From positions 1 to 64,000 of the IMG/VR virus record IMGVR_UViG_3300037852_000247: a DNA stretch of 64,000 nt. The stretch is one strand, 5' to 3'. Under the pieces are notes generated by a model, which was not told where the DNA came from, did not search any database, and was given only the letters and a program-made list of their open reading frames with translations. Positions 1 to 64,000 of this stretch are shown here, in pieces; positions within the stretch are counted from its first letter, which is position 1; each line of letters begins with the position of its first letter. The stretch comes from a virus. Its lineage: Duplodnaviria; Heunggongvirae; Uroviricota; Caudoviricetes. The position numbers were made by a program, and so were the translations under genes.

Positions 1-69
1 TGAGCAACACAAGGCCGGCGCAAAACGCAATCGGGCGGAGCATGGCTTCTCGGCGGGTGGCGAGCACGG

Positions 70-297
70 TCATGGCCCCATCTCCTCGGCGGTGATCGGT
101 GGCGGCGGCAGGGGCATCCAATAAGTGGCAGTTGCGTTCAAACCAATGATTGTTGTTTTGGTATGCCCCATCTCCCACATCGTGGTACCGTCGCTGAACT
201 CTCGCCATTCGCCGACCGCAACATCGCCTGTGCAGGCGTAGAGCAGGATTTTCTCCCCGGTGCGGGGCGCTGTATCTATCGTTTGCCATTCGGTCAT
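70..297 (-). CDS. Small conserved prophage protein with W-Q-x-I-D-T-A-P-x-x-G motif (DUF551-like)
   Basis: 75-aa ORF MTEWQTIDTAPRTGEKILLY... The WQ.I.TAP..G motif is typical of a small phage-associated protein family. Product assigned from memory of the motif only. Confidence 0.45.
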   Translation of the reverse strand: MTEWQTIDTAPRTGEKILLYACTGDVAVGEWREFSDGTTMWEMGHTKTTIIGLNATATYWMPLPPPPITAEEMGP

Positions 298-677
298 TGC
301 TCCACCTCCTCAGCCGTGATCGGCGTGTAGTGCGCTAGAGGCACCCTCGCGTCATCCTCCGCAGCCGCCTGAAGCAGTAATCGGCGGGTGCGCATGAGCA
401 CCTCAGCCGCGCGTAAACGATAATTGGGGAAACCGTCATCAAGCAGGCCCATGGCCTCCTCGATCTGGCCGAGCGCCAATGCGATATTTTTCATGGCAAA
501 TCCTTGTACCTCCGTGATGTGCATCACCTGTCCCTCCACTCTATCTCGATTTCGTGGAACGAGATCCGAGATGAGATCCAGTGGAGAACGGCTATGATCT
601 TTTTTTTCATGGCAGATCCTTGACGCGGCCCGTCGGGTCTGCGCCAAGCGGGGAAGTTGCCGCGGGAAACCGCGCAC
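294..677 (-). CDS. Hypothetical protein, leftward operon
   Basis: 127-aa ORF that overlaps the neighbouring gene by 4 nt, so it sits in a tightly packed minus-strand operon. Confidence 0.4.
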   Translation of the reverse strand: MRGFPRQLPRLAQTRRAASRICHEKKDHSRSPLDLISDLVPRNRDRVEGQVMHITEVQGFAMKNIALALGQIEEAMGLLDDGFPNYRLRAAEVLMRTRRLLLQAAAEDDARVPLAHYTPITAEEVEQ

Positions 678-717
678 GTCATGGCAGGTCCCTTATTATA
701 GCGTTTCGGGGTCGATA

Positions 718-984
718 TCATTCTAGGTCCCGATAAGTGATCCGGTGTCGAATCTTCCACGCCGCCACCTCGCTGATCCCAAACTCTCGCGCGAGTTCGG
801 TAACGTTGCTGCGGGCTAGCGCCGCGCTGATCCCAAACTGTCGCGCGAGCTCGGTAACGCTGCCGCGGGTTAGCGCCGCCCGAATTCTAGCGACCTGTTC
901 GAACGTCAGTTTCCGCCGCGTCCGGGAGCGGGGCTTGCCTGGGTGAGCAGCGAGATATTTTTCGAGTGGGGTTGTCGCGGTCAT
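718..984 (-). CDS. HTH DNA-binding protein with internal tandem duplication
   Basis: 88 aa. The segment SVTELARQFGISAALAR is followed by its near-copy SNVTELAREFGISEVAAW. The DNA at 781-880 is a ~51-bp tandem repeat. Confidence 0.5.
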   Translation of the reverse strand: MTATTPLEKYLAAHPGKPRSRTRRKLTFEQVARIRAALTRGSVTELARQFGISAALARSNVTELAREFGISEVAAWKIRHRITYRDLE

Positions 985-1069
985 GCTCAGATCACCGCGC
1001 AGATGATTGCGGCCATGTAGGCCGTGACGGCTAGCGCCGCAATGACGAACGCGACGTAGATTACGCGCT

Positions 1070-1282
1070 TCATGCGGCGGCCTCGCTGGCGGGTGCTTCG
1101 CAATGCTCGCAGGTTTCGCTTCGGGCTACACGATCCTCTGAGCCAGCGGCGTAGCCAGCAAAATAATCAGATCGCTGGAATGGATGGCGCGTCTCGTCGG
1201 GAGCTATCGCGCGCTGGCCGTCGATGCCGTCGTGATAGCCTTGCTGCCAGAACCAATTGTGTTCGGGGTCGATCTCTCGCAT
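1070..1282 (-). CDS. Hypothetical protein (start at internal Met, coupled to upstream gene)
   Basis: The MREIDPEHN start codon at 1282-1280 overlaps the stop of the upstream ORF by 1 nt. The longer ORF from 1336 is less likely. Confidence 0.3.
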   Translation of the reverse strand: MREIDPEHNWFWQQGYHDGIDGQRAIAPDETRHPFQRSDYFAGYAAGSEDRVARSETCEHCEAPASEAAA

Positions 1283-1628
1283 CACGCGTTCCTCCGTTGG
1301 CAGTGCCAGTAGCAGAAGCGGTTGTCGCGACACCAATCGGCGTCAGGGCAGCCGGCCGGATGCATGTGTACGTCGGCTGGGATGCCGGTTCCTGTGCGGG
1401 GTTGCCGGCTGCTTTTCGGGACTACGTAGAGCCGTTGTGGCGCCTTCGGATCTTTCGAGTTATCGTGTTGGGCCATTGCTGCGCAGCGCGACCGCTCTGC
1501 CTCAATCGCCTCAGCGATTTGCACGGCCACAAAAGACAGCCCGTCAGCGCTAGTTCGGCTATCGAGATAATGGGTCAGAAACAGCCGCCATTCGTCGGCG
1601 TTCGTTCCCTGTGGCCTCGCGGCCATCA
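1282..1628 (-). CDS. Hypothetical protein
   Basis: The MAARPQGTNADEWRLF start at 1628 abuts the stop of ORF 1626..1922. The upstream extension to 1812 would overlap that gene. Confidence 0.35.
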
Positions 1629-1922
1629 CGCGGCCCTCCCGCGCCAACCCGGCACCGAGGTGTCGATGCCGCGGGTCTCCGCGATGTTCAGGCGTCTGTA
1701 TTGCTTTATGGCCCGGCGAAGGTGGTGCCGGGCGCGGGGAAGGGAGAGCCCGCGGATTCGCGTGCACCGGCAATAGTAGAACCAGCATTCGAAAAGGTTT
1801 CTCTGTGCCCACCCGAGGCGGTCAATGTATTGGAGGTGCCCGTCGCGCATGACCTCCCATGCCAGCCGCTCTGCCTCACCGGCAGCGGCAAGCTCTGCGC
1901 CGGCATCATCGATCGCGCTCAT
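1626..1922 (-). CDS. Hypothetical protein
   Basis: 98-aa ORF with no recognisable motif. Confidence 0.4.
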   Translation of the reverse strand: MSAIDDAGAELAAAGEAERLAWEVMRDGHLQYIDRLGWAQRNLFECWFYYCRCTRIRGLSLPRARHHLRRAIKQYRRLNIAETRGIDTSVPGWRGRAA

Positions 1923-2122
1923 TGTGACGACTCCGCTTCCGCGATCAGCGCGGCGAGCTCGGCCTGCATGTGCCGCAGGTCAGTGAGGTACGCGCGCAGC
2001 GTCGGGGCGCGTTCCTCATCGCGATCCTCGGCGTCATCAAAGACGCGCGCCAGATACGCGGCATCGCTCCGGAGGTTTCGAGCGGAGCAACACAAATCGA
2101 TCATGTCGGCTTCGGTCGTCAT
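1919..2122 (-). CDS. Hypothetical small acidic protein
   Basis: 67-aa ORF coupled to its neighbour by a 4-nt overlap. Confidence 0.4.
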   Translation of the reverse strand: MTTEADMIDLCCSARNLRSDAAYLARVFDDAEDRDEERAPTLRAYLTDLRHMQAELAALIAEAESSQ

Positions 2123-2224
2123 CGGCTGCTCTCCCTTCGATCGGGTTTAATGGGGGGGGATGTCCAGGCCAGCCGGGCGCTTTAATGCGCTTATCCGGCC
2201 AGTCTGGATGTCAGATGTTGCGGG

Positions 2225-2455
2225 TTAGAAGCAGGTAACGGTAACGCCGTCGTTTACACACACGTTACCGTTGTTGTTGCCGTTGCCGCTGCCGCTGCTC
2301 CCACCGCTGCCGTTTCCGGTACCGTTGCCGGTGCCATTGCCGAGGAAGCTTCCGATGCTGTTGAACATGTCCGTAAACCAGTCCGCCCTCGCCTGGTTTG
2401 GTGCGGCGACGGTCATTCCCAGCAGGAACAGCCCGCCAATCAATGCCTTTGTCAT
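2225..2455 (-). CDS. Small secreted Gly/Asn-rich peptide (bacteriocin-like)
   Basis: 76 aa. N-terminal signal peptide MTKALIGGLFLLGMTVAAPNQARA, then GNGTGNGTGNGSGGSSGSGNGNNNGN repeats and a C-terminal C-x-N-D-G-V-T-V-T-C-F. An AT-rich promoter region follows at 2460-2660. Confidence 0.5.
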   Translation of the reverse strand: MTKALIGGLFLLGMTVAAPNQARADWFTDMFNSIGSFLGNGTGNGTGNGSGGSSGSGNGNNNGNVCVNDGVTVTCF

Positions 2456-3040
2456 GTTTGCTCTCTCTCTAAATCCGATCGGGTTGATCGTGAGGGGAGC
2501 TTAATCGGTCAGTTTTCCTAAAGCAACCAAAAAATAGGAAAATTTTCCGATTTTTTATGCAAGGCCAAAATTTGCCCGAAATCTTAGCGACTTCTTGGCT
2601 TGCCCATGCGGTATCAAGCAGCCTAAAAGCGGCGCCCGCACATTGATAAAAGGGGTGGATGATAGATGGCCCTGACGCCTGCAGAACGCCGATTCTCTCG
2701 ATTTATCCACGAAGTTAGCACGCCATCCGACAATAAATTCAATGGGGTGGGGGGCCAGGTCATCATCGCCGTCGTTCTGGCCGGCGCGGCGGCGGTCGTC
2801 GCTTCCTATGGCTACGGGCACTCTCCGATGCTCCCAGAGGGACACAGTTTGCCCGCGATGGCGTTCTTCCCGGCGATTGTTGCGGCGAGCCGTTTTGGGC
2901 GGCCGACATCCTGGATCTGCGCTGCGACTCTTCTGCTTATCGAGGCTCTCTACCTTCCTTCGCGAGGGCCGCTGGGGTTTGAGGCAGAATTCGTGCCTTG
3001 GTACATCGAATGTGCCCTTGCACTTTGCGCGGTGGCGATT

Positions 3041-3484
3041 CTATCGTCGGGTCGGCGAGAACCCCATGCCCCGGATAAGGGCGTCAGCCAAGGCAAGCGC
3101 CTCGGCATCATCAGGAATCGGTTGCCCATCCTCTTTGCGTTCGGAGAGAATATCGTAAAACAGCGCCGTCGCCTGGCAGACAACCAGGGCTCGACCGTCT
3201 GTCCGCCGCGGGACCTTCTTTTCGGCCACCATCAACGCCATTCGTAGCAGCTCGACGTCGACTCGCGGGGTAGACTGAACCCCGATCGCCTCCGCCAGCG
3301 TCCAATCGAGGGCGCGCGCTATCGACGCGATGCTGTCCATCCGGCGCGCCCGGCCGGGCACCTTTCGGATAAGGCTATCGTCCAGGCCAGCCTCGCGCAG
3401 CAACGCGCTCTCCGCTTTGCCGAGCTCGGCCACACGGCGATGCACTCGCTTGAGAAATGCCTCCTCGGACCACTCGGCAGTCAT
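3041..3484 (-). CDS. Phage repressor-like XRE-family HTH protein
   Basis: HTH segment LREAGLDDSLIRKVPGRARRMDSIASIARALDWTLAEAIG. The MTAEW start at 3484 was chosen so the gene does not run into the divergent promoter region. Confidence 0.55.
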   Translation of the reverse strand: MTAEWSEEAFLKRVHRRVAELGKAESALLREAGLDDSLIRKVPGRARRMDSIASIARALDWTLAEAIGVQSTPRVDVELLRMALMVAEKKVPRRTDGRALVVCQATALFYDILSERKEDGQPIPDDAEALALADALIRGMGFSPTRR

Positions 3485-3572
3485 ACGCGAAGAATCGCGC
3501 GTAGGAAAATTTTCCGGTATCGGTGAATTCGCCCGCTTGACATAGGATAGTTTGCCTATAAAGTGGGGCGTT
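3485..3572. promoter_or_regulatory. Divergent promoter/operator region (lysogeny switch-like)
   Basis: About 90-bp gap between the leftward repressor and the rightward genes. It contains TTGACA..TATAAA-like hexamers and a perfect 12-bp palindrome GGAAAATTTTCC (3504-3515). The same palindrome recurs at 2537-2548 upstream of the secreted-peptide gene. Confidence 0.4.
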
Positions 3573-3848
3573 ATGGTTCCCTCAGAGGCGCTCAAATTAC
3601 TGGCCCGGCTGTACCTGGATCACACAGGCAGAACGGCCTTTAACCTCGGCTATCGCTCCGGCATGGGCGGGAAATTCTTCCAGCTCGTGTTGGCTGGAAA
3701 AGGCTATCACTCGGATAGCGGCGACAAGGCGATGCTCTGGTTCTCCGCAAATTGGCCTGCCGATCTGCCGTGGCCGCAGTCGATTCCGAAACTCGCCATA
3801 CCCGCCCAGACGATCCCCGTCGCTGCCGCTGATGAGGACGTAGCCTGA
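3573..3848 (+). CDS. Hypothetical first rightward early protein
   Basis: ATG at 3573 preceded by GTGGGG. The ORF-track start at 3552 lies inside the promoter. Confidence 0.4.
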   Translation: MVPSEALKLLARLYLDHTGRTAFNLGYRSGMGGKFFQLVLAGKGYHSDSGDKAMLWFSANWPADLPWPQSIPKLAIPAQTIPVAAADEDVA

Positions 3849-4030
3849 TGCCGAGCCCGCCAGAATTCCGCATCATCGGGTCCCGCGCGCCGTTCGGCCG
3901 CAAGGGCACCCGGTCGAAATGGCTGTGGCGCTGCGCCGGTCCCGATCATGTCAGTTGGCTGATTACATTGACAAACGGTGAGACGCTGGGGCCGTTCGAC
4001 GATCCCACCGCCGCGCAGTCGTGGCTTTAA
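3848..4030 (+). CDS. Hypothetical protein
   Basis: 60-aa ORF coupled to the upstream gene. Confidence 0.3.
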   Translation: MPSPPEFRIIGSRAPFGRKGTRSKWLWRCAGPDHVSWLITLTNGETLGPFDDPTAAQSWL

Positions 4031-4413
4031 TGGCGCGGTCGGCAATGATTTCTCGATTCCTCGCTGCAGCGAACCGGCACCTGCGCGCCTTCTGGCAGCG
4101 CATCCCTCGCCGACGAAGTTTGCGGCCGCAGCATTGGGTGTTTGAAGGCAGCCACATTAATCGTCGCGTCCTTCCAATTATTCTGGCTCCGATGATTGCC
4201 CACAATGAACGCCAACAGAGGGCACAGCAAAAGCTCGCCGAGGTCCTCGCGGCCAGATCGACCCCGTTCGAGATCGCGAGAACTCTCACCGCCTGTTGGC
4301 GATATTCCATCGGCGATGACGATGGCGCTGCCTACGGCTTGGTAGAGCATGGCGTCGAATTATGGGAGTTGATCAAGCAAGCAGTCGAATTCGAGCGGAA
4401 CTGTGCGCAATGA
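4021..4413 (+). CDS. Hypothetical protein
   Basis: 130-aa ORF. Confidence 0.4.
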   Translation: MALMARSAMISRFLAAANRHLRAFWQRIPRRRSLRPQHWVFEGSHINRRVLPIILAPMIAHNERQQRAQQKLAEVLAARSTPFEIARTLTACWRYSIGDDDGAAYGLVEHGVELWELIKQAVEFERNCAQ

Positions 4414-4586
4414 TGCCAGCCCGCTCCATTCCAGTTAGCCTCGCCATGGGCAATCCTGCCCGCCCGATTTCCCGTCAGGCATGGCGAGGCCGGGGGCGCT
4501 ACTGCAAGGATCCCCGCAGTAGCGCCCCCTCTCATACGGCACTGGCGGGGGAGACCAGCACCGTCACGAGCTTGTGGCGGTAGGCG

Positions 4587-5090
4587 ATGGCCGCAATTCG
4601 CCTTCCCTGTGGATTGATTGCCCTCGTCGATGAGGAGGACTTCGACCGGGTCGCGCAAATCAAATGGCACGCTAAGCCTTCTAAGAAGCGTCTCGTCTAT
4701 GCCGTTCATCGAATTCGTGCGCCCGGCGGCGTTCAGCGTCAACTTCTTATGCATCGTTTCATTCTCGGCGTACCACCAGAGATCTTGGTTGATCATCGGG
4801 ACGGCAATGGCCTGAATAATCGGCGTCTGAATCTTCGCGAATGCACAAACGCCCAAAACGCAGCGAACAGAAAACGACTCGGGCAATGCCTAAAGGGCGT
4901 GTGGCGCACGGAGTCCGGTAAATACAGCGCACGAATCTCACATCTAGGCCAAAGAACCTTTCTGGGAACCTTTGATTCGGAAATCGCGGCGGCATTCGCA
5001 TACGATGCGGCCGCACAAAGACTGTTCGGCGAATTTGCGAAATTAAATTTCCCAGACAATCATTTCGGAGAGGTCGATGCTGCCGCATGA
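4587..5090 (+). CDS. HNH endonuclease with C-terminal AP2 DNA-binding domain (homing-endonuclease-like)
   Basis: HNH motif LMHRFILG...VDHRDGNGLNNRRLNLRECTNAQN, followed by the AP2-like segment GKYSARISHLGQRTFLGTFDSEIAAAFAYDAAAQRLFGEFAKLNF. Confidence 0.7.
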   Translation: MAAIRLPCGLIALVDEEDFDRVAQIKWHAKPSKKRLVYAVHRIRAPGGVQRQLLMHRFILGVPPEILVDHRDGNGLNNRRLNLRECTNAQNAANRKRLGQCLKGVWRTESGKYSARISHLGQRTFLGTFDSEIAAAFAYDAAAQRLFGEFAKLNFPDNHFGEVDAAA

Positions 5091-5284
5091 CCTGTCCGTC
5101 CGAGTTCGGGCGATCGTATGGGGGAAGGAAGCGCGGCTGCGCTTCCTTGGTGTGGCGCGGTGTCGTGCTGCTCGAGCGACTGACCGAGGTCTGGGGGAAA
5201 AGGCGACTTCGGCCAATCCGCGCCCGCCAATGCAAGCCTCCTCTTTCACGATCCATTCACGACTTTTTCACGATTCGAAGGGCG

Positions 5285-5785
5285 ATGACTAGTGATCTGA
5301 AGGGCAACGCCTTTGCATATGAGGGCAATGATTTTGCAGGGAACGCTGCCTTCGCGCTCGATTTCCTCGTTGCTCAGCGCATTGCCGAGCAGAATCGCGA
5401 TAAGGCGGTCGCCCGCATGTTTGGCGTTTCGTTGCGCATGGCTAAATATCTGCGCGAAGGCAAACACTGGACTGTCAACCGGCTATCAACGGCGAGCGCG
5501 TTGCTTGGCCGGGATTTCGACGTGTTGGTCATCGTGCCGCTGCGCTGCGGAATTGCTCCGGAGGAAATTCACGATCGCATCGACGAAGTTAAAAATCAGA
5601 TCGAAGATGAAATCGTGCTTCTGCGGAGTGAAGTCCGGGATGGGTTTTCTCAGATCATGCGTTTCCTTGGTGCTCTTGTACATGGCGAGGCAGATCCTGC
5701 GTTTCTCGCGCAGGACGGCGCCGCCACGCAGGAACCGGTGGTGGCTCAACCATTAATCGCGGCGCACATCAGAAACGAGGCGTGA
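5285..5785 (+). CDS. Hypothetical regulatory protein (HTH-like segment)
   Basis: Start at internal ATG 5285 (MTSDLKGN). Contains AVARMFGVSLRMAKYLREGK. Confidence 0.4.
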   Translation: MTSDLKGNAFAYEGNDFAGNAAFALDFLVAQRIAEQNRDKAVARMFGVSLRMAKYLREGKHWTVNRLSTASALLGRDFDVLVIVPLRCGIAPEEIHDRIDEVKNQIEDEIVLLRSEVRDGFSQIMRFLGALVHGEADPAFLAQDGAATQEPVVAQPLIAAHIRNEA

Positions 5786-5850
5786 TTCGATGGCTGCTGC
5801 TCCGCTTCCGGATCTGGCGGGCGCTGCGAAGGTAGCGGAGGACGAGCCGC

Positions 5851-6102
5851 ATGGCTGAGCGCGTCCCGACTCCGATAGTGCCGGAATGGCGGCTGATCCG
5901 ACGGGAACGAGACGGGCAGCCGGCGCATGTTCTGCTGACCGCAGAAGGTCATTTCATTTGGTGTCCCGGCAAGTCCTGGGAGTTGCCACCGGGTTGGGCG
6001 TGGGGAGGTGATCCCGAACCGGGCGCGGCATATTCAAGGCACCCCGATCTTCTGATCGCCCAAGCCATGTCGAAGATAGCGGAGGACGAGCCCTATGGCT
6101 GA
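5851..6102 (+). CDS. Hypothetical small protein
   Basis: 83-aa ORF overlapping the next gene. Confidence 0.3.
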   Translation: MAERVPTPIVPEWRLIRRERDGQPAHVLLTAEGHFIWCPGKSWELPPGWAWGGDPEPGAAYSRHPDLLIAQAMSKIAEDEPYG

Positions 6103-6325
6103 ACCTCCGAAGTGGCGGAATGCCGAGAAATCGATCCTTGAAATGGCTCGCCGATGTTATCCGTCGGCGACGGAGCGCGCCGCACTACGTGGCGGACTCG
6201 GAGACGCGGCCTGTCTCTGTGACGCGATAGCTAACGAACTTCCAAAAAACGAAGCTGCCATCGCCAAGCTATGCGCTGACGCGATTTGGACAATGAGAAG
6301 CAAGGTGCAGGTGCCGCATGACTGA
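6095..6325 (+). CDS. Hypothetical small protein
   Basis: 76-aa ORF in a chain of 8-nt overlaps. Confidence 0.3.
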   Translation: MAEPPKWRNAEKSILEMARRCYPSATERAALRGGLGDAACLCDAIANELPKNEAAIAKLCADAIWTMRSKVQVPHD

Positions 6326-6620
6326 GCATGGCGCTGGTGATGGGATTGTGTTCCGCGGCCCCCATGCCCGCCCCGGTGATGAGGCGCGCGCGACCTACGC
6401 CACCGTTGCACTCCGCCGCGCAGCGGTTCCTATCCTCGACCGCTACGGCGGCACCGCGCTCATTGACGCGCTGATTTCGGTTTGGCTCGATCTCAACCTC
6501 ACCGCCTCCGGAGTCTCGAACACCGACGAAATGTTGCGCCAGCTGCGGCGGGATCTGCCAAAATTCGCCGCCGCCCATCGGGCAAAGAACGCGAAACCGC
6601 AGGGAAAGCTCGATGGCTGA
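6318..6620 (+). CDS. Hypothetical small protein
   Basis: 100-aa ORF in the same chain of overlapping genes. Confidence 0.35.
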   Translation: MTEHGAGDGIVFRGPHARPGDEARATYATVALRRAAVPILDRYGGTALIDALISVWLDLNLTASGVSNTDEMLRQLRRDLPKFAAAHRAKNAKPQGKLDG

Positions 6621-6873
6621 GCGCGCCCTGCCCGCAGGTATGACCCCGCGCCTTCTGTCGCGCGAGGCCGCAGCGACCTATTGCGGGATTTCGCCCAACC
6701 ATTTTGATGAACACCTCGCCGAGGCGGTCCCGCCGGTCTTCATTGGTCGCCGGAGGCTTTGGGACGTCAAGGCGCTAGACCGCTGGCTTGATGCGCAATC
6801 GGGCCTCGCCCACTCTGTCGATTCTAGGTCGATGGAGGAGAGGCTCAATGGAGATCAAGGTGCGCGGCGTTAA
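6613..6873 (+). CDS. AlpA/excisionase-like HTH protein
   Basis: REAAATYCGISPNHFDEHL...PVFIGRRRLWDVKALDRWLD, typical of AlpA/Xis-type DNA-binding proteins. Sits immediately upstream of int. Confidence 0.6.
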   Translation: MAERALPAGMTPRLLSREAAATYCGISPNHFDEHLAEAVPPVFIGRRRLWDVKALDRWLDAQSGLAHSVDSRSMEERLNGDQGARR

Positions 6874-8014
6874 AGTCTATCGCAGCCGCGGGAAGGTTTA
6901 TGCCTATCACCGCAAGACGGGTAAGCGCATTCGCGCGCCGTTCGGGACTGCGGTATTCCTGGCCGAGGTCGAGCGGCTCAATGGCGCCCAACCGGTCGCT
7001 CCCAGCCCCGGCTCATTGGGCGGGCTCATTGCTGCGTATCGGCGGTCGCCGGAGTTCCTTGAGCTGGCCCCGCGGACCCGGTCCGACTACCAGAAGGTGT
7101 TCGACTACCTGCGACCGCTCGACGGCGATGCGCTGTTCGAGATCACGTCGGCCTATGTGATCGACGTCCGCGACGCGGCGTTCCGGTCGCACAAGCGACG
7201 GTTCGCGAATTACGTGCTCGCGGTACTGCGGCTGCTCCTCAAATGGGGCGCAGTGCGCGATCTGGTCGAGACAAACCAAGCTGCCGCGGTGCCGAAGCTG
7301 CGGCGGCCGCGGAACATGGCCCCCGCTAACCGGCCGTGGACGGATGCCGAATATGAAGCCGTTATCTCAGCCGCTTCCGGTGGCATCAAAATCGCCATCG
7401 CTCTCGGTCGCTTCACGGGCATTCCGGAGGGCGACATGGTCCGGTTGCCGAGATCCGCCTACGACGGCAATTGGATAAGCTGGCGCCGCGGCAAGACCGG
7501 CAACCCGGTCGACCTGCCGGCGCATCCCGAACTCAAGGCGATCCTCGACGAACGAAAAATTTTAGAGATCCCTGACCCCGCCATGCCGGGAGCTAGCCTG
7601 ATTTTAGATCGAGGCGATGCGGAACCGGATGCACCCCGTAGCTCAACGGAAGAGCGCTCGTCGACCGAGACGAGAGATGGGGGTTCAAATCCCCCCGGGT
7701 TTGCGCCAATCGAGGCGATGACGATCGTCGCCGGTGTGAAGGGTCGGCCGTACACCGAGAGCGGCTTCCGCGCGGGTTTCTTCAAGCTGATCAAATCGCT
7801 GCGTGAGCAGGGTCTCGTGGGGCCGCGCCTGACATTCCAGGGACTCCGCACCACCGCCGCCACGGCGCTCGCCGAGGCCGGGTGCAGCACGCAGACGATC
7901 ATGTCCGTTACCGGGCACAGCACCGAGGCGATGGTGGCCCACTATACCAGGCAAGCCAACCGGAAAAACCAAGCCGTTGCTGCGGTCGAGAAACTGAGGC
8001 CGAGGAAGACATGA
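6848..8014 (+). CDS. int: Tyrosine integrase (phage integrase family) with in-frame insertion
   Basis: GGAGGAG RBS precedes the ATG at 6848. The N-terminal arm-type domain is MEIKVRGVKVYRSRGKVYAYHRKTGKRIRAPFG. Box II and the catalytic Tyr are FQGLRTTAATALAEAG...IMSVTGHSTEAMVAHYTR. About 50 extra residues (7565-7720) sit between the box I region and the downstream conserved block. Confidence 0.85.
   Translation: MEIKVRGVKVYRSRGKVYAYHRKTGKRIRAPFGTAVFLAEVERLNGAQPVAPSPGSLGGLIAAYRRSPEFLELAPRTRSDYQKVFDYLRPLDGDALFEITSAYVIDVRDAAFRSHKRRFANYVLAVLRLLLKWGAVRDLVETNQAAAVPKLRRPRNMAPANRPWTDAEYEAVISAASGGIKIAIALGRFTGIPEGDMVRLPRSAYDGNWISWRRGKTGNPVDLPAHPELKAILDERKILEIPDPAMPGASLILDRGDAEPDAPRSSTEERSSTETRDGGSNPPGFAPIEAMTIVAGVKGRPYTESGFRAGFFKLIKSLREQGLVGPRLTFQGLRTTAATALAEAGCSTQTIMSVTGHSTEAMVAHYTRQANRKNQAVAAVEKLRPRKT
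7620..7708 (+). other. tRNA-like element embedded in frame in int, flanked by 12-bp direct repeats
   Basis: GTAGCTCAACGGAAGAGCG is a D-arm consensus and GGGGGTTCAAATCCCCC is a T-arm. The anticodon-like stem is CTCGTC/GACGAG with a 6-nt loop. The element ends in GCGCCA. ATCGAGGCGATG occurs at 7608-7619 and again at 7709-7720. Confidence 0.45.
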
Positions 8015-8317
8015 GCGAACCGAACGAGATCAGCGAACTCTATGAGCATCGCCATGCTCTTTTCATTGCTTTGTGCCGGCAGCTTCCATCGTGGGCGTGG
8101 CGCTCAAGGCTCCATTCTGACGGCACGATGTTCAACGGGTGCTTCATTATGGGGCTCGGCGAAAATCCTGGCGACCAAGTGAGCTATTACCTGCCCATCC
8201 AGCTTTGGGATCAAACCGATTTTGCGAAGACGCTAGATCGCGCACCCAAATTGGATGGGCACTCGCCCTACGACGCGATCGAGAGGTTGTATTCGATATG
8301 ACAACCAGGTGGCCAGG

Positions 8318-8608
8318 ATGACAGATGATCGCAAGAGCGCAGAATTTCTTGCCGACGGAGCCGGCTTGGCTTCGTACCCTTACGTTCGCGAGGCGTGGAT
8401 AAAGGCGTGCCTCGAGGTGCTCCTAAATGCCCGCAAGGAATCGCGGGAACCGCTGATCATGGTCAGCGATCTCCCAGAGCCGATCCGCCATCACGCAATG
8501 GACACCCTAGCATCGGTCGCGCAGTCGATCCGAGCGGCTTATTGCTGGGGGTTACACCCAACCAGCAATGAGCAGGTGAACGATCCCGAACGGCGGTCGC
8601 GAAGCTGA
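8318..8608 (+). CDS. Hypothetical protein
   Basis: MTDDRKSAEF start inside ORF 8255..8608. Confidence 0.3.
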   Translation: MTDDRKSAEFLADGAGLASYPYVREAWIKACLEVLLNARKESREPLIMVSDLPEPIRHHAMDTLASVAQSIRAAYCWGLHPTSNEQVNDPERRSRS

Positions 8609-8621
8609 GGCCGAGGACACT

Positions 8622-9170
8622 GTGCTAAGCCTTGCTCCATGCTCGCTCGAAGAGGCGAATGCGTTCGTGGCATTGCATCATCGACACCATCACCCGACGC
8701 CAGTAGCCAAATTTTCGATCATGGCCGTCTATGGTGGCCGCGCTGTTGGCGTGGTGATTGTCGGGATGCCGAAGGCGAGAATGGCTATGGATGGCTGGAC
8801 GCTTGAAGTGACGCGGTTAGCCACCGATGGCACTCGCAACGCCTGTTCGTTCCTCCTAGGGGCCGCTCGTCGGGCGGCGTTTGCGATCGGCTACAGTCGA
8901 ATACTTACTTACACGCTGTCGGAAGAGGGCGGCGCTAGCTTGCGCGCAGCAGGATTCCGTGGAGAGGCGACGATCCGAGGCGAATCGTGGATGCGGCGCT
9001 CTGAATACGGCGGACGCTTTAGTGACGACCGGAATCCGATCGGAGACAAGACGCGATGGAGCGCTGGCGTCAAGTGCGAGTTGCGTCCGCCGCGAATTTC
9101 GACTGGTGAACCGTCTCGGCAAGCGTCTTTGCCGCTGGAAGTGTCTAGCGGCATAGTCACAGGTGTCTAA
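8622..9170 (+). CDS. GNAT-like acetyltransferase-fold protein (tentative)
   Basis: LLGAARRAAFAIGYSRILTYTLSEEGGASLRAAGF resembles the GNAT motif A (R-x-x-G-x-A ... LY..GF). The HHRHHHP segment is unusual. Confidence 0.3.
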   Translation: MLSLAPCSLEEANAFVALHHRHHHPTPVAKFSIMAVYGGRAVGVVIVGMPKARMAMDGWTLEVTRLATDGTRNACSFLLGAARRAAFAIGYSRILTYTLSEEGGASLRAAGFRGEATIRGESWMRRSEYGGRFSDDRNPIGDKTRWSAGVKCELRPPRISTGEPSRQASLPLEVSSGIVTGV

Positions 9171-9348
9171 CGCATGATGGCGCGCTATCCTAACCCATTG
9201 AAATCGCGTCCGTACGGACCGGCATTGCGCCGCAGAAAAACGGACCACCAGTCGGCTGCTCCACGTTGTAATTTCAATAGGCCTTATCCGCAAAAGCGTC
9301 TAACGCGCTCTATTGCGACCCGCGGAGTTCTGCCAAGGGGGCGCGGTG

Positions 9349-10239
9349 ATGTCTAGCGCAAAACCGCTCGCGATCGACCTCTATTGCGGCCTTGGTGGTT
9401 GGGCCGAAGGCCTGCTCGCAGAGGGCTTCGATGTCATCGGATTCGATATCGAGCGGCATCGGTACCCAGCGCGCGATCTGTCGGCTTCCGATGGAACGAA
9501 GATCAGGCAGAGTGGAGTAGACTTCAACCATCCGCGGGTCGGGAGCAGCGCGAACCGATCATTCAATTATGCGAACGAGCGTGCGGTCCGCGATGCGCCG
9601 CTGACCGGTGGATGGATCGAGTATCCCGGCCATCTCGTCATACAGGACGTGCGCACGCTGCGCGGCTCTCAGTTCAAGGACGCGGCGCTGATCGTCGCAT
9701 CGCCGCCATGCCAAGCGTACAGCTATCGGGCAATGCCGTGGAAGCGAGCAAAGGCGTTGCCGCCACCTGACAACACGCTTTTCGAGACATGCTTCCGCAT
9801 TCAGCGCGAGGCGTCGGGGGCATCCGGACATCACGTCCCCCTAATTGTCGAGAATGTTCGCGGCGCGCAGCCATTTGTCGGTCGCGCACGGTGGAATTTT
9901 GGATCGTTCTACCTCTGGGGAGACGTGCCAGCTTTGATGCCGATCACATTCAAAGGCCAGAAACTCCCTGGCTTCCGGTTCGACGGCAGCGGTCGATCGT
10001 TTCAATCCGAGTCTGTCACGAGAAAGAACAACGGCGTATGGACAAATCCCGATGAGGATGCTGGCATCAAGCATCAGGAATCTGGCCACGCATGGTATCG
10101 CACAGGGCACGGCCAGCTGCCGTCCTCATCCTCGCGGCGCAAAGCCGCAAGCGCCATGATCGCCAAGATACCGCAACCGCTCAGCCGGCATATTGCAGCG
10201 GTCTTTCGCACACCGCCAGCGGGGCGCGGCGATGCCTAG
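9349..10239 (+). CDS. DNA (cytosine-5)-methyltransferase
   Basis: Motif I LYCGLGGW, motif IV PPCQAYS, ENV motif. The start at 9349 lies inside a copy of the junction motif. The protein C-terminus ends PPAGRGDA like the downstream cassette proteins. Confidence 0.8.
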   Translation: MSSAKPLAIDLYCGLGGWAEGLLAEGFDVIGFDIERHRYPARDLSASDGTKIRQSGVDFNHPRVGSSANRSFNYANERAVRDAPLTGGWIEYPGHLVIQDVRTLRGSQFKDAALIVASPPCQAYSYRAMPWKRAKALPPPDNTLFETCFRIQREASGASGHHVPLIVENVRGAQPFVGRARWNFGSFYLWGDVPALMPITFKGQKLPGFRFDGSGRSFQSESVTRKNNGVWTNPDEDAGIKHQESGHAWYRTGHGQLPSSSSRRKAASAMIAKIPQPLSRHIAAVFRTPPAGRGDA

Positions 10240-10429
10240 AGATTTGACGGATTTCCACTTCCTGCTTACGGGCTGCAATGACGAGCAGGCCGACGGCGAA
10301 ATAGACCTGGAGGAGTTTCAATTGGTCTTTCTTCCCCACCTCAAGCAGATACGGATCAATCTGACAGGCGAGCAGGTTGCGCAACTTCAGAAATGGCCGT
10401 CAGCGATGAGCCGGCGCGGCGAAGCCTAG
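10229..10429 (+). CDS. Cassette protein with EF-hand-like loop
   Basis: MPRDLTDFHFLLTGCNDEQADGEIDLEEF..., where DEQADGEIDLEE fits D-x-x-x-D-G-x-I-x-x-x-E. Ends in a degenerate junction motif (RRGEA). Confidence 0.4.
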   Translation, partial: AMPRDLTDFHFLLTGCNDEQADGEIDLEEFQLVFLPHLKQIRINLTGEQVAQLQKWPSAMSRRGEA

Positions 10430-10450
10430 CGTTTTGCGAAGGATAGGCGG

Positions 10451-10672
10451 ATGAACACACTCTATTGCTCGTTCTGCGGGAAGGCCGAACACGAGGTGTT
10501 CTATATCGTAGAGGCACCGGTGCGACAGGGGATTTGCGACGAGTGCGTGGTGCTGGCCAGCGACATAATCCAAACTCAACGCGCCAAGGTTGCGCGCGGC
10601 GAGCCAGTTCGCCGTCATTACCGCACACTTGCGGAGTTTCGCGCCTCGCCAGCGGGGCGCGGCGATGCCTAG
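10451..10672 (+). CDS. Standalone ClpX-type C4 zinc-finger protein
   Basis: MNTLYCSFCGKAEHEVFYIVEAPVRQGICDECVVLASDIIQ matches the ClpX N-terminal zinc-binding domain (LYCSFCGK...ICDECV). Ends ...SPAGRGDA. Confidence 0.65.
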   Translation: MNTLYCSFCGKAEHEVFYIVEAPVRQGICDECVVLASDIIQTQRAKVARGEPVRRHYRTLAEFRASPAGRGDA

Positions 10673-10841
10673 CGAGCGCGATCACCTTCACTGCAGTGAG
10701 ATGTGCGAACACCCGCAACCATTCTGTGTCGGCGAACTCATTCTGTGCGGGCTTTGTTTTTACTTCCGAGATCGAATCACGCCGATGGTGGAGTGCTCTC
10801 GGGATTATTGCGGTGAGCCAGCGGGGCGCGGCGATGCCTAA
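10665..10841 (+). CDS. Cassette Cys-rich small protein
   Basis: MPSERDHLHCSEMCEHPQPFCVGELILCGLCFYF...CSRDYCGEPAGRGDA, 58 aa. Confidence 0.45.
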   Translation: MPSERDHLHCSEMCEHPQPFCVGELILCGLCFYFRDRITPMVECSRDYCGEPAGRGDA

Positions 10842-11007
10842 AGATCGCTGGGTGATCGAGTTAATTCTGGACGATCCAGAGGAGGCGCGTCTGGCGTATG
10901 ACGCGATCGAAAAGCTGCTTGTTGAGATGGGCGAGATCGGGACGCTTTGGTTCTATCGCCGGACTCGCAACCCGCTCCCACCGCTAGCGGAGCGCGGCGA
11001 TGCCTAA
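10838..11007 (+). CDS. Cassette small protein
   Basis: MPKDRWVIELILDDPEEARLAYDAIEKLL...PLAERGDA. Confidence 0.4.
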
Positions 11008-11266
11008 GCACAAAAGTTACGGCTGCTACGAAAAAACGGCGCGAGTGTTGGTCAAAGAATTTTTGACGGCTCGGTTTCCCGGAGACGCCTCTTGGCGTGA
11101 AATGATGGCCGAAATAAAGGAACGGAAATTGACGCAAATTTCGGTCGACGACGCTCTCCTGACATTATCGGCTAGTAAGGAGGCGGAAATTGTCGATAGC
11201 CAAGCAAAATTCAAACGTGATTGGCGCTGGCGCGCAATACCGCCAGCGGGGCGCGGCGATGCGTAG
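11000..11266 (+). CDS. Cassette small protein
   Basis: MPKHKSYGCYEKTARVLVKEFL...PPAGRGDA, 88 aa. Confidence 0.45.
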   Translation: MPKHKSYGCYEKTARVLVKEFLTARFPGDASWREMMAEIKERKLTQISVDDALLTLSASKEAEIVDSQAKFKRDWRWRAIPPAGRGDA

Positions 11267-11489
11267 CGTTTCACAGGCTACCGGCGTGCCGTGCATCTAT
11301 CCTGCACCTTCTGATCGAGGAAAGCCGTACATCGTGAGGGTTATGATCAACAAGAAACTCTACACGGTAGGGACCTTTGTCACAGTCGAGGACGCCGTTG
11401 TGGCTCTCGCGGAGTTCCGTCTCGCTAATCCTCGACCAGCGATCCGGCGCAGTCCCGTTACTGGAAGATATGAGCGAATCTATGACTGA
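11259..11489 (+). CDS. Cassette AP2-like DNA-binding protein
   Basis: GKPYIVRVMINKKLYTVGTFVTVEDAVVALAEFRLAN resembles an AP2/integrase-type DNA-binding domain. Confidence 0.45.
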   Translation: MRSVSQATGVPCIYPAPSDRGKPYIVRVMINKKLYTVGTFVTVEDAVVALAEFRLANPRPAIRRSPVTGRYERIYD

Positions 11490-11505
11490 CCAGAGGGGCG
11501 CGGCG

Positions 11506-11742
11506 ATGCCTAGCCCACCGGACGGGAAGGAGATCTGGGCACAACCTGAGCCATCAGACGCTATGGTCTGGGCAATTTGCCCCTACATCACTCGCCGCAA
11601 TCTCGAACTTTGCAACCGCTGCCCGAAGTGGGAATGGGACGCTCGTGGTGAATCGGACGTCCAACGCGGCTGCTACGGAATGGCCGCTGAGGCCTGTCGG
11701 ATCGTTTTTGCGATGCAGCGGCGAGAGGTGCACGGTGTGTGA
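11506..11742 (+). CDS. Cassette Cys-containing small protein
   Basis: MPSPPDGKEIWAQPEP...CPYITRRNLELCNRCPKWEW..., 78 aa. Confidence 0.4.
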   Translation: MPSPPDGKEIWAQPEPSDAMVWAICPYITRRNLELCNRCPKWEWDARGESDVQRGCYGMAAEACRIVFAMQRREVHGV

Positions 11743-11759
11743 ACAAGCGGGGCGCGGCG

Positions 11760-12011
11760 ATGCCTAATGCTTTGAAAGAAGCGGATACTCTACTGCCAGA
11801 CGATCTGGCGGACTGGGTCTCAAAACTATCCGAAGTATTGACGCCGCTTGATTGGGCAGAACAAGCCTTAGATTATGCCCAAGTAAAGCATAGCCGACGG
11901 CCCTTCTTACGCCCACACCTAGCGCGGGCTATTACTGAGGCACAAGAGGCCGCCGTGAAAAGGGCATCACGTCCTAAACCGGAACCGCCAGCGGAGCGCG
12001 GCGATGCCTAG
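11760..12011 (+). CDS. Cassette small protein
   Basis: MPNALKEADTLLPDDLADW...PPAERGDA. Confidence 0.45.
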   Translation: MPNALKEADTLLPDDLADWVSKLSEVLTPLDWAEQALDYAQVKHSRRPFLRPHLARAITEAQEAAVKRASRPKPEPPAERGDA

Positions 12012-12189
12012 CGATGCGCTGATCACTGCCGAGGCTACCGAACGCCTTGCGCGTCTGCGCGCCGGGATGGTGGACGAGATTTCGCGGCAACAGAAAATGC
12101 TGAACGCCCTTCGCGCAAGACTATCGGGCGTGGATGCCGTGATTTCGGTAGTGGAGTGTGTACCGCCAGCGGAGCGCGGCGATGCCTAG
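12004..12189 (+). CDS. Cassette small coiled-coil protein
   Basis: MPSDALITAEATERLARLRAG...PPAERGDA. Its 3' 70 bp (12105-12175) are duplicated at 12366-12435. Confidence 0.45.
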   Translation: MPSDALITAEATERLARLRAGMVDEISRQQKMLNALRARLSGVDAVISVVECVPPAERGDA

Positions 12190-12400
12190 CGCAAAACGGC
12201 GGCGACCGCCAATCGTCAAACCGGTGGCCGCTGCATCGAAATATCCCTGCACGCAATGCGGAGGGGATGCTCTTGTTGGCTTTGTCGCGAATAAGCCTGG
12301 AGATTGGTACGGCAAGATCAATGTCGGCGAAAGGCTTTGTACTGGTTGCTTCGTGAGGCTAGCGCCCTTCGCGCAAGACTATTGGGCGTGGATGCCGTGA
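12182..12400 (+). CDS. Cassette Cys-rich zinc-ribbon-like protein
   Basis: MPSAKRRRPPIVKP...YPCTQCGGD...CTGCFVRLAP. Followed by the duplicated 3' fragment of the previous cassette. Confidence 0.4.
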   Translation: MPSAKRRRPPIVKPVAAASKYPCTQCGGDALVGFVANKPGDWYGKINVGERLCTGCFVRLAPFAQDYWAWMP

Positions 12401-12439
12401 TTTCGGTAGTGGAGTGTGTACCGCCAGCGGGGCGCGGCG

Positions 12440-12628
12440 ATGCCTAGCGTAAAAACGCGCGAGCAGGCTCGCATTCGGATGGAGAGATTCTATGCAAAGC
12501 GAGCAATTCACCGTGGCGTGCGCTGCTACGTATGTATGAAGCCCACTCACGGCTATTTCCGCTGTCTGAGTTGCCGCCGAAAGCTCAACTCGCGGCGTAT
12601 GGATAAGAAGGGGCGCGGCGATGGATAG
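12440..12628 (+). CDS. Cassette Cys-rich small protein
   Basis: MPSVKTREQARIRMERFYAKR...CYVCMKPTHGYFRCLSCRRK...KKGRGDG. Confidence 0.4.
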   Translation: MPSVKTREQARIRMERFYAKRAIHRGVRCYVCMKPTHGYFRCLSCRRKLNSRRMDKKGRGDG

Positions 12629-12839
12629 CGATGAGATCAGCTTCGACCCGCCGTTGCCCCTGCCTCTCGACGAGACGGCCGGGCGGCTATTTGATCGGCT
12701 GTGTCGGGCTCACGCAGCCCTGCTTAAAGCCCAAGCTGCGCTCAACCCGTTGTCCGGGTTTTTGCGGAAACGGCCGCCGAAAATGGAGCGCTATCTCGAA
12801 AGCGTGAGGCAAGAAATTCGGGAGGCTATGCGTGACTGA
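12621..12839 (+). CDS. Cassette small protein
   Basis: MDSDEISFDPPLPLPLDETAGRLFDRLCRAHAALLK... Confidence 0.4.
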   Translation: MDSDEISFDPPLPLPLDETAGRLFDRLCRAHAALLKAQAALNPLSGFLRKRPPKMERYLESVRQEIREAMRD

Positions 12840-12877
12840 AACATTGCCTGACCATACGACAGCAGCGGGGCGCGGCG

Positions 12878-13069
12878 ATGGCTAGGTCAGGAATCCACCG
12901 TCATGTCTGGGACGAAGTGTCGTATGGCGCGCAGGGGTGGTTTTTTTGCCCCTACTGCAAGGCGGTGCGCGCGCCTTCCGGGAGGATATTTCATGAGAGC
13001 AAGACCATCCGTGAGATTGACGGCGTAACCATCAATGACAATCCGCTAGCGGGGCGCGGCGATGCCTAG
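12878..13069 (+). CDS. Cassette Cys-containing small protein
   Basis: MARSGIHRHVWDEVSYGAQGWFFCPYCKAVRAP...PLAGRGDA. Confidence 0.4.
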   Translation: MARSGIHRHVWDEVSYGAQGWFFCPYCKAVRAPSGRIFHESKTIREIDGVTINDNPLAGRGDA

Positions 13070-13102
13070 CGATTTAAGCCAATCACACTGAGGGGGAAAG
13101 AA

Positions 13103-13744
13103 ATGCCGAGAGGTGCTGAATTTTCGATCAAGGCCGACTACGCCCAGCTGGTCTCGCCATTCGCGTCAAACGACAAGACGCGGTGGAATCTGAACGGCTT
13201 CTACGTCCAACGGCACCCGTCGGGCGGTGCGGTGATCGTTGCCACCGACGGCCGATCTCTGGCCGTCTTCTACGACCAGTTCGGCGAGGTCAAGGCGCCC
13301 GCCATCGTCCGCCTTCACAAAACCACCCTGGCGGCGTGCGCTGAGGATTGCACGCTGGTGCTGACCGGCGATCGCGCCGGCGTCTACCAGATGTGGAACA
13401 AGGAGACCGGCGAGGGCATCCTCGTTGCGGGACAGGATCAAGCCGTTATCGAGGGCGACTTCCCGGATTGGCGCTTGCTGATCCCACCGGTTCCGGCCGA
13501 GACCGTACCAGCGACATTCGCGTTCACCGAACTGAAGAAGTTCGACAAGGTCAGGCAGTTCGGTTCCAAAATCGCGGCGCTACGTATCTTAGCTGAGTCA
13601 TCAAGTGGGCCCGCCATCGTTCTGACCAAGCGCGACGATTTCCTCGGCGTGATCATGCCAGTCCCCGGCATCGCCGACGAAAACCGGATGCCGCATTGGA
13701 TGCCGCGGCCGAACGTGGGGCCGTCGGCAGCGGCGGCGGAATGA
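13103..13744 (+). CDS. DNA polymerase III beta-clamp-like single-domain protein
   Basis: KTRWNLNGFYVQRHPSGGAVIVATDGRSLAV resembles the DnaN motifs TRYYLNG...ATDGHRLA. GAGGGGGAAAG RBS upstream. Confidence 0.45.
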   Translation: MPRGAEFSIKADYAQLVSPFASNDKTRWNLNGFYVQRHPSGGAVIVATDGRSLAVFYDQFGEVKAPAIVRLHKTTLAACAEDCTLVLTGDRAGVYQMWNKETGEGILVAGQDQAVIEGDFPDWRLLIPPVPAETVPATFAFTELKKFDKVRQFGSKIAALRILAESSSGPAIVLTKRDDFLGVIMPVPGIADENRMPHWMPRPNVGPSAAAAE

Positions 13745-14151
13745 CATTCTACCCCATCACGCCAATGGCCGCACCTAGACTCACGAATCGGGATCGCTGG
13801 AAGAAGCGTCCCGTAGTGCTGGAATATTTCGCGTTCCGTGACGAGGTCGCAGCTAGGCGCGTCTCGCTGCCGATACCATCGAAAATCATCTTCTGGATGC
13901 CAATACCACCGTCCTGGTCCAAGAAGAAACAGCGAGACGCTGATTCCGCTCCTCATGAGCAGACGCCGGATATTGACAACCTCCTAAAGGCTCTCATGGA
14001 GGCAGTCTTCCGCGACAAGGACGCGATCGTCTGGTCTGTGTGGCCCGAGAAGCGATGGAGTAGCAAGCCCGGGATCGAGGTTCTCCCGATCATGACCTCT
14101 TCGCTTACGACCGCCACGCTCGCCGACGTGTGGCCGGGGGTACCGCTATGA
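13741..14151 (+). CDS. rusA: RusA-family Holliday junction resolvase
   Basis: APRLTNRDRWKKRP...PPSWSKKK...PHEQTPDIDNLLKALMEAVF...DAIVW matches RusA family signatures. Confidence 0.7.
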   Translation: MTFYPITPMAAPRLTNRDRWKKRPVVLEYFAFRDEVAARRVSLPIPSKIIFWMPIPPSWSKKKQRDADSAPHEQTPDIDNLLKALMEAVFRDKDAIVWSVWPEKRWSSKPGIEVLPIMTSSLTTATLADVWPGVPL

Positions 14152-14462
14152 GCGTCGTCGACTGGTCTGGGCGTCGCGAGCCGTGGCGCCGCGTCGGCAG
14201 CGAATTTTGCAGGATTCTTCCAGCGCTTGTTCGTGGTGATCCAGTCCCGCAGCCGCATGAAGCCGCTCGGCCTCGAACCCACGCACAGGTCACATGGATC
14301 ATCGAGCGACGAATGGAAATGGGTCTCTCGCAGCGCGAATTAGCGCGACGAGTTGGCTGTTGGCAGGCGGAAATAAGCCGCATCGAGAGAGGTGAGCGCC
14401 AGCCATCGCAAGCCATGCATGAGCGGCTCGCTGCGGTATTGCTGCCGGAGCCGCCGCCGTGA
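14148..14462 (+). CDS. XRE-family HTH regulator
   Basis: GLSQRELARRVGCWQAEISRIERGERQPS. Confidence 0.6.
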   Translation: MSVVDWSGRREPWRRVGSEFCRILPALVRGDPVPQPHEAARPRTHAQVTWIIERRMEMGLSQRELARRVGCWQAEISRIERGERQPSQAMHERLAAVLLPEPPP

Positions 14463-14827
14463 CCGACCTCTTCGACTGGCGCGAAGGAGCCGCCCTCCGC
14501 GATCGCGGCATGGCCCTCGCTGAGGCCGCCCAGGAGCGCAAAGCGCCCGGCTGGAGCGACCGCGCCTACGCCGCAATCGACCACGTCGCGCACGCCCAGC
14601 CTACCGTGCACATCGATCCAGTGCGGCAGGTCTTCCGCGAAGAGCCTCCAACGCACCCGCGCGCATGGGGCGCGGTCTGGACCCGCGCGATCAAGGCCGG
14701 CCTGATCGAGCCGACAGGCATGGTCAGCAAGACGACCGATCCGCGCAAGCACGGCCATCCATGCCCCGTCTACCGGTCTCTTGTCTACAACAGCCCGGCC
14801 CGGGAGGTGGCCGCAACCCAGAGATGA
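14459..14827 (+). CDS. Hypothetical protein
   Basis: 122-aa ORF coupled to the upstream gene. Confidence 0.4.
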   Translation: MTDLFDWREGAALRDRGMALAEAAQERKAPGWSDRAYAAIDHVAHAQPTVHIDPVRQVFREEPPTHPRAWGAVWTRAIKAGLIEPTGMVSKTTDPRKHGHPCPVYRSLVYNSPAREVAATQR

Positions 14828-14990
14828 GCAGCCCCGGCATGGGGGACTGTGCCGGGGCCGCCGACGCGCATCGACCAGCTACCAGTTAGGGGGACGTTAA
14901 CATGATCGCCGGTTCAAACCGCCGATATAATCGAAATTTGTTTCTTTTTCAAGACACTAGCGGCGGCGCGCTCGCGCGGAGGGTGCGGGC

Positions 14991-15809
14991 ATGATGGAAG
15001 AGAGCGATCTTAAAATCCGGCGGGTCGATTGGTATTTCGACGAGTGGCTTGCCGGCACCGCTAGACTCGATGCCGTAGAACGCGGCGTCTATGTGACCAT
15101 CTGCAATCTGATTTACAGTCATGGAGGGCCCATCGAGAGCGAGGGGTTGGCAAGCCTTTGTGGGTGTCATGGGAACAGCTTTCGGAGGGCAATGGACCGA
15201 CTGAAAAAGCTCGGGAAAATCATCGAAAACGGTTCGGAAATCAGCGTTAAACGCTGCGGAAAAGAGATTGAAAAGGCTAGGATTCGCCTCGGAAAAGCCA
15301 AAGAAAACGGTCGGAAAAGCGGTGGTCGCCCTAATAAAATCAATGGTGTAGCAAAACCGCCGGGTTATTGCCAAGAAAAGCTCCCGGGCGCGTCCTTCAA
15401 CCTACAACCACCAACCTATAAAGATTCAGAAGCTAACGCTTCTGCCGCCGCTGACGCGACGGCGGAGACGCGCGACCCGGTCAAAATCTTGTGGAGCAGA
15501 GGCTTGGCGCTCTTGCTCGGTGCGCAATGCACGGGTGCACGAGCGAGACGGACGATCGGCCTTTGGCGGAAGGAATTCGGTGATGCGGCTGCAATGGCCG
15601 CCATCGTTGCTTGTGAGCAGGAAGCAGCGAGTGACCCGGTGTCGTTTATCGCTGGATGTCTTCAAAACTCTCGGAAAGGAGCGAACGGATATGGACGACG
15701 AAATCTTGCGGACGACAGGATGCGAGCTGGTCTCCAGGCCATCATTGATGCCGATCGAGAGGAAGATCTCCTCAGCAGAGAAGGCCTTAATGGCCGCTAC
15801 GACGCGTGA
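14991..15809 (+). CDS. DUF1376 (YdaU-like) replication-associated protein
   Basis: The N-terminal block VDWYFDEWLAGTARLDAVERGVYVTICNLIYSHGGPI is characteristic of the DUF1376 family found next to prophage replication genes. Confidence 0.6.
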   Translation: MMEESDLKIRRVDWYFDEWLAGTARLDAVERGVYVTICNLIYSHGGPIESEGLASLCGCHGNSFRRAMDRLKKLGKIIENGSEISVKRCGKEIEKARIRLGKAKENGRKSGGRPNKINGVAKPPGYCQEKLPGASFNLQPPTYKDSEANASAAADATAETRDPVKILWSRGLALLLGAQCTGARARRTIGLWRKEFGDAAAMAAIVACEQEAASDPVSFIAGCLQNSRKGANGYGRRNLADDRMRAGLQAIIDADREEDLLSREGLNGRYDA

Positions 15810-16281
15810 AATCAGACATGCGCTGGCCCCCATATTGGCGCTGAATCTGGCTAATCCGCCACCCGATTGGGGTTTGGCACAGCCCATTTACGTGGAGATC
15901 CTCAAGGATCTTCCGATTGATCTCATTCAGGCCGCGGTAATGAATCACATTTCCACTTCTGAATGGTTCCCAAAGCCGGCTCAGATCAGAGCGCTCGCAA
16001 TCGAGCGTCTCGATCATCGGCGCGCAGAACTTAGTTACTGGCGAGAGCAAAAAGAGGAAGCGACGCAGCCGACCGCATTGCAGCCGACTGACGAAGACCT
16101 GGAGACCGTGGATGCGCTCATGAGCGCAGAGTTTGGCGATCGACGCAGCGCGGAGCGGCGCGAGAGACCACTGCCGGCGGAAGTGACCGAGGCCGTTAAG
16201 CGGGCGGCGAAAGCGCTGAAAACTTTCCGCTTGCCTGACGAGGATAATCCTGTGGTGCAGGAATGGCTGCGCCAAATGTAA
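15791..16281 (+). CDS. Hypothetical replication-module protein
   Basis: MAATTREIRHALAP... start overlaps the stop of the previous gene. Confidence 0.4.
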
Positions 16282-16288
16282 GCGCCGA

Positions 16289-16504
16289 TTGGCGGAGGAT
16301 TTATGCCAAAAGGGCTACGGCATGAAGGCTACAGGCCCCCTCACCGTCTTCTGCCCGAAGTGTGGCGCGCGCCCGGGCGAGCCCTGCATCAGCACAAACA
16401 TGCCACCCGACTCGTACCATTCGATGCGCCGGGTCGTGGCGCACAACACCGAGAGCGATGACGCCAAGCGGAAACGCATTACGCAGGAGATGCTCAAGCC
16501 GTGA
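16289..16504 (+). CDS. Small zinc-ribbon protein
   Basis: CPKCGARPGEPC. Confidence 0.35.
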   Translation: MAEDLCQKGYGMKATGPLTVFCPKCGARPGEPCISTNMPPDSYHSMRRVVAHNTESDDAKRKRITQEMLKP

Positions 16505-16695
16505 GCCCGCAAGCAAACATAATGGCTAGGCAAGCGATCGACGAAGCGGCAAGCGCCATTCAAAGTCTCGCCCGCGCCTTCACCGATGGCCGCACGCCAA
16601 ATGCCGTGCGCAATGATTTGGAGCGCGCGCGCGAACGGCTGACTGCTGCGATCGAGAACGTGACCATTGCACAGGAGATAATGCTCAAGCTATGA
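16501..16695 (+). CDS. Hypothetical small helical protein
   Basis: 64-aa ORF coupled to its neighbours. Confidence 0.35.
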   Translation: MSPQANIMARQAIDEAASAIQSLARAFTDGRTPNAVRNDLERARERLTAAIENVTIAQEIMLKL

Positions 16696-17879
16696 TTATT
16701 CGATTGTTTCTAACCGCATTGACGCTGATCGGGGCAGGTGTGCTGCGCACCTTCGCTTACCCGATCGGAGCAATCGGCGCCGGCCGCGCGGCTGGTGGCC
16801 AGATGTCGAGCAGTGATGCGATCTCCACCGATTCGATCGTCACGATGCACTTCTACAGCAGTATCGGCGCCATAATCTGGATCGTCGCGGCTGTGCTGAT
16901 CTTCTGGATTTGGTGGAAGCATCTCAAGCGTGGCTGGGCGGCGCTATTAGCCGGCATGTTGGTAATGATTGTTGCCGGGCAGGCTCCCGCTTTCTACAGC
17001 GCGACGGACGTGACCGAGGCCTATGGCATCCTGCCGAACCACACGGCCTTCTGGGTGCCGGGAACCGGGGACACGAAGAACAATCAATCCCAGACCGAGT
17101 CCGAGGAGTTTCTGAGATCCAATAAGGTCGCTGGGAAGTTCTTCATCATCCCGCACGTGAAGCTATCGGGATCGACGTACATGGGTTGGGATAAGTACAT
17201 CCCGACCGGACGGCTCATTGTCGTCGACCGAGCGCCGTTCTTTCACGAGTGGACCAAGGCGGGTCGGGGAACCGATGCACAATCTGATCAATCCTTTCCG
17301 TGCCATTCGAAGGACAACATCGAGGTCTCGGCGGAGATGTCGCTGGCGTCCAGCGTCACCGAGGATAACGCCGCCAGGTTTCTCTTTTACTTTGGTGTCA
17401 ACCCACCGAGCGGCGATCCGGCGACACCCGAGGTGATTTTCACTTCCGTGTACCAGGGACGCACGCTCGCCCAGGTCATGGGGAGTTGGGGGCGCGGTGA
17501 GATCCAGAGCCGCGTCTGCCGTCACGTCAACGCCTACACGATCGAGGAGTTGGCACGCCACGGCAATGATATCCTGAATCAGATTCAGGACGAGGCGAAG
17601 ACATTTTTCGCTGGCTTCGGTATCACCATCGAGTACGTCGGATGGGCCGGCGGGTTCGGCTATCCGAAGGAGGTCAGGGACGCGATCAACACGCGCTTCG
17701 CCGCGGAACACATAGCGCCGGTCATCGAAACGTTGCGAGAGAAGGCGACTATCGACGCGATCAGCGGGTGGGATCGGCATTTGCCTGGAAGCGTGACGCT
17801 GCTTGGCGGAATCAGTAGCTGGGTCACGGATTTTTTAGGAATGGCCAAGACACCACCGCAGGCAGTAGCGAAACCATAA
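16692..17879 (+). CDS. Membrane protein with SPFH/band-7-like domain
   Basis: Three N-terminal hydrophobic helices, then FFIIPHVKLSGSTYMGW...EVSAEMSLASSV...TIEELARHGNDILNQIQDEAKTFFAGFGITIEYVGW, consistent with an SPFH fold. Tentative. Confidence 0.4.
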   Translation: MIIRLFLTALTLIGAGVLRTFAYPIGAIGAGRAAGGQMSSSDAISTDSIVTMHFYSSIGAIIWIVAAVLIFWIWWKHLKRGWAALLAGMLVMIVAGQAPAFYSATDVTEAYGILPNHTAFWVPGTGDTKNNQSQTESEEFLRSNKVAGKFFIIPHVKLSGSTYMGWDKYIPTGRLIVVDRAPFFHEWTKAGRGTDAQSDQSFPCHSKDNIEVSAEMSLASSVTEDNAARFLFYFGVNPPSGDPATPEVIFTSVYQGRTLAQVMGSWGRGEIQSRVCRHVNAYTIEELARHGNDILNQIQDEAKTFFAGFGITIEYVGWAGGFGYPKEVRDAINTRFAAEHIAPVIETLREKATIDAISGWDRHLPGSVTLLGGISSWVTDFLGMAKTPPQAVAKP

Positions 17880-17897
17880 ACTGGGAGTTTTAAGTTA

Positions 17898-19148
17898 GTG
17901 CCAAAAAACCAGCCAACCCCAATGCAATACTCGCTCGCGGCCCGCATCGCGCGCCGCCGGGAGGCACTCGCGAGGCGTCTAGTGGACCTCCGCGAGAGCC
18001 AGCGGCAGGTGGTGCAGGATATCGAGGATCTCGCGAACGAAATCGCCCGTCTCGACACTGACAAGGAGCTGGCCGCTGAATTGGCGGTTCGCTACCCGGA
18101 CGAGATCGCGGCGGAACTGCCGAAAAAGCGCGCCCCGAATAGCCGACCGACGCCCAGGCGGCCGGTGCCGAGCGGGCGGCCGTGGACGCCGGAGGAAGAG
18201 GCGGCGGTCATGGCGGGTGATCCGAAGGACGACAAGGCGCTGGCGGTGCAGCTTGATCGCAAGCCGGACAGCATCGTGAAGCGACGGCGCTTGATCCTGC
18301 GCGCCGGGCGGCCCTTTGCAGCGGATAGAACGCCCGATTCGGCCGAGGTTGCGGATGCTGAACGGTTCGACGAGGCGTTGCCGCAGCGCATGGACGAGCT
18401 TGCGCGAGTCACGAGCCCGCCAATGAGCGACGAGCAAAGGACCGACATGAACCGCGCGGTACAACGCGGTACACAGACGATCAATTCGCCGCGCGCAGCG
18501 GAAGCGGACGAGCCCATCGACGCTGATCCTGTAGCTCAACCGGATAGAGCGCTGGCGTCCGGTGCGCATGGCTCCGGCGGCGGTGGCGGCGGTGGCTGCG
18601 AATCTCGGCAGGATCGCCAGAACAACAGGTTGACTACGGCCGCCGAAAGCAGCGATGTGGGGGCTGGCGTCATTGAACAGCTACCCGAGCGGGCGGAGGT
18701 CGATGACCAGGAGAGAAAACCCCCGGAGGCCAATTTGCAGGCTGATGATGGGGCTGGAATCTCTAGTGAGACCAATGCCCGGCTAGCGTCCGGCGGAGGA
18801 CGCCGCTCCTGGGCCCATGGTGAAGACGACGGGCAGACGCGGGCAAGCGCCGCGGAAACGGGTGGAATCCCCGCCCAGGCCACCCCAGAAGCGGCGGGAG
18901 AGCCCGTCGAACCGCTTATGCACCCGGCCTGGACGAACGCTCCCGGACCATCACGTTCAGAAACACCGGGAAATATTGAACCCGTCAATGCGTCGGCGAG
19001 CATATTAGCCCGCGAGGCCGAGCTCGAGGCGCTCGATCGATTCGAGGCCGAGCACGGCGTCACCACGTGCCCGGCGCCAGGATCCGCCGAATTGGCGGCG
19101 CTCCCGATGCTGAGCAGGGCCTACATGGGGCGCAAGTGGAGCAGGTAG
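17898..19148 (+). CDS. Large low-complexity/disordered protein
   Basis: 416 aa, with a coiled-coil N-terminus, a GGGGGGG tract and Pro/Ala/Glu-rich segments. The alternative ATG at 17922 is equally plausible. Confidence 0.45.
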   Translation: MPKNQPTPMQYSLAARIARRREALARRLVDLRESQRQVVQDIEDLANEIARLDTDKELAAELAVRYPDEIAAELPKKRAPNSRPTPRRPVPSGRPWTPEEEAAVMAGDPKDDKALAVQLDRKPDSIVKRRRLILRAGRPFAADRTPDSAEVADAERFDEALPQRMDELARVTSPPMSDEQRTDMNRAVQRGTQTINSPRAAEADEPIDADPVAQPDRALASGAHGSGGGGGGGCESRQDRQNNRLTTAAESSDVGAGVIEQLPERAEVDDQERKPPEANLQADDGAGISSETNARLASGGGRRSWAHGEDDGQTRASAAETGGIPAQATPEAAGEPVEPLMHPAWTNAPGPSRSETPGNIEPVNASASILAREAELEALDRFEAEHGVTTCPAPGSAELAALPMLSRAYMGRKWSR

Positions 19149-19277
19149 GCGATGAGCGATGAATGGCCAGAAATGTGGTTCCGGTGGATTATGATTACGG
19201 TCCTTAGCAGCGGTCTAGCAGGCCTCGGAATCGGCCTCATTCTTGCCCTGACAAGGTGTAAATGACCGAGACAGACC

Positions 19278-19505
19278 TTGAGACTCTCGGATAGGGAGGG
19301 TGCGGATATGCTGTATCAGATCGTGTGGATGACCTGGGAGGTTCCGAAATCCGATACTCATGACGAGTGGCGCTCGCTGAACGTCGAGGAACCCTACGTC
19401 ACCGGATGGATATCGCGAATTACAGGTCGACGAGCGATGGTGGCTACCACGACGCCGAGGACGCGGGGCGATAATATCGCCGCTCCTCGCGATCCTCTCC
19501 TTTAG
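19278..19505 (+). CDS. Hypothetical small protein
   Basis: 75-aa ORF. Confidence 0.25.
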   Translation: MRLSDREGADMLYQIVWMTWEVPKSDTHDEWRSLNVEEPYVTGWISRITGRRAMVATTTPRTRGDNIAAPRDPLL

Positions 19506-19508
19506 GCT

Positions 19509-19803
19509 TCACCGCGCGTCGTCGCCGTCACCATTGCCATGATGATTCCTCGCGAGCTTACGGATGGCGGCGGCGCGGTCTTCGATCTCCGCCGACCAGA
19601 TTTCCAATAATATGGCGCGTGCTTCTGGTTCCGGGGTCGAGTCGATCAGGGCGTCCCATTTTGCGGTTTCGCGAGAGCGGAGGCGACGGTGCCTGGCGCG
19701 GGCCGCCCTGACGATTTGATCGGATCGTCGCGGGCTGATTGGCCGGTTCCCGGTCGCCCATCGGTGGATCAATCGCTCGTCGACCTGTAATTCGCGATGC
19801 ATA
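19509..19803 (-). CDS. Hypothetical DNA-binding-like protein
   Basis: MHRELQVDERLIHRWATGNRPISPRRSD. The start was placed at an internal Met. Confidence 0.35.
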
Positions 19804-19969
19804 GCCGCCTTCCACCTCGGGCCGAACAAATATCGCCCGAAATTGGCAAGACTAGATGGTGAAAGCCTGAAAATAGGTCGTAATCGGACGTTGTCCATGA
19901 TTCCTTTAATTAAGCCTGGACTCCCCGCACCAACATGCTTTTCTCTCGAACGTATTTCTGAAAACATTG

Positions 19970-20198
19970 GTTGTTGTCAAGACGTTGATGCGCCGATTTT
20001 TGAGGGATGGCGCCATCTTGGGTTTGATAAGCGGTGCACCGGCGAGAGGGTTGCGCGGCAGGGGGGATAACCCTCTGGCTGGCAGGTCGTGCCGCAATAG
20101 TTGCATAAAAGTTGTTAAGTATTCAAAGTATTTTTTTGACGGTTATTGGACGGTTATTTGTACGCTAGAAGTATATTCTTGACGACCGGGAGTATTTC
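19970..20198. promoter_or_regulatory. AT-rich intergenic regulatory region with direct repeats
   Basis: GC content drops sharply. Direct repeat TTGACGGTTATTGGACGGTTATTTG. Inverted repeat GCGGCAGGGGGGATAACCCTCTGGCTGGCAGGTCGTGCCGC. Possibly a module boundary. Confidence 0.4.
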
Positions 20199-20888
20199 AT
20201 GCTAGAGCCCGGCTCACACAATTCACCGCTGGAAATATGCCCGCTGCCGAAAACGCGCGTCGCGCTTCGCAGGTCGCTTGCATTGAAGTCGAAGCGCCGC
20301 GGGTCTAAACGTAAAGCGGGGCCGCGGTACCCCAACGGACAACTTCGGCATCGCCATGCGGTTGAGGACCCGGGCAGGCCGACCCCTCAGCGATTCCGGC
20401 ATGGCGCCGTCGCCAGACTCGAGAAGCCCATAGCCGACGACGACGGCAGGCCAGTGCGGCCATATCGCGCCGCCAGCTTTCTTTCTGAACTCGAGGCCGC
20501 CGGCCTTATCGACCCCAGGACCGGCAAGCCGATCGACAAGAAGACATGGGCGGAGATGCGCGCCACCGCCGAAGACTTCCGCGCACAGTTCTACAAGGCA
20601 AAATTAGACCGGCTGGGCGCCGCCCAATTGGTGCGCAGCGCCCACTCGACCGGAACAGCCCTGCCGCCTCCCCGCGTCGAGGACGCGCGCGTATCCGTGT
20701 GGCGATCGATCTGCGCGGTCGGCGGCCTCGCGTCGCTGGGTGGTTCGTGCCTGTGGCACGTCATCGGCTTCGAATGCGATTTGGCCAGCTGGGCGCCACC
20801 AGGATGGATCGGACGCGGGATCACCGTCTCGGAGGCCCAGGACATTTTGATTTCAACCCTGGCCACGCTGACGGAGCACCATCGATGA
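20199..20888 (+). CDS. Hypothetical protein
   Basis: 229-aa ORF with a basic N-terminus. Confidence 0.4.
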   Translation: MLEPGSHNSPLEICPLPKTRVALRRSLALKSKRRGSKRKAGPRYPNGQLRHRHAVEDPGRPTPQRFRHGAVARLEKPIADDDGRPVRPYRAASFLSELEAAGLIDPRTGKPIDKKTWAEMRATAEDFRAQFYKAKLDRLGAAQLVRSAHSTGTALPPPRVEDARVSVWRSICAVGGLASLGGSCLWHVIGFECDLASWAPPGWIGRGITVSEAQDILISTLATLTEHHR

Positions 20889-21895
20889 TTCAGTCCATCT
20901 GCCTGCTGGGATCTTTCCGGGTTTGCGCGGATCCATCGGTCACGATCCCGAAGAAAGGCAAGGCGCTGCTGGCATTGCTGGCGATAGCCGCGCTTGACGG
21001 CGATGGGATGAGCCGGCACCAGCTGGCGAAGATGCTGTGGCCTTACCTGGATTACCACCAGGCCCGCCACCGCCTGCGCCACTGCCTAATGGAGTTGCGC
21101 AAGGAGATGCGCGCGGAGGCCGTCAAAACTCTCATCACTGATTTAGTCGATTGCCGCGCCGATGTATCAACGGACGTCGCCGATTTTGCGCGGCTGGAGA
21201 AATCCAACAACCAGCATGACCTCGAACTGGCCGCGAATCTCTACCGCGGCGATATGCTGGGTGATTTATGGATCAAGTCGGAGCCGTTCCGCGAGTGGCT
21301 CACTCTCGAGCAGGAGATGTGGCGGGTGCGGGCGATGAAGGTGCTGGTGCGGCTTTCCGGAATTGCCCGTGACAATGCCGATCACCCTGTCGCGATTGCC
21401 GCCGCCCGACGCCTAGTGCAGATCGACCCGCTCAACGAGGACAACCAGCGGCTATTGATCGTGACCCTCGATACCGCCGGACAGCACGGCGAAGCGAAGC
21501 GACAATATCGCCGCTGCCGCAAGACGCTCAAGGAGGAATTGGGCATCGATCCCGACCCCGAAACGAGAGACCTCGCCGAGCGGCTGTTTACCGTCAAGAA
21601 TATTCAGCAGGCCAAGCCCGTCGAGATGATTTGGGCGGTCGAACGGGCGGAGGAGATTCGCGATAATCTGGACCACAGTGCCAGCCTAGTCGAAGCCTTG
21701 CGCATCGACCGCGAAGTGATGGCGAAAGTGCTGTCGCACCTGGAACAGATCATCGACACGAAGCATGTCGGCATGAAGTCGCTCGAACGGATGCGCGACG
21801 CGATCAAACACCGTTTGGGGGACGAGCATCTCGCCACCGCGCCCCGGCATCGCCCGCAATCAAACGGCGAGGTGGGCGTCGAGGTGAGGGCCTAA
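20885..21895 (+). CDS. SARP-family transcriptional activator (winged-helix + BTAD)
   Basis: LLGSFRVCADPSVTIPKKGKALLALLAIAALDGDGMSRHQLAKMLW is an OmpR-type winged helix. LYRGDMLGDLWIKSEPFREWLTLEQEMWRVRAMKVLVRL is BTAD-like. Confidence 0.6.
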   Translation: MIQSICLLGSFRVCADPSVTIPKKGKALLALLAIAALDGDGMSRHQLAKMLWPYLDYHQARHRLRHCLMELRKEMRAEAVKTLITDLVDCRADVSTDVADFARLEKSNNQHDLELAANLYRGDMLGDLWIKSEPFREWLTLEQEMWRVRAMKVLVRLSGIARDNADHPVAIAAARRLVQIDPLNEDNQRLLIVTLDTAGQHGEAKRQYRRCRKTLKEELGIDPDPETRDLAERLFTVKNIQQAKPVEMIWAVERAEEIRDNLDHSASLVEALRIDREVMAKVLSHLEQIIDTKHVGMKSLERMRDAIKHRLGDEHLATAPRHRPQSNGEVGVEVRA

Positions 21896-21907
21896 CCGGC
21901 GATCATC

Positions 21908-22102
21908 GTGGGATGGCTCTTCCTAGGGTATATCTCGTTTGGCGCAGGGGTCGTGGCCATGGCGCTGATCGATCACCCGAAGGGACGCGAATGGTTTCTG
22001 GTGCCGTTCGCTTTGGTCTGCTGGCCGTTTGCCCTTGTAGTATGGCATCGATGCCGCGGACCGCTCGATCGATCTGAACCTCCCGAATCCAACCGTCGAT
22101 AA
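21908..22102 (+). CDS. Small membrane protein
   Basis: Two hydrophobic helices. Confidence 0.35.
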   Translation: MGWLFLGYISFGAGVVAMALIDHPKGREWFLVPFALVCWPFALVVWHRCRGPLDRSEPPESNRR

Positions 22103-22152
22103 TAGAGATTATCGGTGGTTGGGAGTGAGGGGCAAAGTACGGTGGGGAGCCC

Positions 22153-22455
22153 ATGAAACAAGCCGTCCGAGAGAACCGCCTGGGCAAGGTCCGCGTAGCC
22201 GAATGCATGCTCGACCAGGCTCCGAAGATGGCGTGGCTGCGCTCCCGGATGGACGTGTTTGAAGAACTCCACGACGCCAACAATGGCTGGGTCTGGTTTG
22301 TCGGCTATGCGCCGGAGTTCGATGCGCTTGAGCTTGGGGAACAGGCACCGGAGTACGATGCGGTCTTAACTTACGAGATCATCGATGACCCGCCGCCGCC
22401 CCTGCTGACCTTCCGACGTCGCGAGCCCTGGGAAGTTCGCTCTAAATTAACGTAA
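22153..22455 (+). CDS. Hypothetical protein
   Basis: 100-aa ORF. Confidence 0.4.
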   Translation: MKQAVRENRLGKVRVAECMLDQAPKMAWLRSRMDVFEELHDANNGWVWFVGYAPEFDALELGEQAPEYDAVLTYEIIDDPPPPLLTFRRREPWEVRSKLT

Positions 22456-22473
22456 TCTCGCAGGGAGGCGGCC

Positions 22474-23556
22474 ATGGCGACTTTGCCGGTGCCGCTGACC
22501 AGATGGGAAATCAGCCGGGAAATCGGCAAATCGGCCGATCTCGGCCGAACGGCGGCCGAATTCGCGCGGCACTCGCGCGCGCCGGCGACCGAGAGCGCTT
22601 ACGCCTCGGATTGGGCCGATTTTTCCTTCTGGTGCGAGTCCGCCGGGCTCATCCCGCTGCCGGCCGCGCCGGTGACGATCGGCGCTTATCTCTCAGATCG
22701 CTCGGGCATCCTCAAGGTCTCCACCCTCAATCGCCGGCTGGCGGCGATCACCGCAATGCATCGGCTCGGCGGTCATGGCCTCGATGGCAAGCACCCCGCG
22801 ATTGCGTTGGTGCTGGCCGGCATCCGGCGGACCTATGGCACCCGGCAGGTTGCGAAGCGGGCGCTGCTGACCGAGGACCTCCGGCGCATCGTTCGAAAGC
22901 TGCGGGTCGAGCGGCCTGGCGGCTGCCGCGATCGCGCGGTGCTGTTGGTCGCCTTTGGTGCTGCGCTGCGCCGCTCCGAGCTGATCGCGCTCGACCGCGA
23001 CGACATCACCATCACCCAGGCTGGCCTGACGATCCTGGTGCGCCGGTCGAAAACCGACCAGGAAGGGCAAGGCCGCGAGATCGGGATTCCGCGGTCGCGT
23101 AAATCGACGACCTGTCCGGTGGCGGCGCTCGAAGCCTGGCTGGAGTTGACTGGGGGGGGCGGAAAATCCCCCCAGTCGGAAACCCCGGAATTTTCCGGTG
23201 AACGAATCATCAACGGGAAACCTCCGAATGAAACCTCCGACACCGGGAAATCTTCCGGAGGTTTCCCGACACCGCTCTTCACCCGGGTCGACCACGGCAG
23301 GATTACCGCCGACCGGCTGACCGGCCGGGCTGTCGCGGAGATCGTCAAGCGGGCCGCAAAGCGGGTCGGCATCGACCCCTCGAAGGTCGCCGGGCACAGT
23401 CTGCGCAGCGGCTTCGCCACCAGCGCCGCACGCGGCGGAGCGAGCCTCGCCGACATCATGGCCCAGACCGGGCACAAAAATAGCGATGTTGCGATGCGGT
23501 ATGTGCAGCGCGGCAAAATCCTGCAGAACCCCGCCTCGAAGGCTGTTCGGCTATGA
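22474..23556 (+). CDS. Second tyrosine recombinase/integrase with in-frame structured insertion
   Basis: N-terminal SAM-like domain ESAYASDWADFSFWCESAGL. Box I ALRRSELIALDRDDI. Box II and catalytic Tyr HSLRSGFATSAARGG...GHKNSDVAMRYVQ. About 39 extra residues are encoded by 23150-23270. Confidence 0.8.
   Translation: MATLPVPLTRWEISREIGKSADLGRTAAEFARHSRAPATESAYASDWADFSFWCESAGLIPLPAAPVTIGAYLSDRSGILKVSTLNRRLAAITAMHRLGGHGLDGKHPAIALVLAGIRRTYGTRQVAKRALLTEDLRRIVRKLRVERPGGCRDRAVLLVAFGAALRRSELIALDRDDITITQAGLTILVRRSKTDQEGQGREIGIPRSRKSTTCPVAALEAWLELTGGGGKSPQSETPEFSGERIINGKPPNETSDTGKSSGGFPTPLFTRVDHGRITADRLTGRAVAEIVKRAAKRVGIDPSKVAGHSLRSGFATSAARGGASLADIMAQTGHKNSDVAMRYVQRGKILQNPASKAVRL
23150..23270 (+). repeat. 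Hairpin-rich element embedded in frame in the second integrase
   Basis: GGGGGGGGCGGAAAATCCCCCC hairpin and CCGGAATTTTCCGG hairpin. Perfect 12-bp inverted repeat GGGAAACCTCCG (23215-23226) / CGGAGGTTTCCC (23256-23267). Internal direct repeat GAAACCTCCGA x2. Confidence 0.55.
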
Positions 23557-23795
23557 ACCTCGCGACGCTTGCGGCCCCCGCTGACGGTATGAGCGGCGGC
23601 TGCGCCTATCTGATCGACGACGCGGCGGGGCGACACGACTGCGGCGCGTTGCGGCGACCGTGCTCGCCTTATTGCGCGGAGCACCATGCGATCTGCCACG
23701 TGGTGATCGGCAGCCGGAGCGAGACCCGAAAGCTCTGGTGGTTCGAATATTTGGCCGACAAGGCTGGCAAGGGTCGTCTCCCGCTGGGTCATTGA
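23553..23795 (+). CDS. Hypothetical Cys/His-containing small protein
   Basis: CAYLID...CSPYCAEHHAICH. Confidence 0.35.
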   Translation: MNLATLAAPADGMSGGCAYLIDDAAGRHDCGALRRPCSPYCAEHHAICHVVIGSRSETRKLWWFEYLADKAGKGRLPLGH

Positions 23796-23832
23796 GCGGC
23801 GCGCCTTAACGTTCATCAGCGGAGGGTTTCAC

Positions 23833-24138
23833 GTGAACCAATCACCCGAACCTGCCCGCATCATGCCGTTGTTCGATGAGGACGAGCTCGAGCTCGCGGT
23901 CGAGTTTGGGGCCGCCCGCAGCTGCGCCCTGGTGCGCGAGTTGATGCGTGTCGCGCCCCAAAACATTATCCCGCCGCGCTATCTGCAGTGGACGCCGCGC
24001 CTGTCGGAGGGGGTCTTTGTGCTCACCGATCGCGCCGCTTTTCTGGTGGCGCCGGAGGACGTGGACGAATTCTGCCCCACTTTAGAGATGATGATCAGGG
24101 GGGAGTTGCGCGACGGGGAGGTACAAGGGAATTGCTGA
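23833..24138 (+). CDS. Hypothetical protein
   Basis: 101-aa ORF. Confidence 0.4.
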   Translation: MNQSPEPARIMPLFDEDELELAVEFGAARSCALVRELMRVAPQNIIPPRYLQWTPRLSEGVFVLTDRAAFLVAPEDVDEFCPTLEMMIRGELRDGEVQGNC

Positions 24139-24363
24139 TTGTCCGCGCATCCCGCTCCCGTTGAGTCCACCAAGCCGCGGCGGTCGCCGGGCTATTACGT
24201 CCTTCAAGTCCTCACTACCACCGGGAACGGGGATCCCGGAATCGTCTCCGTGACTGCCGGTCCATTCATCGAATTCGGCAACGCCTGGTACTCCGCCGGC
24301 GCGATCCGCCGGATCTATCCGGATCGAATCTTCATCGCCGCGGAAATGTTCTGAGGATCCAAA

Positions 24364-24735
24364 ATGCCGCTCGACCCTGAAATAAAGCGCCTGCGCAAAC
24401 TCTCGCCCGCGGCGCTCGCCGACGAGGCTGGTGCGCTGAAGGCGCGGACTGAGGCCATCAAGGATGAGGCGATCCGGCGCGGCCTGAAGAAGGCCGAGGG
24501 GCAATTCTGGAAGCTGGCCCTAACCCCACCCGGGCAGTCGAACCGCACCGACAAGAGCCGGCTGCTGGCGGTGCTGGGCATCTCCGAGAGCGAATACCTG
24601 ACGCGCTTCACCACCCCGACGCAGACCGATTGGGTGATGCGGTGCACGGCGAGGAAGGTGCTGCGAGCGGCGGCGTCGGCGTGGGCGGCGAAGGCGGTGG
24701 AGGCAAAGGCGCGGCGTGAGCCGAGAGCGCTTTGA
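24364..24735 (+). CDS. Hypothetical protein
   Basis: 123-aa ORF. GCGCTTTGAAT is repeated twice directly downstream (24728-24757). Confidence 0.4.
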   Translation: MPLDPEIKRLRKLSPAALADEAGALKARTEAIKDEAIRRGLKKAEGQFWKLALTPPGQSNRTDKSRLLAVLGISESEYLTRFTTPTQTDWVMRCTARKVLRAAASAWAAKAVEAKARREPRAL

Positions 24736-24778
24736 ATAGCTCGGGCGCTTTGAATTAAATCAAACATGGGAATAATCA

Positions 24779-26173
24779 ATGGCGCGAGGCGGAGCGCGGG
24801 TTGGAGCGGGTCGGAAGGCCCAAAAAAGGCCCAACACTTCCCCCGTGTCGCGCGCCCGCGCGCCCGCGCGCGAGTCGGACGGAAATCAAAGGCCGTGGCC
24901 GGCCGACAAGGTCGAGCGATGGTTGATCGATCGGTTGATCCCATACGCTCGAAATGCTCGCACTCATAGCGACGAGCAGGTAGCGCAGATCGCGACCTCG
25001 ATCCGCGAATTTGGCTTCACCAACCCGGTGCTCGTTGACGAAGCGGGTACGCTGATCGCCGGGCATGGCCGTGTGCTCGGGGCGCACCAGCTTGGCATTA
25101 CCGATGTGCCGACGATGGTGGCGCGCGGGTGGACGCCGGCGCAAATCCAGGCTTACCGGCTCGCCGACAACAAGCTGGCGCTCAACGCCGGGTGGGACCC
25201 GGAATTGCTTCGGCTTGAGCTCGGAGAGCTGAAGCTCGGCGGCTTTGATTTATCGCTGACCGGGTTTGGCGAGCTCGAACTCAAAGACATCATGGCCGAG
25301 CGGACCGAGGGGCTTACCGACCCCGACGACACGCCCGCGGTGCCCGAGCATCCGGTCTCGGTGGCGGGCGATTTGTGGATCCTCGGGCGGCATCGTCTCC
25401 TCTGCGGCGACAGCACGGTCGCGACGGACGTTGAGCGCGTGCTCGGCGGCGTCGAGCCGCACCTGATGGTCACCGACCCGCCTTATGGGCTCAATTACGA
25501 CGCTAATTGGCGGAACGAGGTTGAGAAGCTCAACTTTCGGACGCGCGGAACTTCCGCCACCGGGCCAGTGCTTAACGACGACAGGTCTGACTGGACCGAA
25601 GCGTGGGCTCTATTCCCTGGAGAAGTTACGTATGTTTGGTGCGCCTCGCTCCAGTGTCCCGCTGTTGCCGCGCATCTTAGACAATGTGGATTTGAACCTC
25701 GCAATTTGATCATATGGGCAAAAAGCAGCCTCGTGGTCAGCCGCGGCCACTATCATCCGCAGCACGAAACCTGCTGGTATTCGGTTCGCAAAGGCAAAAC
25801 AGGACATTGGACGGGCGATCGAAAACAATCGACGCTTTGGCAAATCGTCAAGTCAAATAAGCTGGAGACCGGGCACTCGACGCAAAAGCCGGTCGAGTGC
25901 ATGCGCCGGCCGATCGAGAATAACTCCTCATCCGGCCAGGCGGTCTATGAGCCTTTCTGTGGTAGTGGGACAACGATAATCGCGGCCGCGATGACCGGCC
26001 GCGCTTGCCACGCTATCGAACTCAGCCCGCAATATGTCGACGTCGGCGTCAAGCGCTGGCAGGACTTCACGGGCGAGGCCGCGGTGCTAGAGGGCGACGG
26101 CCGCACCTTCGACCAGATCGCCGCTGAGCGGCAGCCTCAAGCGGCTACGTCCGAGGCTGCAGATGCCGCGTGA
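24779..26173 (+). CDS. ParB-like nuclease domain fused to DNA methyltransferase (N6/N4 type)
   Basis: ParB-N domain RLIPYARNARTHSDEQVAQIATSIREFGFTNPVLVD...GHGRV. Methyltransferase motif IV DPPY and motif I FCGSGTT. The first ~22 nt (ATGGCGCGAGGCGGAGCGCG) are identical to the start of terS at 27608. Confidence 0.8.
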   Translation: MARGGARVGAGRKAQKRPNTSPVSRARAPARESDGNQRPWPADKVERWLIDRLIPYARNARTHSDEQVAQIATSIREFGFTNPVLVDEAGTLIAGHGRVLGAHQLGITDVPTMVARGWTPAQIQAYRLADNKLALNAGWDPELLRLELGELKLGGFDLSLTGFGELELKDIMAERTEGLTDPDDTPAVPEHPVSVAGDLWILGRHRLLCGDSTVATDVERVLGGVEPHLMVTDPPYGLNYDANWRNEVEKLNFRTRGTSATGPVLNDDRSDWTEAWALFPGEVTYVWCASLQCPAVAAHLRQCGFEPRNLIIWAKSSLVVSRGHYHPQHETCWYSVRKGKTGHWTGDRKQSTLWQIVKSNKLETGHSTQKPVECMRRPIENNSSSGQAVYEPFCGSGTTIIAAAMTGRACHAIELSPQYVDVGVKRWQDFTGEAAVLEGDGRTFDQIAAERQPQAATSEAADAA

Positions 26174-27177
26174 GCGGCAAGCAGCCGATCCCGGTATTGC
26201 TTGAGCATCTTGGCGTAGCTGTTGATGCCCTTGACGTGGAAGTTGAGCACCGCGTCCCAGTCGCCCGCAAGCGCAGACTTCTCAAGCTGGTCGAACCGCT
26301 TTTGGTATTGCAGCTGATTCGCCTTTGAAGTGATGATCGGCTTGGCGGGCATCTCGCCCCGCGCGGCCATGGCGTCGAGTTGGGTGTTCTTGCTCGGCTT
26401 GCGGTCGCCCGACGGCGCGGCCCGCGGCTTGCGCTCGGGCTTTGCCGCTGGCGCAATAGTCGACATATCCGGGGTCCAGCTCGCCCACTCCTCATCCGTT
26501 GCCAGCGTCAGGTTCCTGAACTCGAACATCGCCGACGGCGTTCGCGGTGCGGCGGCAGTGAGGTGCACGCGGACATGCCGGGCGTCGACCCGATAGTCGA
26601 CAACGCCGAGGCTCCTCTTACGCTTGCCGACTTGCACAATGACCTGAGTGCCGGGCGGGAAACGGTCGGGCATATCTCCCTCTCCATCCGAAGGGGTGGT
26701 GATCGGTTCCGCAGGGGCTTCTGCGGCATCATCAGATTCGCGCTCTTCCTCTGCAGTAGCAAGATCTGCTTCAGTCTCGACGGGCCCGGCCATCTTCTGC
26801 CGGCGCGCGGCATCGGCAGCCAAAAGTCGATCGCGATAACCGAGAGGGTTCTCCGCCTCGGCGGCTTCGAACTCCCGGGCGAGGCCGACGCCAATACCGA
26901 ATCCCCTTCTATAAGCGAGATTCGGGCCGACGAATTCGGCGGTCGACGTCGCAATCTCCTCCTCGACCCACTCGGTGGTGGGGACTTCCTCCGTGCCCCC
27001 TTTGCGATGCCAGCTGATTTCAAACCGGCCGCTCGGGCGCTCCTTAATGCCGTAATCAATGCTCGGCGCCGTGCCGTCGGCGATTGCCTTCTCGGCGGCG
27101 CGCTTCGCGTTCGAGCGAGACGAAAACGTCGTTTCCTTTGGTGCTTTAGCCACGCTCAATTCCTCTCGTTCAACCAC
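26137..27177 (-). CDS. Hypothetical acidic protein (convergent to methyltransferase)
   Basis: 346-aa minus-strand ORF with Glu/Asp/Ala-rich segments. The reading frame looks protein-like, but the start is uncertain. Confidence 0.4.
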   Translation of the reverse strand: MVEREELSVAKAPKETTFSSRSNAKRAAEKAIADGTAPSIDYGIKERPSGRFEISWHRKGGTEEVPTTEWVEEEIATSTAEFVGPNLAYRRGFGIGVGLAREFEAAEAENPLGYRDRLLAADAARRQKMAGPVETEADLATAEEERESDDAAEAPAEPITTPSDGEGDMPDRFPPGTQVIVQVGKRKRSLGVVDYRVDARHVRVHLTAAAPRTPSAMFEFRNLTLATDEEWASWTPDMSTIAPAAKPERKPRAAPSGDRKPSKNTQLDAMAARGEMPAKPIITSKANQLQYQKRFDQLEKSALAGDWDAVLNFHVKGINSYAKMLKQYRDRLLAAHAASAASDVAA

Positions 27178-27383
27178 TTGCGCATAAAGGCAGCTTGGTT
27201 CGCAGTCAGCTTGCCAGCCTTCAAATCCCGTTCAATCTTCGCGAGTGTCATCTCACTCTCCACTCCATTGGTTTCTCCTATTGACGACAGCCCCACAGAC
27301 GCTCCGCGTGGCGCGGAAGTCCACTGGAATTTTCGTCGGCCGCCTGTGTCATAGTCTAGCGTGCGAGTGGCGTCTTTTTTCAT
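27156..27383 (-). CDS. Hypothetical small protein
   Basis: 75-aa ORF. Its C-terminus reads KLTANQAAFMRKWLNERN. Confidence 0.3.
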   Translation of the reverse strand: MKKDATRTLDYDTGGRRKFQWTSAPRGASVGLSSIGETNGVESEMTLAKIERDLKAGKLTANQAAFMRKWLNERN

Positions 27384-27607
27384 TCACTTGCCTCCGGGCA
27401 CCACTCCTCGTGTGGCCCGGTGTCATCATCGGACATTCCCCCACATTCTGGGCATGCTTCTGCCGTGATTAGCTTCAACGCGAGCTTTGACAGTCTTCTG
27501 ATGTCAAACCCCAACACGTCGCCATCCTGACAAAGTGGCGCAGCACACATGCAGATTTTTCTTTGCGGTCGATTAGCGACTTTTTGAAACGACGCAATGG
27601 AATTTGA

Positions 27608-28171
27608 ATGGCGCGAGGCGGAGCGCGATCCGGTGCTGGGCGCCCAAAGCAATCGGCTACCCCGAAAGCTGGCGCGCCGAGAGGCGGAGCGCGGGAAGGC
27701 GCGGGCCGGCCAATGAGCAAGAAATTCGCGCCCACAGCCGACCAACGCGGCAATGTCGAGGCAATGAGCGGCTTCGGTATTTCCCAGGAAGAAATCTGCC
27801 GAGTGATCATCAATCCCGAAACCGGCAAGCCGATCGACAGGAAGACCCTGGAGCTGCATTTCTCCGACGAGATCGAAACCGGCTACATCAAAGCCAATGC
27901 CACAGTCGGCCGCATAGCCTACGCCACGATCACCGCCGCCCCCGGCGGCATCCCAGACAACCACGGCCGCGTCGAGCTCACCAAATTTTGGCTGGCCAGG
28001 CGAATGGGTTGGAAAGAGACCAACGTGCACGAGCACAAAAGCGAGATTGACAGTGCTTCCTCAGCTCGAGAAGTTGTCACGGGCCTCATCGCTCGCCTCT
28101 CTTCTGCCCGAAGAGCAGGCAGCGGTAATAGCTCAGATGACGGATCGGGAACTGGAGGAACTCCGGTATGA
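27608..28171 (+). CDS. terS: Terminase small subunit (P27-like)
   Basis: The MARGGARSGAGRPK N-terminal motif is typical of P27-family small terminases. Sits immediately upstream of terL. Confidence 0.65.
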   Translation: MARGGARSGAGRPKQSATPKAGAPRGGAREGAGRPMSKKFAPTADQRGNVEAMSGFGISQEEICRVIINPETGKPIDRKTLELHFSDEIETGYIKANATVGRIAYATITAAPGGIPDNHGRVELTKFWLARRMGWKETNVHEHKSEIDSASSAREVVTGLIARLSSARRAGSGNSSDDGSGTGGTPV

Positions 28172-29567
28172 ATGGCCCTACTGGGCGCGAGATGAGCAGC
28201 TCCAGCCTGCGGGCGACTGGCGAGTCTGGCTCTATCTTGCAGGACGAGGTTCGGGCAAGACTCGGAGCGGCGCCGAATGGGTCCGCGCCCAAGTCGCCGC
28301 CGGCCGTCGTCGCATCGCCCTGGTCGCCCCGACGGCGGCCGATGCGCGCGACGTTATCGTCGAAGGTGAAAGCGGCATCCTTGCAGTTTCTCCGGCCGTA
28401 GACCGACCGCACTACGAGCCGTCCAAGCGGCGGCTGACCTGGCCCAACGGCGCGATCGCCACGACGTTCTCGGCCGACGAACCGGAGCGGCTCCGCGGCC
28501 CGCAGCACGACGCCGCCTGGTGCGACGAGTTGGGGGCCTGGCGGTACCCCGAGGCCTGGGACATGCTGATGTTCGGGTTGCGCCTCGGCGACGACCCGCG
28601 GGTCATGGTCACCACCACACCAAGGCCGACCAAGCTCATCAAAGACCTCGTCGCCGATCCCACCGTCGCCATCAGCCGCGGCAGCACATACGAGAACCGC
28701 GCCAATCTAGCCGGCGCGTTCCTCCAGCAGATCGTCAAGAAATACGAGGGCACCCGCCTCGGCCGCCAGGAGCTCAACGCCGAGCTGCTCGACGACGTGC
28801 CGGGCGCGCTGTGGAACCGCGCCCTCCTCGAGGCGGCGCGGCCGCCCATCGGATTCGTGCTTCCCGATCTGGTGCGCGTCGTTGTCGCCATCGATCCGGC
28901 GGTGAGCTCGGGCGAGGATTCCGACGAGACCGGCATCATCGTCGCCGGCAAGGATAAGAACAGCCGCGGCTATGTATTGGCCGACCTTTCGGGGCGTTAC
29001 ACGCCGATCGAATGGGCCCGCATCGCCGTCGCCGCCTATAAGAACCACGGTGCCGACAGGATCGTCGCCGAGGTCAACAACGGCGGCGAGATGGTCGAGG
29101 CCACGCTCCGCGTCGTCGACGACAACGTCGCTTATACCGCAGTGCACGCGACCCGCGGCAAGGTGGTGCGCGCCGAGCCGGTCTCGGCGCTCTACGAACA
29201 GGGCCGCATCCGGCATATGGGCGCGTTCACCGTGCTCGAAGATCAGATGTGCGAGTTCACGCCGGACCTCGACCGCTCGAAGCCAAAGCGCGATCCGATG
29301 GACCCATCGAGCCTCGGCATGGGCGGCGCTCGCTCCTCGCCGGACCGCGCCGATGCGCTGGTGTGGGCCTTCACCGAGATCCTCGTCGAGGAGATCGCCT
29401 CCTGGGGCATCTACGAAGTCACCCGGCGCAAGGCCGAGGCTCTGGTCAAAGAGCGGCTGGCGGCGGTGGAGGCAGGTCGGCCCAAGTCGGAGCCCGCGCC
29501 CGGATCCCAGGAATACCAAGCACTCCATCCGGAGTGGAAGCCGCAGGACGGGGGGGAGTCCTATTGA
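28047..29567 (+). CDS. terL: Terminase large subunit
   Basis: Walker A YLAGRGSGKTRSGAEW, ATPase core motif WCDELGAW, and a nuclease-domain acidic region. The true start is probably the internal Met at 28137. Confidence 0.85.
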   Translation: MTVLPQLEKLSRASSLASLLPEEQAAVIAQMTDRELEELRYEWPYWARDEQLQPAGDWRVWLYLAGRGSGKTRSGAEWVRAQVAAGRRRIALVAPTAADARDVIVEGESGILAVSPAVDRPHYEPSKRRLTWPNGAIATTFSADEPERLRGPQHDAAWCDELGAWRYPEAWDMLMFGLRLGDDPRVMVTTTPRPTKLIKDLVADPTVAISRGSTYENRANLAGAFLQQIVKKYEGTRLGRQELNAELLDDVPGALWNRALLEAARPPIGFVLPDLVRVVVAIDPAVSSGEDSDETGIIVAGKDKNSRGYVLADLSGRYTPIEWARIAVAAYKNHGADRIVAEVNNGGEMVEATLRVVDDNVAYTAVHATRGKVVRAEPVSALYEQGRIRHMGAFTVLEDQMCEFTPDLDRSKPKRDPMDPSSLGMGGARSSPDRADALVWAFTEILVEEIASWGIYEVTRRKAEALVKERLAAVEAGRPKSEPAPGSQEYQALHPEWKPQDGGESY

Positions 29568-29773
29568 TCCGCAGGTGGCCCCCGGTCATCGCCGAATCCC
29601 ATCGCCTTGTAGCAGTCATCGCACACCATGCCGCACTCGTCTTCACTAAAGCCCTGAAAGGTTTCGGCTAGCTCAGCACTAGCTTCCTCATCCGACCAAC
29701 CCTTATCGAATACACCTTCGCATACCTCACAGCGGTATTGGTTTGGACCAACGACTATTTTTCCGTCCGTCAT
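29561..29773 (-). CDS. Small zinc-ribbon protein
   Basis: MTDGKIVVGPNQYRCEVCEGVFDKGW...CGMVCDDCYKAMGF. Lies between two copies of the terL 3' end. Confidence 0.4.
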   Translation of the reverse strand: MTDGKIVVGPNQYRCEVCEGVFDKGWSDEEASAELAETFQGFSEDECGMVCDDCYKAMGFGDDRGPPADQ

Positions 29774-29786
29774 GTGTATCTCCCGT

Positions 29787-29993
29787 TCACTGGTTGGAAG
29801 TCCGAGCCGGCTGGATCTCAAGAATACCAGGCGCTGCATCCGGAATGGAAGCCACAGGATGGCGGGGAGTCCTATTGACGACTGTTGCCTTCGGGCACCA
29901 CTCCTCATGTGGCCCGGTGTCATCGTCGGGCAGTCCGCCGCATTCCGGGCAAATTAATTCTTCAGGCTCATAATCCTGACAGCCGCAAATCAT
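29787..29993 (-). CDS. Small Cys-rich protein
   Basis: MICGCQDYEPEELICPECGGLPDDDTGPHEEWCPKAT. A C-terminal fragment of a paralog is encoded at 27385-27470. Confidence 0.4.
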   Translation of the reverse strand: MICGCQDYEPEELICPECGGLPDDDTGPHEEWCPKATVVNRTPRHPVASIPDAAPGILEIQPARTSNQ

Positions 29994-30157
29994 TGGAGTG
30001 CCTCTCGCAAGGCGTCGGAATTGCGAACCCGGGTGACGTAGGCGATGGCAGCGGTGAAGTGCCGATTGCTGGTGCCGCCCGCGATCATGTTTACGAGTTC
30101 GAGAAACAGCTTGTTCATAGTGTCACCTCCTCGCGAATCCCGTCGATGTTGATGTGG

Positions 30158-30310
30158 TCACGACGCGAGGGCCAACGCAGTGATAAACGCGGCCCATGAG
30201 ACTCCAGCAGCCGCACAGAGGCGCCAGCCGCCGAGAGCCATTCCCACGCCACCAAAGAAGACTCCGCCTATAAAGCCGATCATTGAAAGGAGCGTCTGAT
30301 ATACCGTCAT
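30158..30310 (-). CDS. Small membrane protein
   Basis: MTVYQTLLSMIGFIGGVFFGGVGMALGGWRLCAAAGVSWAAFITALALAS, two TM helices. Confidence 0.3.
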   Translation of the reverse strand: MTVYQTLLSMIGFIGGVFFGGVGMALGGWRLCAAAGVSWAAFITALALAS

Positions 30311-30448
30311 TAATTCCTCCTCGCTTTGGTTAGCTCCTGCTCTTTCGTCGTTCGCTTCTGAAGACAAGATAATGCGACTGTCGCACACATGCAAGCGGTA
30401 AAGACGACCTAGCTTGCGATTGTCGCGTATGAGCCCCACATATGCTGC

Positions 30449-30688
30449 ATGACGGCGGCGGAACTCGTTGCGCTTCGTGAGCGCCTCGGTTGGTCAAAGC
30501 GCGAAACGGCGCGGCGGCTCGATATTTCGGTCTCGCGCCTAGCCGATTACGAGGCTGGTCAGACGCGCGGCCCGCAGACGAGACCGGCACCAATCCCTAG
30601 AGTCGTCGAGCTCGCATTGTGGGCCTTGGAGCACGGCGCACCGCTTTCCTTTATGAGATCACGCGACGATGGCGGGAAGAGCGGCTGA
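30449..30688 (+). CDS. XRE-family HTH regulator
   Basis: LVALRERLGWSKRETARRLDISVSRLADYEAG. Confidence 0.6.
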   Translation: MTAAELVALRERLGWSKRETARRLDISVSRLADYEAGQTRGPQTRPAPIPRVVELALWALEHGAPLSFMRSRDDGGKSG

Positions 30689-30899
30689 CGACTTCGCGGC
30701 GATCCGCGCCGCGACGATGCGCCTCAAGTTCGAGCGGTTCGGCTGCAATGTCAGGAAGGGCCTGTCACCCAGCGACTGCTGGTGCTACCACGGCGCGGCT
30801 GACGGCAGCACGCCCAGCGACTGCTGGTGCTATCGGGCCGCCGTCGATGGCTCTACTCCTCCTTGTCCGCAGCCTGAAACTGAAGCGAAGGTTGTTTAG
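30669..30899 (+). CDS. Hypothetical protein with 16-aa tandem repeat
   Basis: SPSDCWCYHGAADGST / PSDCWCYRAAVDGSTP. About 48-bp tandem DNA repeat at 30760-30860. Confidence 0.35.
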   Translation: MAGRAADDFAAIRAATMRLKFERFGCNVRKGLSPSDCWCYHGAADGSTPSDCWCYRAAVDGSTPPCPQPETEAKVV

Positions 30900-30918
30900 G
30901 CTGGACCACCTGCTCGCA

Positions 30919-31212
30919 TTATTGCCACATGCCCAAATGTTTCTGTGCGTTGTTCAAATCTTTTTGTTTTTCAGCAACTCCTTGGTTTATACTGTCAAGT
31001 CGCACCTTCCAATATTCTTGCATGCATATTTTGACTTGATCTGGAGATAATTCTGTCCACATAGGATAATGTTTAGTGTTACTATCCCCATTGGGGTAAT
31101 AGTAAGATTCACCCTTAGAGTTCCAGTAAGGACATGGTTCAGTGACATCATTGGCATGAACCGAAGATCCACACAGCATACCAAGCACTGAACAAACCAA
31201 CCGAATTTTCAT
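30919..31212 (-). CDS. Secreted protein encoded on a low-GC moron
   Basis: Signal peptide MKIRLVCSVLGMLCGSSVHA. The surrounding 30.9-31.26 kb is markedly AT-rich compared with its flanks. Confidence 0.5.
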   Translation of the reverse strand: MKIRLVCSVLGMLCGSSVHANDVTEPCPYWNSKGESYYYPNGDSNTKHYPMWTELSPDQVKICMQEYWKVRLDSINQGVAEKQKDLNNAQKHLGMWQ

Positions 31213-31266
31213 AACCTTATTCCCCTTACATTGCCTCTAACCTACCACATTTCCGAGGGGTAGCCC

Positions 31267-33042
31267 ATGCCCGCACCCGGCACCGGCGGCGTCCAGACAT
31301 CGCTGGTCGGCACCGTGCAAGGCATGATGGCGCGCGCGCGAGCCGCGTTCCGCGGCAAGCCGACGCCGGGCGCAACGATCCAAAGTCCAGGCGTCAACCC
31401 GCCGGACCTGACGCAGTTTAGCGATACCTTTGAGCCGTCGGGTGGTCTGTTCGCTCCCGGCTATCCGCTGCCACCGGTCGAGCCTGAACGGCTGCGCGCG
31501 CTCGACTATCCCGTCGGGTACAACTACATCTACACGCCGCGCTCATACGAACCCATTGGGTTCGCCGAATTGCGCGCGCTGGCGCAAAACCACGACATCA
31601 CCCGGCTCTGCATTGAGACACGCAAGGATCAGATCGAGGCCCTCCAGTGGTCGATCAAACCGCGGGATGAGCGCAACCCGAAAGCTGGCGCCGAGAAGCG
31701 GTCCGACGCGCTGACCGAGTTTTGGATGTGCCCCGACGGCAACAACGACTTTGCGACTTGGCTCCGGATTTTACTCGAAGACGTGCTCGTACTTGATGCG
31801 GCAACACTGGAGGTCCGCAAAAATCGCGGAGGCGACATCATTGCGCTGGACATTATTGACGGCAGCACGATCAAGGTGCTGATCGACACCACTGGGCGCC
31901 GGCCCGCTCCTCCCGCACCTGCCTTTGAGCAGATCATCCATGGCCGGCCTTGGGTGCTCACCGAGGATGGCCGCGTCAGCACCAATGCCAAAGCAGACCG
32001 TTCGATCTTCGCCGACCAGCTTATTTACGTGCCGCGCAATCCGCGGCCACACAAGTTGTACGGCTATTCTCCTGTCGAGCAGATCATGCTCACGATCAAT
32101 ATCGGTATTCGCAGGCAGATTATGCAGTTGCAACATTTCACGGAGGGCAATCTACCGCCGGGAATGGCTACGGGCGCAAAAGATTGGAGCCCGGATCAAA
32201 CTGCGAAATACCAGGAGTGGTTTGATTCATATTACGCCGGCAATACCGGCAACCGGACGAAAATGATCTGGGGGCCGGCCGAGGCGAAATACATTCCATT
32301 CAAGGAAGCGCCGTACAAAGACGATTTCGACGAGTGGCTGACGCGCGTCGTGTGTTACGCCTTTTCATTGCCGCCATCCTGGGCTGTAAAACAGATGAAC
32401 CGCGCAACCGCGGGTACAGCGCAAGAAGTTGCGATCGAAGAAGGACTTGCCCCAATAATGGGGTACGTCAAGCGGATGATCGACAACGTCATCCAGCGCC
32501 GCATGGGCAACCCCGACCTCGAGTTCTCCTGGAAAGACGAGCGACCGGTCGACCCGGCAGACCAGGCGAAAATCTTCGACATTTACATCAAGAACGGGAC
32601 TTACGTGCAGGACGAGGTGCGCGACAAGCTGGGCGATGACCCGCTCCCCGATGGCGTCGGTGCCCAGCCGATGATTATCACCGCGAGCGGTCCGGTCCTG
32701 CTGAAAAATCTCGAGGCGCTGGGCGAGTTGAGTTTGAACCCACCCCAGCCGACGCTAACGCCGAGCTCGGGCCCGGCGGCCGGCAAAGGTGGGCCCGAGG
32801 GCAAGGCGGCGCCTCGAAAGGGCGCTGCCAAACCCTCCGGAAAAACCCCGGCCAAGAGCAAAGCGAATGGAAAGACCGCCGCCAGCCTCGGCCAGCCTAT
32901 CGGACGTGATCAAGGTTACGCGCCAGCCGACCCTCCACGCGGCGCAGAAGCGGTTCGCCTCGCGATTGCACGCCTTGCTACGCGACCTGGCGCACCAGAC
33001 GGCGCGGGCACTCGGCCCGCAGATCAGGCTCCACGGCCGTAG
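31267..33042 (+). CDS. Phage portal protein
   Basis: 591 aa, directly downstream of the terminase. Conserved portal-like core (YNYIYTPRSYEPIGFAELRALAQNHDITRLCIETRKDQI...). Low-complexity K/A/P-rich C-terminus. Confidence 0.7.
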   Translation: MPAPGTGGVQTSLVGTVQGMMARARAAFRGKPTPGATIQSPGVNPPDLTQFSDTFEPSGGLFAPGYPLPPVEPERLRALDYPVGYNYIYTPRSYEPIGFAELRALAQNHDITRLCIETRKDQIEALQWSIKPRDERNPKAGAEKRSDALTEFWMCPDGNNDFATWLRILLEDVLVLDAATLEVRKNRGGDIIALDIIDGSTIKVLIDTTGRRPAPPAPAFEQIIHGRPWVLTEDGRVSTNAKADRSIFADQLIYVPRNPRPHKLYGYSPVEQIMLTINIGIRRQIMQLQHFTEGNLPPGMATGAKDWSPDQTAKYQEWFDSYYAGNTGNRTKMIWGPAEAKYIPFKEAPYKDDFDEWLTRVVCYAFSLPPSWAVKQMNRATAGTAQEVAIEEGLAPIMGYVKRMIDNVIQRRMGNPDLEFSWKDERPVDPADQAKIFDIYIKNGTYVQDEVRDKLGDDPLPDGVGAQPMIITASGPVLLKNLEALGELSLNPPQPTLTPSSGPAAGKGGPEGKAAPRKGAAKPSGKTPAKSKANGKTAASLGQPIGRDQGYAPADPPRGAEAVRLAIARLATRPGAPDGAGTRPADQAPRP

Positions 33043-33907
33043 CGCGACCAAGACCGCGTCACTTTTTGCCGCCTCATTTGAGGACGCAAAAAGTGACGCG
33101 CTCGGGAAGGCCGACGACGATCCTGTCCACCCTTTACCAGGTACTTTCCCAAGTACCGACGATGACGACGAGGATGACGACGACGAGGACGACGACGCGG
33201 TCGCTCAGCAGCGGCGGCACGATGGCTTCCTCGCGACGGCCGCGCTGATCCTTGCCGGCGCCCCGATCGGCGACTGGCAGACCCTACGCACGCCGGCGAC
33301 CGAGGAGCTCGAAGAGACTTACGCCGGCAGCGCTCGCGGGACCCTCAGGCTGCTCGGGTTCGACGGGCCGGACACGACGGTCAACCAGGCGCGCGAGCAG
33401 TTCAGCTTGCCGCCGGTCGACGAGCCCGCCGACGACCAGCTGGCCTCGGCGATCGGCGACCAAATGGACCGCGCGGCCGCGGCCTGGGCGCGCGAGAACG
33501 CCGGCGAGCTCGTCGGCCAGCTCGAGGAGTCGACCCGCGGCATGCTTGCCGAGGACGTCGCCCAGGCCATCGAAGAGGGCTGGACCGATGCCCAGCTTGC
33601 CGAACACCTTGCGGACAACTACGCCTTCAGCGAGACTCGGGCCGAGCGCATCGCACAAAACGAGCTCGCCGTCGCCAAGCGGGCGGGCGAGCGGATCGCG
33701 ATCGGCGAAAGCAATGTCGCCACCGGCTACGTCTGGGTAACCGCGGGCGATGACCAGGTCGAGGATGATTGTCTGGAAAACGAGGACGCCAGCCCGATCG
33801 ATATCGACGAAGAGTTCCCGAATGGGGACGATCCACATGTTGGGTGTAGATGCTCGATCGCGCCCTGGTTAGAGCCGCTCGACGACAGTGAGGATGAAGA
33901 CGAATGA
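32789..33907 (+). CDS. Head morphogenesis protein (Mu gpF / SPP1 gp7 family)
   Basis: C-terminal signature ERIAQNELAVAKRAGERIAIGESNVATGYVWVTAGDDQVEDDCLENEDASPIDIDEEFPNGDDPHVGCRCSI. The start is uncertain. Overlaps the portal ORF by ~250 nt in another frame. Confidence 0.7.
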   Translation: MGPRARRRLERALPNPPEKPRPRAKRMERPPPASASLSDVIKVTRQPTLHAAQKRFASRLHALLRDLAHQTARALGPQIRLHGRSATKTASLFAASFEDAKSDALGKADDDPVHPLPGTFPSTDDDDEDDDDEDDDAVAQQRRHDGFLATAALILAGAPIGDWQTLRTPATEELEETYAGSARGTLRLLGFDGPDTTVNQAREQFSLPPVDEPADDQLASAIGDQMDRAAAAWARENAGELVGQLEESTRGMLAEDVAQAIEEGWTDAQLAEHLADNYAFSETRAERIAQNELAVAKRAGERIAIGESNVATGYVWVTAGDDQVEDDCLENEDASPIDIDEEFPNGDDPHVGCRCSIAPWLEPLDDSEDEDE

Positions 33908-34085
33908 TCGGCAGATTCCTTTGCTGGCTTGGCTGGCATCAGACTCAGTGGGTTTCCGCTAATAATGTTTGGTTCTTTGAGCAGTGCACTCGTCCCGGCT
34001 GTATTTGGCGAAGTCGACCGTTCGCTCCTACCATCGGCGGTCTTGTGATAAGGCCAAACGGACTAAAATCCCCACTGGAGAAATC

Positions 34086-34673
34086 ATGACGACATTCACG
34101 ATCGGGCTCGGCGAGACCATCGTCATCCCCGCGCGCACGGTCGAGGAGCATCTCCACGACCTGCGGCGCACGCGTGGGCTTGCGGCGACCAACCACCTGA
34201 AGAACGGCGACAAGGCGAAGATCCTGCGTGCCTATGCGAAACCGCCCGGTCAGTCCTGTATTTCGATCGAGGTTTCGGACACCCAAGTCAAAGTTATCGC
34301 GATGGTGCTGCAGCATAAGGATCAGGATGGCAATGTCCTCGACCCGCCGTTAGACGTGACCGAGCGTGGGTACGCCGTCGTCGACATCATCGACGAGATC
34401 AGCGAGCCCTGGGGCGACGACCACGATATCTACGTCGTGCGCCAGCCCCAGCTCAAGGCACCGGCAACGGGGCATGTGACGCATTCTGACCCTCCTGGCC
34501 TTGGCGATGGGCCAAATCTCGTCGAATTAGCGAGAGATGCTAGCGACGAGAAAGTCAACAAACTCTTCGATCAGATCGAGGCTGACAACGCCGGTGCGCC
34601 AGTTAAGGAGGCAGCGCCGGCGGCCGCCAAAGCGACCGCGCCAGCGCCGATCGAGGTCAAGGCCGATCTGTAG
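34086..34673 (+). CDS. Hypothetical head-associated protein (scaffold/decoration candidate)
   Basis: 195 aa, acidic, with an Ala/Pro-rich tail. The 3' end is tandemly duplicated at 34644-34718. Confidence 0.4.
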   Translation: MTTFTIGLGETIVIPARTVEEHLHDLRRTRGLAATNHLKNGDKAKILRAYAKPPGQSCISIEVSDTQVKVIAMVLQHKDQDGNVLDPPLDVTERGYAVVDIIDEISEPWGDDHDIYVVRQPQLKAPATGHVTHSDPPGLGDGPNLVELARDASDEKVNKLFDQIEADNAGAPVKEAAPAAAKATAPAPIEVKADL

Positions 34674-34684
34674 GCCACTCTTCG

Positions 34685-34918
34685 CTAACGCCGATCGAGG
34701 TCAAGGCCGATCTGTAGTCTTATCAATGCCTCGCCGGGTATAGCGTTTCGCGTCTTCCGAATTCTCTTAACAAGCCGATATGAGCCGTAGCCTACGAGGG
34801 ACCAGAAGATAATCGGAGTGCCAAGAAGCAGCATCCCAGCCCAAGCCGGGATATCGAATCCGTCCATTTTCGGTTCGCCGCTCACCGCGGCGTCAATTTC
34901 CAACGTCTCATCGCTCAT
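34685..34918 (-). CDS. Small membrane protein (moron)
   Basis: Hydrophobic helix GMLLLGTPIIFWSLVGYG. Lower-GC patch. Confidence 0.35.
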   Translation of the reverse strand: MSDETLEIDAAVSGEPKMDGFDIPAWAGMLLLGTPIIFWSLVGYGSYRLVKRIRKTRNAIPGEALIRLQIGLDLDRR

Positions 34919-34942
34919 TGGCTGGCTCTCTCGTCATTGTGA

Positions 34943-35236
34943 TCAAGGGGCTCCCCTAAGCTTGGGGTTAGGGCCGAGTCCGCTAGGCCCTGTTATACCG
35001 TAAGGTGCTATATCGTCTTCTGGCAGTATGACTTGTTGGCCGTCTCGTTTGAGTATCACAAGATTACCGTTCCTAAGATCCGTGACTACACTAGCGAGCT
35101 CCAATGGCTGGCCTGCTTTATCGCCAGTTAGAGTTTGCCAAGGCATGCTTGGATTCAGGTTCTCAGAAGGGATTAGTACTTCGTATCCCGCTGGCCAAGG
35201 TTTCCATCCGCATTTTGGGCAAGTCATCGTTATCAT
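34943..35236 (-). CDS. Hypothetical protein (moron)
   Basis: Lower-GC minus-strand gene inside a rightward structural operon. Confidence 0.35.
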   Translation of the reverse strand: MITMTCPKCGWKPWPAGYEVLIPSENLNPSMPWQTLTGDKAGQPLELASVVTDLRNGNLVILKRDGQQVILPEDDIAPYGITGPSGLGPNPKLRGAP

Positions 35237-35284
35237 TAGCCAGACGCCTTTCGCTCCAGTTGTCCCGTTGAAGGATATTACACC

Positions 35285-36319
35285 ATGTCGGTCTTGAAAT
35301 CGCAGTTAAGAATTTATGGGAGCGCCTCGATGCCCGACATCGATGGTACCACGACAGGCGGCGCTTTTACTCCATCCAATAAGGTCGTGTTCGCCGACGT
35401 CACCCCGACCGGGTTCGTCGATTACGTGTCGGAGAACTCAGGCGATACGGCGGTCGTTCTGACCGTCTCAGGGCGCGATTCCACTGGCGTCATTCAGACC
35501 GAGGCCAAGACCCTCACCGGCACTACGAAAGTGGCCGGCGCGCAATCGTTCGAGCGATTACTGAAGGTCGTCGCGTCCGGCACCGGCGCGGCGGGAACGA
35601 CCGCAGTATTGTCCCACACCGCAGTGATCGCCGCGCACACAGCCGTAACCGGATCGGCGGCGACAGCCACCCTGGACGCGACGGTGACCCTGCAATCTGG
35701 CGACGGTGCGGCGGTTGCGGCGGGCCAAATCTTTCGCCCGACCAACAACCTGCCGGCAGGCGTCAATTTCCAGCTGCGCGAAATCATCAGCATCTCCGGC
35801 GATGTCGTGTCGGTCAGCGCGGATTGGGCGATCGTCCCGACCGTGGCGACGACCTATGACATCTACCAGGGCATGCTGCTCGACAAATTGCCGAACCTGA
35901 TCACCCAGGTGCGCCGGCCGTTCTACAATGCGGCCGCGGACGTGAGCGGCGGATCGACCCGGAGCTTCCACGAGAAGGTCTTTGCCGTCGACAACAACAC
36001 GGTCACAGCACTCACCGTCGCGAACATCATCAAGCAGGTCGACCCGTCATCAGGCACATTGAATTTCGCGCTGACGAACGTGCTCAACGACCTCAGCACG
36101 ATCGCCACGCGGCAGACCGTCCCGTCCGTCGCAATCACGGCGTTCTCGTCCGGCGCTGCGCCGCAGACCCTTCCCGTTCCGTCACCGCAGAACCTGCCTT
36201 CTGGCGGGGCACCAAACGCCGCCGGCGCACAGGGTATTTGGTTGCAGCTCGTGCTGACTGCGGGGCTCGCGCCGGCGAAAACCTCGTTTACAATGCGCGT
36301 GAGCGGCCAGACCACGTAA
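35285..36319 (+). CDS. Putative major capsid/structural protein
   Basis: 344 aa, Thr/Ala/Val-rich. Assigned only from its position after the portal, gpF and scaffold-like genes. No motif recognised. Confidence 0.3.
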   Translation: MSVLKSQLRIYGSASMPDIDGTTTGGAFTPSNKVVFADVTPTGFVDYVSENSGDTAVVLTVSGRDSTGVIQTEAKTLTGTTKVAGAQSFERLLKVVASGTGAAGTTAVLSHTAVIAAHTAVTGSAATATLDATVTLQSGDGAAVAAGQIFRPTNNLPAGVNFQLREIISISGDVVSVSADWAIVPTVATTYDIYQGMLLDKLPNLITQVRRPFYNAAADVSGGSTRSFHEKVFAVDNNTVTALTVANIIKQVDPSSGTLNFALTNVLNDLSTIATRQTVPSVAITAFSSGAAPQTLPVPSPQNLPSGGAPNAAGAQGIWLQLVLTAGLAPAKTSFTMRVSGQTT

Positions 36320-36340
36320 CACTGCGGATCAGCCGCTGCC

Positions 36341-37384
36341 GTGACGCAAGTCATCATCACCTCCGGCACAACGTGGCCCGGTGGGGTTCCGACCGATTGG
36401 AACGACGCGAATAACACAATAGAAGCTATCGGTGGCGGCGGAGCTGGAGCTGGAGGCAATGTCGGCGGGGGTGGGGGTGGTGGCGAATACCGTAAGCTAA
36501 CCAATGTCACAGCAGCCACTCTGGGCGGCCTTGGCGCTGCAGTGGCTCTTACGATAGGCTCCGGAGGAACATGCGCGAGCGGCACGACAAATGGTACTGC
36601 CGGCGGGAATACGACACTCCACTCGACATTGCTAATCGCAGTCGGCGGTGGCGGCGGCAATGCTGGAACCGGCGGAGCAGGCGGGTCGGGCGGTACTGGC
36701 ACTGTAGGACATAACGGCGGGACTGGCGGCAATAACGTTTCCGGGGCAGAGGCCGGCGGTGGCGGTGCCGGCGGACCGAATGGCGTGGGTGGCGCCGGCG
36801 CCACAGGTCTTTCCGGCTCTGAGCAAGGCGGCGGCGGCGGCGGCGCGGCGGATGGCGGCGCGGCCGGTAATAACGGAGCTGCGCAAGCAGGCGGTACTGG
36901 CGGAACGGCCTTCGATAGCACGGCCGGCGGTACGGGTGGAGCTGCGGGGTCTAACGGCGGCGCGACGGACGGCGGCCCGGGCGGCACTGGTGCTCATGGC
37001 TCCGGAGGCGGTGGCGGCGGGGGCGCCACCGACTCAGGCTCAGGCATCCTATCCGGCCCAGGCGGCCCCGGAGGTACTGGCGTAAATTGGACAACGGCCG
37101 GAGCTGGCGGCGGCGGTGGCGCCGGTGGCGTAATCATCAACGGCGCGGCCAACGTAGCTGCGAAAACCGGCGGAGCCGGCGGTCTTTATGGCGGCGGCGG
37201 CGGTGCCGGCGCCTATGGCGGAGCCGTTCAAGCCCCGGGCGGCGCCGGTGGGCAGGGCATCATCGTCATCACCTATACGCCCGCGACCGGCGGCACAGTC
37301 TTTTCGGATAACGGCGGCAGGTTTGATCTGTCGCTGACGGTGCGCAGCGGCAATGAGCGGCAGCGCACGGTGTGGTGGAGTTGA
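36341..37384 (+). CDS. Glycine-rich protein
   Basis: 347 aa, more than 40% Gly in GGxGG repeats. Ends LTVRSGNERQRTVWWS, which is encoded by the conserved 3' motif. Confidence 0.5.
   Translation: MTQVIITSGTTWPGGVPTDWNDANNTIEAIGGGGAGAGGNVGGGGGGGEYRKLTNVTAATLGGLGAAVALTIGSGGTCASGTTNGTAGGNTTLHSTLLIAVGGGGGNAGTGGAGGSGGTGTVGHNGGTGGNNVSGAEAGGGGAGGPNGVGGAGATGLSGSEQGGGGGGAADGGAAGNNGAAQAGGTGGTAFDSTAGGTGGAAGSNGGATDGGPGGTGAHGSGGGGGGGATDSGSGILSGPGGPGGTGVNWTTAGAGGGGGAGGVIINGAANVAAKTGGAGGLYGGGGGAGAYGGAVQAPGGAGGQGIIVITYTPATGGTVFSDNGGRFDLSLTVRSGNERQRTVWWS
37340..37376 (+). repeat. Conserved gene-end motif, copy 1 (GTGCGCAGCGGCAATGAGCGGCAGCGCACGGTGTGG)
   Basis: Also at 38033-38068 (GTGCGCAGCGGCAATGAGCGGCGGCGCACGATGTGG) and, in its 22-nt core, at 40147-40174. 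GTGCGC...GCGCAC forms a stem. Confidence 0.7.
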
Positions 37385-38146
37385 GTGGCCCAAGTTTGGT
37401 CCGCTACGCACATCAACTCACATTTGAGTGGGGGCGGTACCATCACGGTCACGATGGGCGCGACGAATACGAGTTGTGCCGGTTTTGGATCCGAAGGGGT
37501 TACCGTAGGTAAATTCTACTGGGAAACGTCCGTTACGTCGTCTTCATTTGCCAATAACTGCATTCAGGGCATAGGCAACACGGGATCATCGGCTGCTGAC
37601 TTCCAATACATTGGTGTAGGACCAGATACTTGTGGAGTGTTCGGTACTGGTACAGCAAGTGACTTCTATTATAATGCCGGTCTCGTATGGGCATCTAGTA
37701 CATTTGTAGTGGTGTCAGGCGACAGAATAGGACACGCTCTTGATTTGGTGAACGGTCTATATTGGATTGAGGATATTACTTTGGCAAGCGGGTGGTATGG
37801 GTCGTCTGGGAGCGTTACCGGCAATCCAGCGACCCAAAACAACGGATTCGTTCTGTTATCAGGAATTACGGCTAATCCGGTCGTTCCAGCTCTTTCTTTA
37901 AAGAACAGTGGCGATGTCGGAAATGGGTATTTTCTCCCAGCCTTATGGCTGGGGACGCCGCCCAGCGGGTTTGTAGCGCTTTCCCACCCGGTCTTTTTGG
38001 ATTCTGGCGTCGGATGCGATCAGTCGTTGGCCGTGCGCAGCGGCAATGAGCGGCGGCGCACGATGTGGACAGCGTCATTTCTAACAGATGAATCTACCGG
38101 CAATGTTCTGACCGATGAATCTACCGGCAACCGATTGACGCAATAA
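37385..38146 (+). CDS. Hypothetical structural protein (low-GC)
   Basis: 253 aa. Ends LAVRSGNERRRTMWTASFLTDESTGNVLTDESTGNRLTQ, with the same 3' motif and a terminal 8-aa tandem repeat. Confidence 0.45.
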   Translation: MAQVWSATHINSHLSGGGTITVTMGATNTSCAGFGSEGVTVGKFYWETSVTSSSFANNCIQGIGNTGSSAADFQYIGVGPDTCGVFGTGTASDFYYNAGLVWASSTFVVVSGDRIGHALDLVNGLYWIEDITLASGWYGSSGSVTGNPATQNNGFVLLSGITANPVVPALSLKNSGDVGNGYFLPALWLGTPPSGFVALSHPVFLDSGVGCDQSLAVRSGNERRRTMWTASFLTDESTGNVLTDESTGNRLTQ

Positions 38147-40149
38147 TGCGCTTATATGTCATCACATTATCCCTAATGGTCGCATGGGCATCGGCTGCCA
38201 AGGCTGATGTAAGCTTCCCTGCTTATCTGACTGGGAAAACCGCTGCATCAGTCCCATTGACCAATCAATGCATCCCGATCGTCAATGCAGCCGGCACAGC
38301 AACGACTAAGCTTTGTTCGAACTATGCCACTGCAATTGGCGCGGCAGCTCTTAGTGCTAATTCTCCGGTTTATGTCACAACCGCTGGCGCGATCGGCGAC
38401 GGTTCTTCTCACCCGGCATGCACGGCGCTCGGGCTGGCTAATCTCACGGCGCTGCAAGCCTATTCTAAGAATGGCTATTCCTACTCGTTTGCTACCTCTT
38501 GCACGAACGAGTTGGACTGGCTCGCAGCGCAGGCGGTCATCAACGCGGGCAAGGATGTCTTCTATCCTGCCGGAACCTATCTTAATGATCAACAGATTGT
38601 TCTGCCTAACGCCAGCGAGGGGCCCGGCACAGGCGCTATCAGTATATTTGGTGTCTCCAGCTCCACATCAGTCTTGTCGTGGCCGACCGATCTTGGAACC
38701 GCAAAAGCCGGGATAGTTTGCGGCACTCCAGCGACAAGTATATGCGCCGGGACAATCCAACACTTAGGTATGACGGGTCCGGCAGCGGCGGGATATTATG
38801 CAACCCACCTGGGCAGCCAAGTCGCCAGCATGGACGGTTTCCTCTGGGGAGGACGCCGGCAGGTCAACGATCTGTTCATTACCGGGTTCAACAAGTGCAT
38901 CAGCATGCGCGGCGACCAAACAGTGCTCACCGCTCTCCATACAGTCAATTGTACTTATGGGATGTATCTCGACGATCCAAACTCTACCAACTTCGGCAAT
39001 ATCCACATCGTAAAGGCAATCCTGGAGCAAAGCTCGCGCGCCGCAATTGGCATGAGCCACGCCGCCCACCTTGATTACTACACGTTTGAAAGTTTGTGCG
39101 CCTGCGTTGCCCCGTTCGGCATTTTGAAGGAAATGGGCGGCGCGACAGACCATCCTCACATTACCCACGGCACCGTGTTCATAAACTCTCAATTCGAGAA
39201 CCTGGGGAATGGCGTGATCGGGGATGATGTCGCCGGAGCCACACGCTACGGAGTTGACTATGAGAGCACATGGATAGAGACCGAGTTCCTATGGAACGCG
39301 ACGTATCGATGGTCGGCGCTCAACAAAGATGGAATATTCAATCTCTACCAGTCATTTCTGATGAAATTTAATGGTTTTGCCGAACCGGGTCTCTGGGTTC
39401 CAGGCACGACAGGCATATTCAACATTCAATTCGTCACGCAAGCCAAGATGGTTGGCGACTGCACTACCCTGCGGGCAAATGCCGCCACGGCGAGCTTGCC
39501 GTTTTCGGCCTTCACTCAATCTAGCGGCCAATGGGTCTGCGAGCAGCCTGGACAAGCGGCTCTTGATGTTGGGCAGAGTTTCAGTACGCAATACGCTTTC
39601 GGAAACAGCGGCTTACCAGGATACAGCGGCTCCTATTGGGTTAGTAGCCTCGCCGCCGCCTCCTCCGCGAGCTTGCAATTCACGGGATTACCTACGGCGT
39701 ATGCTAGGCTGGCTCTAAATTGCACGGGGTTAGTGCCCAGCATTGCCGGTTCTGGGATCAGTGTCAATGTCGGCGAGGGTGGGGGGCCGACTTGGGAGAC
39801 AACCGCCCATTACACGGTGCTTGAAACACATTATGGCACAACGAGTACCGGATCTGCGCTAGGTTCCAAATCGCTTGTGGCGACCGATGCTTTTAACGGT
39901 TGGGGAGGCAATCTATCTACAACGGTGCCCTTAGCTTTCCGCATGTATATAGATAATGTGGCGTCATCCAGTATAAATAAGTGGTTGCATTGGAACCTAG
40001 CGGTCGGGGACAATGACGGCTCGGCGTGGCACGCTGATGGTAAATCGTTCTGGAACAACGACACCAATCCGATTACTGGAATAGAGCTGGTACCATCAGC
40101 AGGAACCATCGCATCCGGGAAATGCGCGTTGAGCGCGATCGAGGATTGA
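38146..40149 (+). CDS. Secreted right-handed beta-helix (pectate-lyase-like) protein; depolymerase/tailspike candidate
   Basis: Signal peptide MRLYVITLSLMVAWASAAKA. YVTTAGAIGDGSSHPACTAL resembles the Pectate_lyase_3 N-terminal motif. 667 aa. Confidence 0.55.
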   Translation: MRLYVITLSLMVAWASAAKADVSFPAYLTGKTAASVPLTNQCIPIVNAAGTATTKLCSNYATAIGAAALSANSPVYVTTAGAIGDGSSHPACTALGLANLTALQAYSKNGYSYSFATSCTNELDWLAAQAVINAGKDVFYPAGTYLNDQQIVLPNASEGPGTGAISIFGVSSSTSVLSWPTDLGTAKAGIVCGTPATSICAGTIQHLGMTGPAAAGYYATHLGSQVASMDGFLWGGRRQVNDLFITGFNKCISMRGDQTVLTALHTVNCTYGMYLDDPNSTNFGNIHIVKAILEQSSRAAIGMSHAAHLDYYTFESLCACVAPFGILKEMGGATDHPHITHGTVFINSQFENLGNGVIGDDVAGATRYGVDYESTWIETEFLWNATYRWSALNKDGIFNLYQSFLMKFNGFAEPGLWVPGTTGIFNIQFVTQAKMVGDCTTLRANAATASLPFSAFTQSSGQWVCEQPGQAALDVGQSFSTQYAFGNSGLPGYSGSYWVSSLAAASSASLQFTGLPTAYARLALNCTGLVPSIAGSGISVNVGEGGGPTWETTAHYTVLETHYGTTSTGSALGSKSLVATDAFNGWGGNLSTTVPLAFRMYIDNVASSSINKWLHWNLAVGDNDGSAWHADGKSFWNNDTNPITGIELVPSAGTIASGKCALSAIED

Positions 40150-40180
40150 TGAGCGGCGGCGCAACAGTGTGGGGTCCCTG

Positions 40181-40462
40181 ATGGCAGACTCGACCGTACA
40201 GGTCCCGCCGATCCCAATAGGCGGAACAAACCAGGTCATGGACACGAGCGCGCTAACGCGCGCCGACGGCAATAACACCGTTGTCAATCGAGGACGCTAC
40301 GTTCTCGGCGACCCCGTAAACCCGACATCATTCGCGGCCGTCACGCCCACAGGCGAGGTCGCTGTAATTACGAGATTGAGAAATATCGAGGCGCAGTTGG
40401 CACGCGTTGCGCGGCTGTTGGAAATACTCGCCGACACCGAAGTGCCTCTAGGTTCGGCTTGA
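40181..40462 (+). CDS. Hypothetical small structural protein
   Basis: ATG at 40181, directly after copy 3 of the gene-end motif. Confidence 0.4.
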   Translation: MADSTVQVPPIPIGGTNQVMDTSALTRADGNNTVVNRGRYVLGDPVNPTSFAAVTPTGEVAVITRLRNIEAQLARVARLLEILADTEVPLGSA

Positions 40463-40477
40463 GCAAGGGAAACGCGC

Positions 40478-41161
40478 ATGGACGTCATAGTTAATGGATT
40501 TGGTTCGAGCAGCAATGTGCCCGCCCAAGTCGATCCGTCGACAGCCGCAATTCGAACCACACAACGGCCGACGGAATGGGTGCAAGGCTCCGTTATTGGA
40601 GGTCATTATAAAGCGGGAGCGCAGACCGGGACGATGGCCGCCGGCATTGCTTCCGCGGCGCAAGTGTTTCAGGTTCGATGGGCCGATCCAGTCAAGCTAT
40701 TTATTCTGAAAAGACTGATTGTGCAATGCGCGACCGGCACCGGGTTTGCGGCGGTCTCGCTAGGTGCACCCCTCGAACTGATCCTTGGGCACGGTTCGAC
40801 GGCCAACGGGTCTGGTGGAGCGGTATTAGCGATTACTGGAAGCTCGAACAAGCTCCGTCCCCTCATGGCGGCATCAGGCTTTGCCACGTCGGGTGAGGTC
40901 CGTATAGCCACCACGGGCGCGCTCACCGCAGCCACGGGGCAGGTGCTGGAACCGGTCGCAATCGCGGAATGCTTGGGCGCGCCGAATGCTACATTGGCTC
41001 AATCGCCGCAGATGACTCTGTTCGATTCTACGGATTCTGGTGGACATGAGTTGGTCCTCAATTCGGGCGATACGCTCGCGGTGCGTACCCTTAACCCGGC
41101 GGCGACCGGTACTTGGTTCGCTTGCTTCCACCTGAAATGGGTTGAGGCCGTGAGCCTCTGA
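40478..41161 (+). CDS. Hypothetical structural protein
   Basis: 227-aa beta-rich protein. Confidence 0.45.
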   Translation: MDVIVNGFGSSSNVPAQVDPSTAAIRTTQRPTEWVQGSVIGGHYKAGAQTGTMAAGIASAAQVFQVRWADPVKLFILKRLIVQCATGTGFAAVSLGAPLELILGHGSTANGSGGAVLAITGSSNKLRPLMAASGFATSGEVRIATTGALTAATGQVLEPVAIAECLGAPNATLAQSPQMTLFDSTDSGGHELVLNSGDTLAVRTLNPAATGTWFACFHLKWVEAVSL

Positions 41162-41171
41162 TGAGCTAAAT

Positions 41172-43718
41172 GTGCTGGTCTTCTGGGAGTTCTTCCTAAA
41201 ACCGGTCTCGCAAGGAGAGATCTCTATTGATTTCGGCACTCACGTAGCTGTAAGCGCCGATTCAGTATCACCGATCGCTCCCGGACTGGAGGCGTTTGAG
41301 CCAGATACGCCGGTTGAATTTGGATCGTCCGTCCAGCCGGACGGGGCGATAGCCGATGAGGTGTCTCTCGTCGTGCGGAATGACCCCGTTGAACCGATCG
41401 AATGGACGGGGGGAAGTCCATCATTAACTCTCGACTCAATAATACCGGTCGAAAATGCGCTGACTATGCGGTCCGACGGCGGCACCCCTGAAGACGCCCG
41501 CGCAACGTCGAGCCGCGATCAAATAACTCCGGCCGAATTCGGCCTATCGGTCTCGCGAGATCATGCGATACCGGATGAGGCGGGTTTAACGACACGCTCG
41601 GACCCGGCAATCCCGGACGAAGCGGCTGGCACAGCGCAAAGCTCCGGCATTCTCCCGATCGACGCCGGTCTATCGGCTCGTAATGATGCGGGGGCACCGG
41701 ACGAAGCTGCCGCGGCGAGACAGAACGATGCCGCAACCCCCGAAGAGAGCGCGGAGACACCCCGCAGCGACCCGAACACTCCGGTGGACTGGCGCGGCTC
41801 GCCGTTCGCCGACAGCCGCATCCTGGAGGACTGGGCCAGCGCTACCGTTGTCGAGAACAGCCCGATTCCTGAGGAATTCGGCCTTTCCGCCCGGAACGAC
41901 GGCGGCGCTGCCGATGAAACGGGCGGAGGCCAGCGCTCGGACCCGGCGATTCCAGATGAATCCGGGGGCGCGGCCCGTAGCGATGGCGCGATACCAATCG
42001 AGGAGGCTCTGTCGCTCAGGAACGACAGTATCGTCCCGGTGGAGTTCGTCGCCTCTGCTGCCTCCGTTACCGGCGATAGCAAGGTCCCGATCGAAATGGG
42101 GCTTGCGGCGCGCTCGGATCCGAGCAGCCCAATCGACGCGGGCTTATCGGTGCGCAACGACGGAGCGACGCCAGCTGAGTTGGCCGCCGCTCGACAAAGC
42201 GATGCCACAACCCCGGAAGAGAGCGCGGAGACGCCCCGCAGCGACCCGAATACTCCGGTGGAATGGCGGGGTTCACCGACCAGTGATGGCCGCATTCCGC
42301 TGGAGGCTGGCCTTTCGTTCCTGACCAATGCGGCTTCGCCGATCGAAGCCGGTCTTTCGGTCCGGTCGGATCCGGCGACGCCCATCGAGCCTGGTGAGGG
42401 CGTACAGAACGGGCCCGCGATACCGGCAGAGTGGCGCGGTTCGCCGACTGCCGACAGCGGTGTTCCCATCGAGGCTGGTCTCGCGGTTAGAAGCGACGCC
42501 GTCGATCCTGACGAAGCTGGTCTCGCGGTTCGGGATGATGCCGGCGACCCGATCGAATTTGCTGCGGTGCAGCGAAGCGATGGCCGGCCGCCGATCGAGT
42601 GGCAGGGCCAGGTGCCGGTCACTCTCGACAGCAACATGCCGCTCGATCAGGCGGGCAATCCCGCGCAGGGCGGCGGCATCCCCGATGAATGGTCCGGCGC
42701 GCGGACCGGCGACCAGGGCGAGCCGGTCGAAGTTGCGGCAACCAGGCTAAACGATGCGCGCGATCCGGCGGATGTTGCAGCCGGCGCGCGGACCGATGGC
42801 CCTTCCCCGGTCGAGATCGCGGAGACGGTCGCTGATAACGGGATCATTCCGGAATATAACCTTGGCAGCATAACCGCCAGCGGGGTTTCACCGGACGAAG
42901 CCGGGCTCAGCGTTCGCGCCGATGGCAGCGGAGCCGACGAGATCGCGCTAAGCGCTCGTTCGGAAGGCGCCGAGCCGGCCGCGATCGCCGAGACGGTGCC
43001 GGGCGACGGAAAGTCACCGGTCGAGTGGCAGGGCCAAGTCCCGATCACCCTCGACTCCAACATCCCGCTCGACCACCTGGAAACCCTCTCCGGAGGCCCT
43101 GCAAGCCCCATCGAGATGGGGATGCGCCAAACCTCGGACGGATCGGAGAACGCAGACAGAGGCCTCTCCGCGCGCGGCGACGGGGCATCCCAGACCGAAG
43201 CCGCGGTGACGGTCGCGGGCGACGGCAAACAACCGATCGCGATAGGCGCCGTCATCTCCGCGGATGGCGGCACACGGATCGAGCTCGCCATCGCGGTGGT
43301 CAGCTCCGCGGGCGGGCCGATCGAACATCTTTCCGCCGTTGCCGGCGATGCGAGTCTTCCGATCAACTTCGTGCTGGTCGTTTCGAGTGACGATAGCCCT
43401 CCGGAGGAATGGGCCGTTTATCTCTTCGGAGACGACGCGGTCCAGATCGAGCATTTGCTCGCGACCGGCGCGATGGTATTTTCTGATTCCACGGTGCAGA
43501 TCGAGCATCTGCTCCAGACCCCATCGAACGTCTTTTCCGACTCGGCTATTCCGCTCGACTTCACGGAGTCGTTTTTTACTTTCGTGGTCTCGCGCACCGG
43601 AAGAGAGAGCAGCGGCCGCCTGCTCGTGCCCCAACGAAATCTTCGTATGTTATCTGGCGAGCCGCGCGAGCGGGTTCTTAAAGCATTGAGACGGCTGCGT
43701 CTCATCACGCCTCGTTAG
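41172..43718 (+). CDS. Large protein of ~60 degenerate 11-aa repeats
   Basis: 848 aa. The repeat unit is like SPIEAGLSVRSD / IPDEAGLAVRDD, periodically interrupted by TPVEWRGSP. The ~120-aa C-terminal domain is non-repetitive. Confidence 0.5.
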   Translation: MLVFWEFFLKPVSQGEISIDFGTHVAVSADSVSPIAPGLEAFEPDTPVEFGSSVQPDGAIADEVSLVVRNDPVEPIEWTGGSPSLTLDSIIPVENALTMRSDGGTPEDARATSSRDQITPAEFGLSVSRDHAIPDEAGLTTRSDPAIPDEAAGTAQSSGILPIDAGLSARNDAGAPDEAAAARQNDAATPEESAETPRSDPNTPVDWRGSPFADSRILEDWASATVVENSPIPEEFGLSARNDGGAADETGGGQRSDPAIPDESGGAARSDGAIPIEEALSLRNDSIVPVEFVASAASVTGDSKVPIEMGLAARSDPSSPIDAGLSVRNDGATPAELAAARQSDATTPEESAETPRSDPNTPVEWRGSPTSDGRIPLEAGLSFLTNAASPIEAGLSVRSDPATPIEPGEGVQNGPAIPAEWRGSPTADSGVPIEAGLAVRSDAVDPDEAGLAVRDDAGDPIEFAAVQRSDGRPPIEWQGQVPVTLDSNMPLDQAGNPAQGGGIPDEWSGARTGDQGEPVEVAATRLNDARDPADVAAGARTDGPSPVEIAETVADNGIIPEYNLGSITASGVSPDEAGLSVRADGSGADEIALSARSEGAEPAAIAETVPGDGKSPVEWQGQVPITLDSNIPLDHLETLSGGPASPIEMGMRQTSDGSENADRGLSARGDGASQTEAAVTVAGDGKQPIAIGAVISADGGTRIELAIAVVSSAGGPIEHLSAVAGDASLPINFVLVVSSDDSPPEEWAVYLFGDDAVQIEHLLATGAMVFSDSTVQIEHLLQTPSNVFSDSAIPLDFTESFFTFVVSRTGRESSGRLLVPQRNLRMLSGEPRERVLKALRRLRLITPR

Positions 43719-44055
43719 TATCCGCTTTTATAAGAGCGAGGATTTCCAATGCTATCCCGTGCGCCGACACAACATACATACCAGTGTGTTGGGAGATAAT
43801 CTCCGCAATTCGATCAACTAAACCGGCGGTACGGGGCAGCGCTTCCGTAGCGCGCCGCTCGGTTTCCTCTGATGTGGCTTGCGGGTGAGTTTCGCCGGAA
43901 CTCGCCACATTTGCTTTCATCTTTACCGCGTACATAGCTCGATAGACCAGCTCCGCCCAATACCCCTCGCTCGCGGTAAGCGTCTCAAAGCCGCAAAGTA
44001 CGCTTGCTCCAGCCTCGATCATCTCCGGAGTGATCTCTGGCTCCTCGTTATCCAT
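43705..44055 (-). CDS. Hypothetical protein (moron)
   Basis: Starts MDNEEPE. Its upstream leader is duplicated at 44240-44279. Confidence 0.35.
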   Translation of the reverse strand: MDNEEPEITPEMIEAGASVLCGFETLTASEGYWAELVYRAMYAVKMKANVASSGETHPQATSEETERRATEALPRTAGLVDRIAEIISQHTGMYVVSAHGIALEILALIKADTNEA

Positions 44056-44088
44056 GCGGCTCTCCCGATAGGTTGTCGCTGGACTGTG

Positions 44089-44250
44089 TTACATCAGCGT
44101 AGAGATCATCCCGGCACTGATGAGCACTATGATCGTTATAACCATCACGATCAAGGTACCGTCGCCGGTCTTGAACGGCTCATCCTTTGGCAACCGCAGT
44201 GGCTCCTTGGGCTGCATCTCCTCACGCCTCGCTGAGGGTGCGTTATCCAT
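44089..44250 (-). CDS. Small membrane protein (moron)
   Basis: MDNAPSARREEMQPKEPLRLPKDEPFKTGDGTLIVMVITIIVLISAGMISTLM. Has the same leader as the previous gene. Confidence 0.3.
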   Translation of the reverse strand: MDNAPSARREEMQPKEPLRLPKDEPFKTGDGTLIVMVITIIVLISAGMISTLM

Positions 44251-44305
44251 ACGACTCTCCCAATAGGTTATCGCTGGAATATATACTCGTTGAACAGGTG
44301 CGGCA

Positions 44306-44680
44306 ATGCGGACAGCGCAGCCCTTCAGTAAGATCCAAGTTGGTGAAGTTGACAATTTCGGCTTCGATTTCTCAGACGACATGGGAGCCGCGATAATGCT
44401 CTCGACGAGCTGGGCCTGCATGCTCTCGAAACTGCAGACCGTAATAGACCCGAACCCGCAATCTCGGGTCATCGGCTTGCCGTCGGTGCAGACCACGATA
44501 CAGAAGCAGGTCGGCGGCGTATTACAACCGGTCAATGGCTGGTTTTCCGTGGCTCGGATCGGCGGCATGCCGGCGACGGCCGCGGGTGGGGTCTATGTGC
44601 TTGAAGCGACGGCCAACCTGTCGGATGGCCGAATCTTGAAACTGAGCAGCACGGTCGAATGTGTGGCGGCGGGGTGCTAA
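44306..44680 (+). CDS. Hypothetical protein
   Basis: 124-aa ORF. Confidence 0.35.
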   Translation: MRTAQPFSKIQVGEVDNFGFDFSDDMGAAIMLSTSWACMLSKLQTVIDPNPQSRVIGLPSVQTTIQKQVGGVLQPVNGWFSVARIGGMPATAAGGVYVLEATANLSDGRILKLSSTVECVAAGC

Positions 44681-44861
44681 CGGTCCCGCTGCATCGCTTC
44701 ATCTGACCATCTTGAATAGACCCAATATTTCCGCCCGTACCACACAGGCAGGTTCATCTCGCAGAGAAGTTTTTCTATGGAGATTCTGACGCGATTCCGA
44801 ACGTCCGGGTCCTCAAAAGACAGGATAATGTCGTGCCATTCTGTCGTCTGCTCAGGTGTTA

Positions 44862-45191
44862 TCACGTCTCGTTCTCGCGCGCTTCCTGACGCCATTCCGT
44901 GACACGACAATCGCCATCTGGGGTCACTGGCAGGTCTGGGTCTTCCCAAATCGCCTCTCTTATCGAGAGCGTGTGAATTTGCACCTTTTGCCCATCATTC
45001 CTGATCTCTGCGCCGCAGATATCGTAGCATCGTCCGGTGCGCGCCGGATCTCGCTTTAACACCTCAAGGCGGCCGTCGTAATAGGCTGGCTCCCGAGACA
45101 CAAAATGTATGTCGATGTTGCCAACGCAAGCCTCAATTTCACCCGTTGGGTCGGCTTCCTGAAGTCGACGGATCAATTCCTTGACCTTCAT
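44862..45191 (-). CDS. Hypothetical protein (moron cluster 44.7-45.4 kb)
   Basis: 109 aa. Its neighbours 44677..44949 and 45194..45409 are also minus-strand and lower-GC. Confidence 0.35.
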   Translation of the reverse strand: MKVKELIRRLQEADPTGEIEACVGNIDIHFVSREPAYYDGRLEVLKRDPARTGRCYDICGAEIRNDGQKVQIHTLSIREAIWEDPDLPVTPDGDCRVTEWRQEARENET

Positions 45192-45444
45192 TTCTAAAGT
45201 TCCCGATGGATAACGGCACCCTGCTCTAGCCCCTCAGGATCCAGACTGTCGGCCGTCCGATCCCACGCGCCAGCATCAAAGCCAGCGACGCTGGTATGGT
45301 ACGTCCGACAATAATTTGCGTTGGTCCGGCATGCCCAGACTATGAAATCAGGTGCTGCCCCGCGGTAGAGTTGGCGAAGCACACGCTCTGGAACGATCCT
45401 TTGACTCATTTCACTCTAATCTCTCCGTTGGCAAGGCGGCAAGT

Positions 45445-45882
45445 ATGACACTATTAGTGAAGGATGCCAATTCTACGGCTCAGCCGATCTCGACGCAATC
45501 GGACGCTGCCGGCAACCTCGCGCCGGGGCACGTGCCGATGAGCGTGATTGCCGGGGTTGCGACGCCGATCAGCGCGGCCAATCCATTGCCGGTCCAAGTC
45601 GCCGAAGGCGCCGTGTCCGTTGACGGCAGCACCACGATCACGCTGTCGACCTCAGCGCAGACGCTCTTTGCCGGCGTCATTCCGACCATCGGATATCAGA
45701 TCGGCAATAATACAGCGGCAACGATTTGGGTCCGCGACACAGGCAGCCCCGCGGGCGACCATGCCGGCATGCCGGTAGCGGTCGGCGGGACTTATACGAC
45801 TCCGATCAACTATCGACCCGCCGGACCCGTGAGCATTTATGGCGGAGTTACAAGCTCAAATGTGGAGGCTCGAAGGTGGTGA
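45445..45882 (+). CDS. Hypothetical structural protein
   Basis: MTLLVKDANSTAQP... start at 45445. Confidence 0.4.
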   Translation: MTLLVKDANSTAQPISTQSDAAGNLAPGHVPMSVIAGVATPISAANPLPVQVAEGAVSVDGSTTITLSTSAQTLFAGVIPTIGYQIGNNTAATIWVRDTGSPAGDHAGMPVAVGGTYTTPINYRPAGPVSIYGGVTSSNVEARRW

Positions 45883-46018
45883 TCACGACCTTTGATCCAA
45901 AGTGCTATGAATTAGCAAAATTATATCTTCCCCAGGACGCCACGGAAGACCAAAAGAAAGAGCTGGCTCAAGCAATCCAGGACACAATCAACGAATTTAT
46001 TAGTGGGTTAGAAGGCTG

Positions 46019-46489
46019 ATGCGCGGGCTACAATACACCGGCAACGGTAAACTCGCCTATCATCCTCCACTCGACGAGGCGGAGGACACGGAGAGATTCT
46101 GCCCGCACTGCTATGGCTCGCTCGACAAGACGCGTGCGCCGACGATCTTGCCGCCGCCATGGTTCGACCATCAGAGGCGCGAAGTCATTATCGGCGACGA
46201 GCGGCGCAAGCTCGACCCTACGATGTTCCGGCTGTTGGTCATCTTCTGGGAGCGGCCCGACCGGCTGTTGTCGCACAGCATCCTAATGATTCTGCTCTAC
46301 CCGAACCCCGACACAGCCCCGCTCACTAAGTCCTTGGAAATCAATTTGTGTCGGCTGCGCAAGGCGCTGCTCGGCACGCCTTACTCCATCCTAAATCGCC
46401 ACGGCGAAGGGTACATTTTCACTGCCAAACCGCCGAACGCGCGCGAGATCGCCCGTAGAGCGAAGCGCGAGTTATCAGGGCATATTTAG
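46019..46489 (+). CDS. OmpR/PhoB-type winged-helix DNA-binding protein (ToxR/CadC-like, no receiver)
   Basis: LDPTMFRLLVIFWERPDRLLSHSILMILLYPN...SLEINLCRLRKAL...GEGYIF matches the trans_reg_C winged-helix pattern. N-terminal C-x-x-C-x15-C. Confidence 0.5.
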   Translation: MRGLQYTGNGKLAYHPPLDEAEDTERFCPHCYGSLDKTRAPTILPPPWFDHQRREVIIGDERRKLDPTMFRLLVIFWERPDRLLSHSILMILLYPNPDTAPLTKSLEINLCRLRKALLGTPYSILNRHGEGYIFTAKPPNAREIARRAKRELSGHI

Positions 46490-46649
46490 CTGGATTTCTG
46501 AGCGCGGTTTCGCTATCCTAGGAACGGTCGTGGTTCCAGAAAGGTTGCGCTCAGCCCTTTCAAATGGGATCAACCAAATCGACGGCTCGGCAGTGTCGGA
46601 AGCACGCCGGGCCGTCTTTGATTCAATTGCCCCTAAGCGAAGCGCGCGG

Positions 46650-46892
46650 TCATTTCAGATCTTGCGTGACATCCCTAAATGAAAATATATTCGGTCTATT
46701 GTACTCCTCATAGTTGCGCTTCTTCTCCTCCACAATAGCACAGAGTAGGGTGGTTGGATTCACTAGGCTCGTGTCCCACACGCAGACTCCGCCTCCGACC
46801 TCGTCTGACCAATAGCGGAAGCCCCCAACTCCGTTTGTTTCACGATAGAGGCTAGAGCCGTTTGGTAGGCGGCAAACTACGGTGGTGATCAT
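46650..46892 (-). CDS. Paralog array member 3 (conserved C-terminus ...RDVTQDLK)
   Basis: Shares a ~25-nt 3' end and a downstream junction with the two genes upstream. Confidence 0.4.
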   Translation of the reverse strand: MITTVVCRLPNGSSLYRETNGVGGFRYWSDEVGGGVCVWDTSLVNPTTLLCAIVEEKKRNYEEYNRPNIFSFRDVTQDLK

Positions 46893-46911
46893 TTCACTCT
46901 AATCTCCGCGG

Positions 46912-47361
46912 TCATTTCAGACCTCGCGCGACTTCCTCAATGAAGGCGCTATCGGCGTCGTTGTCCTGCGCCGGTGACGGAGGCAGTAGCCCTCGCCATC
47001 GTTCGCGCCATGCGGCCGTAATTTTCCCACAAGCATTGAATTCGGCCTCTGTGGCGGCGGGTTTTTCGGGGGCTCGTTCCGCACATAGCGCGTAGGCTCT
47101 CGCGAGCTTCTGGTCTGGCGTGAGCTCGACCGTGCCCGCGACGGTGGTAGAGAGCTGGATGCCCGGCGCTAGGATGACGGGGTCCCTTGCGGCAAATCCT
47201 TGCGCCCACGCTCCCGTAGAGGCGAACGCCAAGCCAACGCACGGCGAACAGACCGATGCCCTCCTCCAATCCGCGATAGAGGCGAGCGCGTCCAGCCCAA
47301 GAGCGACGATCAACATCCCAAGAGTGACGATCAACATCGGCCATAGAACAAATTTGGTCAT
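46912..47361 (-). CDS. Membrane-anchored paralog array member 2
   Basis: N-terminal TM helix. Core LTPDQKLARAYALC. Ends FIEEVARGLK. Confidence 0.45.
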   Translation of the reverse strand: MTKFVLWPMLIVTLGMLIVALGLDALASIADWRRASVCSPCVGLAFASTGAWAQGFAARDPVILAPGIQLSTTVAGTVELTPDQKLARAYALCAERAPEKPAATEAEFNACGKITAAWRERWRGLLPPSPAQDNDADSAFIEEVARGLK

Positions 47362-47377
47362 ATCCGTAGTCAGGTCA

Positions 47378-47830
47378 TCATTTCAGATCTCGCGCGACTT
47401 CGAAGATGAAGTCGCGATCGGCAGATATATCGTCTTGCGTTGGCGTCACCACTTCCCACGCGCGATCTATCGCTTGGCATGGCATCGTCAAATGCGGATC
47501 AACCCTTTCGCGGGGCAGCAACACGGGAGTCGCTTCCGAGAGTGGGCTCATGGGGTACGGGCGATGACACAGCGCGTAGGCTCTGGCGAGCTTCTGGTCG
47601 GGCGAGAGGTCGACCCGAAGCGGAATTGAGCCCTCATTCACAATGGCGACGCCAGTCCCGGGCTCCAAGCCCTTCGTAGCATTCCATACCGGCGGTTCTT
47701 GCGCCGCTGCGCCCGGACCAGCACCTTGGACGAAACCGCCGAAGTGATGGCGATGATACGCATCGTCTTGCGTCCACGCGTAAAGGATCACGACGAGCGC
47801 TATGCTAAACCCGAAGATGACGCATCTCAT
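47378..47830 (-). CDS. Membrane-anchored paralog array member 1
   Basis: N-terminal TM helix. Core LSPDQKLARAYALC. Ends FIFEVARDLK. Confidence 0.45.
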   Translation of the reverse strand: MRCVIFGFSIALVVILYAWTQDDAYHRHHFGGFVQGAGPGAAAQEPPVWNATKGLEPGTGVAIVNEGSIPLRVDLSPDQKLARAYALCHRPYPMSPLSEATPVLLPRERVDPHLTMPCQAIDRAWEVVTPTQDDISADRDFIFEVARDLK

Positions 47831-47832
47831 TC

Positions 47833-48492
47833 TTACCGGTTCGCCGCTAGCGTCCCAGACCCCGGAACCGATGCGGGCGCGACGACATCGACCTTATCCT
47901 CAGCCGTGACGGCCTTCTGGCCCTCAGTCGGCTCGTTGCCCATCAGCAAAGCAACGAACCTCGGCGTCCCGCCCTTGCCGTCGTCCTCGACGATCAAGTC
48001 CTGCTGGCGGCGGCCCGAGTGGCAATCGTACCCAATGACGTGGCTCGCCGAGCGCGTCTCGACCTCTTGTCCAGACGCATCGTAATAGCGGTCCACCACC
48101 TGATGATAGAGCGCATTCGGGGGGACATTCTGCGGCATCGTATAGGTAAAGCTGCTGCTGCCAACAACAATTGTCATCGTCTGTAGGGCAGGCTGGACCA
48201 CCCCAGAACTCCCGATGACCGCGCTTTGCGCCCAATTCGCAGGATATGCGTGCACGTCGACGGCAACCTGCGCCGACGCTTCCGCAGTTGCGCGGCGCCA
48301 GCGCTCCGCATCCTTGAGCGAGTTAGCGTAATAGCGGTCTACCTCCTGATCATAGGCTCCGCCAGCGGCGGATCTGCTCGCCGCCTGTGTTCCTGCGATT
48401 GAACCTGGCCACACTGACTGCGCCGCCGCTCCCAATCCTGCGCAGACCACAAACGCCGTCGCCGCACCTAGGTACCTAGGTAATTCCCGCAT
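47833..48492 (-). CDS. Secreted protein with internal repeat
   Basis: Signal peptide MRELPRYLGAATAFVVCAGLGAAAQS. Repeated QEVDRYYANSL / HQVVDRYYDASGQEV. Confidence 0.45.
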   Translation of the reverse strand: MRELPRYLGAATAFVVCAGLGAAAQSVWPGSIAGTQAASRSAAGGAYDQEVDRYYANSLKDAERWRRATAEASAQVAVDVHAYPANWAQSAVIGSSGVVQPALQTMTIVVGSSSFTYTMPQNVPPNALYHQVVDRYYDASGQEVETRSASHVIGYDCHSGRRQQDLIVEDDGKGGTPRFVALLMGNEPTEGQKAVTAEDKVDVVAPASVPGSGTLAANR

Positions 48493-48738
48493 GACTTTTC
48501 CCTTCCTCCTGAAGGTTAATCCCGTAGCACACCTTCCGCTTTGGCCAGGGCATGGCGAGACTTCTGGAGGAGCGCTGCGATGTCGGTCTCGACTCCACCA
48601 CTGGTTATCGTGGCGATCCAGTGAAACCTGTTGATCGTCCTCAGAACGTCCATGGACGTCTGCAGTGCAGACGTTAGCTCCAGTTCCCGCTCTGTCATCA
48701 CTGCCATCATTACTCGCTCCTGCGCAACTGATTTATGA

Positions 48739-49038
48739 TCACTTCGTAGGCGACATCGACATCACCCACTCGCGGCAACCCGCGATCTTCTCGCCCGTGC
48801 AGTCTTTCCACCACTGCAGCTGATCGGTAAGAGCGGCGATTTCGGCTTGTCGGCTCTGGTCGTTAAGTACGACCGATTCTTCGTAATGGCGGAGTGCCGT
48901 CTCGGCCAATTCGCGATCACCGTTCACCCTAGCGACAGCTTGCTGCTGCGCGGTGAGCGACTGAAGCTGTTGCGCAGTCTGGGCTAAGGCTACAGCTGGC
49001 AGAAACGAAAACACACCAACAACAAGATATTTCACCAA
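48739..49038 (-). CDS. Secreted coiled-coil protein (GTG start; spanin-like candidate)
   Basis: AGGTG RBS and GTG start. Signal peptide KYLVVGVFSFLPAVALAQ, then a coiled coil, then C-terminal CTGEKIAGC. Confidence 0.35.
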   Translation of the reverse strand: MVKYLVVGVFSFLPAVALAQTAQQLQSLTAQQQAVARVNGDRELAETALRHYEESVVLNDQSRQAEIAALTDQLQWWKDCTGEKIAGCREWVMSMSPTK

Positions 49039-49123
49039 GCACCTCCGAACGCTACCCGAGCCGATGAATTCGTAGCGATACGAAATACAAAAATCCAGGA
49101 TCATAGTCAAGGGAGCCGCCCGC

Positions 49124-52100
49124 ATGGTCAAATCAGGCTTTGCGGCCCTTTGCCTCGTCCTCCTCTTCCTCATTGCGGGGATAGACGGGAAAGCGCTCGC
49201 CCAAGGCGGGTTCACGCCCGGCCCGGGATTGACTTTGACATCGCCGATCCTGACAACGCCGACCATAAACGCCGGCGTCATGAATGGGACGTTCACCGGC
49301 GCGCCTTATTTTTCAGGCGGTCCGACGATCATCGGCGGGACTCTCATCAGCCCCACGATATCCGGCGCGACCATCAGCGGCACATTCTCCATCGCCACGT
49401 TAGGCGTTGCCGGCAACGCCTCGTTCGGCGCAGGAATAAAGTCAACCGCGCTCGCCAACGCTCCGATGCTGGGGACCGACGTGTCGGGAAATTTCCGGGC
49501 AATAACGCTCGGAACGGGCCTTTCGTTCGGCGGCGACGGCGTCACGCTCAATGTTTCATCCCCGCCCCCTTCGGTTGTCTGGCCTGCGCCGAACAGCCTC
49601 ATCATCTCGAACGGCACGAACTCACCCTCTGGGCTGACGCCCGTCAATAATTCTCTGCTCTACGCGAGCGGCAATGGCTGGCAGGGTCTCGCAGCCGCAG
49701 CGAGCTCCGTGCCCTGTTGGAATGCCTCCAGCATGCTGACGGCATGCTCACCGACCACGATGCAGACGACCCTGGGATACCTGACGGGCAACCAAACGAT
49801 CACCCTCGGCGGCGATTTCTCGGGCTCAGGCGCAACCTCGATTACAGGGACGGTCCTCAAGCTCAACGGCGTATTTGCCCCGGCAACGCCTGCGACGAAC
49901 ACGATTCCTTATGTCTCTTCGCCGAACCAATTCACCTACGGCAACGCCGCAACTATCCTGGGAGTCCTGGGCGTCCCGTTCTCGGTTCCCAATGGCGGCT
50001 CCGGCCTGGCGACTCTAACCGCGGGCGCGATCTACAAAGGCGCAGGTACGGCGAACATCGTCGCCTCTGGCCTATCGGATAGTGGTTCGGTAATTAGCAC
50101 ATCCGAGCCGTTCGATCTCACCAATCAGAGCCAAGTGATCGAGATCGCCAATGCGAGTTCGGTTGGCACCACGAACGGACTGCTGGCGAAGCTGACGGGT
50201 GCACCGTCTACGGCGCTCACGCTCCTGACGAGCGATACCGATGGAGCCCTCGGGGTTGTTCTCAGCGGGGGCGGGACGATCGGCAACGCACTGATCGTCA
50301 TCGGCGGTCAGGCGAATTGCTCGTTCGACGGGTCGACCACGGCTGATAATTGGGTCATACCAAGTTCCACCGCCGCCGGTAAATGTCACGATACCGGATC
50401 GGCCACCAGACCGGGCGGCTCGCAGGTGATCGGGCGCGTACTCACGACGAACGCGGGAGGCCCCGGCTCCTATGCGATGATCGTCAACCCCAGTTTTACG
50501 AATACGGCAGGCAGTCCTCCGACTTGGCCCGCGACCGGCAGCATTGTCGTTTCGAATACCACCAACACGCCAGCAGGCCTCGCGCCGGTCAACAACGATC
50601 TGGTCTATGGGACGGGCGGGGCGTGGGCGGCTCTCGCATCGGCAGCCAACTCGGTACTCTGCACGAACGGATCAAGTGTTCCGTCGCTATGCTCGGCGGC
50701 AACCACGCTGTCGCTCTTGGGCGCGCCGTGGTCGGTTTCCAACGGCGGATGGGGCCTCACCACTTTAATTTCCGGGGCGATCTATAGAGGCAACGGAACC
50801 AGCCCCCCTGCGGTCTCGGGCCTATCGGACAATGGCACTCTCGTCAGCACCAGCGAACCCTTCGACCTGACCACCAAGAGCGCCGCCTTTGAGGTCGCGA
50901 ATGCATCAAGCGGCGGCACGACCGTTGGGTTGATTGCAAAGATCTCCGCCGCCCCGTCCACAGCCCTGACGGTGCTCACCAGCGATACCGATGGCGCAGC
51001 TGGCATCGTCATCGGCGGCGGCGGTACTACTGGCAATGCGCAAATCGCTTTCCGTGGCCGGGCATTCTGCACGTTCGATGGCGCAACGACGGCCAGCCAT
51101 TACGTCACGATCAGCGGCAGCGTGGCCGGAAATTGCCATGACGGCGGAGCCGCTAGGCCGGCAGGCGCGCAATCGATCGGTCAGGTTCTAACGACTAACG
51201 CCTCGGGCGGTTCGTATGAGGTTGCCATCAGCCTCGGTTTCACGAATACGGCAGGCAGTCCTCCGACCTGGCCGGCGACCGGCGACATCGTTGTTTCGAA
51301 CAGCACCAACACCCCGGCAGGACTGGCGCCGGTGGCCAGCTCGGTGCCCTGCTGGAATGCCTCCAGCGTACTGTCGGCGTGTACATCGGCGGCGGCGCAG
51401 ACGATCCTGGGATACCTGACGGGCAACCAGACGATCACCCTAGGCGGCGATGCGGCAGGCTCCGGGACCACCTCGATCACGGTGTCGAATCTCAAGCTGA
51501 ATGGTGTTGCTTACCCAGCCTCGCCGGCGACCAATACGGTCCCGGTCATTACCACCTCAAACCAAGTCACGTATGAGACTGGCTCCGGGCTTGCGGCATT
51601 GACCGGCTTCGGCACGATGCTGACGCAGAACGCCAGCGCCGTCGCCATCACCGGCGGATCGATTATCGGGACGACGATCAACGGGCCCAGCAACACAATA
51701 ACCAACATCGGCAATGCGTCGTTGACGAATTCGAGCATGACCCTAGCCGGCCATAGCGTTTCCTTGGGCGGCACGCAGGCGTTTGCGATCGGCGATCTCT
51801 CGAACATCGGGGCAACAACGATTGTCGGCAATAACACCGGCATCGCCGGCGTCCCGCTTGCGCTGTCGACCGCGCAAGTGTCGGCGTTGCTCGGCCTCGG
51901 GACCATGGCCACGCAGAATGCCAGCGCCGTCGCTATCACCGGCGGGTCTATCATCGGCACAACGATCAATGGCCCGAGCAACACGATAACGAACATCGCC
52001 AACGCGTCGCTGACGAACTCCAGCATGACCCTAGCCGGGCATAGCGTCTCTTTGGGGGGCACGCAGGCGTTCGCGATTGGCGACCTGTCTACCATCGGGG

Positions 52101-55100
52101 CATCGACCATCGTCGGCAACAATACGGGCATAGCCGGTGTCCCGCTTGCGCTGTCGACCGCGCAAGTGTCGGCGTTGCTCGGCCTCGGCACCATGGCCAC
52201 GCAGAACGCCAGCGCCGTCGCTATCAGCGGCGGAACGGTCACGGGCACGACAATCAACGGCTCCAGCAACACGATAAGCAACATTGCAAATGCGTCGCTG
52301 ACGAACTCCAGCATGACCCTCGCTGGTCACAGCGTCTCTTTGGGGAGCACGCAGGCGTTTGCCATCGGCGACCTGTCTACCATCGGTGCGACGACCATCG
52401 TCGGAAACAATACCGGCGTCGCCGGCGTGCCATTGGCCCTGACAACCACGCAAATCAAGACGATGCTGGGCGAGGGCACCCTGGCCTCGCAAAACGCCAA
52501 TGCCCTGAATGTGACGGGCGTCACCGCGCTTACGGGTCTGCCGACATGCTCGGCAGCATCTGACGCGTGCCCGAAATCTTACATCGACGGCGCCGTTGTC
52601 GGTTCCGTTCTGCACCCCCAGGTGGCGGCTGCCACTCCTGCCGCGGTTCTACCGAACACGCCCGTCGCATCGGGGACCGGCCCTGGCAAAACCCTGACAT
52701 CAGCCACCAACACTGCCCTGGTTGTCGACGGATATACTGTCCTTCTCAACGACCGGGTGCTCGTTAAAGATCAAGCTGCCCCAGCCGATAACGGCATTTA
52801 CGCACAAACGACTCTTGGTGTTGGAGGCTCGGTCAAATGGGTGCTGACCCGCGCGACTGATTTTGACACAGCGGTGGCCGGCGAAGTTGCGCTCGGGGCT
52901 TATGTTTTCGTCGCCAATGGCACCGTGAACGTCGGCACGCAGTGGCAACTTGGCGCGCCGACGCCGGCCTCCATCACCGTCGACACGACCGCGTTGACCT
53001 TCAACAAATTAAATGCGTCATCGACACTGACCGCCGACGGGACGACCATCCAAAACATCGGCGGCACGATATCCGTGCTTCAGAATGGCGTGCTGAATGC
53101 GGTCACGGCAACCCCAAACTCGCTAATAGCGCGCGGCGCGTCGACCTGGGCAGGCGTCGCTCCCGTCAACAACGCGGTGCTCGTCACTAGTGGTGCTGGC
53201 GTTCCGAGCGAATCGACCGTCCTGCCGTCGGGCCTGACGATCCCGGGATATCTTACCGCCAATCAGACGATCACGCTGAGTGGAGCGACTACAGGCAGCG
53301 GTACGACCGCCATCACGACAGCTTTGGCCTCGGTCGCCGATGCGACATTGCTGGCGAACGTCTCCGGCGGTTCTGCGGCTCCGTCGGCAAATACTTTGAC
53401 TGCGATCATCGATCACGACATCGGCTCAACGGCAAATTCCCTGCTACAACGCGGCGCGTCGACCTGGGGATTAATGCCGGTTGTCAACAATGCCGTGGTC
53501 GTAACTAGTGGCACCGGCGTGGCGAGCGAATCCACGACGCTGCCTAGCGGTCTGACGATACCGGGATATCTAACCGGCAATCAGTCGATCACCGTAAGCG
53601 GTGCTGTTACCGGCAGCGGCACGACCGCCATTACGACCGCCCTAGCCTCGGTTGCCGACGCCACGCTGCTATCAAACATCTCCGGCGGTTCCGCGGCATC
53701 GTCGGCGAACACGCTGACCGCTGTCATCGACCACGACATCACAGCAACCGCAAATTCTCTATTGGCGCGCGGCGCCTCGACTTGGGCGGGCGTGGCGCCG
53801 GTCAACAATGCCGTACTCAGCACTAACGGGACGGGCGTCCCTAGCGAATCGACCACCTTGCCGTCAGGCCTGACCATCCCAGGGTATCTGACGGGCAATC
53901 AGACCATCACTATCAGCGGCGATTCCACAGGTTCCGGGGCAACCTCGATCACCCTCGCGAACACAAAAGTCAATGGGGTAGCCTATCCGGCCGCGCCTGC
54001 GACGAACACGATCCCTTACATCTCTTCGGCGAACCAGGTCACATACGGCAATGCAGCAACTATTCTGAGCCTGCTTGGAACCCCGTGGTCGGTTCCTAAT
54101 GGCGGAACGGGCCTTACGACCCTGACCTCCGGGGCAGTCTATAAGGGCAATGGCACCAGCGCCCCGACCGTCTCCGGCCTATCGGACAACGGTACTCTCG
54201 TCAGCACCAATGAGCCGCTCGATCTCACATCGAAAAGCGCTGCCATTGAGGTCCTGAATGCCGCGACCGGCGGCACGACGGCTGGCTTGATCGCGAAGTT
54301 GTCAGGCGCACCTTCGACGGCCCTCACGACACTCACGACCGATACCGATGGCGCGGTGGGTATCGTGATCGGCGGCGGCGGTACTACGGGCAATGCTCAG
54401 ATCGCTGTTGAGGGTCAAGCCCCATGCACGTTCGACGGCGGCACGACTGCCGGTCATTTTGTCTTGATCAGCGGCTCGGTCCCCGGGAATTGCCATGACG
54501 GCGGAGCTAGCCGGCCAGCCGGTGTGCAAACCATCGGACAAGTGCTGTCCACTAATGGTATAGGCGGGTCCTACCAAGTTCAGATCAATCTCGGGTTTAC
54601 GAACAGCGCGAATATCGGAGGAACGGTCAGCTCTGCGGGAACCTCCACGGTCAATAATATCCCGTTCTGGACGGGCCAAGCCACTCTGAGCAACACCGGC
54701 GTTCCCTTCGGCACCGTCGGGAACAATACCCTTGTTGAAACGGGCGGCGGCGGGACCATAGCAAATGCCCTGATCAGCGCACTGCCGCTCGCCAACTTGG
54801 CAACAATATCCGATGCGACGCTGCTCTCGAACGTTTCTGGCGCTTTGGCCGTGCCGTCGGCGAACACGCTGACCGCGATTATCGATCACGATATCAGCGC
54901 GACAGTGGGTGCGATCCCGGTGCGCGGAGCCTCGACCTGGGGCGGACTCAATCCAGTCGCCACCGTAGGATTTGTCTTAACAAACAATGGCGTAGGAGTC
55001 GCCCCGACATACCAAGCGCTACCCGCGCCGGTCATAAGTGGCATGACCATTGGCCAGGTGCCCGTAGCCGCAACCGCCACCACCATAACATCAAGCATCG

Positions 55101-56023
55101 CCTTCGGGACGACCGGGAATAACACACTCGTTGAAACGAGCGCTAGCGGGACCATAGCAAATGCCCTGATCAGCGCGCTGCCGCTCGCCAACCTCGCAAC
55201 AATGGCTGATGCGACGATACTTTCGAACGTCTCTGGCATCGGCGCTGTTCCATCGGCGAACACCCTGACCTCGATCATTAGCCACGATATTAGCTCGACG
55301 AGGGGCGCGCTCTTGGAGAATGGCGCGGCGGGATGGACGGGGCTTAATCCAAGCGCCACCGTCGGCTTTGTCTTGACGAGCAATGGGACGGGAGCCGATC
55401 CGACGTACCAAGCCCCCGCATCGGGAGGGATAAGCGGCCTCACCTCTGGTCAACTCGCGATCGCAGGAAGCGCGTCCACGCTGACCTCGAGTATCGCTTT
55501 CTCGAACGTTTCATCGGCCAATAAGATTGGGCAACTGAACGCAAGCGGCCTGTGGGACCCGGGAATGCTCCCCTTGGCGACGGCCGCGGCCTTCGGGGCG
55601 GTGAAGTGCGGGACCGGCACGACGTGCACCGCCGGGGTGATTTCCGCGTCGGGCGGCGGCGGCGGCAGCAGCGACACAGGGACAACTGGCATCGCTGCCG
55701 CAGGCGCGACCCTGGCAGCGGCTACCGATCTCACCACTCAGCAAAATTATGTCTCGTCCGGCGCAAATTGCACGCCGGCACAGTTTCAGAATGCTTGCGT
55801 CGGGACGGCGGCTGTGAGGTTCGATTCGGCGTTGATGGTGGCTTTCAATCACCTCTCCGTCTGCAATGAAGATCCGACAAATGCGTTGTTGGTTTACCCG
55901 GATACCACCGGTCACACCATCAATAACCAGGGTGCTGGAGTAGGCATTCCAGTCAATGCCAATCAATGTCTGCTTTTCTTCGTGAAAAGCTCGACGGCGC
56001 TTAGAACTGCAGGTGGCGGATGA
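49124..56023 (+). CDS. Giant (2299 aa) secreted repeat protein; fibre/adhesin-like
   Basis: Signal peptide MVKSGFAALCLVLLFLIAGIDGKALAQ. Extremely Thr/Gly/Asn/Ala/Ser-rich, with many N-x-S/T triplets. Recurring modules LTGNQTITLGGD, PWSVPNGG.GL.TLT.GA.YKG and IDHDI. Three ~100-aa tandem repeats at about 51.6-52.5 kb. Confidence 0.6.
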   Translation: MVKSGFAALCLVLLFLIAGIDGKALAQGGFTPGPGLTLTSPILTTPTINAGVMNGTFTGAPYFSGGPTIIGGTLISPTISGATISGTFSIATLGVAGNASFGAGIKSTALANAPMLGTDVSGNFRAITLGTGLSFGGDGVTLNVSSPPPSVVWPAPNSLIISNGTNSPSGLTPVNNSLLYASGNGWQGLAAAASSVPCWNASSMLTACSPTTMQTTLGYLTGNQTITLGGDFSGSGATSITGTVLKLNGVFAPATPATNTIPYVSSPNQFTYGNAATILGVLGVPFSVPNGGSGLATLTAGAIYKGAGTANIVASGLSDSGSVISTSEPFDLTNQSQVIEIANASSVGTTNGLLAKLTGAPSTALTLLTSDTDGALGVVLSGGGTIGNALIVIGGQANCSFDGSTTADNWVIPSSTAAGKCHDTGSATRPGGSQVIGRVLTTNAGGPGSYAMIVNPSFTNTAGSPPTWPATGSIVVSNTTNTPAGLAPVNNDLVYGTGGAWAALASAANSVLCTNGSSVPSLCSAATTLSLLGAPWSVSNGGWGLTTLISGAIYRGNGTSPPAVSGLSDNGTLVSTSEPFDLTTKSAAFEVANASSGGTTVGLIAKISAAPSTALTVLTSDTDGAAGIVIGGGGTTGNAQIAFRGRAFCTFDGATTASHYVTISGSVAGNCHDGGAARPAGAQSIGQVLTTNASGGSYEVAISLGFTNTAGSPPTWPATGDIVVSNSTNTPAGLAPVASSVPCWNASSVLSACTSAAAQTILGYLTGNQTITLGGDAAGSGTTSITVSNLKLNGVAYPASPATNTVPVITTSNQVTYETGSGLAALTGFGTMLTQNASAVAITGGSIIGTTINGPSNTITNIGNASLTNSSMTLAGHSVSLGGTQAFAIGDLSNIGATTIVGNNTGIAGVPLALSTAQVSALLGLGTMATQNASAVAITGGSIIGTTINGPSNTITNIANASLTNSSMTLAGHSVSLGGTQAFAIGDLSTIGASTIVGNNTGIAGVPLALSTAQVSALLGLGTMATQNASAVAISGGTVTGTTINGSSNTISNIANASLTNSSMTLAGHSVSLGSTQAFAIGDLSTIGATTIVGNNTGVAGVPLALTTTQIKTMLGEGTLASQNANALNVTGVTALTGLPTCSAASDACPKSYIDGAVVGSVLHPQVAAATPAAVLPNTPVASGTGPGKTLTSATNTALVVDGYTVLLNDRVLVKDQAAPADNGIYAQTTLGVGGSVKWVLTRATDFDTAVAGEVALGAYVFVANGTVNVGTQWQLGAPTPASITVDTTALTFNKLNASSTLTADGTTIQNIGGTISVLQNGVLNAVTATPNSLIARGASTWAGVAPVNNAVLVTSGAGVPSESTVLPSGLTIPGYLTANQTITLSGATTGSGTTAITTALASVADATLLANVSGGSAAPSANTLTAIIDHDIGSTANSLLQRGASTWGLMPVVNNAVVVTSGTGVASESTTLPSGLTIPGYLTGNQSITVSGAVTGSGTTAITTALASVADATLLSNISGGSAASSANTLTAVIDHDITATANSLLARGASTWAGVAPVNNAVLSTNGTGVPSESTTLPSGLTIPGYLTGNQTITISGDSTGSGATSITLANTKVNGVAYPAAPATNTIPYISSANQVTYGNAATILSLLGTPWSVPNGGTGLTTLTSGAVYKGNGTSAPTVSGLSDNGTLVSTNEPLDLTSKSAAIEVLNAATGGTTAGLIAKLSGAPSTALTTLTTDTDGAVGIVIGGGGTTGNAQIAVEGQAPCTFDGGTTAGHFVLISGSVPGNCHDGGASRPAGVQTIGQVLSTNGIGGSYQVQINLGFTNSANIGGTVSSAGTSTVNNIPFWTGQATLSNTGVPFGTVGNNTLVETGGGGTIANALISALPLANLATISDATLLSNVSGALAVPSANTLTAIIDHDISATVGAIPVRGASTWGGLNPVATVGFVLTNNGVGVAPTYQALPAPVISGMTIGQVPVAATATTITSSIAFGTTGNNTLVETSASGTIANALISALPLANLATMADATILSNVSGIGAVPSANTLTSIISHDISSTRGALLENGAAGWTGLNPSATVGFVLTSNGTGADPTYQAPASGGISGLTSGQLAIAGSASTLTSSIAFSNVSSANKIGQLNASGLWDPGMLPLATAAAFGAVKCGTGTTCTAGVISASGGGGGSSDTGTTGIAAAGATLAAATDLTTQQNYVSSGANCTPAQFQNACVGTAAVRFDSALMVAFNHLSVCNEDPTNALLVYPDTTGHTINNQGAGVGIPVNANQCLLFFVKSSTALRTAGGG

Positions 56024-57354
56024 TTTCGCTCATGACGCGATGCCTGCTTGTCCTCGGCCTGATTTTCGCCGTCTCGCCCGCGTTCGCTGATCAGGGCGCC
56101 CAGCGCACCACCTACGGCATGTCGCTCTCGTTGCAAGGGGAACTCCTCGACCTCGCTGCGCCGATTTGCTCGCCGGCCGCCGGTTCCTACAGCGTGGTGT
56201 ATCGCAACAGCATCGCGACCGGGTGCACCGGCAGATCCAGCGACGACTTCGCGATACTCCTATTCACTGGCAGCTCTCCCGCGACCTATACGATGCCGCA
56301 GAGCAAGGTGACGACTTTCACCGGGTCGATTTCCGGGACCACGCTGACCACTCCAGCGAACGCTGTCATAATCGGCTCCGTCATTACAGGCGTGGGGGTC
56401 CTCGACAATACTTACGTCACCGCCACCACAAACAGTACGACGTGGACCGTAAACAATTCGCAGACAGTGGCAAGCGAGACCCTCACCCAGTCGATCTTTC
56501 CGCCTGGACACGGCACCTGTATTAAGAGCGACACCTCTGCCACTGCGTTACTGACAGTTGCGGCTACCACATCGACGATCAGTGGTGCGGCAGGCGTTAG
56601 CGGCGCAACGGTTCCGATCAATCCCGGTGGGGAAGTGTGCCTGCAAGCCACCGCGAGCAATAATTACGAAGCGATGGGATATCTCCCAGGCGTCGGGCCG
56701 TCGGGCATCCAGGCTGTAGCTGGTGCATCTAATACCTGTGCTTCTACTGGCGGGGCTGGGGCTGCTTGCACAACCACCAACACTAACATGTCGGGGGTTG
56801 ATTTAATCGTTGGGTGCATCGGTTATTACAACGGCGCGTCAGGGACAAGTAACCCTTCAGATAGCCAAGGCAATACATACACACAGGTTTACTCTACGAA
56901 TCAAGCCGCCTTGGTTGGTACGCTATTCTTTAAGCAAGCCCCATCCGTTAGCGCCTCCATGACCTTTACCGCCAGCGCTACGGGTGGCGCTACCTATCCC
57001 GGCGCAGCCTTCCAGGGATTTTCCGGCTCTGTGGCAAGCCCGCTCGATCAATCCACAAACCCTGCCGCAACGGCGGTCACAGTAACAACGGTTTCGCCAG
57101 GATCTAAAACCCCGAGCCAAGCGAACGAACTCTTGGTGTCCTGTCTTGCGCGTGCTGCCGATCCCAGCAGCACCAGCGCCACCGCTATAGGATCACCATT
57201 TACGCTTGGGCCTAATATAGAAGTCAATGGCAACATCTCAGAGGGAGCCGCGCTGGGGTATCAGATCCAGGCTCCCGGGCCTACGGCGCAAAACCCGGCG
57301 TGGACCTGGACAGGAACTGCCGACGCAGTTGCTGGTCAGGCCACATTCAAATAA
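56020..57354 (+). CDS. Secreted Thr/Ser-rich protein (mosaic family member A)
   Basis: Signal peptide MISLMTRCLLVLGLIFAVSPAFA. The first ~690 nt are ~95% identical to 60368-61050. Confidence 0.5.
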   Translation: MISLMTRCLLVLGLIFAVSPAFADQGAQRTTYGMSLSLQGELLDLAAPICSPAAGSYSVVYRNSIATGCTGRSSDDFAILLFTGSSPATYTMPQSKVTTFTGSISGTTLTTPANAVIIGSVITGVGVLDNTYVTATTNSTTWTVNNSQTVASETLTQSIFPPGHGTCIKSDTSATALLTVAATTSTISGAAGVSGATVPINPGGEVCLQATASNNYEAMGYLPGVGPSGIQAVAGASNTCASTGGAGAACTTTNTNMSGVDLIVGCIGYYNGASGTSNPSDSQGNTYTQVYSTNQAALVGTLFFKQAPSVSASMTFTASATGGATYPGAAFQGFSGSVASPLDQSTNPAATAVTVTTVSPGSKTPSQANELLVSCLARAADPSSTSATAIGSPFTLGPNIEVNGNISEGAALGYQIQAPGPTAQNPAWTWTGTADAVAGQATFK

Positions 57355-57407
57355 TCCCCAAACACAATGCCGGTCTGGCCGGTGGCAACAACAACGAGCG
57401 TGCATTG

Positions 57408-58451
57408 ATGAGGTATCCCGTGAAAGCAATCTTCTTTTACTTCTGCATGATTACCGCGGCTGCTGCGCAGATCTCTACCACATCGCCGGACCTTCTAGTC
57501 ACGCCCGCGACGGGAGGGGGGTACGCGATCAACACGCGCAGCCCCATAATGGATCAAAGCAGCGCGGGCGGTCCCATCCTCGCAAGCGCAGCAGAGAATA
57601 CGATCAAGATCGGCGGGTTCCTGTACACGATCGCGCCAGCCGGGTCGGCTGGATTCGTGTCGGGGTGGACCACGCTGCTGATAAACGTATCCAAAACCGC
57701 AGCGACGCTCACGAGCACTAGCGTGTTCGAGGGAGCCGGCAACGCCAGCACAATATCGCTGTCTCCCGGCGATTGGGTGGCGCTGACGGCAGACGGTAGC
57801 AATTACCTGGCATTGAGCGGCCGATCGCTTGGGTCTCCAGGCGTGGCCCCCACGTTTTCTATAATTGGTCAAACATCCTGCGCCGGTTCTGGTTCCGCTG
57901 GGTGCAAAACCTCAGGGATCAATACGGCTGGCGCCAACTTGTACATTGTTGGCGCAACCAGTAATAATGGGGCCGCGCCTGGAGTTACCGATCTTAGTGG
58001 GGACACGTTTAGTACTGCTGTCACGGCGGCTACTTCCCCCGACTGCACAATCTACTATGTTGTAAACCCGGGCACGAATGCTGCAGAGACTTTCTCAACT
58101 GCGTCCCCTGTAACTACGCTCGGAGCGCTTGCAGTTAATATTGCATCTCCAGCCCTGGATGGGACGGGCGTTCACGCTACAGGGTCTAATGTAACGACCC
58201 AGCAGCCAGGTTCTATGACCCCGTCAGCCGCGACTGATCTAGCTGTAGCGATGGTTGGTTGGGCTGGCACGGGTACTATAACAGTCAATAGTGGGTTCAC
58301 TAGTTTCCAAAGCGGGGCGGGCTCGATCAATAATAATTTCGCTTCTCTGAGCGCCGAGTTACAGCCGACTGGGACGGGTGCTCTCAACCCCACTTTTGCT
58401 ACTAATGGCGGGGCGGATAGAGCCTCTGCTTGTATGGCGCTGTTCAAATGA
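57408..58451 (+). CDS. Secreted Thr/Ser/Ala-rich protein
   Basis: Signal peptide MRYPVKAIFFYFCMITAAAAQ. Lower-GC region. Confidence 0.45.
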   Translation: MRYPVKAIFFYFCMITAAAAQISTTSPDLLVTPATGGGYAINTRSPIMDQSSAGGPILASAAENTIKIGGFLYTIAPAGSAGFVSGWTTLLINVSKTAATLTSTSVFEGAGNASTISLSPGDWVALTADGSNYLALSGRSLGSPGVAPTFSIIGQTSCAGSGSAGCKTSGINTAGANLYIVGATSNNGAAPGVTDLSGDTFSTAVTAATSPDCTIYYVVNPGTNAAETFSTASPVTTLGALAVNIASPALDGTGVHATGSNVTTQQPGSMTPSAATDLAVAMVGWAGTGTITVNSGFTSFQSGAGSINNNFASLSAELQPTGTGALNPTFATNGGADRASACMALFK

Positions 58452-59746
58452 TCATCCGCATCGCCTGCCTACTATTTCTTGCGCTGATCGCCGCGACGGC
58501 GGCTTATGCGTTGACAAGTCCTCCACTTAATGTTCCGATCACTATCACCGGCGGTACCCCAACAGCGACCCTCACAGCCGACTCCACCTCGATTACGTCC
58601 GGCTCATCTACGACGCTTAGGTGGAGTTCGACGAACGCCTCGTCTTGTGTCTCTCCGGGTACGCTTGGGAACACAGCGGTACCAAGTTTTACGGGCGCAA
58701 CCTCAGGATCGGAATCGACCGGCGCTCTAACGGCAACTACTACTTACTCGGTTCAGTGCAGTACAGCGACTGCCTCGGTCACCGTGACGGTCACTGGTGG
58801 TGGAACCGCCCAGACCAGCGCCCTTATGGGCCTCTACGGCGGCGGCGGCGACAGCTCCTTCACCAACCGCCTTCCCGACCTCGCCATCGGCTATATCTAT
58901 TGCGACAACACCGCTACTGGTGGTGGCGGCTACCCAGGTTACGTCGCAATAGCCGTCGTGGATGGATCGCCCGGTACACCAGGCGCATCGTGTACTGATT
59001 GGAATACCGCCGCCAGCGGCGGCTACAACGGTATATACTCCAGTATCCTCAACAGCTATGCGGTGCCTAACGCATCAGGAATTTACGCATTTCGGGTCAA
59101 CTGGGAATGGGCAGGATGCGGCAACCCTCTTACCCCCTTTCCTTGCAACGGTAATCCAAACATTCCGACCGCGACTTGGGCAGCCGCGACATGTCAGCTA
59201 ATCAATACTATTCGTTCATTTCCGTCACTAGCGGGTATACCGATAGAAATTGACGCCCCCGCCACTACGGCGCAGCAGGCGGTCTGGCCCGGTTTCGGCT
59301 CGACTCCCGCATGTAGCAGCGGCCCAATCAACCTGACCGGCGCAGACATCTACTTTCAGCCCGCATATGACGGGCCAACGTCAGCCCAATCATGGAATGC
59401 GCAGCTTCCATATATGAGCGCGGTCACTGCCTGGGGTCAAGCGCGAGGAATTCCGCTGGCCTTCGGCGAATGGTGCAATGAATACACGGATATCCCGTTT
59501 TCAGGGGACGTTACGACCTCGCAGGATCTAGTCTCCAGATTCACCCAATGGATGAAACAGAACAACACGGTGATCCAGGCGTATTGGGATAGCAATCAGG
59601 CCGTTCCTAATGATTGTACGATAGCTAATGACCCCAACCGCAAAGCCGCGTACATCGCCGCCTATGGCAGCAGTCATTACACGGGCACCTACTTTACATC
59701 TCCACCATTCCACGCGTTTGGTGGGCTTCCAGGATTCGGCTATTAA
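58448..59746 (+). CDS. Secreted protein with Ig-like domain and putative glycoside-hydrolase-like domain (mosaic family member B)
   Basis: Signal peptide MIIRIACLLFLALIAATAAYA, identical to that of 59748. TATLTADSTSITSGSSTTLRWSSTNASSC looks Ig-like. The GIPLAFGEWCNEY and YWDSN regions suggest a glycosidase catalytic segment. Tentative. Confidence 0.45.
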   Translation: MIIRIACLLFLALIAATAAYALTSPPLNVPITITGGTPTATLTADSTSITSGSSTTLRWSSTNASSCVSPGTLGNTAVPSFTGATSGSESTGALTATTTYSVQCSTATASVTVTVTGGGTAQTSALMGLYGGGGDSSFTNRLPDLAIGYIYCDNTATGGGGYPGYVAIAVVDGSPGTPGASCTDWNTAASGGYNGIYSSILNSYAVPNASGIYAFRVNWEWAGCGNPLTPFPCNGNPNIPTATWAAATCQLINTIRSFPSLAGIPIEIDAPATTAQQAVWPGFGSTPACSSGPINLTGADIYFQPAYDGPTSAQSWNAQLPYMSAVTAWGQARGIPLAFGEWCNEYTDIPFSGDVTTSQDLVSRFTQWMKQNNTVIQAYWDSNQAVPNDCTIANDPNRKAAYIAAYGSSHYTGTYFTSPPFHAFGGLPGFGY

Positions 59747-59747
59747 G

Positions 59748-60359
59748 ATGATCATCCGCATCGCCTGCATACTATTTCTTGCGCTGATCGCCGCGACGGC
59801 GGCGTACGCGAAATCGCCCTTCTCTCCGCACGGCACCCAGGGGCCGTTTACTGCTCCGCCACCGTCCCTCTCGATCAGTGTTAATCCGACCAGCGTAACG
59901 GATCCGGCTACCACGCCCCAAGGAGCCAACCTGTCTTTTATCACAGTAACGGTGTCCGATGGCTCGCAGTTTCACGGAACAGTAGGGTTCGGAGGCACCG
60001 CGGGTGATGGTGGGGGTGTGTGCATCTTAGTTGCGGCGAGTACGACCTTGGCGGCTCCGACAGCTAACACCATGGTCGACTCGGATGGCACCTGGAGCTT
60101 TGGTCCCTCTAGTACGGGCAATGGCGGATATCCTCTGCAGCTGAACGGCACTCAGGTAGGCGGCGGGTTCGGGGTTCTGTTTGTTTCTTACAATGGCTTC
60201 ACTTATGCGGAAAACCTGCAAGGTGCCTGGTTTCAATGGAATGGCACCGGGTGGCCGTCCATCGCCGGCGATCCCCGCCCTCCTGGGTCTGGCGCCCTGG
60301 CGCTTGCGAAAATGGAACCGGCGGGCTCCTATAATTGCGGCATCGTGGCGACCCAATAG
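59748..60359 (+). CDS. Secreted protein (mosaic family member C)
   Basis: Its signal peptide is a DNA-level copy of that of 58448. The C-terminal ~160 aa are nearly identical to the C-terminus of 60368..61531. Confidence 0.5.
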   Translation: MIIRIACILFLALIAATAAYAKSPFSPHGTQGPFTAPPPSLSISVNPTSVTDPATTPQGANLSFITVTVSDGSQFHGTVGFGGTAGDGGGVCILVAASTTLAAPTANTMVDSDGTWSFGPSSTGNGGYPLQLNGTQVGGGFGVLFVSYNGFTYAENLQGAWFQWNGTGWPSIAGDPRPPGSGALALAKMEPAGSYNCGIVATQ

Positions 60360-60367
60360 ACTCGTTC

Positions 60368-61531
60368 ATGACACGATACCTGCTTGTCCTCGGTCTGATC
60401 TTCGCCATCTCGCCTGCGTTCGCTGATCAGGGCACCCAGCGCATCACCCCGGGCAGGTCGCTGTCGTTGCAGGGGGATCTCCTCGATCTCAACACGCCGA
60501 TCTGCTCGCCGGCCGCCGGTTCCTATAGCGTGGCGTACCGGAACAGCATCGCGACCGGGTGCACCGCCAGAGCCAGCGACGACTTCGCGACACTCCTGTT
60601 CACTGGCAGCTCTCCCGCGACCTATACAATGCCGCAGAGCAAGGTGACAACTTTCACCGGGTCGATCTCCGGGACCACGCTGACCACTCCCGCGAACGCT
60701 GTCATAATCGGCTCCGTTATTACTGGCGTCGGGGTCCTCGACAATACTTACGTCACTGCCACCACAAACAGCACGACGTGGACTGTAAACAATTCGCAGA
60801 CAGTGGCAAGCGAGACCCTCACCCAATCGGTCTTCCCGCCTGGACACGGTACCTGTATTAAGAGCGACACCTCTGCCACCGCGTTACTGACAGTTGCGGC
60901 TACCACATCGACGATCAGTGGTGCGGCAGGCGTTAGCGGCGCAACGGTTCCGATCAAGCCCGGTGGAGAGGTGTGCCTGCTAGCCACCGTGAGCAATAAT
61001 TACGAAGCGATGGGATATCTCCCAGGCGTGGCGCTGACCCTCGCGATTAGTCTTAATCCGGCAACCGCAACAGATCCGGCTAGTACGCCTACTGGAGCCA
61101 ATTTGTCTTTTATCACGGTAACGGTGTCAGACGGTTCGCAGTTCCACGGCACAGTCGCGTTCGGCGGCACCGCCGGTGATGGCGGAGGTGTTTGCGTCTT
61201 GGTCGGAGCGAGTACAACCCTGGCGGCTCCGACAGCCAATACTCTGGTCGACTCGGATGGCACCTGGAGCTTCGGCGCCACCCTTTCTGGCGCAGGCGGA
61301 TATCCTCTGCAGCTGAACGGCACTCAGGTAGGCGGCGGGTTCGGGGTCCTGTTTGTTTCTTACAACGGCTCCACTTATGCGGAGAACCTGCAAGGTGCCT
61401 GGTTTCAATGGAATGGCACCGGTTGGCCGTCCATAGCCGGCGACCCCCGGCCTCCTGGGTCTGGCGCCCTGGCGCTTGCGAAAATGGAACCGGCGGGCTC
61501 CTACAACTGCAGCATCGTGGCGACCCAATAA
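60368..61531 (+). CDS. Secreted chimeric protein (N-terminus of A + C-terminus of C)
   Basis: 60368-61050 is ~95% identical to 56020-56700. 61030-61531 is ~93% identical to 59860-60359. Confidence 0.5.
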   Translation: MTRYLLVLGLIFAISPAFADQGTQRITPGRSLSLQGDLLDLNTPICSPAAGSYSVAYRNSIATGCTARASDDFATLLFTGSSPATYTMPQSKVTTFTGSISGTTLTTPANAVIIGSVITGVGVLDNTYVTATTNSTTWTVNNSQTVASETLTQSVFPPGHGTCIKSDTSATALLTVAATTSTISGAAGVSGATVPIKPGGEVCLLATVSNNYEAMGYLPGVALTLAISLNPATATDPASTPTGANLSFITVTVSDGSQFHGTVAFGGTAGDGGGVCVLVGASTTLAAPTANTLVDSDGTWSFGATLSGAGGYPLQLNGTQVGGGFGVLFVSYNGSTYAENLQGAWFQWNGTGWPSIAGDPRPPGSGALALAKMEPAGSYNCSIVATQ

Positions 61532-61572
61532 GACGCTGCGAATGCCGCCCGGGTGAATCCAAGGCGTGAATC

Positions 61573-61597
61573 GGCCCCGGCAATCGTTACCGGGGCC
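61573..61597. terminator. Bidirectional hairpin between convergent genes
   Basis: GGCCCCGGCAATCGTTACCGGGGCC forms a perfect 8-bp stem. No strong U-tract follows. Confidence 0.35.
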
Positions 61598-61667
61598 GTC
61601 GCGTTATAAGACCTTCCTTAGGAATGAGGCATCACCTTCCTTTCGGGTTCGGGTAATCCGTTCGTTT

Positions 61668-62207
61668 TTATTGTGCTCGGAAGGGCGGTGTGAAGCCGTG
61701 CGACGTGGAATCGATCACTATAGCTGGGCTGGCTATGATGGTCTGTACGACGCTCGGGTCGCACGCGCCGGATCCATAGCTGGCTGAGTTAGCATTGAGC
61801 GTGATCTGCGTATTTGGATCTCCCTCCCACAGAGTCTTAGTGGCCTGTTCGTAGTTGGTCCGATCGGGTACCGGCCGTAAATAGAACGTCTCCATGTAGG
61901 CCTGACCGGAACAATTCTTAGAGGCGTACCAGAAGACGAAGTTATTGGCGAGTTCTTCTTGGGCGAATTCGATTGACACTATCCGGTCCTGATATCGTCG
62001 GGCCATCACACCCTCCCATAGCAACCGGCCGATAACCGTCCCCGTCGCATCCAGCACAACCACGGGAGCCAGCGCATTTTGTTGCGCGGCCATGGCGGGC
62101 AACGTCAGTCCCATTGCTGCGGCTAGGTCGAACGCATTTTGTTGCGCCGCCATGGCTGGCAATGTCAGCCCGATTACCGCGGTCAGCGCGAGCGCTGTTT
62201 GTTTCAT
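61668..62207 (-). CDS. Secreted protein with duplicated signal-peptide-proximal segment
   Basis: MKQTALALTAVIGLTLPAMAAQQNAFDLAAAMGLTLPAMAAQQNA. About 57-bp tandem duplication at 62095-62210. Confidence 0.45.
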   Translation of the reverse strand: MKQTALALTAVIGLTLPAMAAQQNAFDLAAAMGLTLPAMAAQQNALAPVVVLDATGTVIGRLLWEGVMARRYQDRIVSIEFAQEELANNFVFWYASKNCSGQAYMETFYLRPVPDRTNYEQATKTLWEGDPNTQITLNANSASYGSGACDPSVVQTIIASPAIVIDSTSHGFTPPFRAQ

Positions 62208-62628
62208 TCCTGTTTGCTTTCTTTTTAGCTGGGCATGATCGCCCACACGACTAGGCGCGCGTTCGGCGCGTCAATCAATAAAAAAGTGGTGCGCCTCTAA
62301 CGAATTTCTCCAATGCGTGGTGGCCAGGTCACTCCTATCCGCAGTTTACGGGAAGCACCCAGGATTTCACCCACTCCCATCGCGTTACCGCGGTGTAGGC
62401 GGCCGTATCCGAGCAAGCAACGATGTGATGAGCATCGAACCAATCGGCATACCAGAACAAGATGACAACGACCGCATATCCCGCAAGAGCACCTTTCAGA
62501 GCACTCATCCCTGTTCCTTTCGCGCAGTGCGCCTGTCCTTAGACCACTGACGCTTCTCTTTCAATAGCACTCGATCCGACCTCGACCCTGCCCTGCCGTT
62601 GCGCTGGGCAATTACAGGAGCATTGTCA

Positions 62629-63330
62629 ATGAGCACAACCAAGGTTATCGCAGTCCCGGGAGCGGCGGCCCTCGGTGCCTTCTCCGGCCCGTTCTCCGGC
62701 AGCGTCAACGCCGCGGCGATCGATAATACTTTCACCATCGACGTCCGCGATCTTTCCTTCGCAATGGGCCTGGGCTATGTCCAGGTCTATACGGACTCGC
62801 GCTTTTATCCGGCGACCCCGACCCCGGCCGCGGCCAGTGTCGCCGGCCTCGTTGCCTCGGTGGCGCTCGCCAATGGAGCTCTAACCCTTGTTGCGGCCGT
62901 CCCCGACGCGATGCGCCAGATCTTCATGCGGGTCGATCCGGGGACGACCGGGATCACGGCCGGTGTCTGTACGGTCACCTATAATGCCAATGATGGCACC
63001 GCCCCGCAGGTCGACATCCTGCAGCTCGCGACCCCGCTCTCGACGATCCTCAGCACGAACCTGAGCAAGGGCGTGCTCACCGTCGCCAGCGCGGTCGTTT
63101 CCGGCTTGGTGGGCGGCACGACCCCCAAGATCCAGTTCGGCACCACCGCGGCCCTCGCCGTACCGCTGCCGCCGGGTTCGGTCGATGTGACGATCCTCAA
63201 AGAGATCACGGACGGCGCCGACACCTCCGCAACCCTCGGCACACTTACGAATGCCGGGATTTGGACGCCTCATACGGTACCAAACGCCACACACACCTTC
63301 GGCGTCACCTATTCGACCCTCGCTCCCTAA
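62629..63330 (+). CDS. Hypothetical Thr/Ala/Val-rich protein
   Basis: ACAGGAG RBS 8 nt upstream of the ATG at 62629. 233 aa. Confidence 0.45.
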   Translation: MSTTKVIAVPGAAALGAFSGPFSGSVNAAAIDNTFTIDVRDLSFAMGLGYVQVYTDSRFYPATPTPAAASVAGLVASVALANGALTLVAAVPDAMRQIFMRVDPGTTGITAGVCTVTYNANDGTAPQVDILQLATPLSTILSTNLSKGVLTVASAVVSGLVGGTTPKIQFGTTAALAVPLPPGSVDVTILKEITDGADTSATLGTLTNAGIWTPHTVPNATHTFGVTYSTLAP

Positions 63331-63371
63331 GGGGGCAGGCCTTCTCCAGCAGCAGCAGCAAGGGGCTGGCG

Positions 63372-63596
63372 ATGTTAACGATCAAGCACGTGGAGTGCGA
63401 CGGCTACGAGAGCGTGCGTCAGGCGACCCACGTCGAACGCTGTCCGTGGAATGCGGACAACGGCGGGGTATTTGCCTACGGGGTGCCGGGGGAGGCGGAG
63501 CCCCTGCGCTTCGCCACCGGCAAGGTTTACGTCATGGGCGACGGCGGCAAGACCGTCGCCACATACAGCCTCGACTGCATACACCGCGAGAGATGA
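63372..63596 (+). CDS. Hypothetical small protein
   Basis: MLTIKHVECDGYESVRQ..., 74 aa. Confidence 0.35.
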   Translation: MLTIKHVECDGYESVRQATHVERCPWNADNGGVFAYGVPGEAEPLRFATGKVYVMGDGGKTVATYSLDCIHRER

Positions 63597-64000
63597 ATTC
63601 CGCGCTCGCCGCAGCCTTTAAGCGTCACGTCGCCGGCGATAGGGCAGCGGCGCTGCCCTATTACGAGGCCGGGCTGCGCCACGAGCCGGAAAATGCCAAC
63701 GCTTGGTCGAACTTGGCCGAGCTGCGCGCCCAGCTCGAGGAATACCCACGAGCGATCGCCTGTGCCGAGAGAGCGGTGGCTTTGGCGCCGGGCGACCCCA
63801 ACGCGGCCAAGAACCTCGGCATGATCCTGTGTCGTGCCGAGGCCTACGGCGAGGCCGAGGTATGGCTGGACCGGGCGGCGGCCCTGACCCCCGGCGGGTC
63901 GTGGTCGATCGCCCTCGATCGGGCCATCCTCTACTCCCGGACGGGACGTCTCGATGAGAGCGAGACGGAGTTTGTCGAGGCTCTCACCCGGGCTCCGAGC
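63593..64000 (+). CDS. TPR-repeat protein (5' part; probably host)
   Basis: Repeated 34-aa units with the A-x-x-x-Y-x-x-A-L...P...A-x-x-N-L-G pattern. The ATG overlaps the upstream stop (ATGA). Runs off the window. Confidence 0.55.
   Translation, partial: MNSALAAAFKRHVAGDRAAALPYYEAGLRHEPENANAWSNLAELRAQLEEYPRAIACAERAVALAPGDPNAAKNLGMILCRAEAYGEAEVWLDRAAALTPGGSWSIALDRAILYSRTGRLDESETEFVEALTRAPS

Follow-up and report, generated by a model that had tools for sequence, protein, structure and literature searches.

A hairpin-rich, hypervariable in-frame insert in a surface loop of a Cre-like phage recombinase

In Rickettsia genes, palindromic elements (RPEs) are inserted in frame, as short palindromic repeat DNA that is translated and tolerated in a surface loop of the protein (PMC10969869). 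The RPEs form families of about 150 bp, each represented dozens of times in a genome and encoding a peptide that is conserved. The int2 gene described here, which lies in a 64-kb stretch of phage DNA (the window), resembles them in that its insert is in frame, is located in a predicted disordered surface loop and is absent from close relatives. Unlike the RPEs, the int2 insert is built from a unit of 10-13 nt in variable arrangement, encodes no conserved peptide, even the frame being different, and bears no transposition signature. It may be regarded as analogous to RPEs and to other intragenic MITE- or ERIC-type repeats.

The quasipalindrome or template-switch mutation mechanism is described in PMC7202029, PMC8794818 and PMC8604942; according to the latter two, hairpins can arise and be made perfect by template switching, which can also change coding sequence. 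In possible agreement with such hotspots, hairpin 1 of int2 is an imperfect repeat in the relative L272 and perfect in the window, with clustered differences that raise complementarity in the window, and short repeats and hairpin loops delimit the indels of the int2 loop. Template switching leaves unexplained why distant intergenic sites share the motif. Integrase genes that extend across attP are also documented (PMC4383910, PMC6070905). In Mx8 IntP and the SSV-type integrases, as in int2, the tyrosine recombinase frame includes non-protein-like DNA that has site-like symmetry, but no int2 copy split at such a site was found, close relatives lack the site, and the insert has no resemblance to a tRNA.

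The int2 gene and its insert

The int2 gene (22474-23556, + strand) encodes a 360-aa Cre-like tyrosine recombinase, as judged from the ORF call, Pfam, PHROG and the predicted fold. Its product matches the Phage_integrase catalytic domain (Pfam PF00589) with 65.9 bits at a cutoff of 27.1 and belongs to the PHROG class integrase; PF02899 is also present in some of its relatives. Cre of phage P1 is the best solved relative by sequence (E 6e-11) and also the best match by predicted fold (Foldseek E 1e-12), the top 33 Foldseek matches to the model all being Cre or Tre, with TM values of 0.58-0.66 and E values down to 1e-12. The motifs RRSEL, SKTDQ, GHSLRSG and TGH...MRY can be read directly in the sequence, GHSLRSG and MRY aligning with GHSARVG and MNY of Cre; judged by such motifs, int2 is of the simple Cre-like type with the Arg-Lys-His-x-x-Arg-His/Trp-Tyr catalytic residues present. 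The model predicts a two-domain fold resembling Cre, likewise without an N-terminal arm-binding domain, at an identity of only about 22%. Cre has loxP, while for int2 a 34-bp palindrome at 22089-22122 is a candidate lox-like site only. No close relative of int2 was found among GTDB representative genomes (best 46% identity), and no DNA similar to the gene was found in GenBank phages. In the neighbourhood of int2, a BTAD regulator is encoded at about 20.9-21.9 kb.

Between CPVAALEAWLEL and PLFTRV, int2 contains an in-frame insert of 123 nt (23149-23271, + strand) encoding residues T226-T266, which amounts to 41 codons, not the 39 counted in the earlier note that had drawn attention to this segment. 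The insert follows the helix that comes after the catalytic-lysine hairpin, ahead of the next strand, and aligns to the SGVADDPNNY loop of Cre; compared with the 10 residues of the Cre loop, the matching int2 loop has about 48. The site was said normally to hold only a few residues, and most of roughly 7,800 homologues (about 315-320 aa) are indeed insert-free, with about 6-8 residues at this position in the homologue alignment. Structure prediction had been proposed as a check, and in the AlphaFold2 model the insert is a disordered surface loop: residues 229-262 have pLDDT values below 50 (33-37) and no secondary structure, and this stretch is flanked by helix 215-226 and strand 270-273.

In composition the insert differs from the rest of the gene, with a GC content of 0.57 vs 0.68 and a GC3 of 0.56 vs 0.82. 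Folded as DNA, it reaches a minimum free energy of -36 kcal/mol, compared with -23 +/- 2.9 for shuffled sequences (z -4.53), and 0 of 200 shuffles were as good. Folded as RNA, it gives a z of -4.61, the 57 control windows from 20-27 kb having a mean z of -0.16 (sd 1.08, minimum -3.5). Its inverted repeat ranks top within 19-25 kb. All three hairpin sequences quoted in the earlier note are present, and together with the fold scores they bear out its description of the insert as hairpin-rich.

The insert is composite, combining a loop core (EFSGERI.N), a piece with the G8-tract hairpin and a palindrome, and a 54-nt module of three CGGGAAACCTCYG copies; all coordinates below refer to the + strand. 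Hairpin 1 (23148-23177) has a perfect 10-bp stem, GACTGGGGGG / CCCCCCAGTC, with arms at 23148-23157 and 23168-23177 spaced by 10 nt, and encloses GGGGGGGGCGGAAAATCCCCCC. The G8 homopolymer tract is part of the coding sequence at 23152-23159. The palindrome CCGGAATTTTCCGG, read in the sequence, occupies 23185-23198, and an older, family-specific loop core, EFSGERIING, for which related peptides occur in relatives, is encoded by 23188-23217. Module C, KPPNETSDTGKSSGGFPT, comprises 54 nt or 18 codons (23218-23271) and consists of two direct and one inverted motif copies, the first of which begins at 23214. The 24-nt tandem motif GGAAACCTCCGAATGAAACCTCCG spans 23216-23239. The inverted copy CGGAGGTTTCCCG, detected in the repeat scan at 23256-23268, is the 3' arm of a 13-bp stem and has a GGAGG Shine-Dalgarno-like core. 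The perfect 12-bp inverted repeat described earlier, GGGAAACCTCCG / CGGAGGTTTCCC at 23215-23226 / 23256-23267, was found as stated, and its perfect pairing extends to 13 bp (23214-23226 / 23256-23268).

A 9-nt direct repeat, CCGACACCG, with copies at 23237-23245 and 23266-23274, flanks a 20-bp palindrome, GGAAATCTTCCGGAGGTTTC. As the two copies flank this internal palindrome and do not match the presence/absence boundaries of module C (AACGG/CCGCTC), they are not a proven target-site duplication, and terminal inverted repeats with a target-site duplication were not found at the insertion boundaries. Around the insert, Rfam gave only noise (E>0.5), the tRNA-like element in int1, the other integrase gene, being the only match at gathering score in the window. 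The tRNA search revealed no tRNA-like sequence in the int2 insert, a promoter and terminator consensus scan of 22300-24000 detected none in the insert, and PLSDB plasmids contained no match to the insert DNA or to its peptide. In an index of 5.8 billion proteins the 41-aa peptide had no match, not even to the known relatives, so that this negative carries no weight.

Variation of the loop among relatives

Relatives 80-89% identical to int2 carry mosaic, indel-ridden sequence of 51-129 nt at the loop (n=10 with DNA). The insert lengths are multiples of three in all ten and the frame is open in nine, while the modules differ in kind and combination. The exception is L100, which has an in-frame TAG within the insert, after which the frame continues correctly. 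Relatives with identities as low as 62-66% still have peptides akin to the loop core (DEDFSGDRIxNG, EDFSRDRTGN, GDRIGNG and AERIANG). Module C together with hairpins 1 and 2 is absent from relatives 80-89% identical, and the locus is one at which a surface loop has received an insertion that keeps the ORF in frame, the site being empty in close relatives. The inserts of the relatives also fold better than the controls, with z values of -0.1 to -3.5 and a mean of about -1.9, vs -0.16.

In L272, the stem of hairpin 1 forms only 7/8 pairs (GACTGGGG / CCCCAATC), compared with 10/10 in the window; all three differences raise complementarity in the window, which, in this single comparison of two sequences, would fit perfection of the stem in the window as well as its decay in L272. 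Because the window has G8 where L272 has G6, shared DNA is read in two frames: the two additional bases put about 35 nt that both sequences share into another frame, and a net change of -35 nt farther along brings the common frame back. At the CCGGAATTTTCCGG site CCGGGAA and TTTTTCCGG are farther apart in L272, by about 34 bases, and the position reads by eye as a putative deletion junction relative to L272. Small in-frame indels are observed between CCTATC repeats in L097, L099 and L268. The reading in two frames and the GC3 of 0.56 vs 0.82 suggest that the insert peptide is essentially unconstrained. An insert that is unique and conserved at the amino-acid level, which the earlier note had considered as the sign of an ordinary family loop, is not what is seen, as the segment is hypervariable in both length and sequence between relatives with 80-89% identity, and even its reading frame can change.

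Module C is absent from L272, L097, L099 and L100, with the common flanks AACGG/CC(G/C)CTCTT. The 69-nt region around it has the same length in all five sequences that contain it (window, L096, L098, L101 and L271). In these comparisons module C behaves as a discrete unit, constant in length and present or absent between shared flanks. In all five sequences the central 8-9 bp of its arms are invariant; the substitutions in its stems are without exception one-sided and pair-breaking (7/7), which argues for an absence of selection on pairing. The drop in GC3 and the clean presence or absence of module C point to acquired DNA.

The motif outside the insert

The 24-nt motif was found in ten IMG/VR contigs (L177-L186), in six of them exactly and in four with 1-2 differences. 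In these contigs, which were retrieved with the motif itself as the query, it is intergenic, not part of an integrase gene, and precedes a ParB-methylase gene. In nine of the ten contigs the similarity to the window is confined to 24-28 nt, and in L185 it comprises 35 gapped columns; the proteins of these phages are only about 30-55% identical to those of the window. By our own estimate, the chance expectation for a 24-mer in a collection of that size is about 1e-3 to 1e-4. The motif also occurs upstream of the int2 homologues in L096 and L098, and in L096 an intergenic hairpin with the same arms precedes the homologous gene. Among 273 loci, the CGGGAAACCTCYG motif is confined to this lineage, and the extra loci seen for it number only one per related genome.

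The 64-kb window contains no further copy of the unit beyond chance. In IMG/VR, the window-specific piece had 0 matches, module A one (L187, AT-rich and attributable to chance) and module B none. The suggestion of a mobile palindromic element is supported in part: the 54-nt module is present or absent as a whole, its core of 24-28 nt is identical to an intergenic motif of a related phage lineage, and an intergenic hairpin has the same arms. The search for other copies that had been proposed along with it gave none beyond chance in the window, none of the remaining modules turned up elsewhere, a convincing target-site duplication is missing, and nothing indicates targeting of the loop.

Two matches to the hairpin form of the motif in IMG/VR are unrelated, that in L274 being terminator-like and that in L275 a coding palindrome (ETSANLAEVS) in a ParB-like gene. 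The motif is not a general feature upstream of ParB-methylase genes, as 0/80 loci carry it. The 293-aa protein encoded upstream of the motif in L181 has no Pfam or PHROG match and is thus not recognisably a recombinase.

Origin of the insert and the parallel in int1

With a probability of about 0.5, we consider the insert to be non-coding-like repeat DNA that is tolerated in a permissive loop and has been remodelled by hairpin-driven slippage or template switching. The 123-nt segment would be translated into an essentially unconstrained peptide that expands one permissive surface loop of the Cre-like recombinase, and the hairpins would be a record of DNA history, not a working device. We infer that non-coding-like repeat DNA entered the loop, where it would have been remodelled by slippage in runs and short repeats and by deletion of hairpin loops; template switching may also have perfected the inverted repeats. 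Selection would keep the frame open and free of stops, such that translation still yields the catalytic C-terminal half (His-x-x-Arg, His, Tyr), and the extra 35-40 residues would loop out as a disordered coil, presumably with no function. Speaking against this proposal, the 24-28-nt identity with an intergenic motif in distant phages is unexplained by neutral drift and needs either short-segment transfer or a function of the motif. The invariant 8-9 bp of the module C arms could indicate constraint rather than youth, and no multi-copy family was seen within the 64-kb window.

A function of the motif would be given if the CGGGAAACCTCYG units were a working cis-element of the phage lineage that lies by chance in a permissive loop, either as a protein-binding site or as an RNA anti-Shine-Dalgarno/leader element controlling the downstream ParB-methylase and terminase genes. 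The motif stands upstream of the ParB-methylase/terminase block, in the same orientation, in three contexts (in L177-L186 at a distance of 0.1 kb, in L096 and L098 ahead of int2, and in the window within int2 itself), its direct and inverted copies occur in varied arrangements in the fashion of binding sites, and the arm cores of module C are invariant. For seven L177-L186 leaders, RNAalifold pairs ACCUCCG of the second unit with the methylase ribosome-binding site CGGAGGU; 5/7 pairs are kept in every sequence, with changes to wobble only, and the other two each fail in one sequence (L185). We nevertheless regard such a cis-element as rather unlikely: module C is wholly absent from the close relatives L097, L099, L100 and L272, 80 phage loci with related ParB-methylases contain 0 copies at up to 4 mismatches, no start codon follows GGAGG in the insert, and neither covariation in the module C stems or leaders nor an Rfam match was seen. 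The conservation in L177-L186 is, moreover, partly circular because these loci were retrieved with the motif. It is also unlikely that the insert is an ordinary, fast-drifting family-specific loop with local repeats and hairpins, its intergenic similarity being a secondary copy or coincidence. The DFSGDRI.N part common to relatives down to 62-66% identity, the uniqueness of the unit in the 64-kb window and the failure to find modules A and B and the window-specific piece elsewhere would fit such a loop, but the 24-28-nt match in unrelated intergenic positions and the L096 hairpin are well beyond chance, and the GC3 drop and the presence or absence of module C suggest acquired DNA.

Hairpins are a feature of known translational bypass elements, and the in-frame TAG of L100, followed by the correct frame, would agree with an insert that is skipped by programmed bypassing of the kind known from T4 gene 60 and the mitochondrial 'byp' elements. 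A bypassed gap needs neither a length divisible by three nor freedom from stops; the ten inserts do not show such a release from frame and stop constraint, all having lengths in multiples of three and nine being stop-free, and L100 is more simply a pseudogene like several other damaged copies, which renders bypassing extremely improbable. As in Mx8 and SSV, int2 might span its own lox- or attP-like site, with the palindromes as recombinase-binding arms, for example the predicted CGGGAAATC-TTCCGGA-GGTTTCCCG at 23244-23268. These 25 bp have a 9-7-9 inverted-repeat layout, truncated or deleted copies of int2 break in or near the loop (P0013, P0021/L268, P0022 and L125), int1 carries tRNA-like DNA in the same loop, and integrase genes across attP set the precedent (PMC4383910, PMC6070905). 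The breakpoints, however, do not coincide with 23244-23268, and the truncated copies consist of internal deletions, frameshifts and one internal fragment: in P0013, P0074 and L268 an internal deletion reaches to downstream genes and creates no host junction, and L125, considered together with P0022 as a possible att junction, is an internal fragment (aa 96-218) with unrelated DNA on both sides. In a small contig sample, no int2 copy was found that is interrupted at the site and continues into host DNA. A site conserved among recombinases of the same specificity was not observed either, as it is absent from relatives 80-89% identical, which are expected to share DNA specificity. The insert has no tRNA or RNA-family similarity, and the palindrome upstream at 22089-22122 (34 bp, 13-8-13) is a better lox-shaped candidate. 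The functional intragenic recombination site envisaged in the earlier note is very unlikely, because close relatives lack the palindromes, the stem substitutions are pair-breaking and no copy split at the site was found.

If the insert is tolerated repeat DNA as proposed, the consequences are modest. The recombinase loop would accommodate 15-45 extra residues of arbitrary sequence, even in another frame, which would be useful for engineering Cre-like enzymes, and int2 would be a natural phage example of repeat or palindromic DNA that colonises a protein loop and is reshaped by hairpin-driven mutation. As a caution, a recombinase gene may contain hairpin-rich DNA that is not a recombination site.

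The parallel with int1 (6848-8014) is the more intriguing lead. In agreement with the earlier observation that two recombinase genes carry a structured element in the same loop, the loop of int1 that corresponds to that of int2 contains 46 inserted residues with a tRNA-like sequence (7632-7704), directly ahead of the strand aligning with PLFTRV. This insert is recent, and 12-bp direct repeats flank its tRNA-like element. Short homologues of int1, considered as copies split at the loop, proved to be frameshifts after the loop. The parallel would matter more if the loop were a recombination site. Both genes would then span their own recombination sites at the same loop, as in Mx8 or SSV, and the inserts would have been left behind by aberrant site-specific recombination in which foreign DNA was captured (a whole tRNA-like gene in int1, a leader motif in int2), for which we see little likelihood. 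If it were true, the loop would be a natural recorder of past recombination partners, and on/off switching of the recombinase by the G8 tract would be a further possibility.

The hairpin-rich insert of the second integrase

The second integrase gene, int2 (22474-23556, + strand), encodes a 360-aa product, in which 41 codons (23149-23271, +) separate CPVAALEAWLEL from PLFTRV. An earlier note, made from the sequence alone, had described an in-frame insertion before PLFTRV; this stands, while its codon count was two short. All three structures that it quoted are present: hairpin 1 (23148-23177), a perfect 10-bp stem GACTGGGGGG/CCCCCCAGTC enclosing GGCGGAAAAT; CCGGAATTTTCCGG at 23185-23198; and an inverted repeat, quoted as 12 bp, which has 13 perfect pairs between CGGGAAACCTCCG (23214-23226) and CGGAGGTTTCCCG (23256-23268). 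A second direct copy of the motif, GAAACCTCCG, lies at 23230-23239. DNA folding of the insert region yielded -36 kcal/mol (z -4.5), whereas dinucleotide-shuffled sequences gave -23 ± 2.9 kcal/mol and 0 of 200 folded as well; RNA parameters gave a z of -4.6. For 57 control windows from 20-27 kb, the mean z was -0.16 (sd 1.08, minimum -3.5), and within 19-25 kb the inverted repeat of the insert ranks at the top. The insert is confirmed, with a hairpin content above chance. A G8 homopolymer tract (23152-23159; G6 in the related locus L272) lies inside the reading frame and is a possible on/off switch, as a one-base slip would lose the catalytic C-terminal half.

The int2 protein matches Pfam Phage_integrase and PHROG integrase families, and Cre recombinase is its nearest solved relative by sequence (E 6e-11) as well as by fold (AlphaFold2 model, Foldseek E 1e-12). 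The catalytic residues are found in RRSEL, SKTDQ, GHSLRSG and TGH...MRY. The insert aligns to the short Cre loop SGVADDPNNY, between the helix after the catalytic-lysine hairpin and the following strand. In the AlphaFold2 model, residues 229-262 have a pLDDT of 33-37 and no secondary structure, flanked by helix 215-226 and strand 270-273; structure prediction, which the earlier note had proposed as a check, thus portrays the insert as a disordered surface loop.

The window, a contig bearing phage genes, comes from a JGI soil metagenome. Directly upstream of int2 lies a BTAD/SARP-type transcriptional activator gene (20546-21895, +), and ~1.2 kb downstream, before the terminase region, a ParB_N-DNA methylase fusion gene (24779-26173, +).

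Variation of the insert among relatives

Most of the ~7,800 int2 homologues are 315-320 aa long, with 6-8 residues at the insert position. Inserts at the same spot, strongly differing in length and sequence, occur in the closest relatives, which are 80-89% identical and all come from soil metagenomes. No close relative was found among the GTDB representative genomes (best 46% identity); distant relatives are often carried by plasmids. The insert DNA was compared in ten variants (L-numbers denote fetched loci, P-numbers homologous proteins). Their lengths of 51, 78, 84, 93, 102, 108, 114, 114, 123 and 129 nt are all multiples of three, and nine are open, the exception being L100 with an in-frame TAG. 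The inserts are mosaics built from recurring pieces: module A (AKSPIDSTYQDDRE), containing CCTATC repeats as well as a hairpin, CCTATCAGGATGATAGG; module B (DHRKICNTD); a 5' piece common to the window and L272; a core like (D/E)DFSGDRIxNG, still recognisable in relatives of only 62-66% identity (P0012/L273, P0017); and module C. Small in-frame indels in L097, L099 and L268 are located between short repeats.

The DNA GGGGGGCGGAAAA...CCCC..TCGGAAAC is common to the window and L272 but translated in different frames, as G8 versus G6 causes a +2 frame shift, undone further on by a net loss of 35 nt. GC and GC3 are 0.57 and 0.56 in the insert versus 0.68 and 0.82 in the remaining gene. Judged from these sequences, the insert peptide appears to be free of constraint, and the insert does not resemble DNA that has long been coding in int2.

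Module C, a 54-nt part of the insert (23218-23271) with two direct and one inverted motif copies, is present in the window, L096, L098, L101 and L271, where it is attached to four different upstream arrangements and the aligned 69-nt region has the same length in all five. It is absent in L272, L097, L099 and L100, between identical flanks AACGG and CC(G/C)CTCTT. Across the five sequences CGGGAAACCTC, AATGAAACCT and TTCCGGAGGTTT are invariant, with spacer conservation of only 72%. The 13-bp stem shows seven substitutions, each of them one-sided and pair-breaking, none compensatory. The window and L101 keep an intact hairpin; it is decaying in L096, L098 and L271, where the insert as a whole is no more stably folded than its shuffled versions (L096 z -0.8, L098 z -0.1).

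Many damaged copies of the int2-type gene were observed in soil metagenomes (L100 988-1113; P0013, P0074, P0085, P0094; L268; L125), the damage comprising the insert TAG, frameshifts, deletions that fuse the N-terminal half with downstream genes, and an internal fragment. In P0013 and P0074 the N-terminal half is fused to the counterpart of window gene 24364-24735, in another frame; L268 (1516-1622) jumps from within the motif into ParB-methylase sequence, and L125 (103-492) holds an internal gene fragment within unrelated, apparently host DNA.

The motif outside the integrase gene

An IMG/VR scan with GGAAACCTCNRAATGAAACCT returned ten contigs (L177-L186), none of which encodes an int2 relative. 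Here the motif directly follows the stop codon of a functionally unassigned 293-aa gene, and a ParB-methylase gene, 55% identical to that of the window, starts ~110 nt downstream. Likeness to the window around the motif extends over only 24-28 nt in nine contigs and 35 gapped columns in L185. RNAalifold on seven of these leaders pairs the second motif unit with the methylase gene's ribosome-binding site; five of seven pairs hold throughout, two each fail in one sequence (L185), and changes in the kept pairs are wobble only. In the L177-L186 leaders, e.g. L181 1277-1417, the second unit, ACCUCCG, is predicted to pair with the CGGAGGU ribosome-binding site ~100 nt downstream. The motif is a possible anti-Shine-Dalgarno element in these leaders, for which the evidence is weak because the loci were chosen by the motif itself. 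The leaders, e.g. that of L181, also have a conserved GATGCCGGAAGGCATC hairpin immediately 5' of the start codon. L178 (4685 nt), with the motif at 2251-2274 (-) and 2416-2439 (+), appears to be an inverted duplication around its own midpoint, the turn-around lying ~70 nt from the motif, probably as an artefact of assembly or amplification.

In L096 the motif arms make an intergenic hairpin, CGGGAAACCTCTGA-N18-TCAGAGGTTTC, ~165-200 nt upstream of the int2 homologue, and L098 has one motif copy in the homologous spacer. The L096 spacer also holds overlapping tandem palindromes AAACCCGGTTTAAACCCGGTTTAAACCC (2136-2165), and the equivalent spacer of L097 an unrelated perfect 14-3-14 palindrome (112-142). 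In the set of 273 fetched loci, the GAAACCTCYGR unit is restricted to this phage lineage; it was found in none of 80 other phage loci with related ParB-methylases, and its repeats within the 64-kb window are not above chance.

Origin of the insert and the parallel insert in int1

Most likely, the int2 insert consists of repeat DNA that a hypervariable loop tolerates; it would then be a variant of an already known phenomenon, of modest significance. The loop would be a permissive, disordered site collecting non-coding-like repeat DNA, which would be reshaped via hairpin- and repeat-driven mutation, with selection restricted to the open frame. Hairpin 1 has ten of ten pairs in the window and seven of eight in L272, with three concordant differences. 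These changes would fit the pattern expected of template switching (PMC8794818 and PMC7202029), the hairpin being either perfected here or decayed in L272. The closest analogue is the Rickettsia palindromic element, in-frame palindromic DNA inside protein loops (PMC10969869), a class defined by many copies and defined ends; at the int2 insert no convincing target-site duplication was found, and the 64-kb window holds no further copies of the unit beyond chance.

Because the insert and other loci share the motif exactly, a functional cis-element, be it a site for protein binding or an anti-Shine-Dalgarno leader, is possible; the module is missing in close relatives and covariation was not found, both of which speak against its necessity. 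A lox- or attP-like site within the gene is unlikely, as recombinases of 80-89% identity lack it, split gene copies were not found in a small sample of contigs, and a better-shaped, 34-bp loxP-like palindrome (22089-22122; 13-8-13, CCAACCGTCGATA-ATAGAGAT-TATCGGTGGTTGG) lies 350 bp upstream of int2. This palindrome, with GAACCTCCCGAATCCAACC, a sequence similar to the tandem motif, before it, was found in this contig only and in none of the other fetched loci. Skipping of the insert by translational bypassing is contradicted by the strictly in-frame, stop-free pattern of the inserts. A recombination-linked origin keeps a small probability because the motif recurs exactly and int1 has a parallel insert.

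The other integrase gene, int1 (6848-8014, +), carries a 46-residue in-frame insert (~7572-7703) with a tRNA-like element at 7632-7704 (Rfam tRNA, 45 bits), to which ARAGORN assigns an odd four-base anticodon and which is weakly similar to tRNA-Thr genes. The element has 12-bp direct repeats, ATCGAGGCGATG, on either side (7608-7619 and 7709-7720). The insert is entirely absent in P0121/L270, a relative of 94% identity; another relative, P0130/L269, bears a different one of ~60 residues in the same place. When the int1 and int2 proteins are aligned by BLASTP, both inserts end at exactly the same point, which bears out the proposal that two recombinase genes carry structured inserts at the same loop; this may reflect a shared mechanism, or only that insertions survive in this loop. 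It is known that integrase genes of Mx8 and SSV span attP; int1 copies split at the loop were not found. In int1 and its closest relatives Pro stands in place of the first catalytic Arg, and Gln in place of the His of His-x-x-Arg (GRFTGIPEGD, FQGLRTT), where MREGD and FHGLRH are read in relatives further away; this clade may therefore be non-canonical or impaired in catalysis.

What the first reader, a model, noticed from the sequence alone, without database searches (positions are those of the whole stretch)
37340..40174. A 22-36-nt motif conserved at the 3' ends of three consecutive structural genes
(A)ATGAGCGGC(G/A)GCGCA(C/A)(G/C)(G/A)TGTGG occurs three times. It ends ORF 36341..37384, where it is coding (SGNERQRTVWW). 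It ends ORF 37385..38146, where it is coding (SGNERRRTMWT). It also lies immediately after the stop of 38146..40149, where it is non-coding. The motif therefore sits in different reading contexts, so the conserved unit is the DNA or RNA.

The first two copies also carry a flanking GTGCGC...GCGCAC stem. Candidates are a recombination or cassette-boundary site for swapping fibre or receptor-binding modules, a 3' processing or retroregulator element, or a recoding signal.
Basis: seen in the sequence. Interest (0 to 1): 0.7.

Follow-up and report, generated by a model that had tools for sequence, protein, structure and literature searches.

The report
Shared C-terminal peptide on swappable phage proteins
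The repeated "DNA motif" encodes a conserved peptide of about 28 residues that ends many otherwise unrelated phage surface-type proteins, and the third, non-coding copy is a decayed leftover of such a gene end, so this is protein modularity plus a recombination scar rather than a DNA or RNA signal.

Summary
All three copies exist, but the description needs correcting. Copies 1 and 2 are the core of a 78-nt, 81%-identical repeat read in the same frame. It encodes VFSDxGGxxDxSLxVRSGNERxRTxW. Copy 1 ends its ORF. Copy 2 lies 25 codons before its stop. Copy 3 is a 15-nt exact match, then a 1-nt insertion, then TGTGG.

A profile search of 1.84 billion proteins found 15 further true carriers of this peptide. 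Their bodies are unrelated (LamG lectin-like, beta-helix-like, p3-like, others). In all but one the peptide sits within 4 residues of the C-terminus.

Nine DNA copies vary mainly at third codon positions. The GTGCGC/GCGCAC stem shows no covariation and no significant folding energy. There is no terminator and no Rfam hit.

In four related metagenome loci a tail-bearing gene ends 0-4 nt before a homolog of the small gene at 40181. Copy 3 sits exactly there. With one A removed it reads DERRRTVWGP, with its stop overlapping that gene's ATG. Homologs of the 667-aa gene upstream never carry the tail. Copy 3 is therefore a relic left when that gene displaced an older tail-bearing gene.

The peptide's function is inferred: a common C-terminal assembly or docking handle. 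Its first half resembles the 14-residue repeat of the nearby 848-aa protein.

The parts
35285..36319 (+). p1, a conserved 344-aa protein. It is the constant left neighbour of the variable gene block. It may be the major capsid protein, judging by position only.
   Evidence: Its C-terminus (...GIWLQLVLTAGLAPAKTSFTMRVSGQTT*) recurs immediately upstream of the variable genes in L001 and L028. It has no Pfam, PHROG or PDB match.
36341..37384 (+). p2, a glycine-rich 347-aa protein that carries the C-terminal tail (copy 1).
   Evidence: ORF list. The tail HMM scores 63 bits, E=1.5e-18.
37298..37381 (+). Tail-coding segment, copy 1: VFSDNGGRFDLSLTVRSGNERQRTVWWS, followed directly by the stop and then the GTG start of p3.
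   Evidence: (D9).
37385..38146 (+). p3, a 253-aa protein. It has weak PHROG matches to virion structural proteins. It carries the tail (copy 2) followed by an atypical extension.
   Evidence: Homologs P0002 and P0003 end right after the tail.
37991..38068 (+). Tail-coding segment, copy 2: VFLDSGVGCDQSLAVRSGNERRRTMW.
38069..38143 (+). A 25-codon extension after the tail, containing a 27-nt tandem duplication. It is the probable left junction of the incoming p4 cassette.
   Evidence: It is absent from homologs P0002 and P0003 and from the other family members except P0013. Tandem repeat.
38146..40149 (+). p4, a 667-aa beta-helix-like protein with a signal-peptide-like N-terminus. It has no tail and is interpreted as the displacing gene.
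   Evidence: Homologs P0005-P0007 lack the tail and occur in unrelated phage contexts. G+C is low, 0.51-0.58.
40149..40181 (+). Copy 3, a non-coding relic of a tail gene's last 11 codons. With one A of 40163/40164 removed it reads (D)ERRRTVWGP*. Its TGA (40179-40181) overlaps the p5 ATG.
   Evidence: The position matches tail-gene ends in L007, L013, L025 and L027.
40181..40462 (+). p5, a conserved 93-aa protein (MADSTVQVPPIP...IEAQLARVARLLEILAD). It is the constant right neighbour of the last tail-bearing gene.
   Evidence: Homologs directly follow tail genes in L007, L013, L025/L026 and L027.
41172..43718 (+). p7, an 848-aa protein made of about 50 tandem 14-residue repeats (P-I-E-x-G-L-x-x-R-S-D-x-x-x). 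The repeat unit resembles the first half of the tail.
   Evidence: third-best window hit of the tail HMM, E=1.3e-3; 0 of 1000 shuffles reach its score; hhalign P=4e-4.

Best explanation
The motif is the DNA that encodes a conserved C-terminal peptide of about 28 residues: VFSDsGGxx[DE]xSLxxRS[GA]NE[RQ][RQ]RT[VI]W(W)S-stop. This peptide terminates a family of otherwise unrelated phage proteins.

In this genome two neighbouring genes (p2, p3) carry it.

The third copy is a frame-broken leftover of the last 11 codons of a former tail-bearing gene. It was left just upstream of the conserved gene p5 when the tail-less p4 gene, plus a short upstream piece now fused to p3 as a 25-aa extension, displaced that gene's body by illegitimate recombination.

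Shown:
- the repeat is under coding constraint;
- the peptide defines a family and sits at the C-terminus;
- its gene end keeps a fixed position next to p5;
- there is no conserved RNA structure.

Inferred:
- The peptide is a common assembly handle. It lets many different glycan-binding-type bodies use one attachment or assembly partner.
- The candidate partners are the translationally coupled downstream protein p5 and the 14-residue-repeat protein p7, whose repeat unit the tail mimics.
- Its conserved coding sequence, together with p5, also supplies the homology that lets gene bodies be exchanged.
For: Coding repeat:
- The repeat is 78 nt, in frame, 81% identical.
- Homologs of p3 end with the same peptide. 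One differs by synonymous changes (AAC GAA for AAT GAG).
- In nine DNA copies the variable columns are 12, 13 and 21 at codon positions 1, 2 and 3. In the core they are 1, 2 and 6.

Family:
- The profile search gave 18 proteins at E<=1e-3, of which 16 are true (sequences). These are the window's own p3 plus 15 others.
- In 14 of the 15 others the tail lies within 4 residues of the C-terminus.
- Two bodies hit Pfam Laminin_G_3.
- The tail is in no Pfam family, no PDB chain and no deposited phage.

Relic:
- Tail genes end 0-4 nt before p5 homologs in L007 and L013, L025 and L027.
- Copy 3 is in the same place. After removal of one A it reads ERRRTVWGP* with a TGATG overlap like that in L027.
- There is no similarity upstream of the 15-mer.
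- p4 homologs lack the tail.
- No shuffle of 150 gave a match as good as copy 3.
- L007 shows a longer relic-like 84-aa tail ORF behind a tail-less 343-aa ORF.

Handle idea:
- The tail HMM hits the p7 repeats 10 times. p7 ranks third in the window, and 0 of 1000 shuffles reach its score. hhalign gives P=4e-4.
- Three family members carry one extra 14-residue unit.
Against: - No experiment or structure supports any binding partner.
- AlphaFold2 of p3 failed (pLDDT 31).
- AlphaFold2 of the tail alone gave no secondary structure (pLDDT 64).
- The tail-p7 similarity is weak per repeat (6 bits or less) and hhalign probability is only 35%.
- p5 has no match to known chaperone or adaptor families.
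- Some core codons (CGC AGC ... CGC ACG ... TGG) are invariant even at synonymous sites in all nine copies. Some extra DNA-level constraint or codon bias is not excluded.
- The profile-based DNA score of copy 3 alone is not significant.
- The single-base differences that break copy 3 could be assembly errors. Even if corrected, p4 would gain only the last 10 tail residues.
Confidence: 0.72

Rival explanations
1. The conserved unit is a DNA recombination site. It would be a dedicated cassette-boundary sequence at which fibre or receptor-binding modules are exchanged, like attC sites, shufflon sites or the Neisseria pilin 3' repeat.
For: - Gene content between p1 and p5 differs in every related locus, while the tail-coding 3' end and p5 stay constant.
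- Copy 3 lies at a junction.
- Several core codons never vary at synonymous sites.
- p2 and the p3 homolog in L001 also share their first four codons.
Against: - Variation across copies is mainly at wobble positions, as expected for a peptide constraint.
- Breakpoints are not fixed: the relic is 33 nt here but about 250 nt in L007, and the left junction here lies after the tail.
- The motif occurs only 3 times in 64 kb, always within this gene block.
- The peptide is conserved at the protein level in sequences whose DNA has diverged.
Confidence: 0.15
2. The motif is an RNA element: a 3' stem-loop acting as terminator, processing site or retroregulator for the structural genes.
For: A 6-10 bp GC-rich hairpin can be drawn in copies 1 and 2 and in L001.
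Against: - Folding z-scores are -1.1, -1.3 and -0.3 for the copies with a stem, and +0.8 to +1.7 for copy 3, L007 and L013.
- There are no compensatory pairs, and 7 of 10 pairs are broken in some copies.
- No U-tract terminator is predicted at any copy.
- There is no Rfam match.
- Copy 3 lacks the 5' arm entirely.
Confidence: 0.03
3. Copy 3 is a recoding signal. Ribosomes would shift frame at the end of p4 to append the tail, or to fuse p4 to p5.
For: The 5' part of copy 3 (GAT GAG CGG CGG CGC) is in the p5 frame and +1 relative to p4. That frame is open from 40136.
Against: - There is no slippery heptamer or RF2-type CUU-UGA context at GAT-TGA (by inspection; no frameshift-site scan was run).
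- A second shift would be needed to read TVW.
- Only the last 10 of 28 tail residues would be gained, because nothing upstream resembles the tail.
- No p4 homolog has a tail.
- p5 homologs start at the ATG.
Confidence: 0.03
4. Copy 3 is a chance match of a GC-rich 15-mer. Only two real copies would then exist.
For: The nhmmer profile score of copy 3 is 5.3 bits, E=1.3. That is comparable to unrelated hits at 46133 and 18477. GCGGCGGCG is low-complexity sequence in a genome of about 60% G+C.
Against: - No shuffle of 150 contains a match with 2 or fewer errors.
- It is an exact 15/15 match to copy 2 followed by TGTGG.
- It lies precisely where tail genes end relative to p5 in four other loci. 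It has a frame-compatible stop overlapping the p5 start.
Confidence: 0.05

Closest known systems
Modular phage receptor-binding proteins with a conserved anchor module and exchangeable specificity module (for example Klebsiella and E. coli phage tailspikes; PMC8262889, PMC10408124)
   Same: A short conserved segment is shared by proteins whose remaining parts are unrelated and lectin- or depolymerase-like. The genes are mosaics exchanged by recombination at the conserved segment.
   Different: In the known systems the conserved anchor is N-terminal and is a folded domain. Here the constant part is a 28-residue peptide at the extreme C-terminus, with no match in Pfam, PHROGs or the PDB. Attachment to the virion has not been shown.
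[quoted passage not shown]
   Same: The polarity is the same, with variable N-terminal display domains and a conserved C-terminal attachment part. The genes here lie just after the gene at the usual major-capsid position.
   Different: There is no sequence similarity. Hoc's binding part is a domain, not a 28-residue peptide. That p1 is the capsid protein is only a positional guess.
T4 fibritin foldon, a C-terminal trimerisation peptide of about 27 residues (from my own knowledge)
   Same: The length and C-terminal position are similar. The pattern is strand, tight turn (SGNE), strand. One carrier is glycine-rich and fibre-like.
   Different: There is no sequence similarity. AlphaFold2 of the isolated tail gave no hairpin. 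Oligomeric state is unknown.
Tail-fibre / tail-fibre-assembly chaperone pairs such as T4 gp37-gp38, lambda Stf-Tfa and Mu S-U (from my own knowledge)
   Same: A small gene (p5) immediately follows the gene and is often translationally coupled to it. The C-terminus of the upstream protein would be the recognised part.
   Different: In the known pairs the fibre C-terminus and the chaperone vary together. Here both are constant while the N-terminal body varies. p5 matches no chaperone family.
Orphan cassettes of polymorphic toxin loci (CdiA-CT and Rhs tips), which retain a fragment of the conserved boundary coding sequence (from my own knowledge)
   Same: Displaced or incoming modules leave short fragments of the conserved coding boundary beside the variable part. 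Copy 3 and the L007 84-aa ORF look like this.
   Different: Here the conserved boundary is at the 3' end of the gene, and the system is a phage structural module rather than a toxin locus.

Membership tests
Modular phage RBPs with a shared anchor module | One conserved segment is shared by proteins with unrelated remaining parts. | tested here: met
   16 true hits in the profile search, plus p2, P0002/P0003 and L013, carry unrelated bodies and share the tail.
Modular phage RBPs with a shared anchor module | The conserved anchor is the N-terminal domain. | tested here: not met
   In 14 of the 15 other carriers the tail is within 4 residues of the C-terminus. N-termini differ between members.
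Modular phage RBPs with a shared anchor module | The variable parts are receptor-binding or depolymerase folds. | tested here: inconclusive
   P0020 and P0027 hit Laminin_G_3. p3 has weak PHROG matches to virion structural proteins. Most bodies have no family match. The p3 model failed.
Modular phage RBPs with a shared anchor module | The anchor binds a virion component. | not testable with these tools
   This needs proteomics, cryo-EM or multimer modelling.
Intrinsic terminator or RNA retroregulator | A stable GC-rich hairpin followed by a U-tract. | tested here: not met
   No terminator-like site is found at any copy. Folding z-scores range from -1.3 to +1.7.
Conserved structured RNA element | Base pairs are maintained by compensatory change across homologs. 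| tested here: not met
   There are 0 pairs with changes on both sides, and 7 of 10 pairs depart only by broken cells. There is no Rfam match.
Dedicated DNA recombination site (attC, shufflon or pilin 3'-repeat type) | The nucleotide sequence is conserved independently of coding, and breakpoints are fixed. | tested here: not met
   Variation is at wobble positions. Relic lengths differ, 33 nt here against about 250 nt in L007.
Dedicated DNA recombination site (attC, shufflon or pilin 3'-repeat type) | An associated site-specific recombinase is present. | not tested
   The flanking ORFs in the structural block have no recombinase hits among those scanned. The whole window was not screened for this.
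Programmed ribosomal frameshift signal | A slippery sequence at the shift site, and a conserved trans-frame product. | tested here: not met
   No slippery motif is visible at 40140-40150 by inspection; no dedicated scan was run. p4 homologs lack any tail. Two shifts would be required.
Foldon-like C-terminal trimerisation peptide | A beta-hairpin fold that forms trimers. | tested here: inconclusive
   The monomer AlphaFold2 model on a 16-sequence alignment has pLDDT 64 and no secondary structure. Oligomers cannot be modelled here.
Tail-fibre assembly chaperone pair | A small gene lies directly downstream of the fibre gene. | tested here: met
   p5 homologs start 0-4 nt after the tail-gene stop in L007, L013, L025 and L027.
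Tail-fibre assembly chaperone pair | The downstream protein belongs to a known chaperone family. | tested here: not met
   p5 has no Pfam or PHROG match.

The most novel reading that the evidence does not exclude
The tail may be a universal plug. It would be one p7-type 14-residue repeat unit plus a basic-aromatic cap (NERRRTVWW). Through it, many different lectin-like, beta-helix and glycine-rich modules would dock onto the repeat array of about 50 units in p7, or be loaded by p5.

This would give the phage a cellulosome-like, exchangeable, multivalent display of host-binding modules. The conserved 3' coding end would double as the homology handle for swapping them.
Probability: 0.12. Interest if true: 0.75.

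Novelty: new variant of a known kind. Interest (0 to 1): 0.4.

Why it matters
It replaces a proposed nucleic-acid signal with a protein-level explanation. It also defines an undescribed C-terminal peptide family in an uncultivated soil-phage lineage.

If the peptide is an attachment or assembly handle, it reverses the usual polarity of phage host-recognition proteins, where the constant anchor is N-terminal. It would also be a very small, portable tag for hanging arbitrary domains on a virion.

The relic copy and the L007 mini-ORF give a worked example of how gene bodies in such a block are replaced. They show how replacement scars can mimic regulatory motifs.

Tried and rejected
Searches that found nothing:
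- DNA and protein searches of 50,697 deposited phages with the region, p1, p3, p4, p7 and the tail consensus all returned nothing. Only the portal has relatives there: Brevundimonas siphoviruses at 43% identity.
- IMG/VR scans with p3, the degenerate motif and a p5 alignment found nothing.
- The genome-collection scan with the degenerate motif returned only chance matches.
- The word-indexed protein search with the tail alignment returned nothing. The exhaustive representative search did find the family.

Structure prediction:
- The AlphaFold2 model of p3 was unusable (pLDDT 31).
- The model of the tail was uninformative.

Ideas tested and dropped:
- p4 carries a degenerate tail upstream of copy 3. 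No significant similarity was found (p = 0.13-1.0 against shuffles).
- The p4 family ends with the tail. It does not.
- The hairpin is a conserved RNA structure. It is not.
- Tails within one genome are homogenised by gene conversion. The copy 1-copy 2 synonymous distance (0.26) is only slightly below the between-genome values (0.29-0.55), so there is no clear signal.

Family and structure look-ups:
- PDB sequence searches for p1, p6, p7 and the tail profile were empty or insignificant.
- Pfam and PHROGs gave almost no annotation for the block.


Full report
**1. Observation.**

The three copies are real.
- Copy 1 (37353-37375) closes ORF 36341..37384.
- Copy 2 (38046-38068) lies inside ORF 37385..38146, but 25 codons before its stop, not at its end.
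- Copy 3 (40149-40172) begins on the last base of the stop of ORF 38146..40149.
  - It shares an exact 15-mer with copy 2.

The copy 1 / copy 2 similarity is much longer than reported: 78 nt at 81% identity (D9).

The motif is not a dispersed repeat.
- At 3 or fewer errors the window holds only these three sites.
- None of 150 dinucleotide shuffles gave a match as good as copy 3.
- A profile built from nine diverse copies scores copy 3 at only 5.3 bits, E=1.3. Its significance therefore depends on within-genome identity and position.

**2. The repeat is a coding sequence for a C-terminal peptide.**

Copies 1 and 2 are in the same frame. They encode VFSDNGGRFDLSLTVRSGNERQRTVW and VFLDSGVGCDQSLAVRSGNERRRTMW.

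The two detectable homologs of the 253-aa protein p3 both end with this peptide. In the one whose DNA could be read (L001), the differences from the window include synonymous AAC and GAA for AAT and GAG.

An exhaustive profile search of 1.84 billion representative proteins returned 18 hits at E<=1e-3.
- 16 are true: the window's own p3 plus 15 others.
- P0021 and P0025 are repeat-driven false positives.
- The bodies are unrelated to each other. They include p3-like proteins, two Laminin_G_3 proteins, a 754-aa beta-helix-like protein and others.
- In 14 of the 15 the peptide lies within 4 residues of the C-terminus. The exception is P0013, which has an extension.

Nine independent DNA copies are now in hand: two from the window plus L001, L007, L013, L024, L025, L027 and L028.
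- Variable columns number 12, 13 and 21 at codon positions 1, 2 and 3.
- In the 11-codon core they number 1, 2 and 6.
- This is the signature of selection on the peptide.

**3. The RNA and DNA-signal readings fail their tests.**
- The hairpin's energy is unremarkable where it exists. It is absent in copy 3, L007 and L013.
- On the nine-sequence alignment no pair shows a compensatory change, and 7 of 10 pairs are simply broken in some copies.
- No terminator-like site coincides with any copy.
- Rfam finds nothing.

**4. Copy 3 is a relic.**

In L007 and L013, L025/L026 and L027, a tail-bearing gene ends 0-4 nt before a homolog of the small gene p5.
- p5 in the window is 40181..40462. Its protein reads MADSTVQVPPIP...IEAQLARVARLLEILAD.
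- L027 has the same TGATG stop/start overlap seen in the window.

Copy 3 occupies exactly that position.
- With one A of 40163/40164 removed it reads GAT GAG CGG CGG CGC ACA GTG TGG GGT CCC TGA, that is DERRRTVWGP*.
- This ending is within family variation (WWGNP*, WSPG*).
- Nothing upstream of the 15-mer resembles the first 18 tail residues.

The 667-aa protein p4 that now precedes it belongs to a family that never carries the tail. That family occurs in unrelated phage contexts.

The p3-p4 stretch has lower G+C (0.47-0.58) than its flanks (0.60-0.73).

p3 has lost the normal stop that follows the tail in its homologs. It instead runs on for 25 residues into p4's start. That extension contains a 27-nt tandem duplication.

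The simplest history is that p4, with a short upstream piece, replaced the body of a third tail-bearing gene.
- The left junction falls at the end of p3's tail.
- The right junction falls 33 nt from the old gene's stop.

L007 shows what looks like an earlier stage of the same process. An 84-aa ORF consisting of little more than the tail sits behind a tail-less 343-aa ORF and in front of p5.

**5. Context.**

The genes lie in a phage structural block downstream of the portal and a MuF-like protein.

Between the conserved p1 and p5, gene content differs in every locus examined.
- Window: p2, p3, p4.
- L001: a p3 homolog followed by a glycosyltransferase-like gene.
- L028: a DUF4082 protein, a tail protein, and then another gene.
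- L025: two unknown genes followed by a LamG-tail protein.

This is a hypervariable block whose members usually, but not always, carry the tail.

**6. How it probably works (inferred).**

A constant extreme-C-terminal peptide on interchangeable glycan-binding-type bodies points to a shared handle for assembly or attachment. So does its position next to a constant, often translationally coupled small gene.

Two candidate partners are encoded nearby.

p5 follows the last tail gene in every locus where the downstream sequence could be read, except L001 and L028.

p7 (41172..43718) consists of about 50 strict 14-residue repeats.
- The tail HMM aligns its positions 4-17 (DsggxfdxSLxxRS) to ten p7 repeats, for example DSGVPIEAGLAVRS.
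- p7 is the third-best hit in the six-frame translation of the window, and no residue shuffle of 1000 reaches its score.
- Profile-profile comparison gives P=4e-4, but only 35% probability.
- Three family members carry exactly one additional 14-residue unit.
- VFSDS occurs twice near p7's C-terminus.

The tail thus looks like one p7-type repeat followed by a basic-aromatic cap.

Whether it docks on p7, is recognised by p5, or nucleates oligomerisation like a foldon cannot be decided here. The two structure predictions were uninformative.

**7. Comparison with known systems.**

The logic matches modular phage receptor-binding proteins with a conserved anchor and exchangeable specificity parts (PMC8262889, PMC10408124). 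The polarity is reversed, however, and the constant part is a short peptide.

[quoted passage not shown] It shares no sequence.

The relic resembles the boundary fragments kept by orphan toxin cassettes (from my own knowledge).

The peptide is absent from Pfam, the PDB, PHROGs hits, 50,697 deposited phages and IMG/VR.

**8. Verdict.**

The inference that the conserved unit is DNA or RNA is not supported.

The cassette-boundary idea survives only in the weak sense that a conserved coding end marks the edge of swappable genes and has left a scar.

The finding is a new variant of a known kind, modular phage surface proteins, and is of moderate interest. The more novel docking-array reading is possible but unproven.

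Noticed in passing
window 41172-43718: The 848-aa protein p7 is made of about 50 strict 14-residue tandem repeats (P-[IVD]-[ED]-x-G-L-x-x-R-[SN]-D-x-x-x). It has no match in Pfam, PHROGs, the PDB or deposited phages. Its repeat unit resembles the first half of the tail, and VFSDS occurs twice in a 54-nt tandem repeat at 43438-43545.
   Followed up: partly
window 31267-33907: The portal ORF (31267..33042) and the next ORF (32789..33907) overlap by 254 nt in different frames. They match consecutive parts of one PHROG profile (phrog_2662, positions 37-441 and 526-714 of 717). This looks like a split or frameshifted portal-MuF fusion, as annotated in some Arthrobacter phages.
   Followed up: no
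window 38079-38139: A 27-nt tandem duplication (TDESTGNVL / TDESTGNRL) lies inside the atypical 25-residue extension of p3. In L021 the small ORF upstream of a p4 homolog also ends in a 9-residue tandem repeat (MNPAGTAVL / MNPNGTAVV).
   Followed up: partly
window 36341-36352 and L001 95-106: The glycine-rich p2 starts GTG ACG CAA GTC (MTQV). This is almost identical to the start of the p3 homolog in L001, GTG ACT CAA GTC (MTQV), although the rest of the two proteins is unrelated. Gene bodies may be swapped between a conserved 5' start and the 3' tail.
   Followed up: no
window 38146-38230; L028 320-400: p4 and its homologs P0005-P0007 have hydrophobic, signal-peptide-like N-termini. So does the tail-less DUF4082 protein in the same block of L028. 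The tail-less genes of this block may be secreted proteins rather than virion parts. No signal-peptide predictor was available.
   Followed up: no
window 37400-40150: G+C dips to 0.47-0.58 across p3 and p4, against 0.60-0.73 in the flanking genes. This is consistent with recently acquired or fast-evolving genes.
   Followed up: partly
L007 319-573 (minus strand): An 84-aa ORF (P0012) consists of about 55 residues plus a complete tail. It sits between a tail-less 343-aa beta-helix-like ORF and a p5 homolog. It looks like a longer relic of the same kind of gene replacement.
   Followed up: partly
window 49124-56023: A 2299-aa ORF has no PHROG match. It was not examined further.
   Followed up: no
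proteins P0014, P0018, P0024: Three tail variants contain an internal insertion of exactly 14 residues, which duplicates the repeat-like first half of the tail.
   Followed up: partly

Follow-up and report, generated by a model that had tools for sequence, protein, structure and literature searches.

A 2299-aa tail-fibre-type phage protein with a Sec-type signal peptide, candidate head of an operon of exported proteins

We analyzed a 64-kb stretch of phage DNA (hereafter the window), in which the largest open reading frame, 49124..56023 (+), starts with ATG and encodes 2299 aa. This ATG is the earliest start codon of the ORF and is preceded by a Shine-Dalgarno-like site. In one relative, L051, the 233 bp upstream of the ORF are nearly identical to those of the window. 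Comparison with this 92% identical relative (P0002/L051) gave a dN/dS of 0.15 at a dS of 0.295, i.e., the gene is under purifying selection. The first-pass annotation had described a real gene, the largest of the window, without recognisable enzymatic domain, and this description stands: searches of Pfam, PHROGs, and NCBIfam returned no match for it. The gene opens a separate unit, oriented divergently from a block of small genes in which no family was matched. The main features of the locus are the following:

28047-29567 (+): large terminase, phage context
31267-33042 (+): portal, phage context
32789-33907 (+): MuF-like protein, phage context
38146..40149 (+): 667-aa signal-peptide protein; start overlaps the preceding stop; weak PHROG 'tail protein' match
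46912..49035 (-): divergent block of four small proteins (149, 150, 219, and ~98 aa) with signal-peptide or transmembrane N-termini
48516-48710 (-): 64-aa ORF in the divergent block, without such an N-terminus
49108..49114 (+): Shine-Dalgarno-like AAGGGAG, 9 nt 5' of the ATG, read from the sequence
49124..56023 (+): the whole 2299-aa ORF, predicted exported tail-fibre-derived protein
56020..57354 (+): g2, 444 aa, signal peptide; start overlaps the stop of the large ORF (ATGA)
57408..58451 (+): g3, 347 aa, signal peptide MRYPVKAIFFYFCMITAAAA before Q (heuristic)
58448..59746 (+): g4, 432 aa, signal peptide (heuristic) and Ig-like domain; remainder unassigned
59748..60359 (+): g5, 203 aa, signal peptide the same as that of g4 (heuristic)
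60368..61531 (+): g6, 387 aa, signal peptide; mosaic

The large ORF itself can be divided as follows:

49124..49201 (+): Sec-type signal peptide, aa 1-26, MVKSGFAALCLVLLFLIAGIDGKALA before Q
49202..49975 (+): N-terminal shaft, aa 27-284
49976..50527 (+): Module 1, linker and Cys-containing predicted beta-tulip, aa 285-468 (hmmsearch i-E 9e-100)
50723..51271 (+): Module 2, linker and predicted beta-tulip Cys domain, aa 534-716 (hmmsearch i-E 3.7e-105)
51602..52525 (+): three tandem 96-aa repeats, aa 827-1134 (TRF, self-comparison)
52436..53035 (+): 'NGIY' domain, aa ~1105-1304 (LME-1 tail fibre homology)
53102..53971 (+): about three 106-aa repeats, aa 1327-1616 (TRF, self-comparison)
54080..54628 (+): Module 3, linker and predicted beta-tulip Cys domain, aa 1653-1835 (hmmsearch i-E 1.5e-102)
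54707..55588 (+): two ~132-aa repeats with I[DS]HDI, aa 1862-2155 (self-comparison, 62% identity)
55589..56020 (+): C-terminal tip domain, aa 2156-2299, with three Cys pairs

The modular repeats and motifs quoted in the first-pass annotation are all present and could be mapped: P[WF]SV[PS]NGG starts at aa 285, 535, and 1654, LTGNQ[TS]IT at aa 220, 765, 1483, and 1589, LTANQTIT at aa 1377, IDHDI at aa 1429, 1535, and 1920, ISHDI at aa 2052, and NGIY at aa 1223. The tandem triplet of ~100 aa that it placed at 51.6-52.5 kb corresponds to a TRF array at 51604-52428 (period 288 bp, i.e., 96 aa, 2.9 copies with 85% matches). TRF also reports another array, at 53165-53910 (period 318 bp, 2.3 copies), and LT[GA]NQ[TS]IT is found in all three of the 106-aa units, IDHDI in two of them. 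The linker of Module 1 reads PFSVPNGGSGL...SGLSDSG..STSEPFDLT, and self-comparison revealed extensive additional modularity. L003, whose protein is otherwise rearranged, has a tip with 75% identity to that of the large protein; elsewhere the tip domain is rare.

To what had been noted earlier as fibre-like composition and modules, we can now add homology to genuine tail fibres. Residues 1105-1294 match the tail fibre orf22 of Legionella phage LME-1 (E 5.6e-12), the structure of which is solved (PDB 9EFK; PMC12407071). A tblastn search matched annotated tail fibres in 32 phage records, and homologues of the domain occur in annotated tail fibres of cyanophages, pelagiphages, and Ralstonia phages. 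Shaft motifs of the large protein recur in the fibres of Limnohabitans DC31 and Ralstonia PY059, and the motifs of the 96-aa repeats are likewise found in Limnohabitans and Ralstonia phage fibres. Structure prediction on a fragment, as had been suggested, gave for the core of Module 3 (about aa 1701-1833, AF2) a beta-tulip model with a mean pLDDT of 91.9 and a pTM of 0.85. Foldseek aligned this model with capsid decoration proteins (TM 0.62-0.69, probability 1.00). All of the top 38 PDB matches of the Cys domain are capsid decoration proteins or head-fibre bases, and in BFVD the fold is also embedded in long fibre proteins. According to this model, the Cys domain, present in three copies, folds as a capsid-decoration beta-tulip. 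In its architecture the large protein is a mosaic, composed of phage fibre modules, and all its domains are of virion type.

The N-terminus, MVKSGFAALCLVLLFLIAGIDGKALA followed by QG, is organised into n, h, and c regions as in a Sec signal peptide and has an A-x-A site, in line with the Sec signal reported by the first-pass annotation. We called signal peptides with a heuristic of our own combined with conservation. Calibrated on lambda, the heuristic flagged none of 23 virion proteins, and those flagged were known membrane or exported proteins and one false positive only. The signal peptide of the large ORF has the highest score of the window and is identical in P0002, and distant relatives (L003, P0003-5, P0007) have unrelated N-terminal sequences that keep signal-peptide features. 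The shaft that follows (aa 27-284) opens directly with the fibre-type repeats SPTISGATISGTFS and LTGNQTITLGGD and has one C-x9-C pair; beyond the signal peptide, a virion-attachment domain could not be recognised, in contrast to cultured-phage fibres with their MAxxIRIKR...GEL N-termini. Judging from the sequence, a Sec-type signal peptide stands in the place of the usual attachment domain. All 20 Cys of the mature protein fall into 10 close pairs, whereas the signal-less relatives P0006, P0009, and P0010 have canonical fibre N-termini and no Cys. The paired cysteines are a second line of evidence for export. Given the signal and the paired cysteines in the protein and its relatives, folding of the fibre probably takes place outside the cytoplasm, something one would not expect of a virion part of a tailed phage.

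The family defined by the Cys domain comprises 2,317 protein clusters, which derive from uncultured soil-type phages; deposited phage genomes lack the domain. Around 92% of the full-length family members have signal peptides; by the heuristic, they are carried by 120 of the 131 Met-starting top matches and by 25 of the 27 members on phage contigs. One might have expected a conventional tail fibre assembled in the cytoplasm, given the homology to real fibres, with the hydrophobic N-terminus being, e.g., a buried anchor or the product of a wrongly chosen start. This is very improbable, since the start at 49124 is the first one and has its SD-like site, the family keeps the signal peptide despite sequence turnover, the strictly paired cysteines are missing from signal-less relatives, and the heuristic flags no lambda virion protein.

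The content in N-x-S/T triplets had been called extreme and had led to the hypothesis of N-glycosylation; neither was borne out. The protein has 51 such sites for 37.6 +/- 5.0 expected from 1000 composition-preserving shuffles (maximum 52; z ~2.7), and the reversed motif S/T-x-N occurs 47 times, so there is no directional excess. The three copies of the 96-aa repeat hold 14 of the 51 sites, i.e., 4.55 per 100 aa compared with 1.0-2.3 elsewhere. The density is therefore explained by composition (N 6.8%, S+T 25%) and repeat amplification. An adhesin glycosylated at these 51 sites by an HMW1C-like or PglB-like system is extremely unlikely, even if export would bring it to the compartment where PglB-type enzymes act: the protein has no D/E-x-N-x-S/T (PglB-type) sequon, the N-x-S/T-rich motifs NIGNASLTNSS and QNAxAVAITGGSI are also seen in cultured-phage fibres that lack a signal peptide, and the suggested search for a partner enzyme found no glycosyltransferase, oligosaccharyltransferase, or TpsB in Pfam scans of ~50 window ORFs.

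All five genes downstream of the large ORF encode signal peptides, with starts that overlap or abut, and have fibre-like composition. The mature products of the six genes all have even Cys counts. The conserved N-domain of g2 is also found in L003, in L051, and in g6 (92% identity), and a relative of g2 clusters in L036; the C-domain of g5 is 88% identical to that of g6, and the Ig-like domain of g4 also occurs in secreted glycosidase-like proteins. A relative of the large ORF followed by a g2-like gene recurs in L051 and, on a different phage backbone, in L003. Hence, of the exported system proposed earlier for 35-62 kb, the run of signal-peptide genes on a (pro)phage is retained, while its extent is not: the operon spans 49124-61531, and 31-44 kb is occupied by portal and structural genes, among which a single signal-peptide protein (38146-40149) is encoded.

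Signal peptides combined with tail-fibre repeats have been described in polymorphic toxins (Zhang et al. 2012, PMC3482391), and the large protein resembles these toxins by its signal peptide and tail-fibre-type stalk. With the mosaic downstream genes, this could suggest a polymorphic toxin or bacteriocin exported by Sec/T2SS, whose toxin domain would be C-terminal and whose immunity genes would lie downstream. We consider this very improbable. The C-terminal 144 aa match no toxin family and are conserved rather than polymorphic (window, P0002, L003), and the downstream genes, with their signal peptides and fibre-like composition, are unlike those of cytoplasmic immunity proteins. The protein thus differs from such toxins in having a conserved tip and no recognisable toxin domain or immunity gene.

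The relatives lie in varied contexts. In L003 the gene follows podovirus-like structural genes and in L016 a non-contractile tail sheath protein; these, and L017, are classic tail-fibre positions. In P0004 it is just upstream of the endolysin, and P0004-6 carry a Peptidase_S74 chaperone. In L012 the protein that follows the fibre has a signal peptide and gives beta-helix and polysaccharide-deacetylase matches. Acidobacteriota prophages have the gene between repressor region and terminase. The L005 copy adjoins an IS-type transposase-like ORF and metabolic genes, and neither terminase nor portal occurs in the 8 kb that follow.

The protein could be a true receptor-binding or head/tail decoration fibre that acquires its disulfides in the periplasm and attaches to otherwise complete particles at lysis. 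We regard this as unlikely, although far from negligible. It fits the virion-type modules, the relatives at tail-fibre positions, the S74 chaperone, the signal-peptide proteins interleaved with structural genes, such as that at 38146-40149, and the conserved N-domain and variable C-domains of g2 and g6, which recall adaptor-mounted receptor-binding proteins. For T4 fibres and lambda gpD, addition to particles is possible in vitro. However, assembly would be inefficient through dilution at lysis, and we know of no precedent in tailed phages. The lack of a recognisable attachment domain, the location in Acidobacteriota prophages, the persistence of the L005 copy in its non-structural surroundings, and the divergent unit begun by the window gene also argue against it.

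We favor, with somewhat better than even confidence, an exported disulfide-bonded fibre encoded by the first gene of an operon of exported proteins and acting in or on the host envelope. This fibre, derived from tail fibres and probably trimeric, would leave the cytoplasm via the Sec pathway and fold oxidatively, with ~10 disulfides, its gene heading a tightly packed, phage-borne operon of six signal-peptide genes. It may bind surface polysaccharides alongside the co-exported proteins, which in relatives include the beta-helix/polysaccharide-deacetylase protein, and, during infection or lysogeny, its likely role would be to modify or mask the surface or matrix of the host. Conventional cytoplasmic assembly onto virions would not be the route. 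Some observations weigh against this reading: the periplasm is an awkward place for a fibre of >2000 aa, all domains are of virion type, the relatives in L003, L016, and P0004 are in classic tail-fibre positions, the structural operon of the window includes one signal-peptide protein, and another, signal-less receptor-binding protein could not be shown in these phages. In a diderm, a Sec signal alone leads only to the periplasm, and we found no feature for outer-membrane translocation or anchoring in the large protein. In view of the virion-type domains and the relatives at tail-fibre positions, 'exported rather than virion part', as proposed earlier, is only one possibility, and the fibre may later join virions.

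Among known systems, podovirus fibres of the LME-1 orf22 type share the homologous GDRxLVKxQ...NGIY...W.RA.DFD domain and a modular, repeat-rich build, and, together with the Limnohabitans and Ralstonia fibres, the motifs NIGNASLTNSS, ANGGTGLTT, and LGTMxTQNAxAVAITGGSI. The known ones have the MAxxIRIKR...GEL virion-attachment N-terminus, no signal peptide, and 0-2 Cys, whereas the large protein has a Sec signal and 10 Cys pairs and is 3-5 times longer. The predicted fold of the Cys domain is that of lambda gpD, P21 SHP, DUF2190, the decoration proteins of HFTV1 and Pam3, and the N base of the phi29 gp8.5 head fibre, with no detectable sequence similarity to beta-tulip decoration proteins. The latter are trimeric in known cases. 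The large protein differs in placing three such domains within one 2299-aa chain, and the Cys domain in having one invariant and one near-invariant Cys (a putative disulfide) and in being almost confined to signal-peptide proteins. PblA and PblB of Streptococcus mitis phage SM1, tail-fibre-type proteins that double as cell-surface adhesins, may be seen as a conceptual precedent for phage fibres acting on the host surface; they have no signal peptides, and it is phage lysis that brings them to the surface. The lambda 'morons' Lom and Bor are also envelope-bound signal-peptide proteins encoded among or beside the late or tail genes of a temperate phage. They are small outer-membrane proteins or lipoproteins unrelated to virion parts, whereas the operon described here would comprise six genes for giant exported proteins derived from virion modules.

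The first-pass annotation had singled out the gene at 49124-56023 (+) as the largest of the window, and this is correct: it starts with ATG and encodes 2299 aa, the second largest gene encoding 848 aa. A Shine-Dalgarno-like AAGGGAG lies 9 nt 5' of the start. In composition the protein is extreme: T accounts for 14.3%, G for 13.8%, A for 13.6%, S for 10.8% and N for 6.8% of its residues, and K, R, D and E together for only around 5%. Every motif that had been listed for the protein is found in it, and the triplet of tandem repeats was recovered by Tandem Repeats Finder at 51604-52428 (period of 288 bp or 96 aa, 2.9 copies, 85% matches), together with a further array at 53165-53910 (period of 318 bp). 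Comparison of fragments against the whole protein revealed a mosaic of recurring modules. A full-length relative (P0002, locus L051) is 92% identical and allowed the copy numbers of the internal repeats to be compared, as had been suggested earlier: they are equal in this one pair. Between the two genes, dS is 0.295 and dN 0.045, i.e., a dN/dS of 0.15, with regional values ranging from 0.07 to 0.33. These ratios point to a functional gene under purifying selection throughout. Neither this gene nor any of the five downstream (g2 to g6, 56020-61531) had matches in Pfam, PHROGs or NCBIfam, megablast of the window from 28 to 52 kb against deposited phages gave none, and a scan for promoters and terminators found only the background level.

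The fibre-like nature of the protein, proposed from its composition and modules, is now backed by homology. Residues 1105-1294 match orf22 (PDB 9EFK; phmmer against the PDB, E 5.6e-12), the tail fibre of the T7-like Legionella phage LME-1, which cryo-EM revealed as six trimers on the tail (PMC12407071). When 50,697 deposited phage genomes were searched with tblastn, matches were confined to aa ~1059-1381 and fell in 32 records, mostly annotated tail fibres, from cyanophages, pelagiphages and phages of Methylophilales, Roseobacter and Ralstonia. Several shaft motifs are also common to the protein and two further fibres, those of Limnohabitans phage DC31 and of Ralstonia phage PY059. By homology, then, the protein belongs to the tail-fibre superfamily, and it probably works as phage fibres do.

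The N-termini differ. The fibres of DC31 and PY059 start with MAxxIRIKR...GEL and have no signal peptide, whereas the 2299-aa protein starts with a predicted Sec signal of textbook layout (MVKSGFAALCLVLLFLIAGIDGKALA, followed by QG after the cleavage site), in agreement with the first-pass annotation. It has K3 in the n-region, a hydrophobic core (GFAALCLVLLFLIAGI) and small residues at -3/-1 (A-L-A before Q). These three features, namely n-region charge, hydrophobic core and small residues at -3/-1, are what is scored by the heuristic that we wrote for this analysis. In phage lambda, used for calibration, it flagged 7 of 52 proteins. Six of these are truly located in membranes or exported (Lom, Bor, Rz, Rz1, holin S and RexB), and the seventh is RexA; none is among the 23 lambda virion proteins. 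In the window, ten genes between 46.9 and 62.2 kb were flagged, including the large gene and all five downstream, and few ORFs elsewhere; the sole unflagged gene in this region is a 64-aa ORF (48516-48710). Tethering of the signal-arrest-release (SAR) type was rejected given the strongly hydrophobic core and the A-x-A site, and a lipoprotein signal was rejected since there is no lipobox Cys. The shaft repeats begin directly after the signal peptide, and the protein has neither MAxxIRIKR...GEL nor MANVxITQLP, which are seen at the docking N-terminus of its signal-less relatives. One defining feature of virion fibres, the N-terminal docking domain, thus appears to be missing. In another relative, P0008 (3592 aa), which shares the NGIY domain (aa ~1105-1304 of our protein), a type IV pilin-like N-terminal methylation motif (PF07963) replaces the signal peptide or fibre N-terminus.

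The mature protein has exactly 20 cysteines, which form 10 close pairs (spacings of 10, 22, 10, 22, 10, 7, 22, 6, 9 and 35 residues), and one extra Cys lies inside the signal peptide. Cysteine counts are even in the mature products of all six genes of the unit (20, 8, 4, 10, 2 and 6). Among the relatives, those with a signal peptide have 18-30 cysteines and those with canonical fibre N-termini (P0006, P0009 and P0010) have none. Paired cysteines indicate oxidative folding, which in diderm bacteria takes place in the periplasm. We consider it highly probable that the protein is functionally exported. That it is a conventional fibre of the cytoplasm, as its homology taken by itself might suggest, is very unlikely in the light of its signal peptide and its cysteines.

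Part of the cysteines belong to a module of ~180 aa, made of a linker and a Cys-containing domain (hereafter the Cys domain), that is present in three copies in the protein encoded on the plus strand at 49124-56023:

aa 285-468: first copy, linker plus Cys domain
aa 534-716: second copy, linker plus Cys domain
aa 1653-1835: third copy, linker plus Cys domain

The Cys domain has one invariant and one near-invariant Cys. Its profile has no match among PDB sequences. A first AlphaFold2 run, with an alignment of 10 sequences, was poor (pLDDT 54) and gave weak Foldseek hints that were confirmed only after rebuilding with a family alignment of 35 sequences. This second model of the domain core, computed as a monomer, has a mean pLDDT of 91.9 and a pTM of 0.85, and its best 38 Foldseek matches in the PDB are all capsid decoration or cement proteins or the N-terminal base of the phi29 gp8.5 head fibre (TM 0.62-0.69, best E 4.8e-4). 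BFVD contains this fold in two settings, on its own in DUF2190-type proteins and as part of long fibre proteins. The model thus predicts a beta-tulip decoration fold for the signature domain of the protein. The architecture is different from that of known decoration proteins (gpD, SHP, DUF2190, phi29 gp8.5 base), which are stand-alone proteins of ~100-160 aa or N-terminal bases located at the three-fold sites of capsids: here, three internal copies are carried by a chain of 2299 aa, all 3' of the signal peptide. Given the fibre homology and the fold matches of the Cys domain, every recognisable part of the protein would be a virion-type, trimer-forming module.

At its C-terminus, the protein has a tip domain with paired cysteines, which ends in ...ALRTAGGG and for which a homologue search returned one fragment only. 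The C-terminus lacks Peptidase_S74 (PF13884), the C-terminal chaperone of endosialidase-type fibres that is present in the relatives P0004-P0006, and searches of Pfam and NCBIfam found no autotransporter beta-barrel translocator there. The protein might also be read as a polymorphic toxin, with a variable toxin domain at the C-terminus. Yet the tip is conserved, with 75% identity in the otherwise rearranged relative at locus L003, and there is no match to toxin families, which led us to reject this reading. An adjacent immunity gene would also be expected, and signal-peptide proteins are found downstream instead. A toxin is hence highly improbable.

The abundance of N-x-S/T triplets had been called extreme and taken to suggest N-glycosylation by a PglB-like or HMW1C-like system. 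There are indeed 51 such sites, against 37.6 +/- 5.0 expected from shuffled sequences, an excess that falls short of this description. The mirror pattern S/T-x-N occurs 47 times, so the triplets carry no directional signal, and 14 of the 51 sites fall within the three copies of the 96-aa repeat. Close variants of the site-bearing repeat motifs NIGNASLTNSS and QNAxAVAITGGSI are also found in cultured phages of Limnohabitans and Ralstonia, in fibres that have no signal peptide. The PglB version of the proposal did not hold, with no D/E-x-N-x-S/T sequon in the protein and no oligosaccharyltransferase (OTase) in the window ORFs scanned; the search for a glycosyltransferase or OTase partner, proposed at the time, found none by Pfam in ~50 window ORFs. 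Nor did we find a TPS domain, TpsB or a GT41 HMW1C match in the ORF and its neighbours (Pfam and NCBIfam), as the HMW1C-like reading would have it. With no directional signal, no extended sequon and no glycosyltransferase in those ~50 ORFs, glycosylation was rejected, and an N-glycosylated adhesin is barely conceivable.

The window is from a temperate phage, judging from its gene content: two integrases, methylases, a ParB-methylase, a large terminase, a portal and a MuF-like protein. The two tyrosine-integrase genes are at 6788-8014 and 22474-23556, and ARAGORN identified a tRNA-like element within the first (7632-7704), with an anticodon that could not be determined. The structural genes end at 43718 and are separated from the large gene by a 5-kb block mostly on the reverse strand. 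A signal-peptide protein is encoded among them:

38146-40149, plus strand: 667-aa protein with a clear signal peptide by our heuristic (MRLYVITLSLMVAWASAAKA, cleaved before D), inside the structural operon, its start overlapping the preceding stop

This protein has only weak matches to PHROG 'tail protein' families and none in the PDB, Pfam or NCBIfam. Several other genes of this region deserve mention. A 344-aa protein (MSV...YGSAxMPxxD...; 35285-36319, +) recurs at 914-2047 of L006 and 6980-8182 of L037, beside portals or Cys-domain proteins, and has no match in the PDB, Pfam, PHROGs or NCBIfam. A glycine-rich protein of 347 aa with long GGxGG runs (36341-37384, +) is followed by one of 253 aa (37385-38146, +) with weak PHROG 'virion structural protein' matches, and the two have in common the motif (T/A)VRSGNERxRT(V/M)W at or near the C-terminus. 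The acidic 848-aa protein (41172-43718, +) consists largely of short degenerate RSDPxxPIE/DE repeats (at least 14 strict copies), has no family match, and precedes a strong terminator-like hairpin at 43884-43906. Divergent from the large gene, the block at 46912-49035 (-) contains, besides the 64-aa ORF, which lacks such an N-terminus, genes for four small proteins of 149, 150, 219 and ~98 aa that have a signal peptide or a transmembrane segment at the N-terminus. The block has no family match, and the four proteins could be lysis or envelope proteins.

The large gene is the first of a tightly packed unit of six (49124-61531): its stop overlaps the start of g2, the stop of g3 overlaps the start of g4, and g4 and g5 are one base apart. 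The downstream genes share parts of their sequences, with an N-domain of 221 aa common to g2 and g6 (92% identity), a C-domain of 164 aa common to g5 and g6 (88% identity), and near-identical signal peptides in g4 and g5. The five genes form a recombinational mosaic, a pattern typical of receptor-binding cassettes. By eye, g4 was read as a glycoside hydrolase, an assignment that we rejected because a homologue search backs only an N-terminal Ig-like domain that it has in common with glycosidase-like proteins.

Relatives of the protein are found in other phage contexts. The pairing of a relative with a g2-like gene after it is seen again at L003, where the phage backbone is another one, of podovirus-like type. 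Virion structural genes and a signal-peptide protein of 124 aa precede this relative, and more signal-peptide proteins, of 1534 and 617 aa, come after it. On the phage contig encoding P0003, signal peptides are also present in the three genes that follow and in one of 1658 aa upstream, and P0004, which has a Peptidase_S74 domain, is encoded just upstream of an endolysin-like PG_binding_1 gene. At L016, the relative directly follows genes for a tail protein and a non-contractile tail sheath protein. In an Acidobacteriota prophage (L012), the order is a cI-like repressor, the signal-peptide fibre, a signal-peptide protein with beta-helix and polysaccharide-deacetylase matches, the terminase and the portal. 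In a Terriglobales MAG (L005, 8252-14013), intact genes for a signal-peptide fibre and a beta-helix protein are flanked by an IS-type transposase-like ORF and by metabolic, 2-oxoacid dehydrogenase-like genes (translations read by eye). The 8 kb downstream contain no terminase or portal, and the locus may be what is left of a prophage, with the exported genes kept. Across 42 loci, no dedicated secretion or assembly partner is conserved, and only the Cys-domain protein itself recurs.

These gene orders bear on the main rival explanation, in which the phage uses the protein as its actual fibre, which matures in the periplasm and is joined to the particle at lysis. It would explain the virion-type modules and the position of tail-fibre genes that relatives occupy at L003, L016 and L017, the large gene itself being split from the structural genes by the 5-kb block. 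Such a process is unprecedented, and we regard it as possible but rather unlikely.

To assess the extent of the family, we searched 1.84 billion representative proteins with the profile of the Cys module and identified 2317 clusters, 747 of them at E <= 1e-30. Among the best 150 of the 2317 matches, 131 begin with Met. A signal peptide is present at the N-terminus of 120 of the 131 (92%), and in most of the remainder the start appears to be misassigned. In IMG/VR, the Cys domain is encoded by 29 viral contigs of ~4-104 kb, with a signal peptide in 25 of the 27 ORFs that are complete at the 5' end. In GTDB, it is found at 13 loci in MAGs of Acidobacteriota/Terriglobales, Alphaproteobacteria (including Stellaceae) and Betaproteobacteria, again with signal peptides in most full-length ORFs. 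The 50,697 deposited phage genomes had none at E <= 0.01. The family is confined to uncultured phages and prophages, and is unnamed in Pfam, PHROGs and NCBIfam. The signal peptide and the paired cysteines are conserved across the family and the gene cassette, and are linked to phages.

We infer that the protein is exported, disulfide-bonded and working outside the cytoplasm. Its most likely role would be that of a polysaccharide-binding fibre acting, with the co-exported proteins, on the host surface or matrix. Taken as a whole, i.e., an exported disulfide-bonded fibre whose role does not depend on virion assembly in the cytoplasm, this is the reading towards which we lean, by a modest degree. 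Two outcomes are of interest. The export of fibre-like proteins may be routine in phages and serve to reshape the host surface or to take advantage of it, which would be a new type of lysogenic or late conversion, or else fibres may mature in the periplasm and then join virions. We tentatively propose, while holding it doubtful, that tailed phages of soil-type diderms have a large and so far unrecognised class of virion-type fibre and decoration proteins that pass through Sec into the periplasm, are folded oxidatively and join particles only at or after lysis. The proposal would cover at least 2300 clusters at 50% identity, in hosts that include Acidobacteriota and Proteobacteria. If true, part of the maturation of tailed-phage virions would take place outside the cytoplasm. 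Which of the two outcomes holds would also affect the prediction of receptor-binding proteins in soil viromes.

In the literature on signal-peptide-bearing or exported phage fibres, we found no description of such families. For tailed phages, both the synthesis and the assembly of virion proteins are assumed to occur in the cytoplasm. Lack of a signal peptide has even served to argue that a protein originates from a phage (PMC6199706). In contrast, we find proteins that seem to be built only of virion modules and that consistently have Sec signals and paired cysteines.
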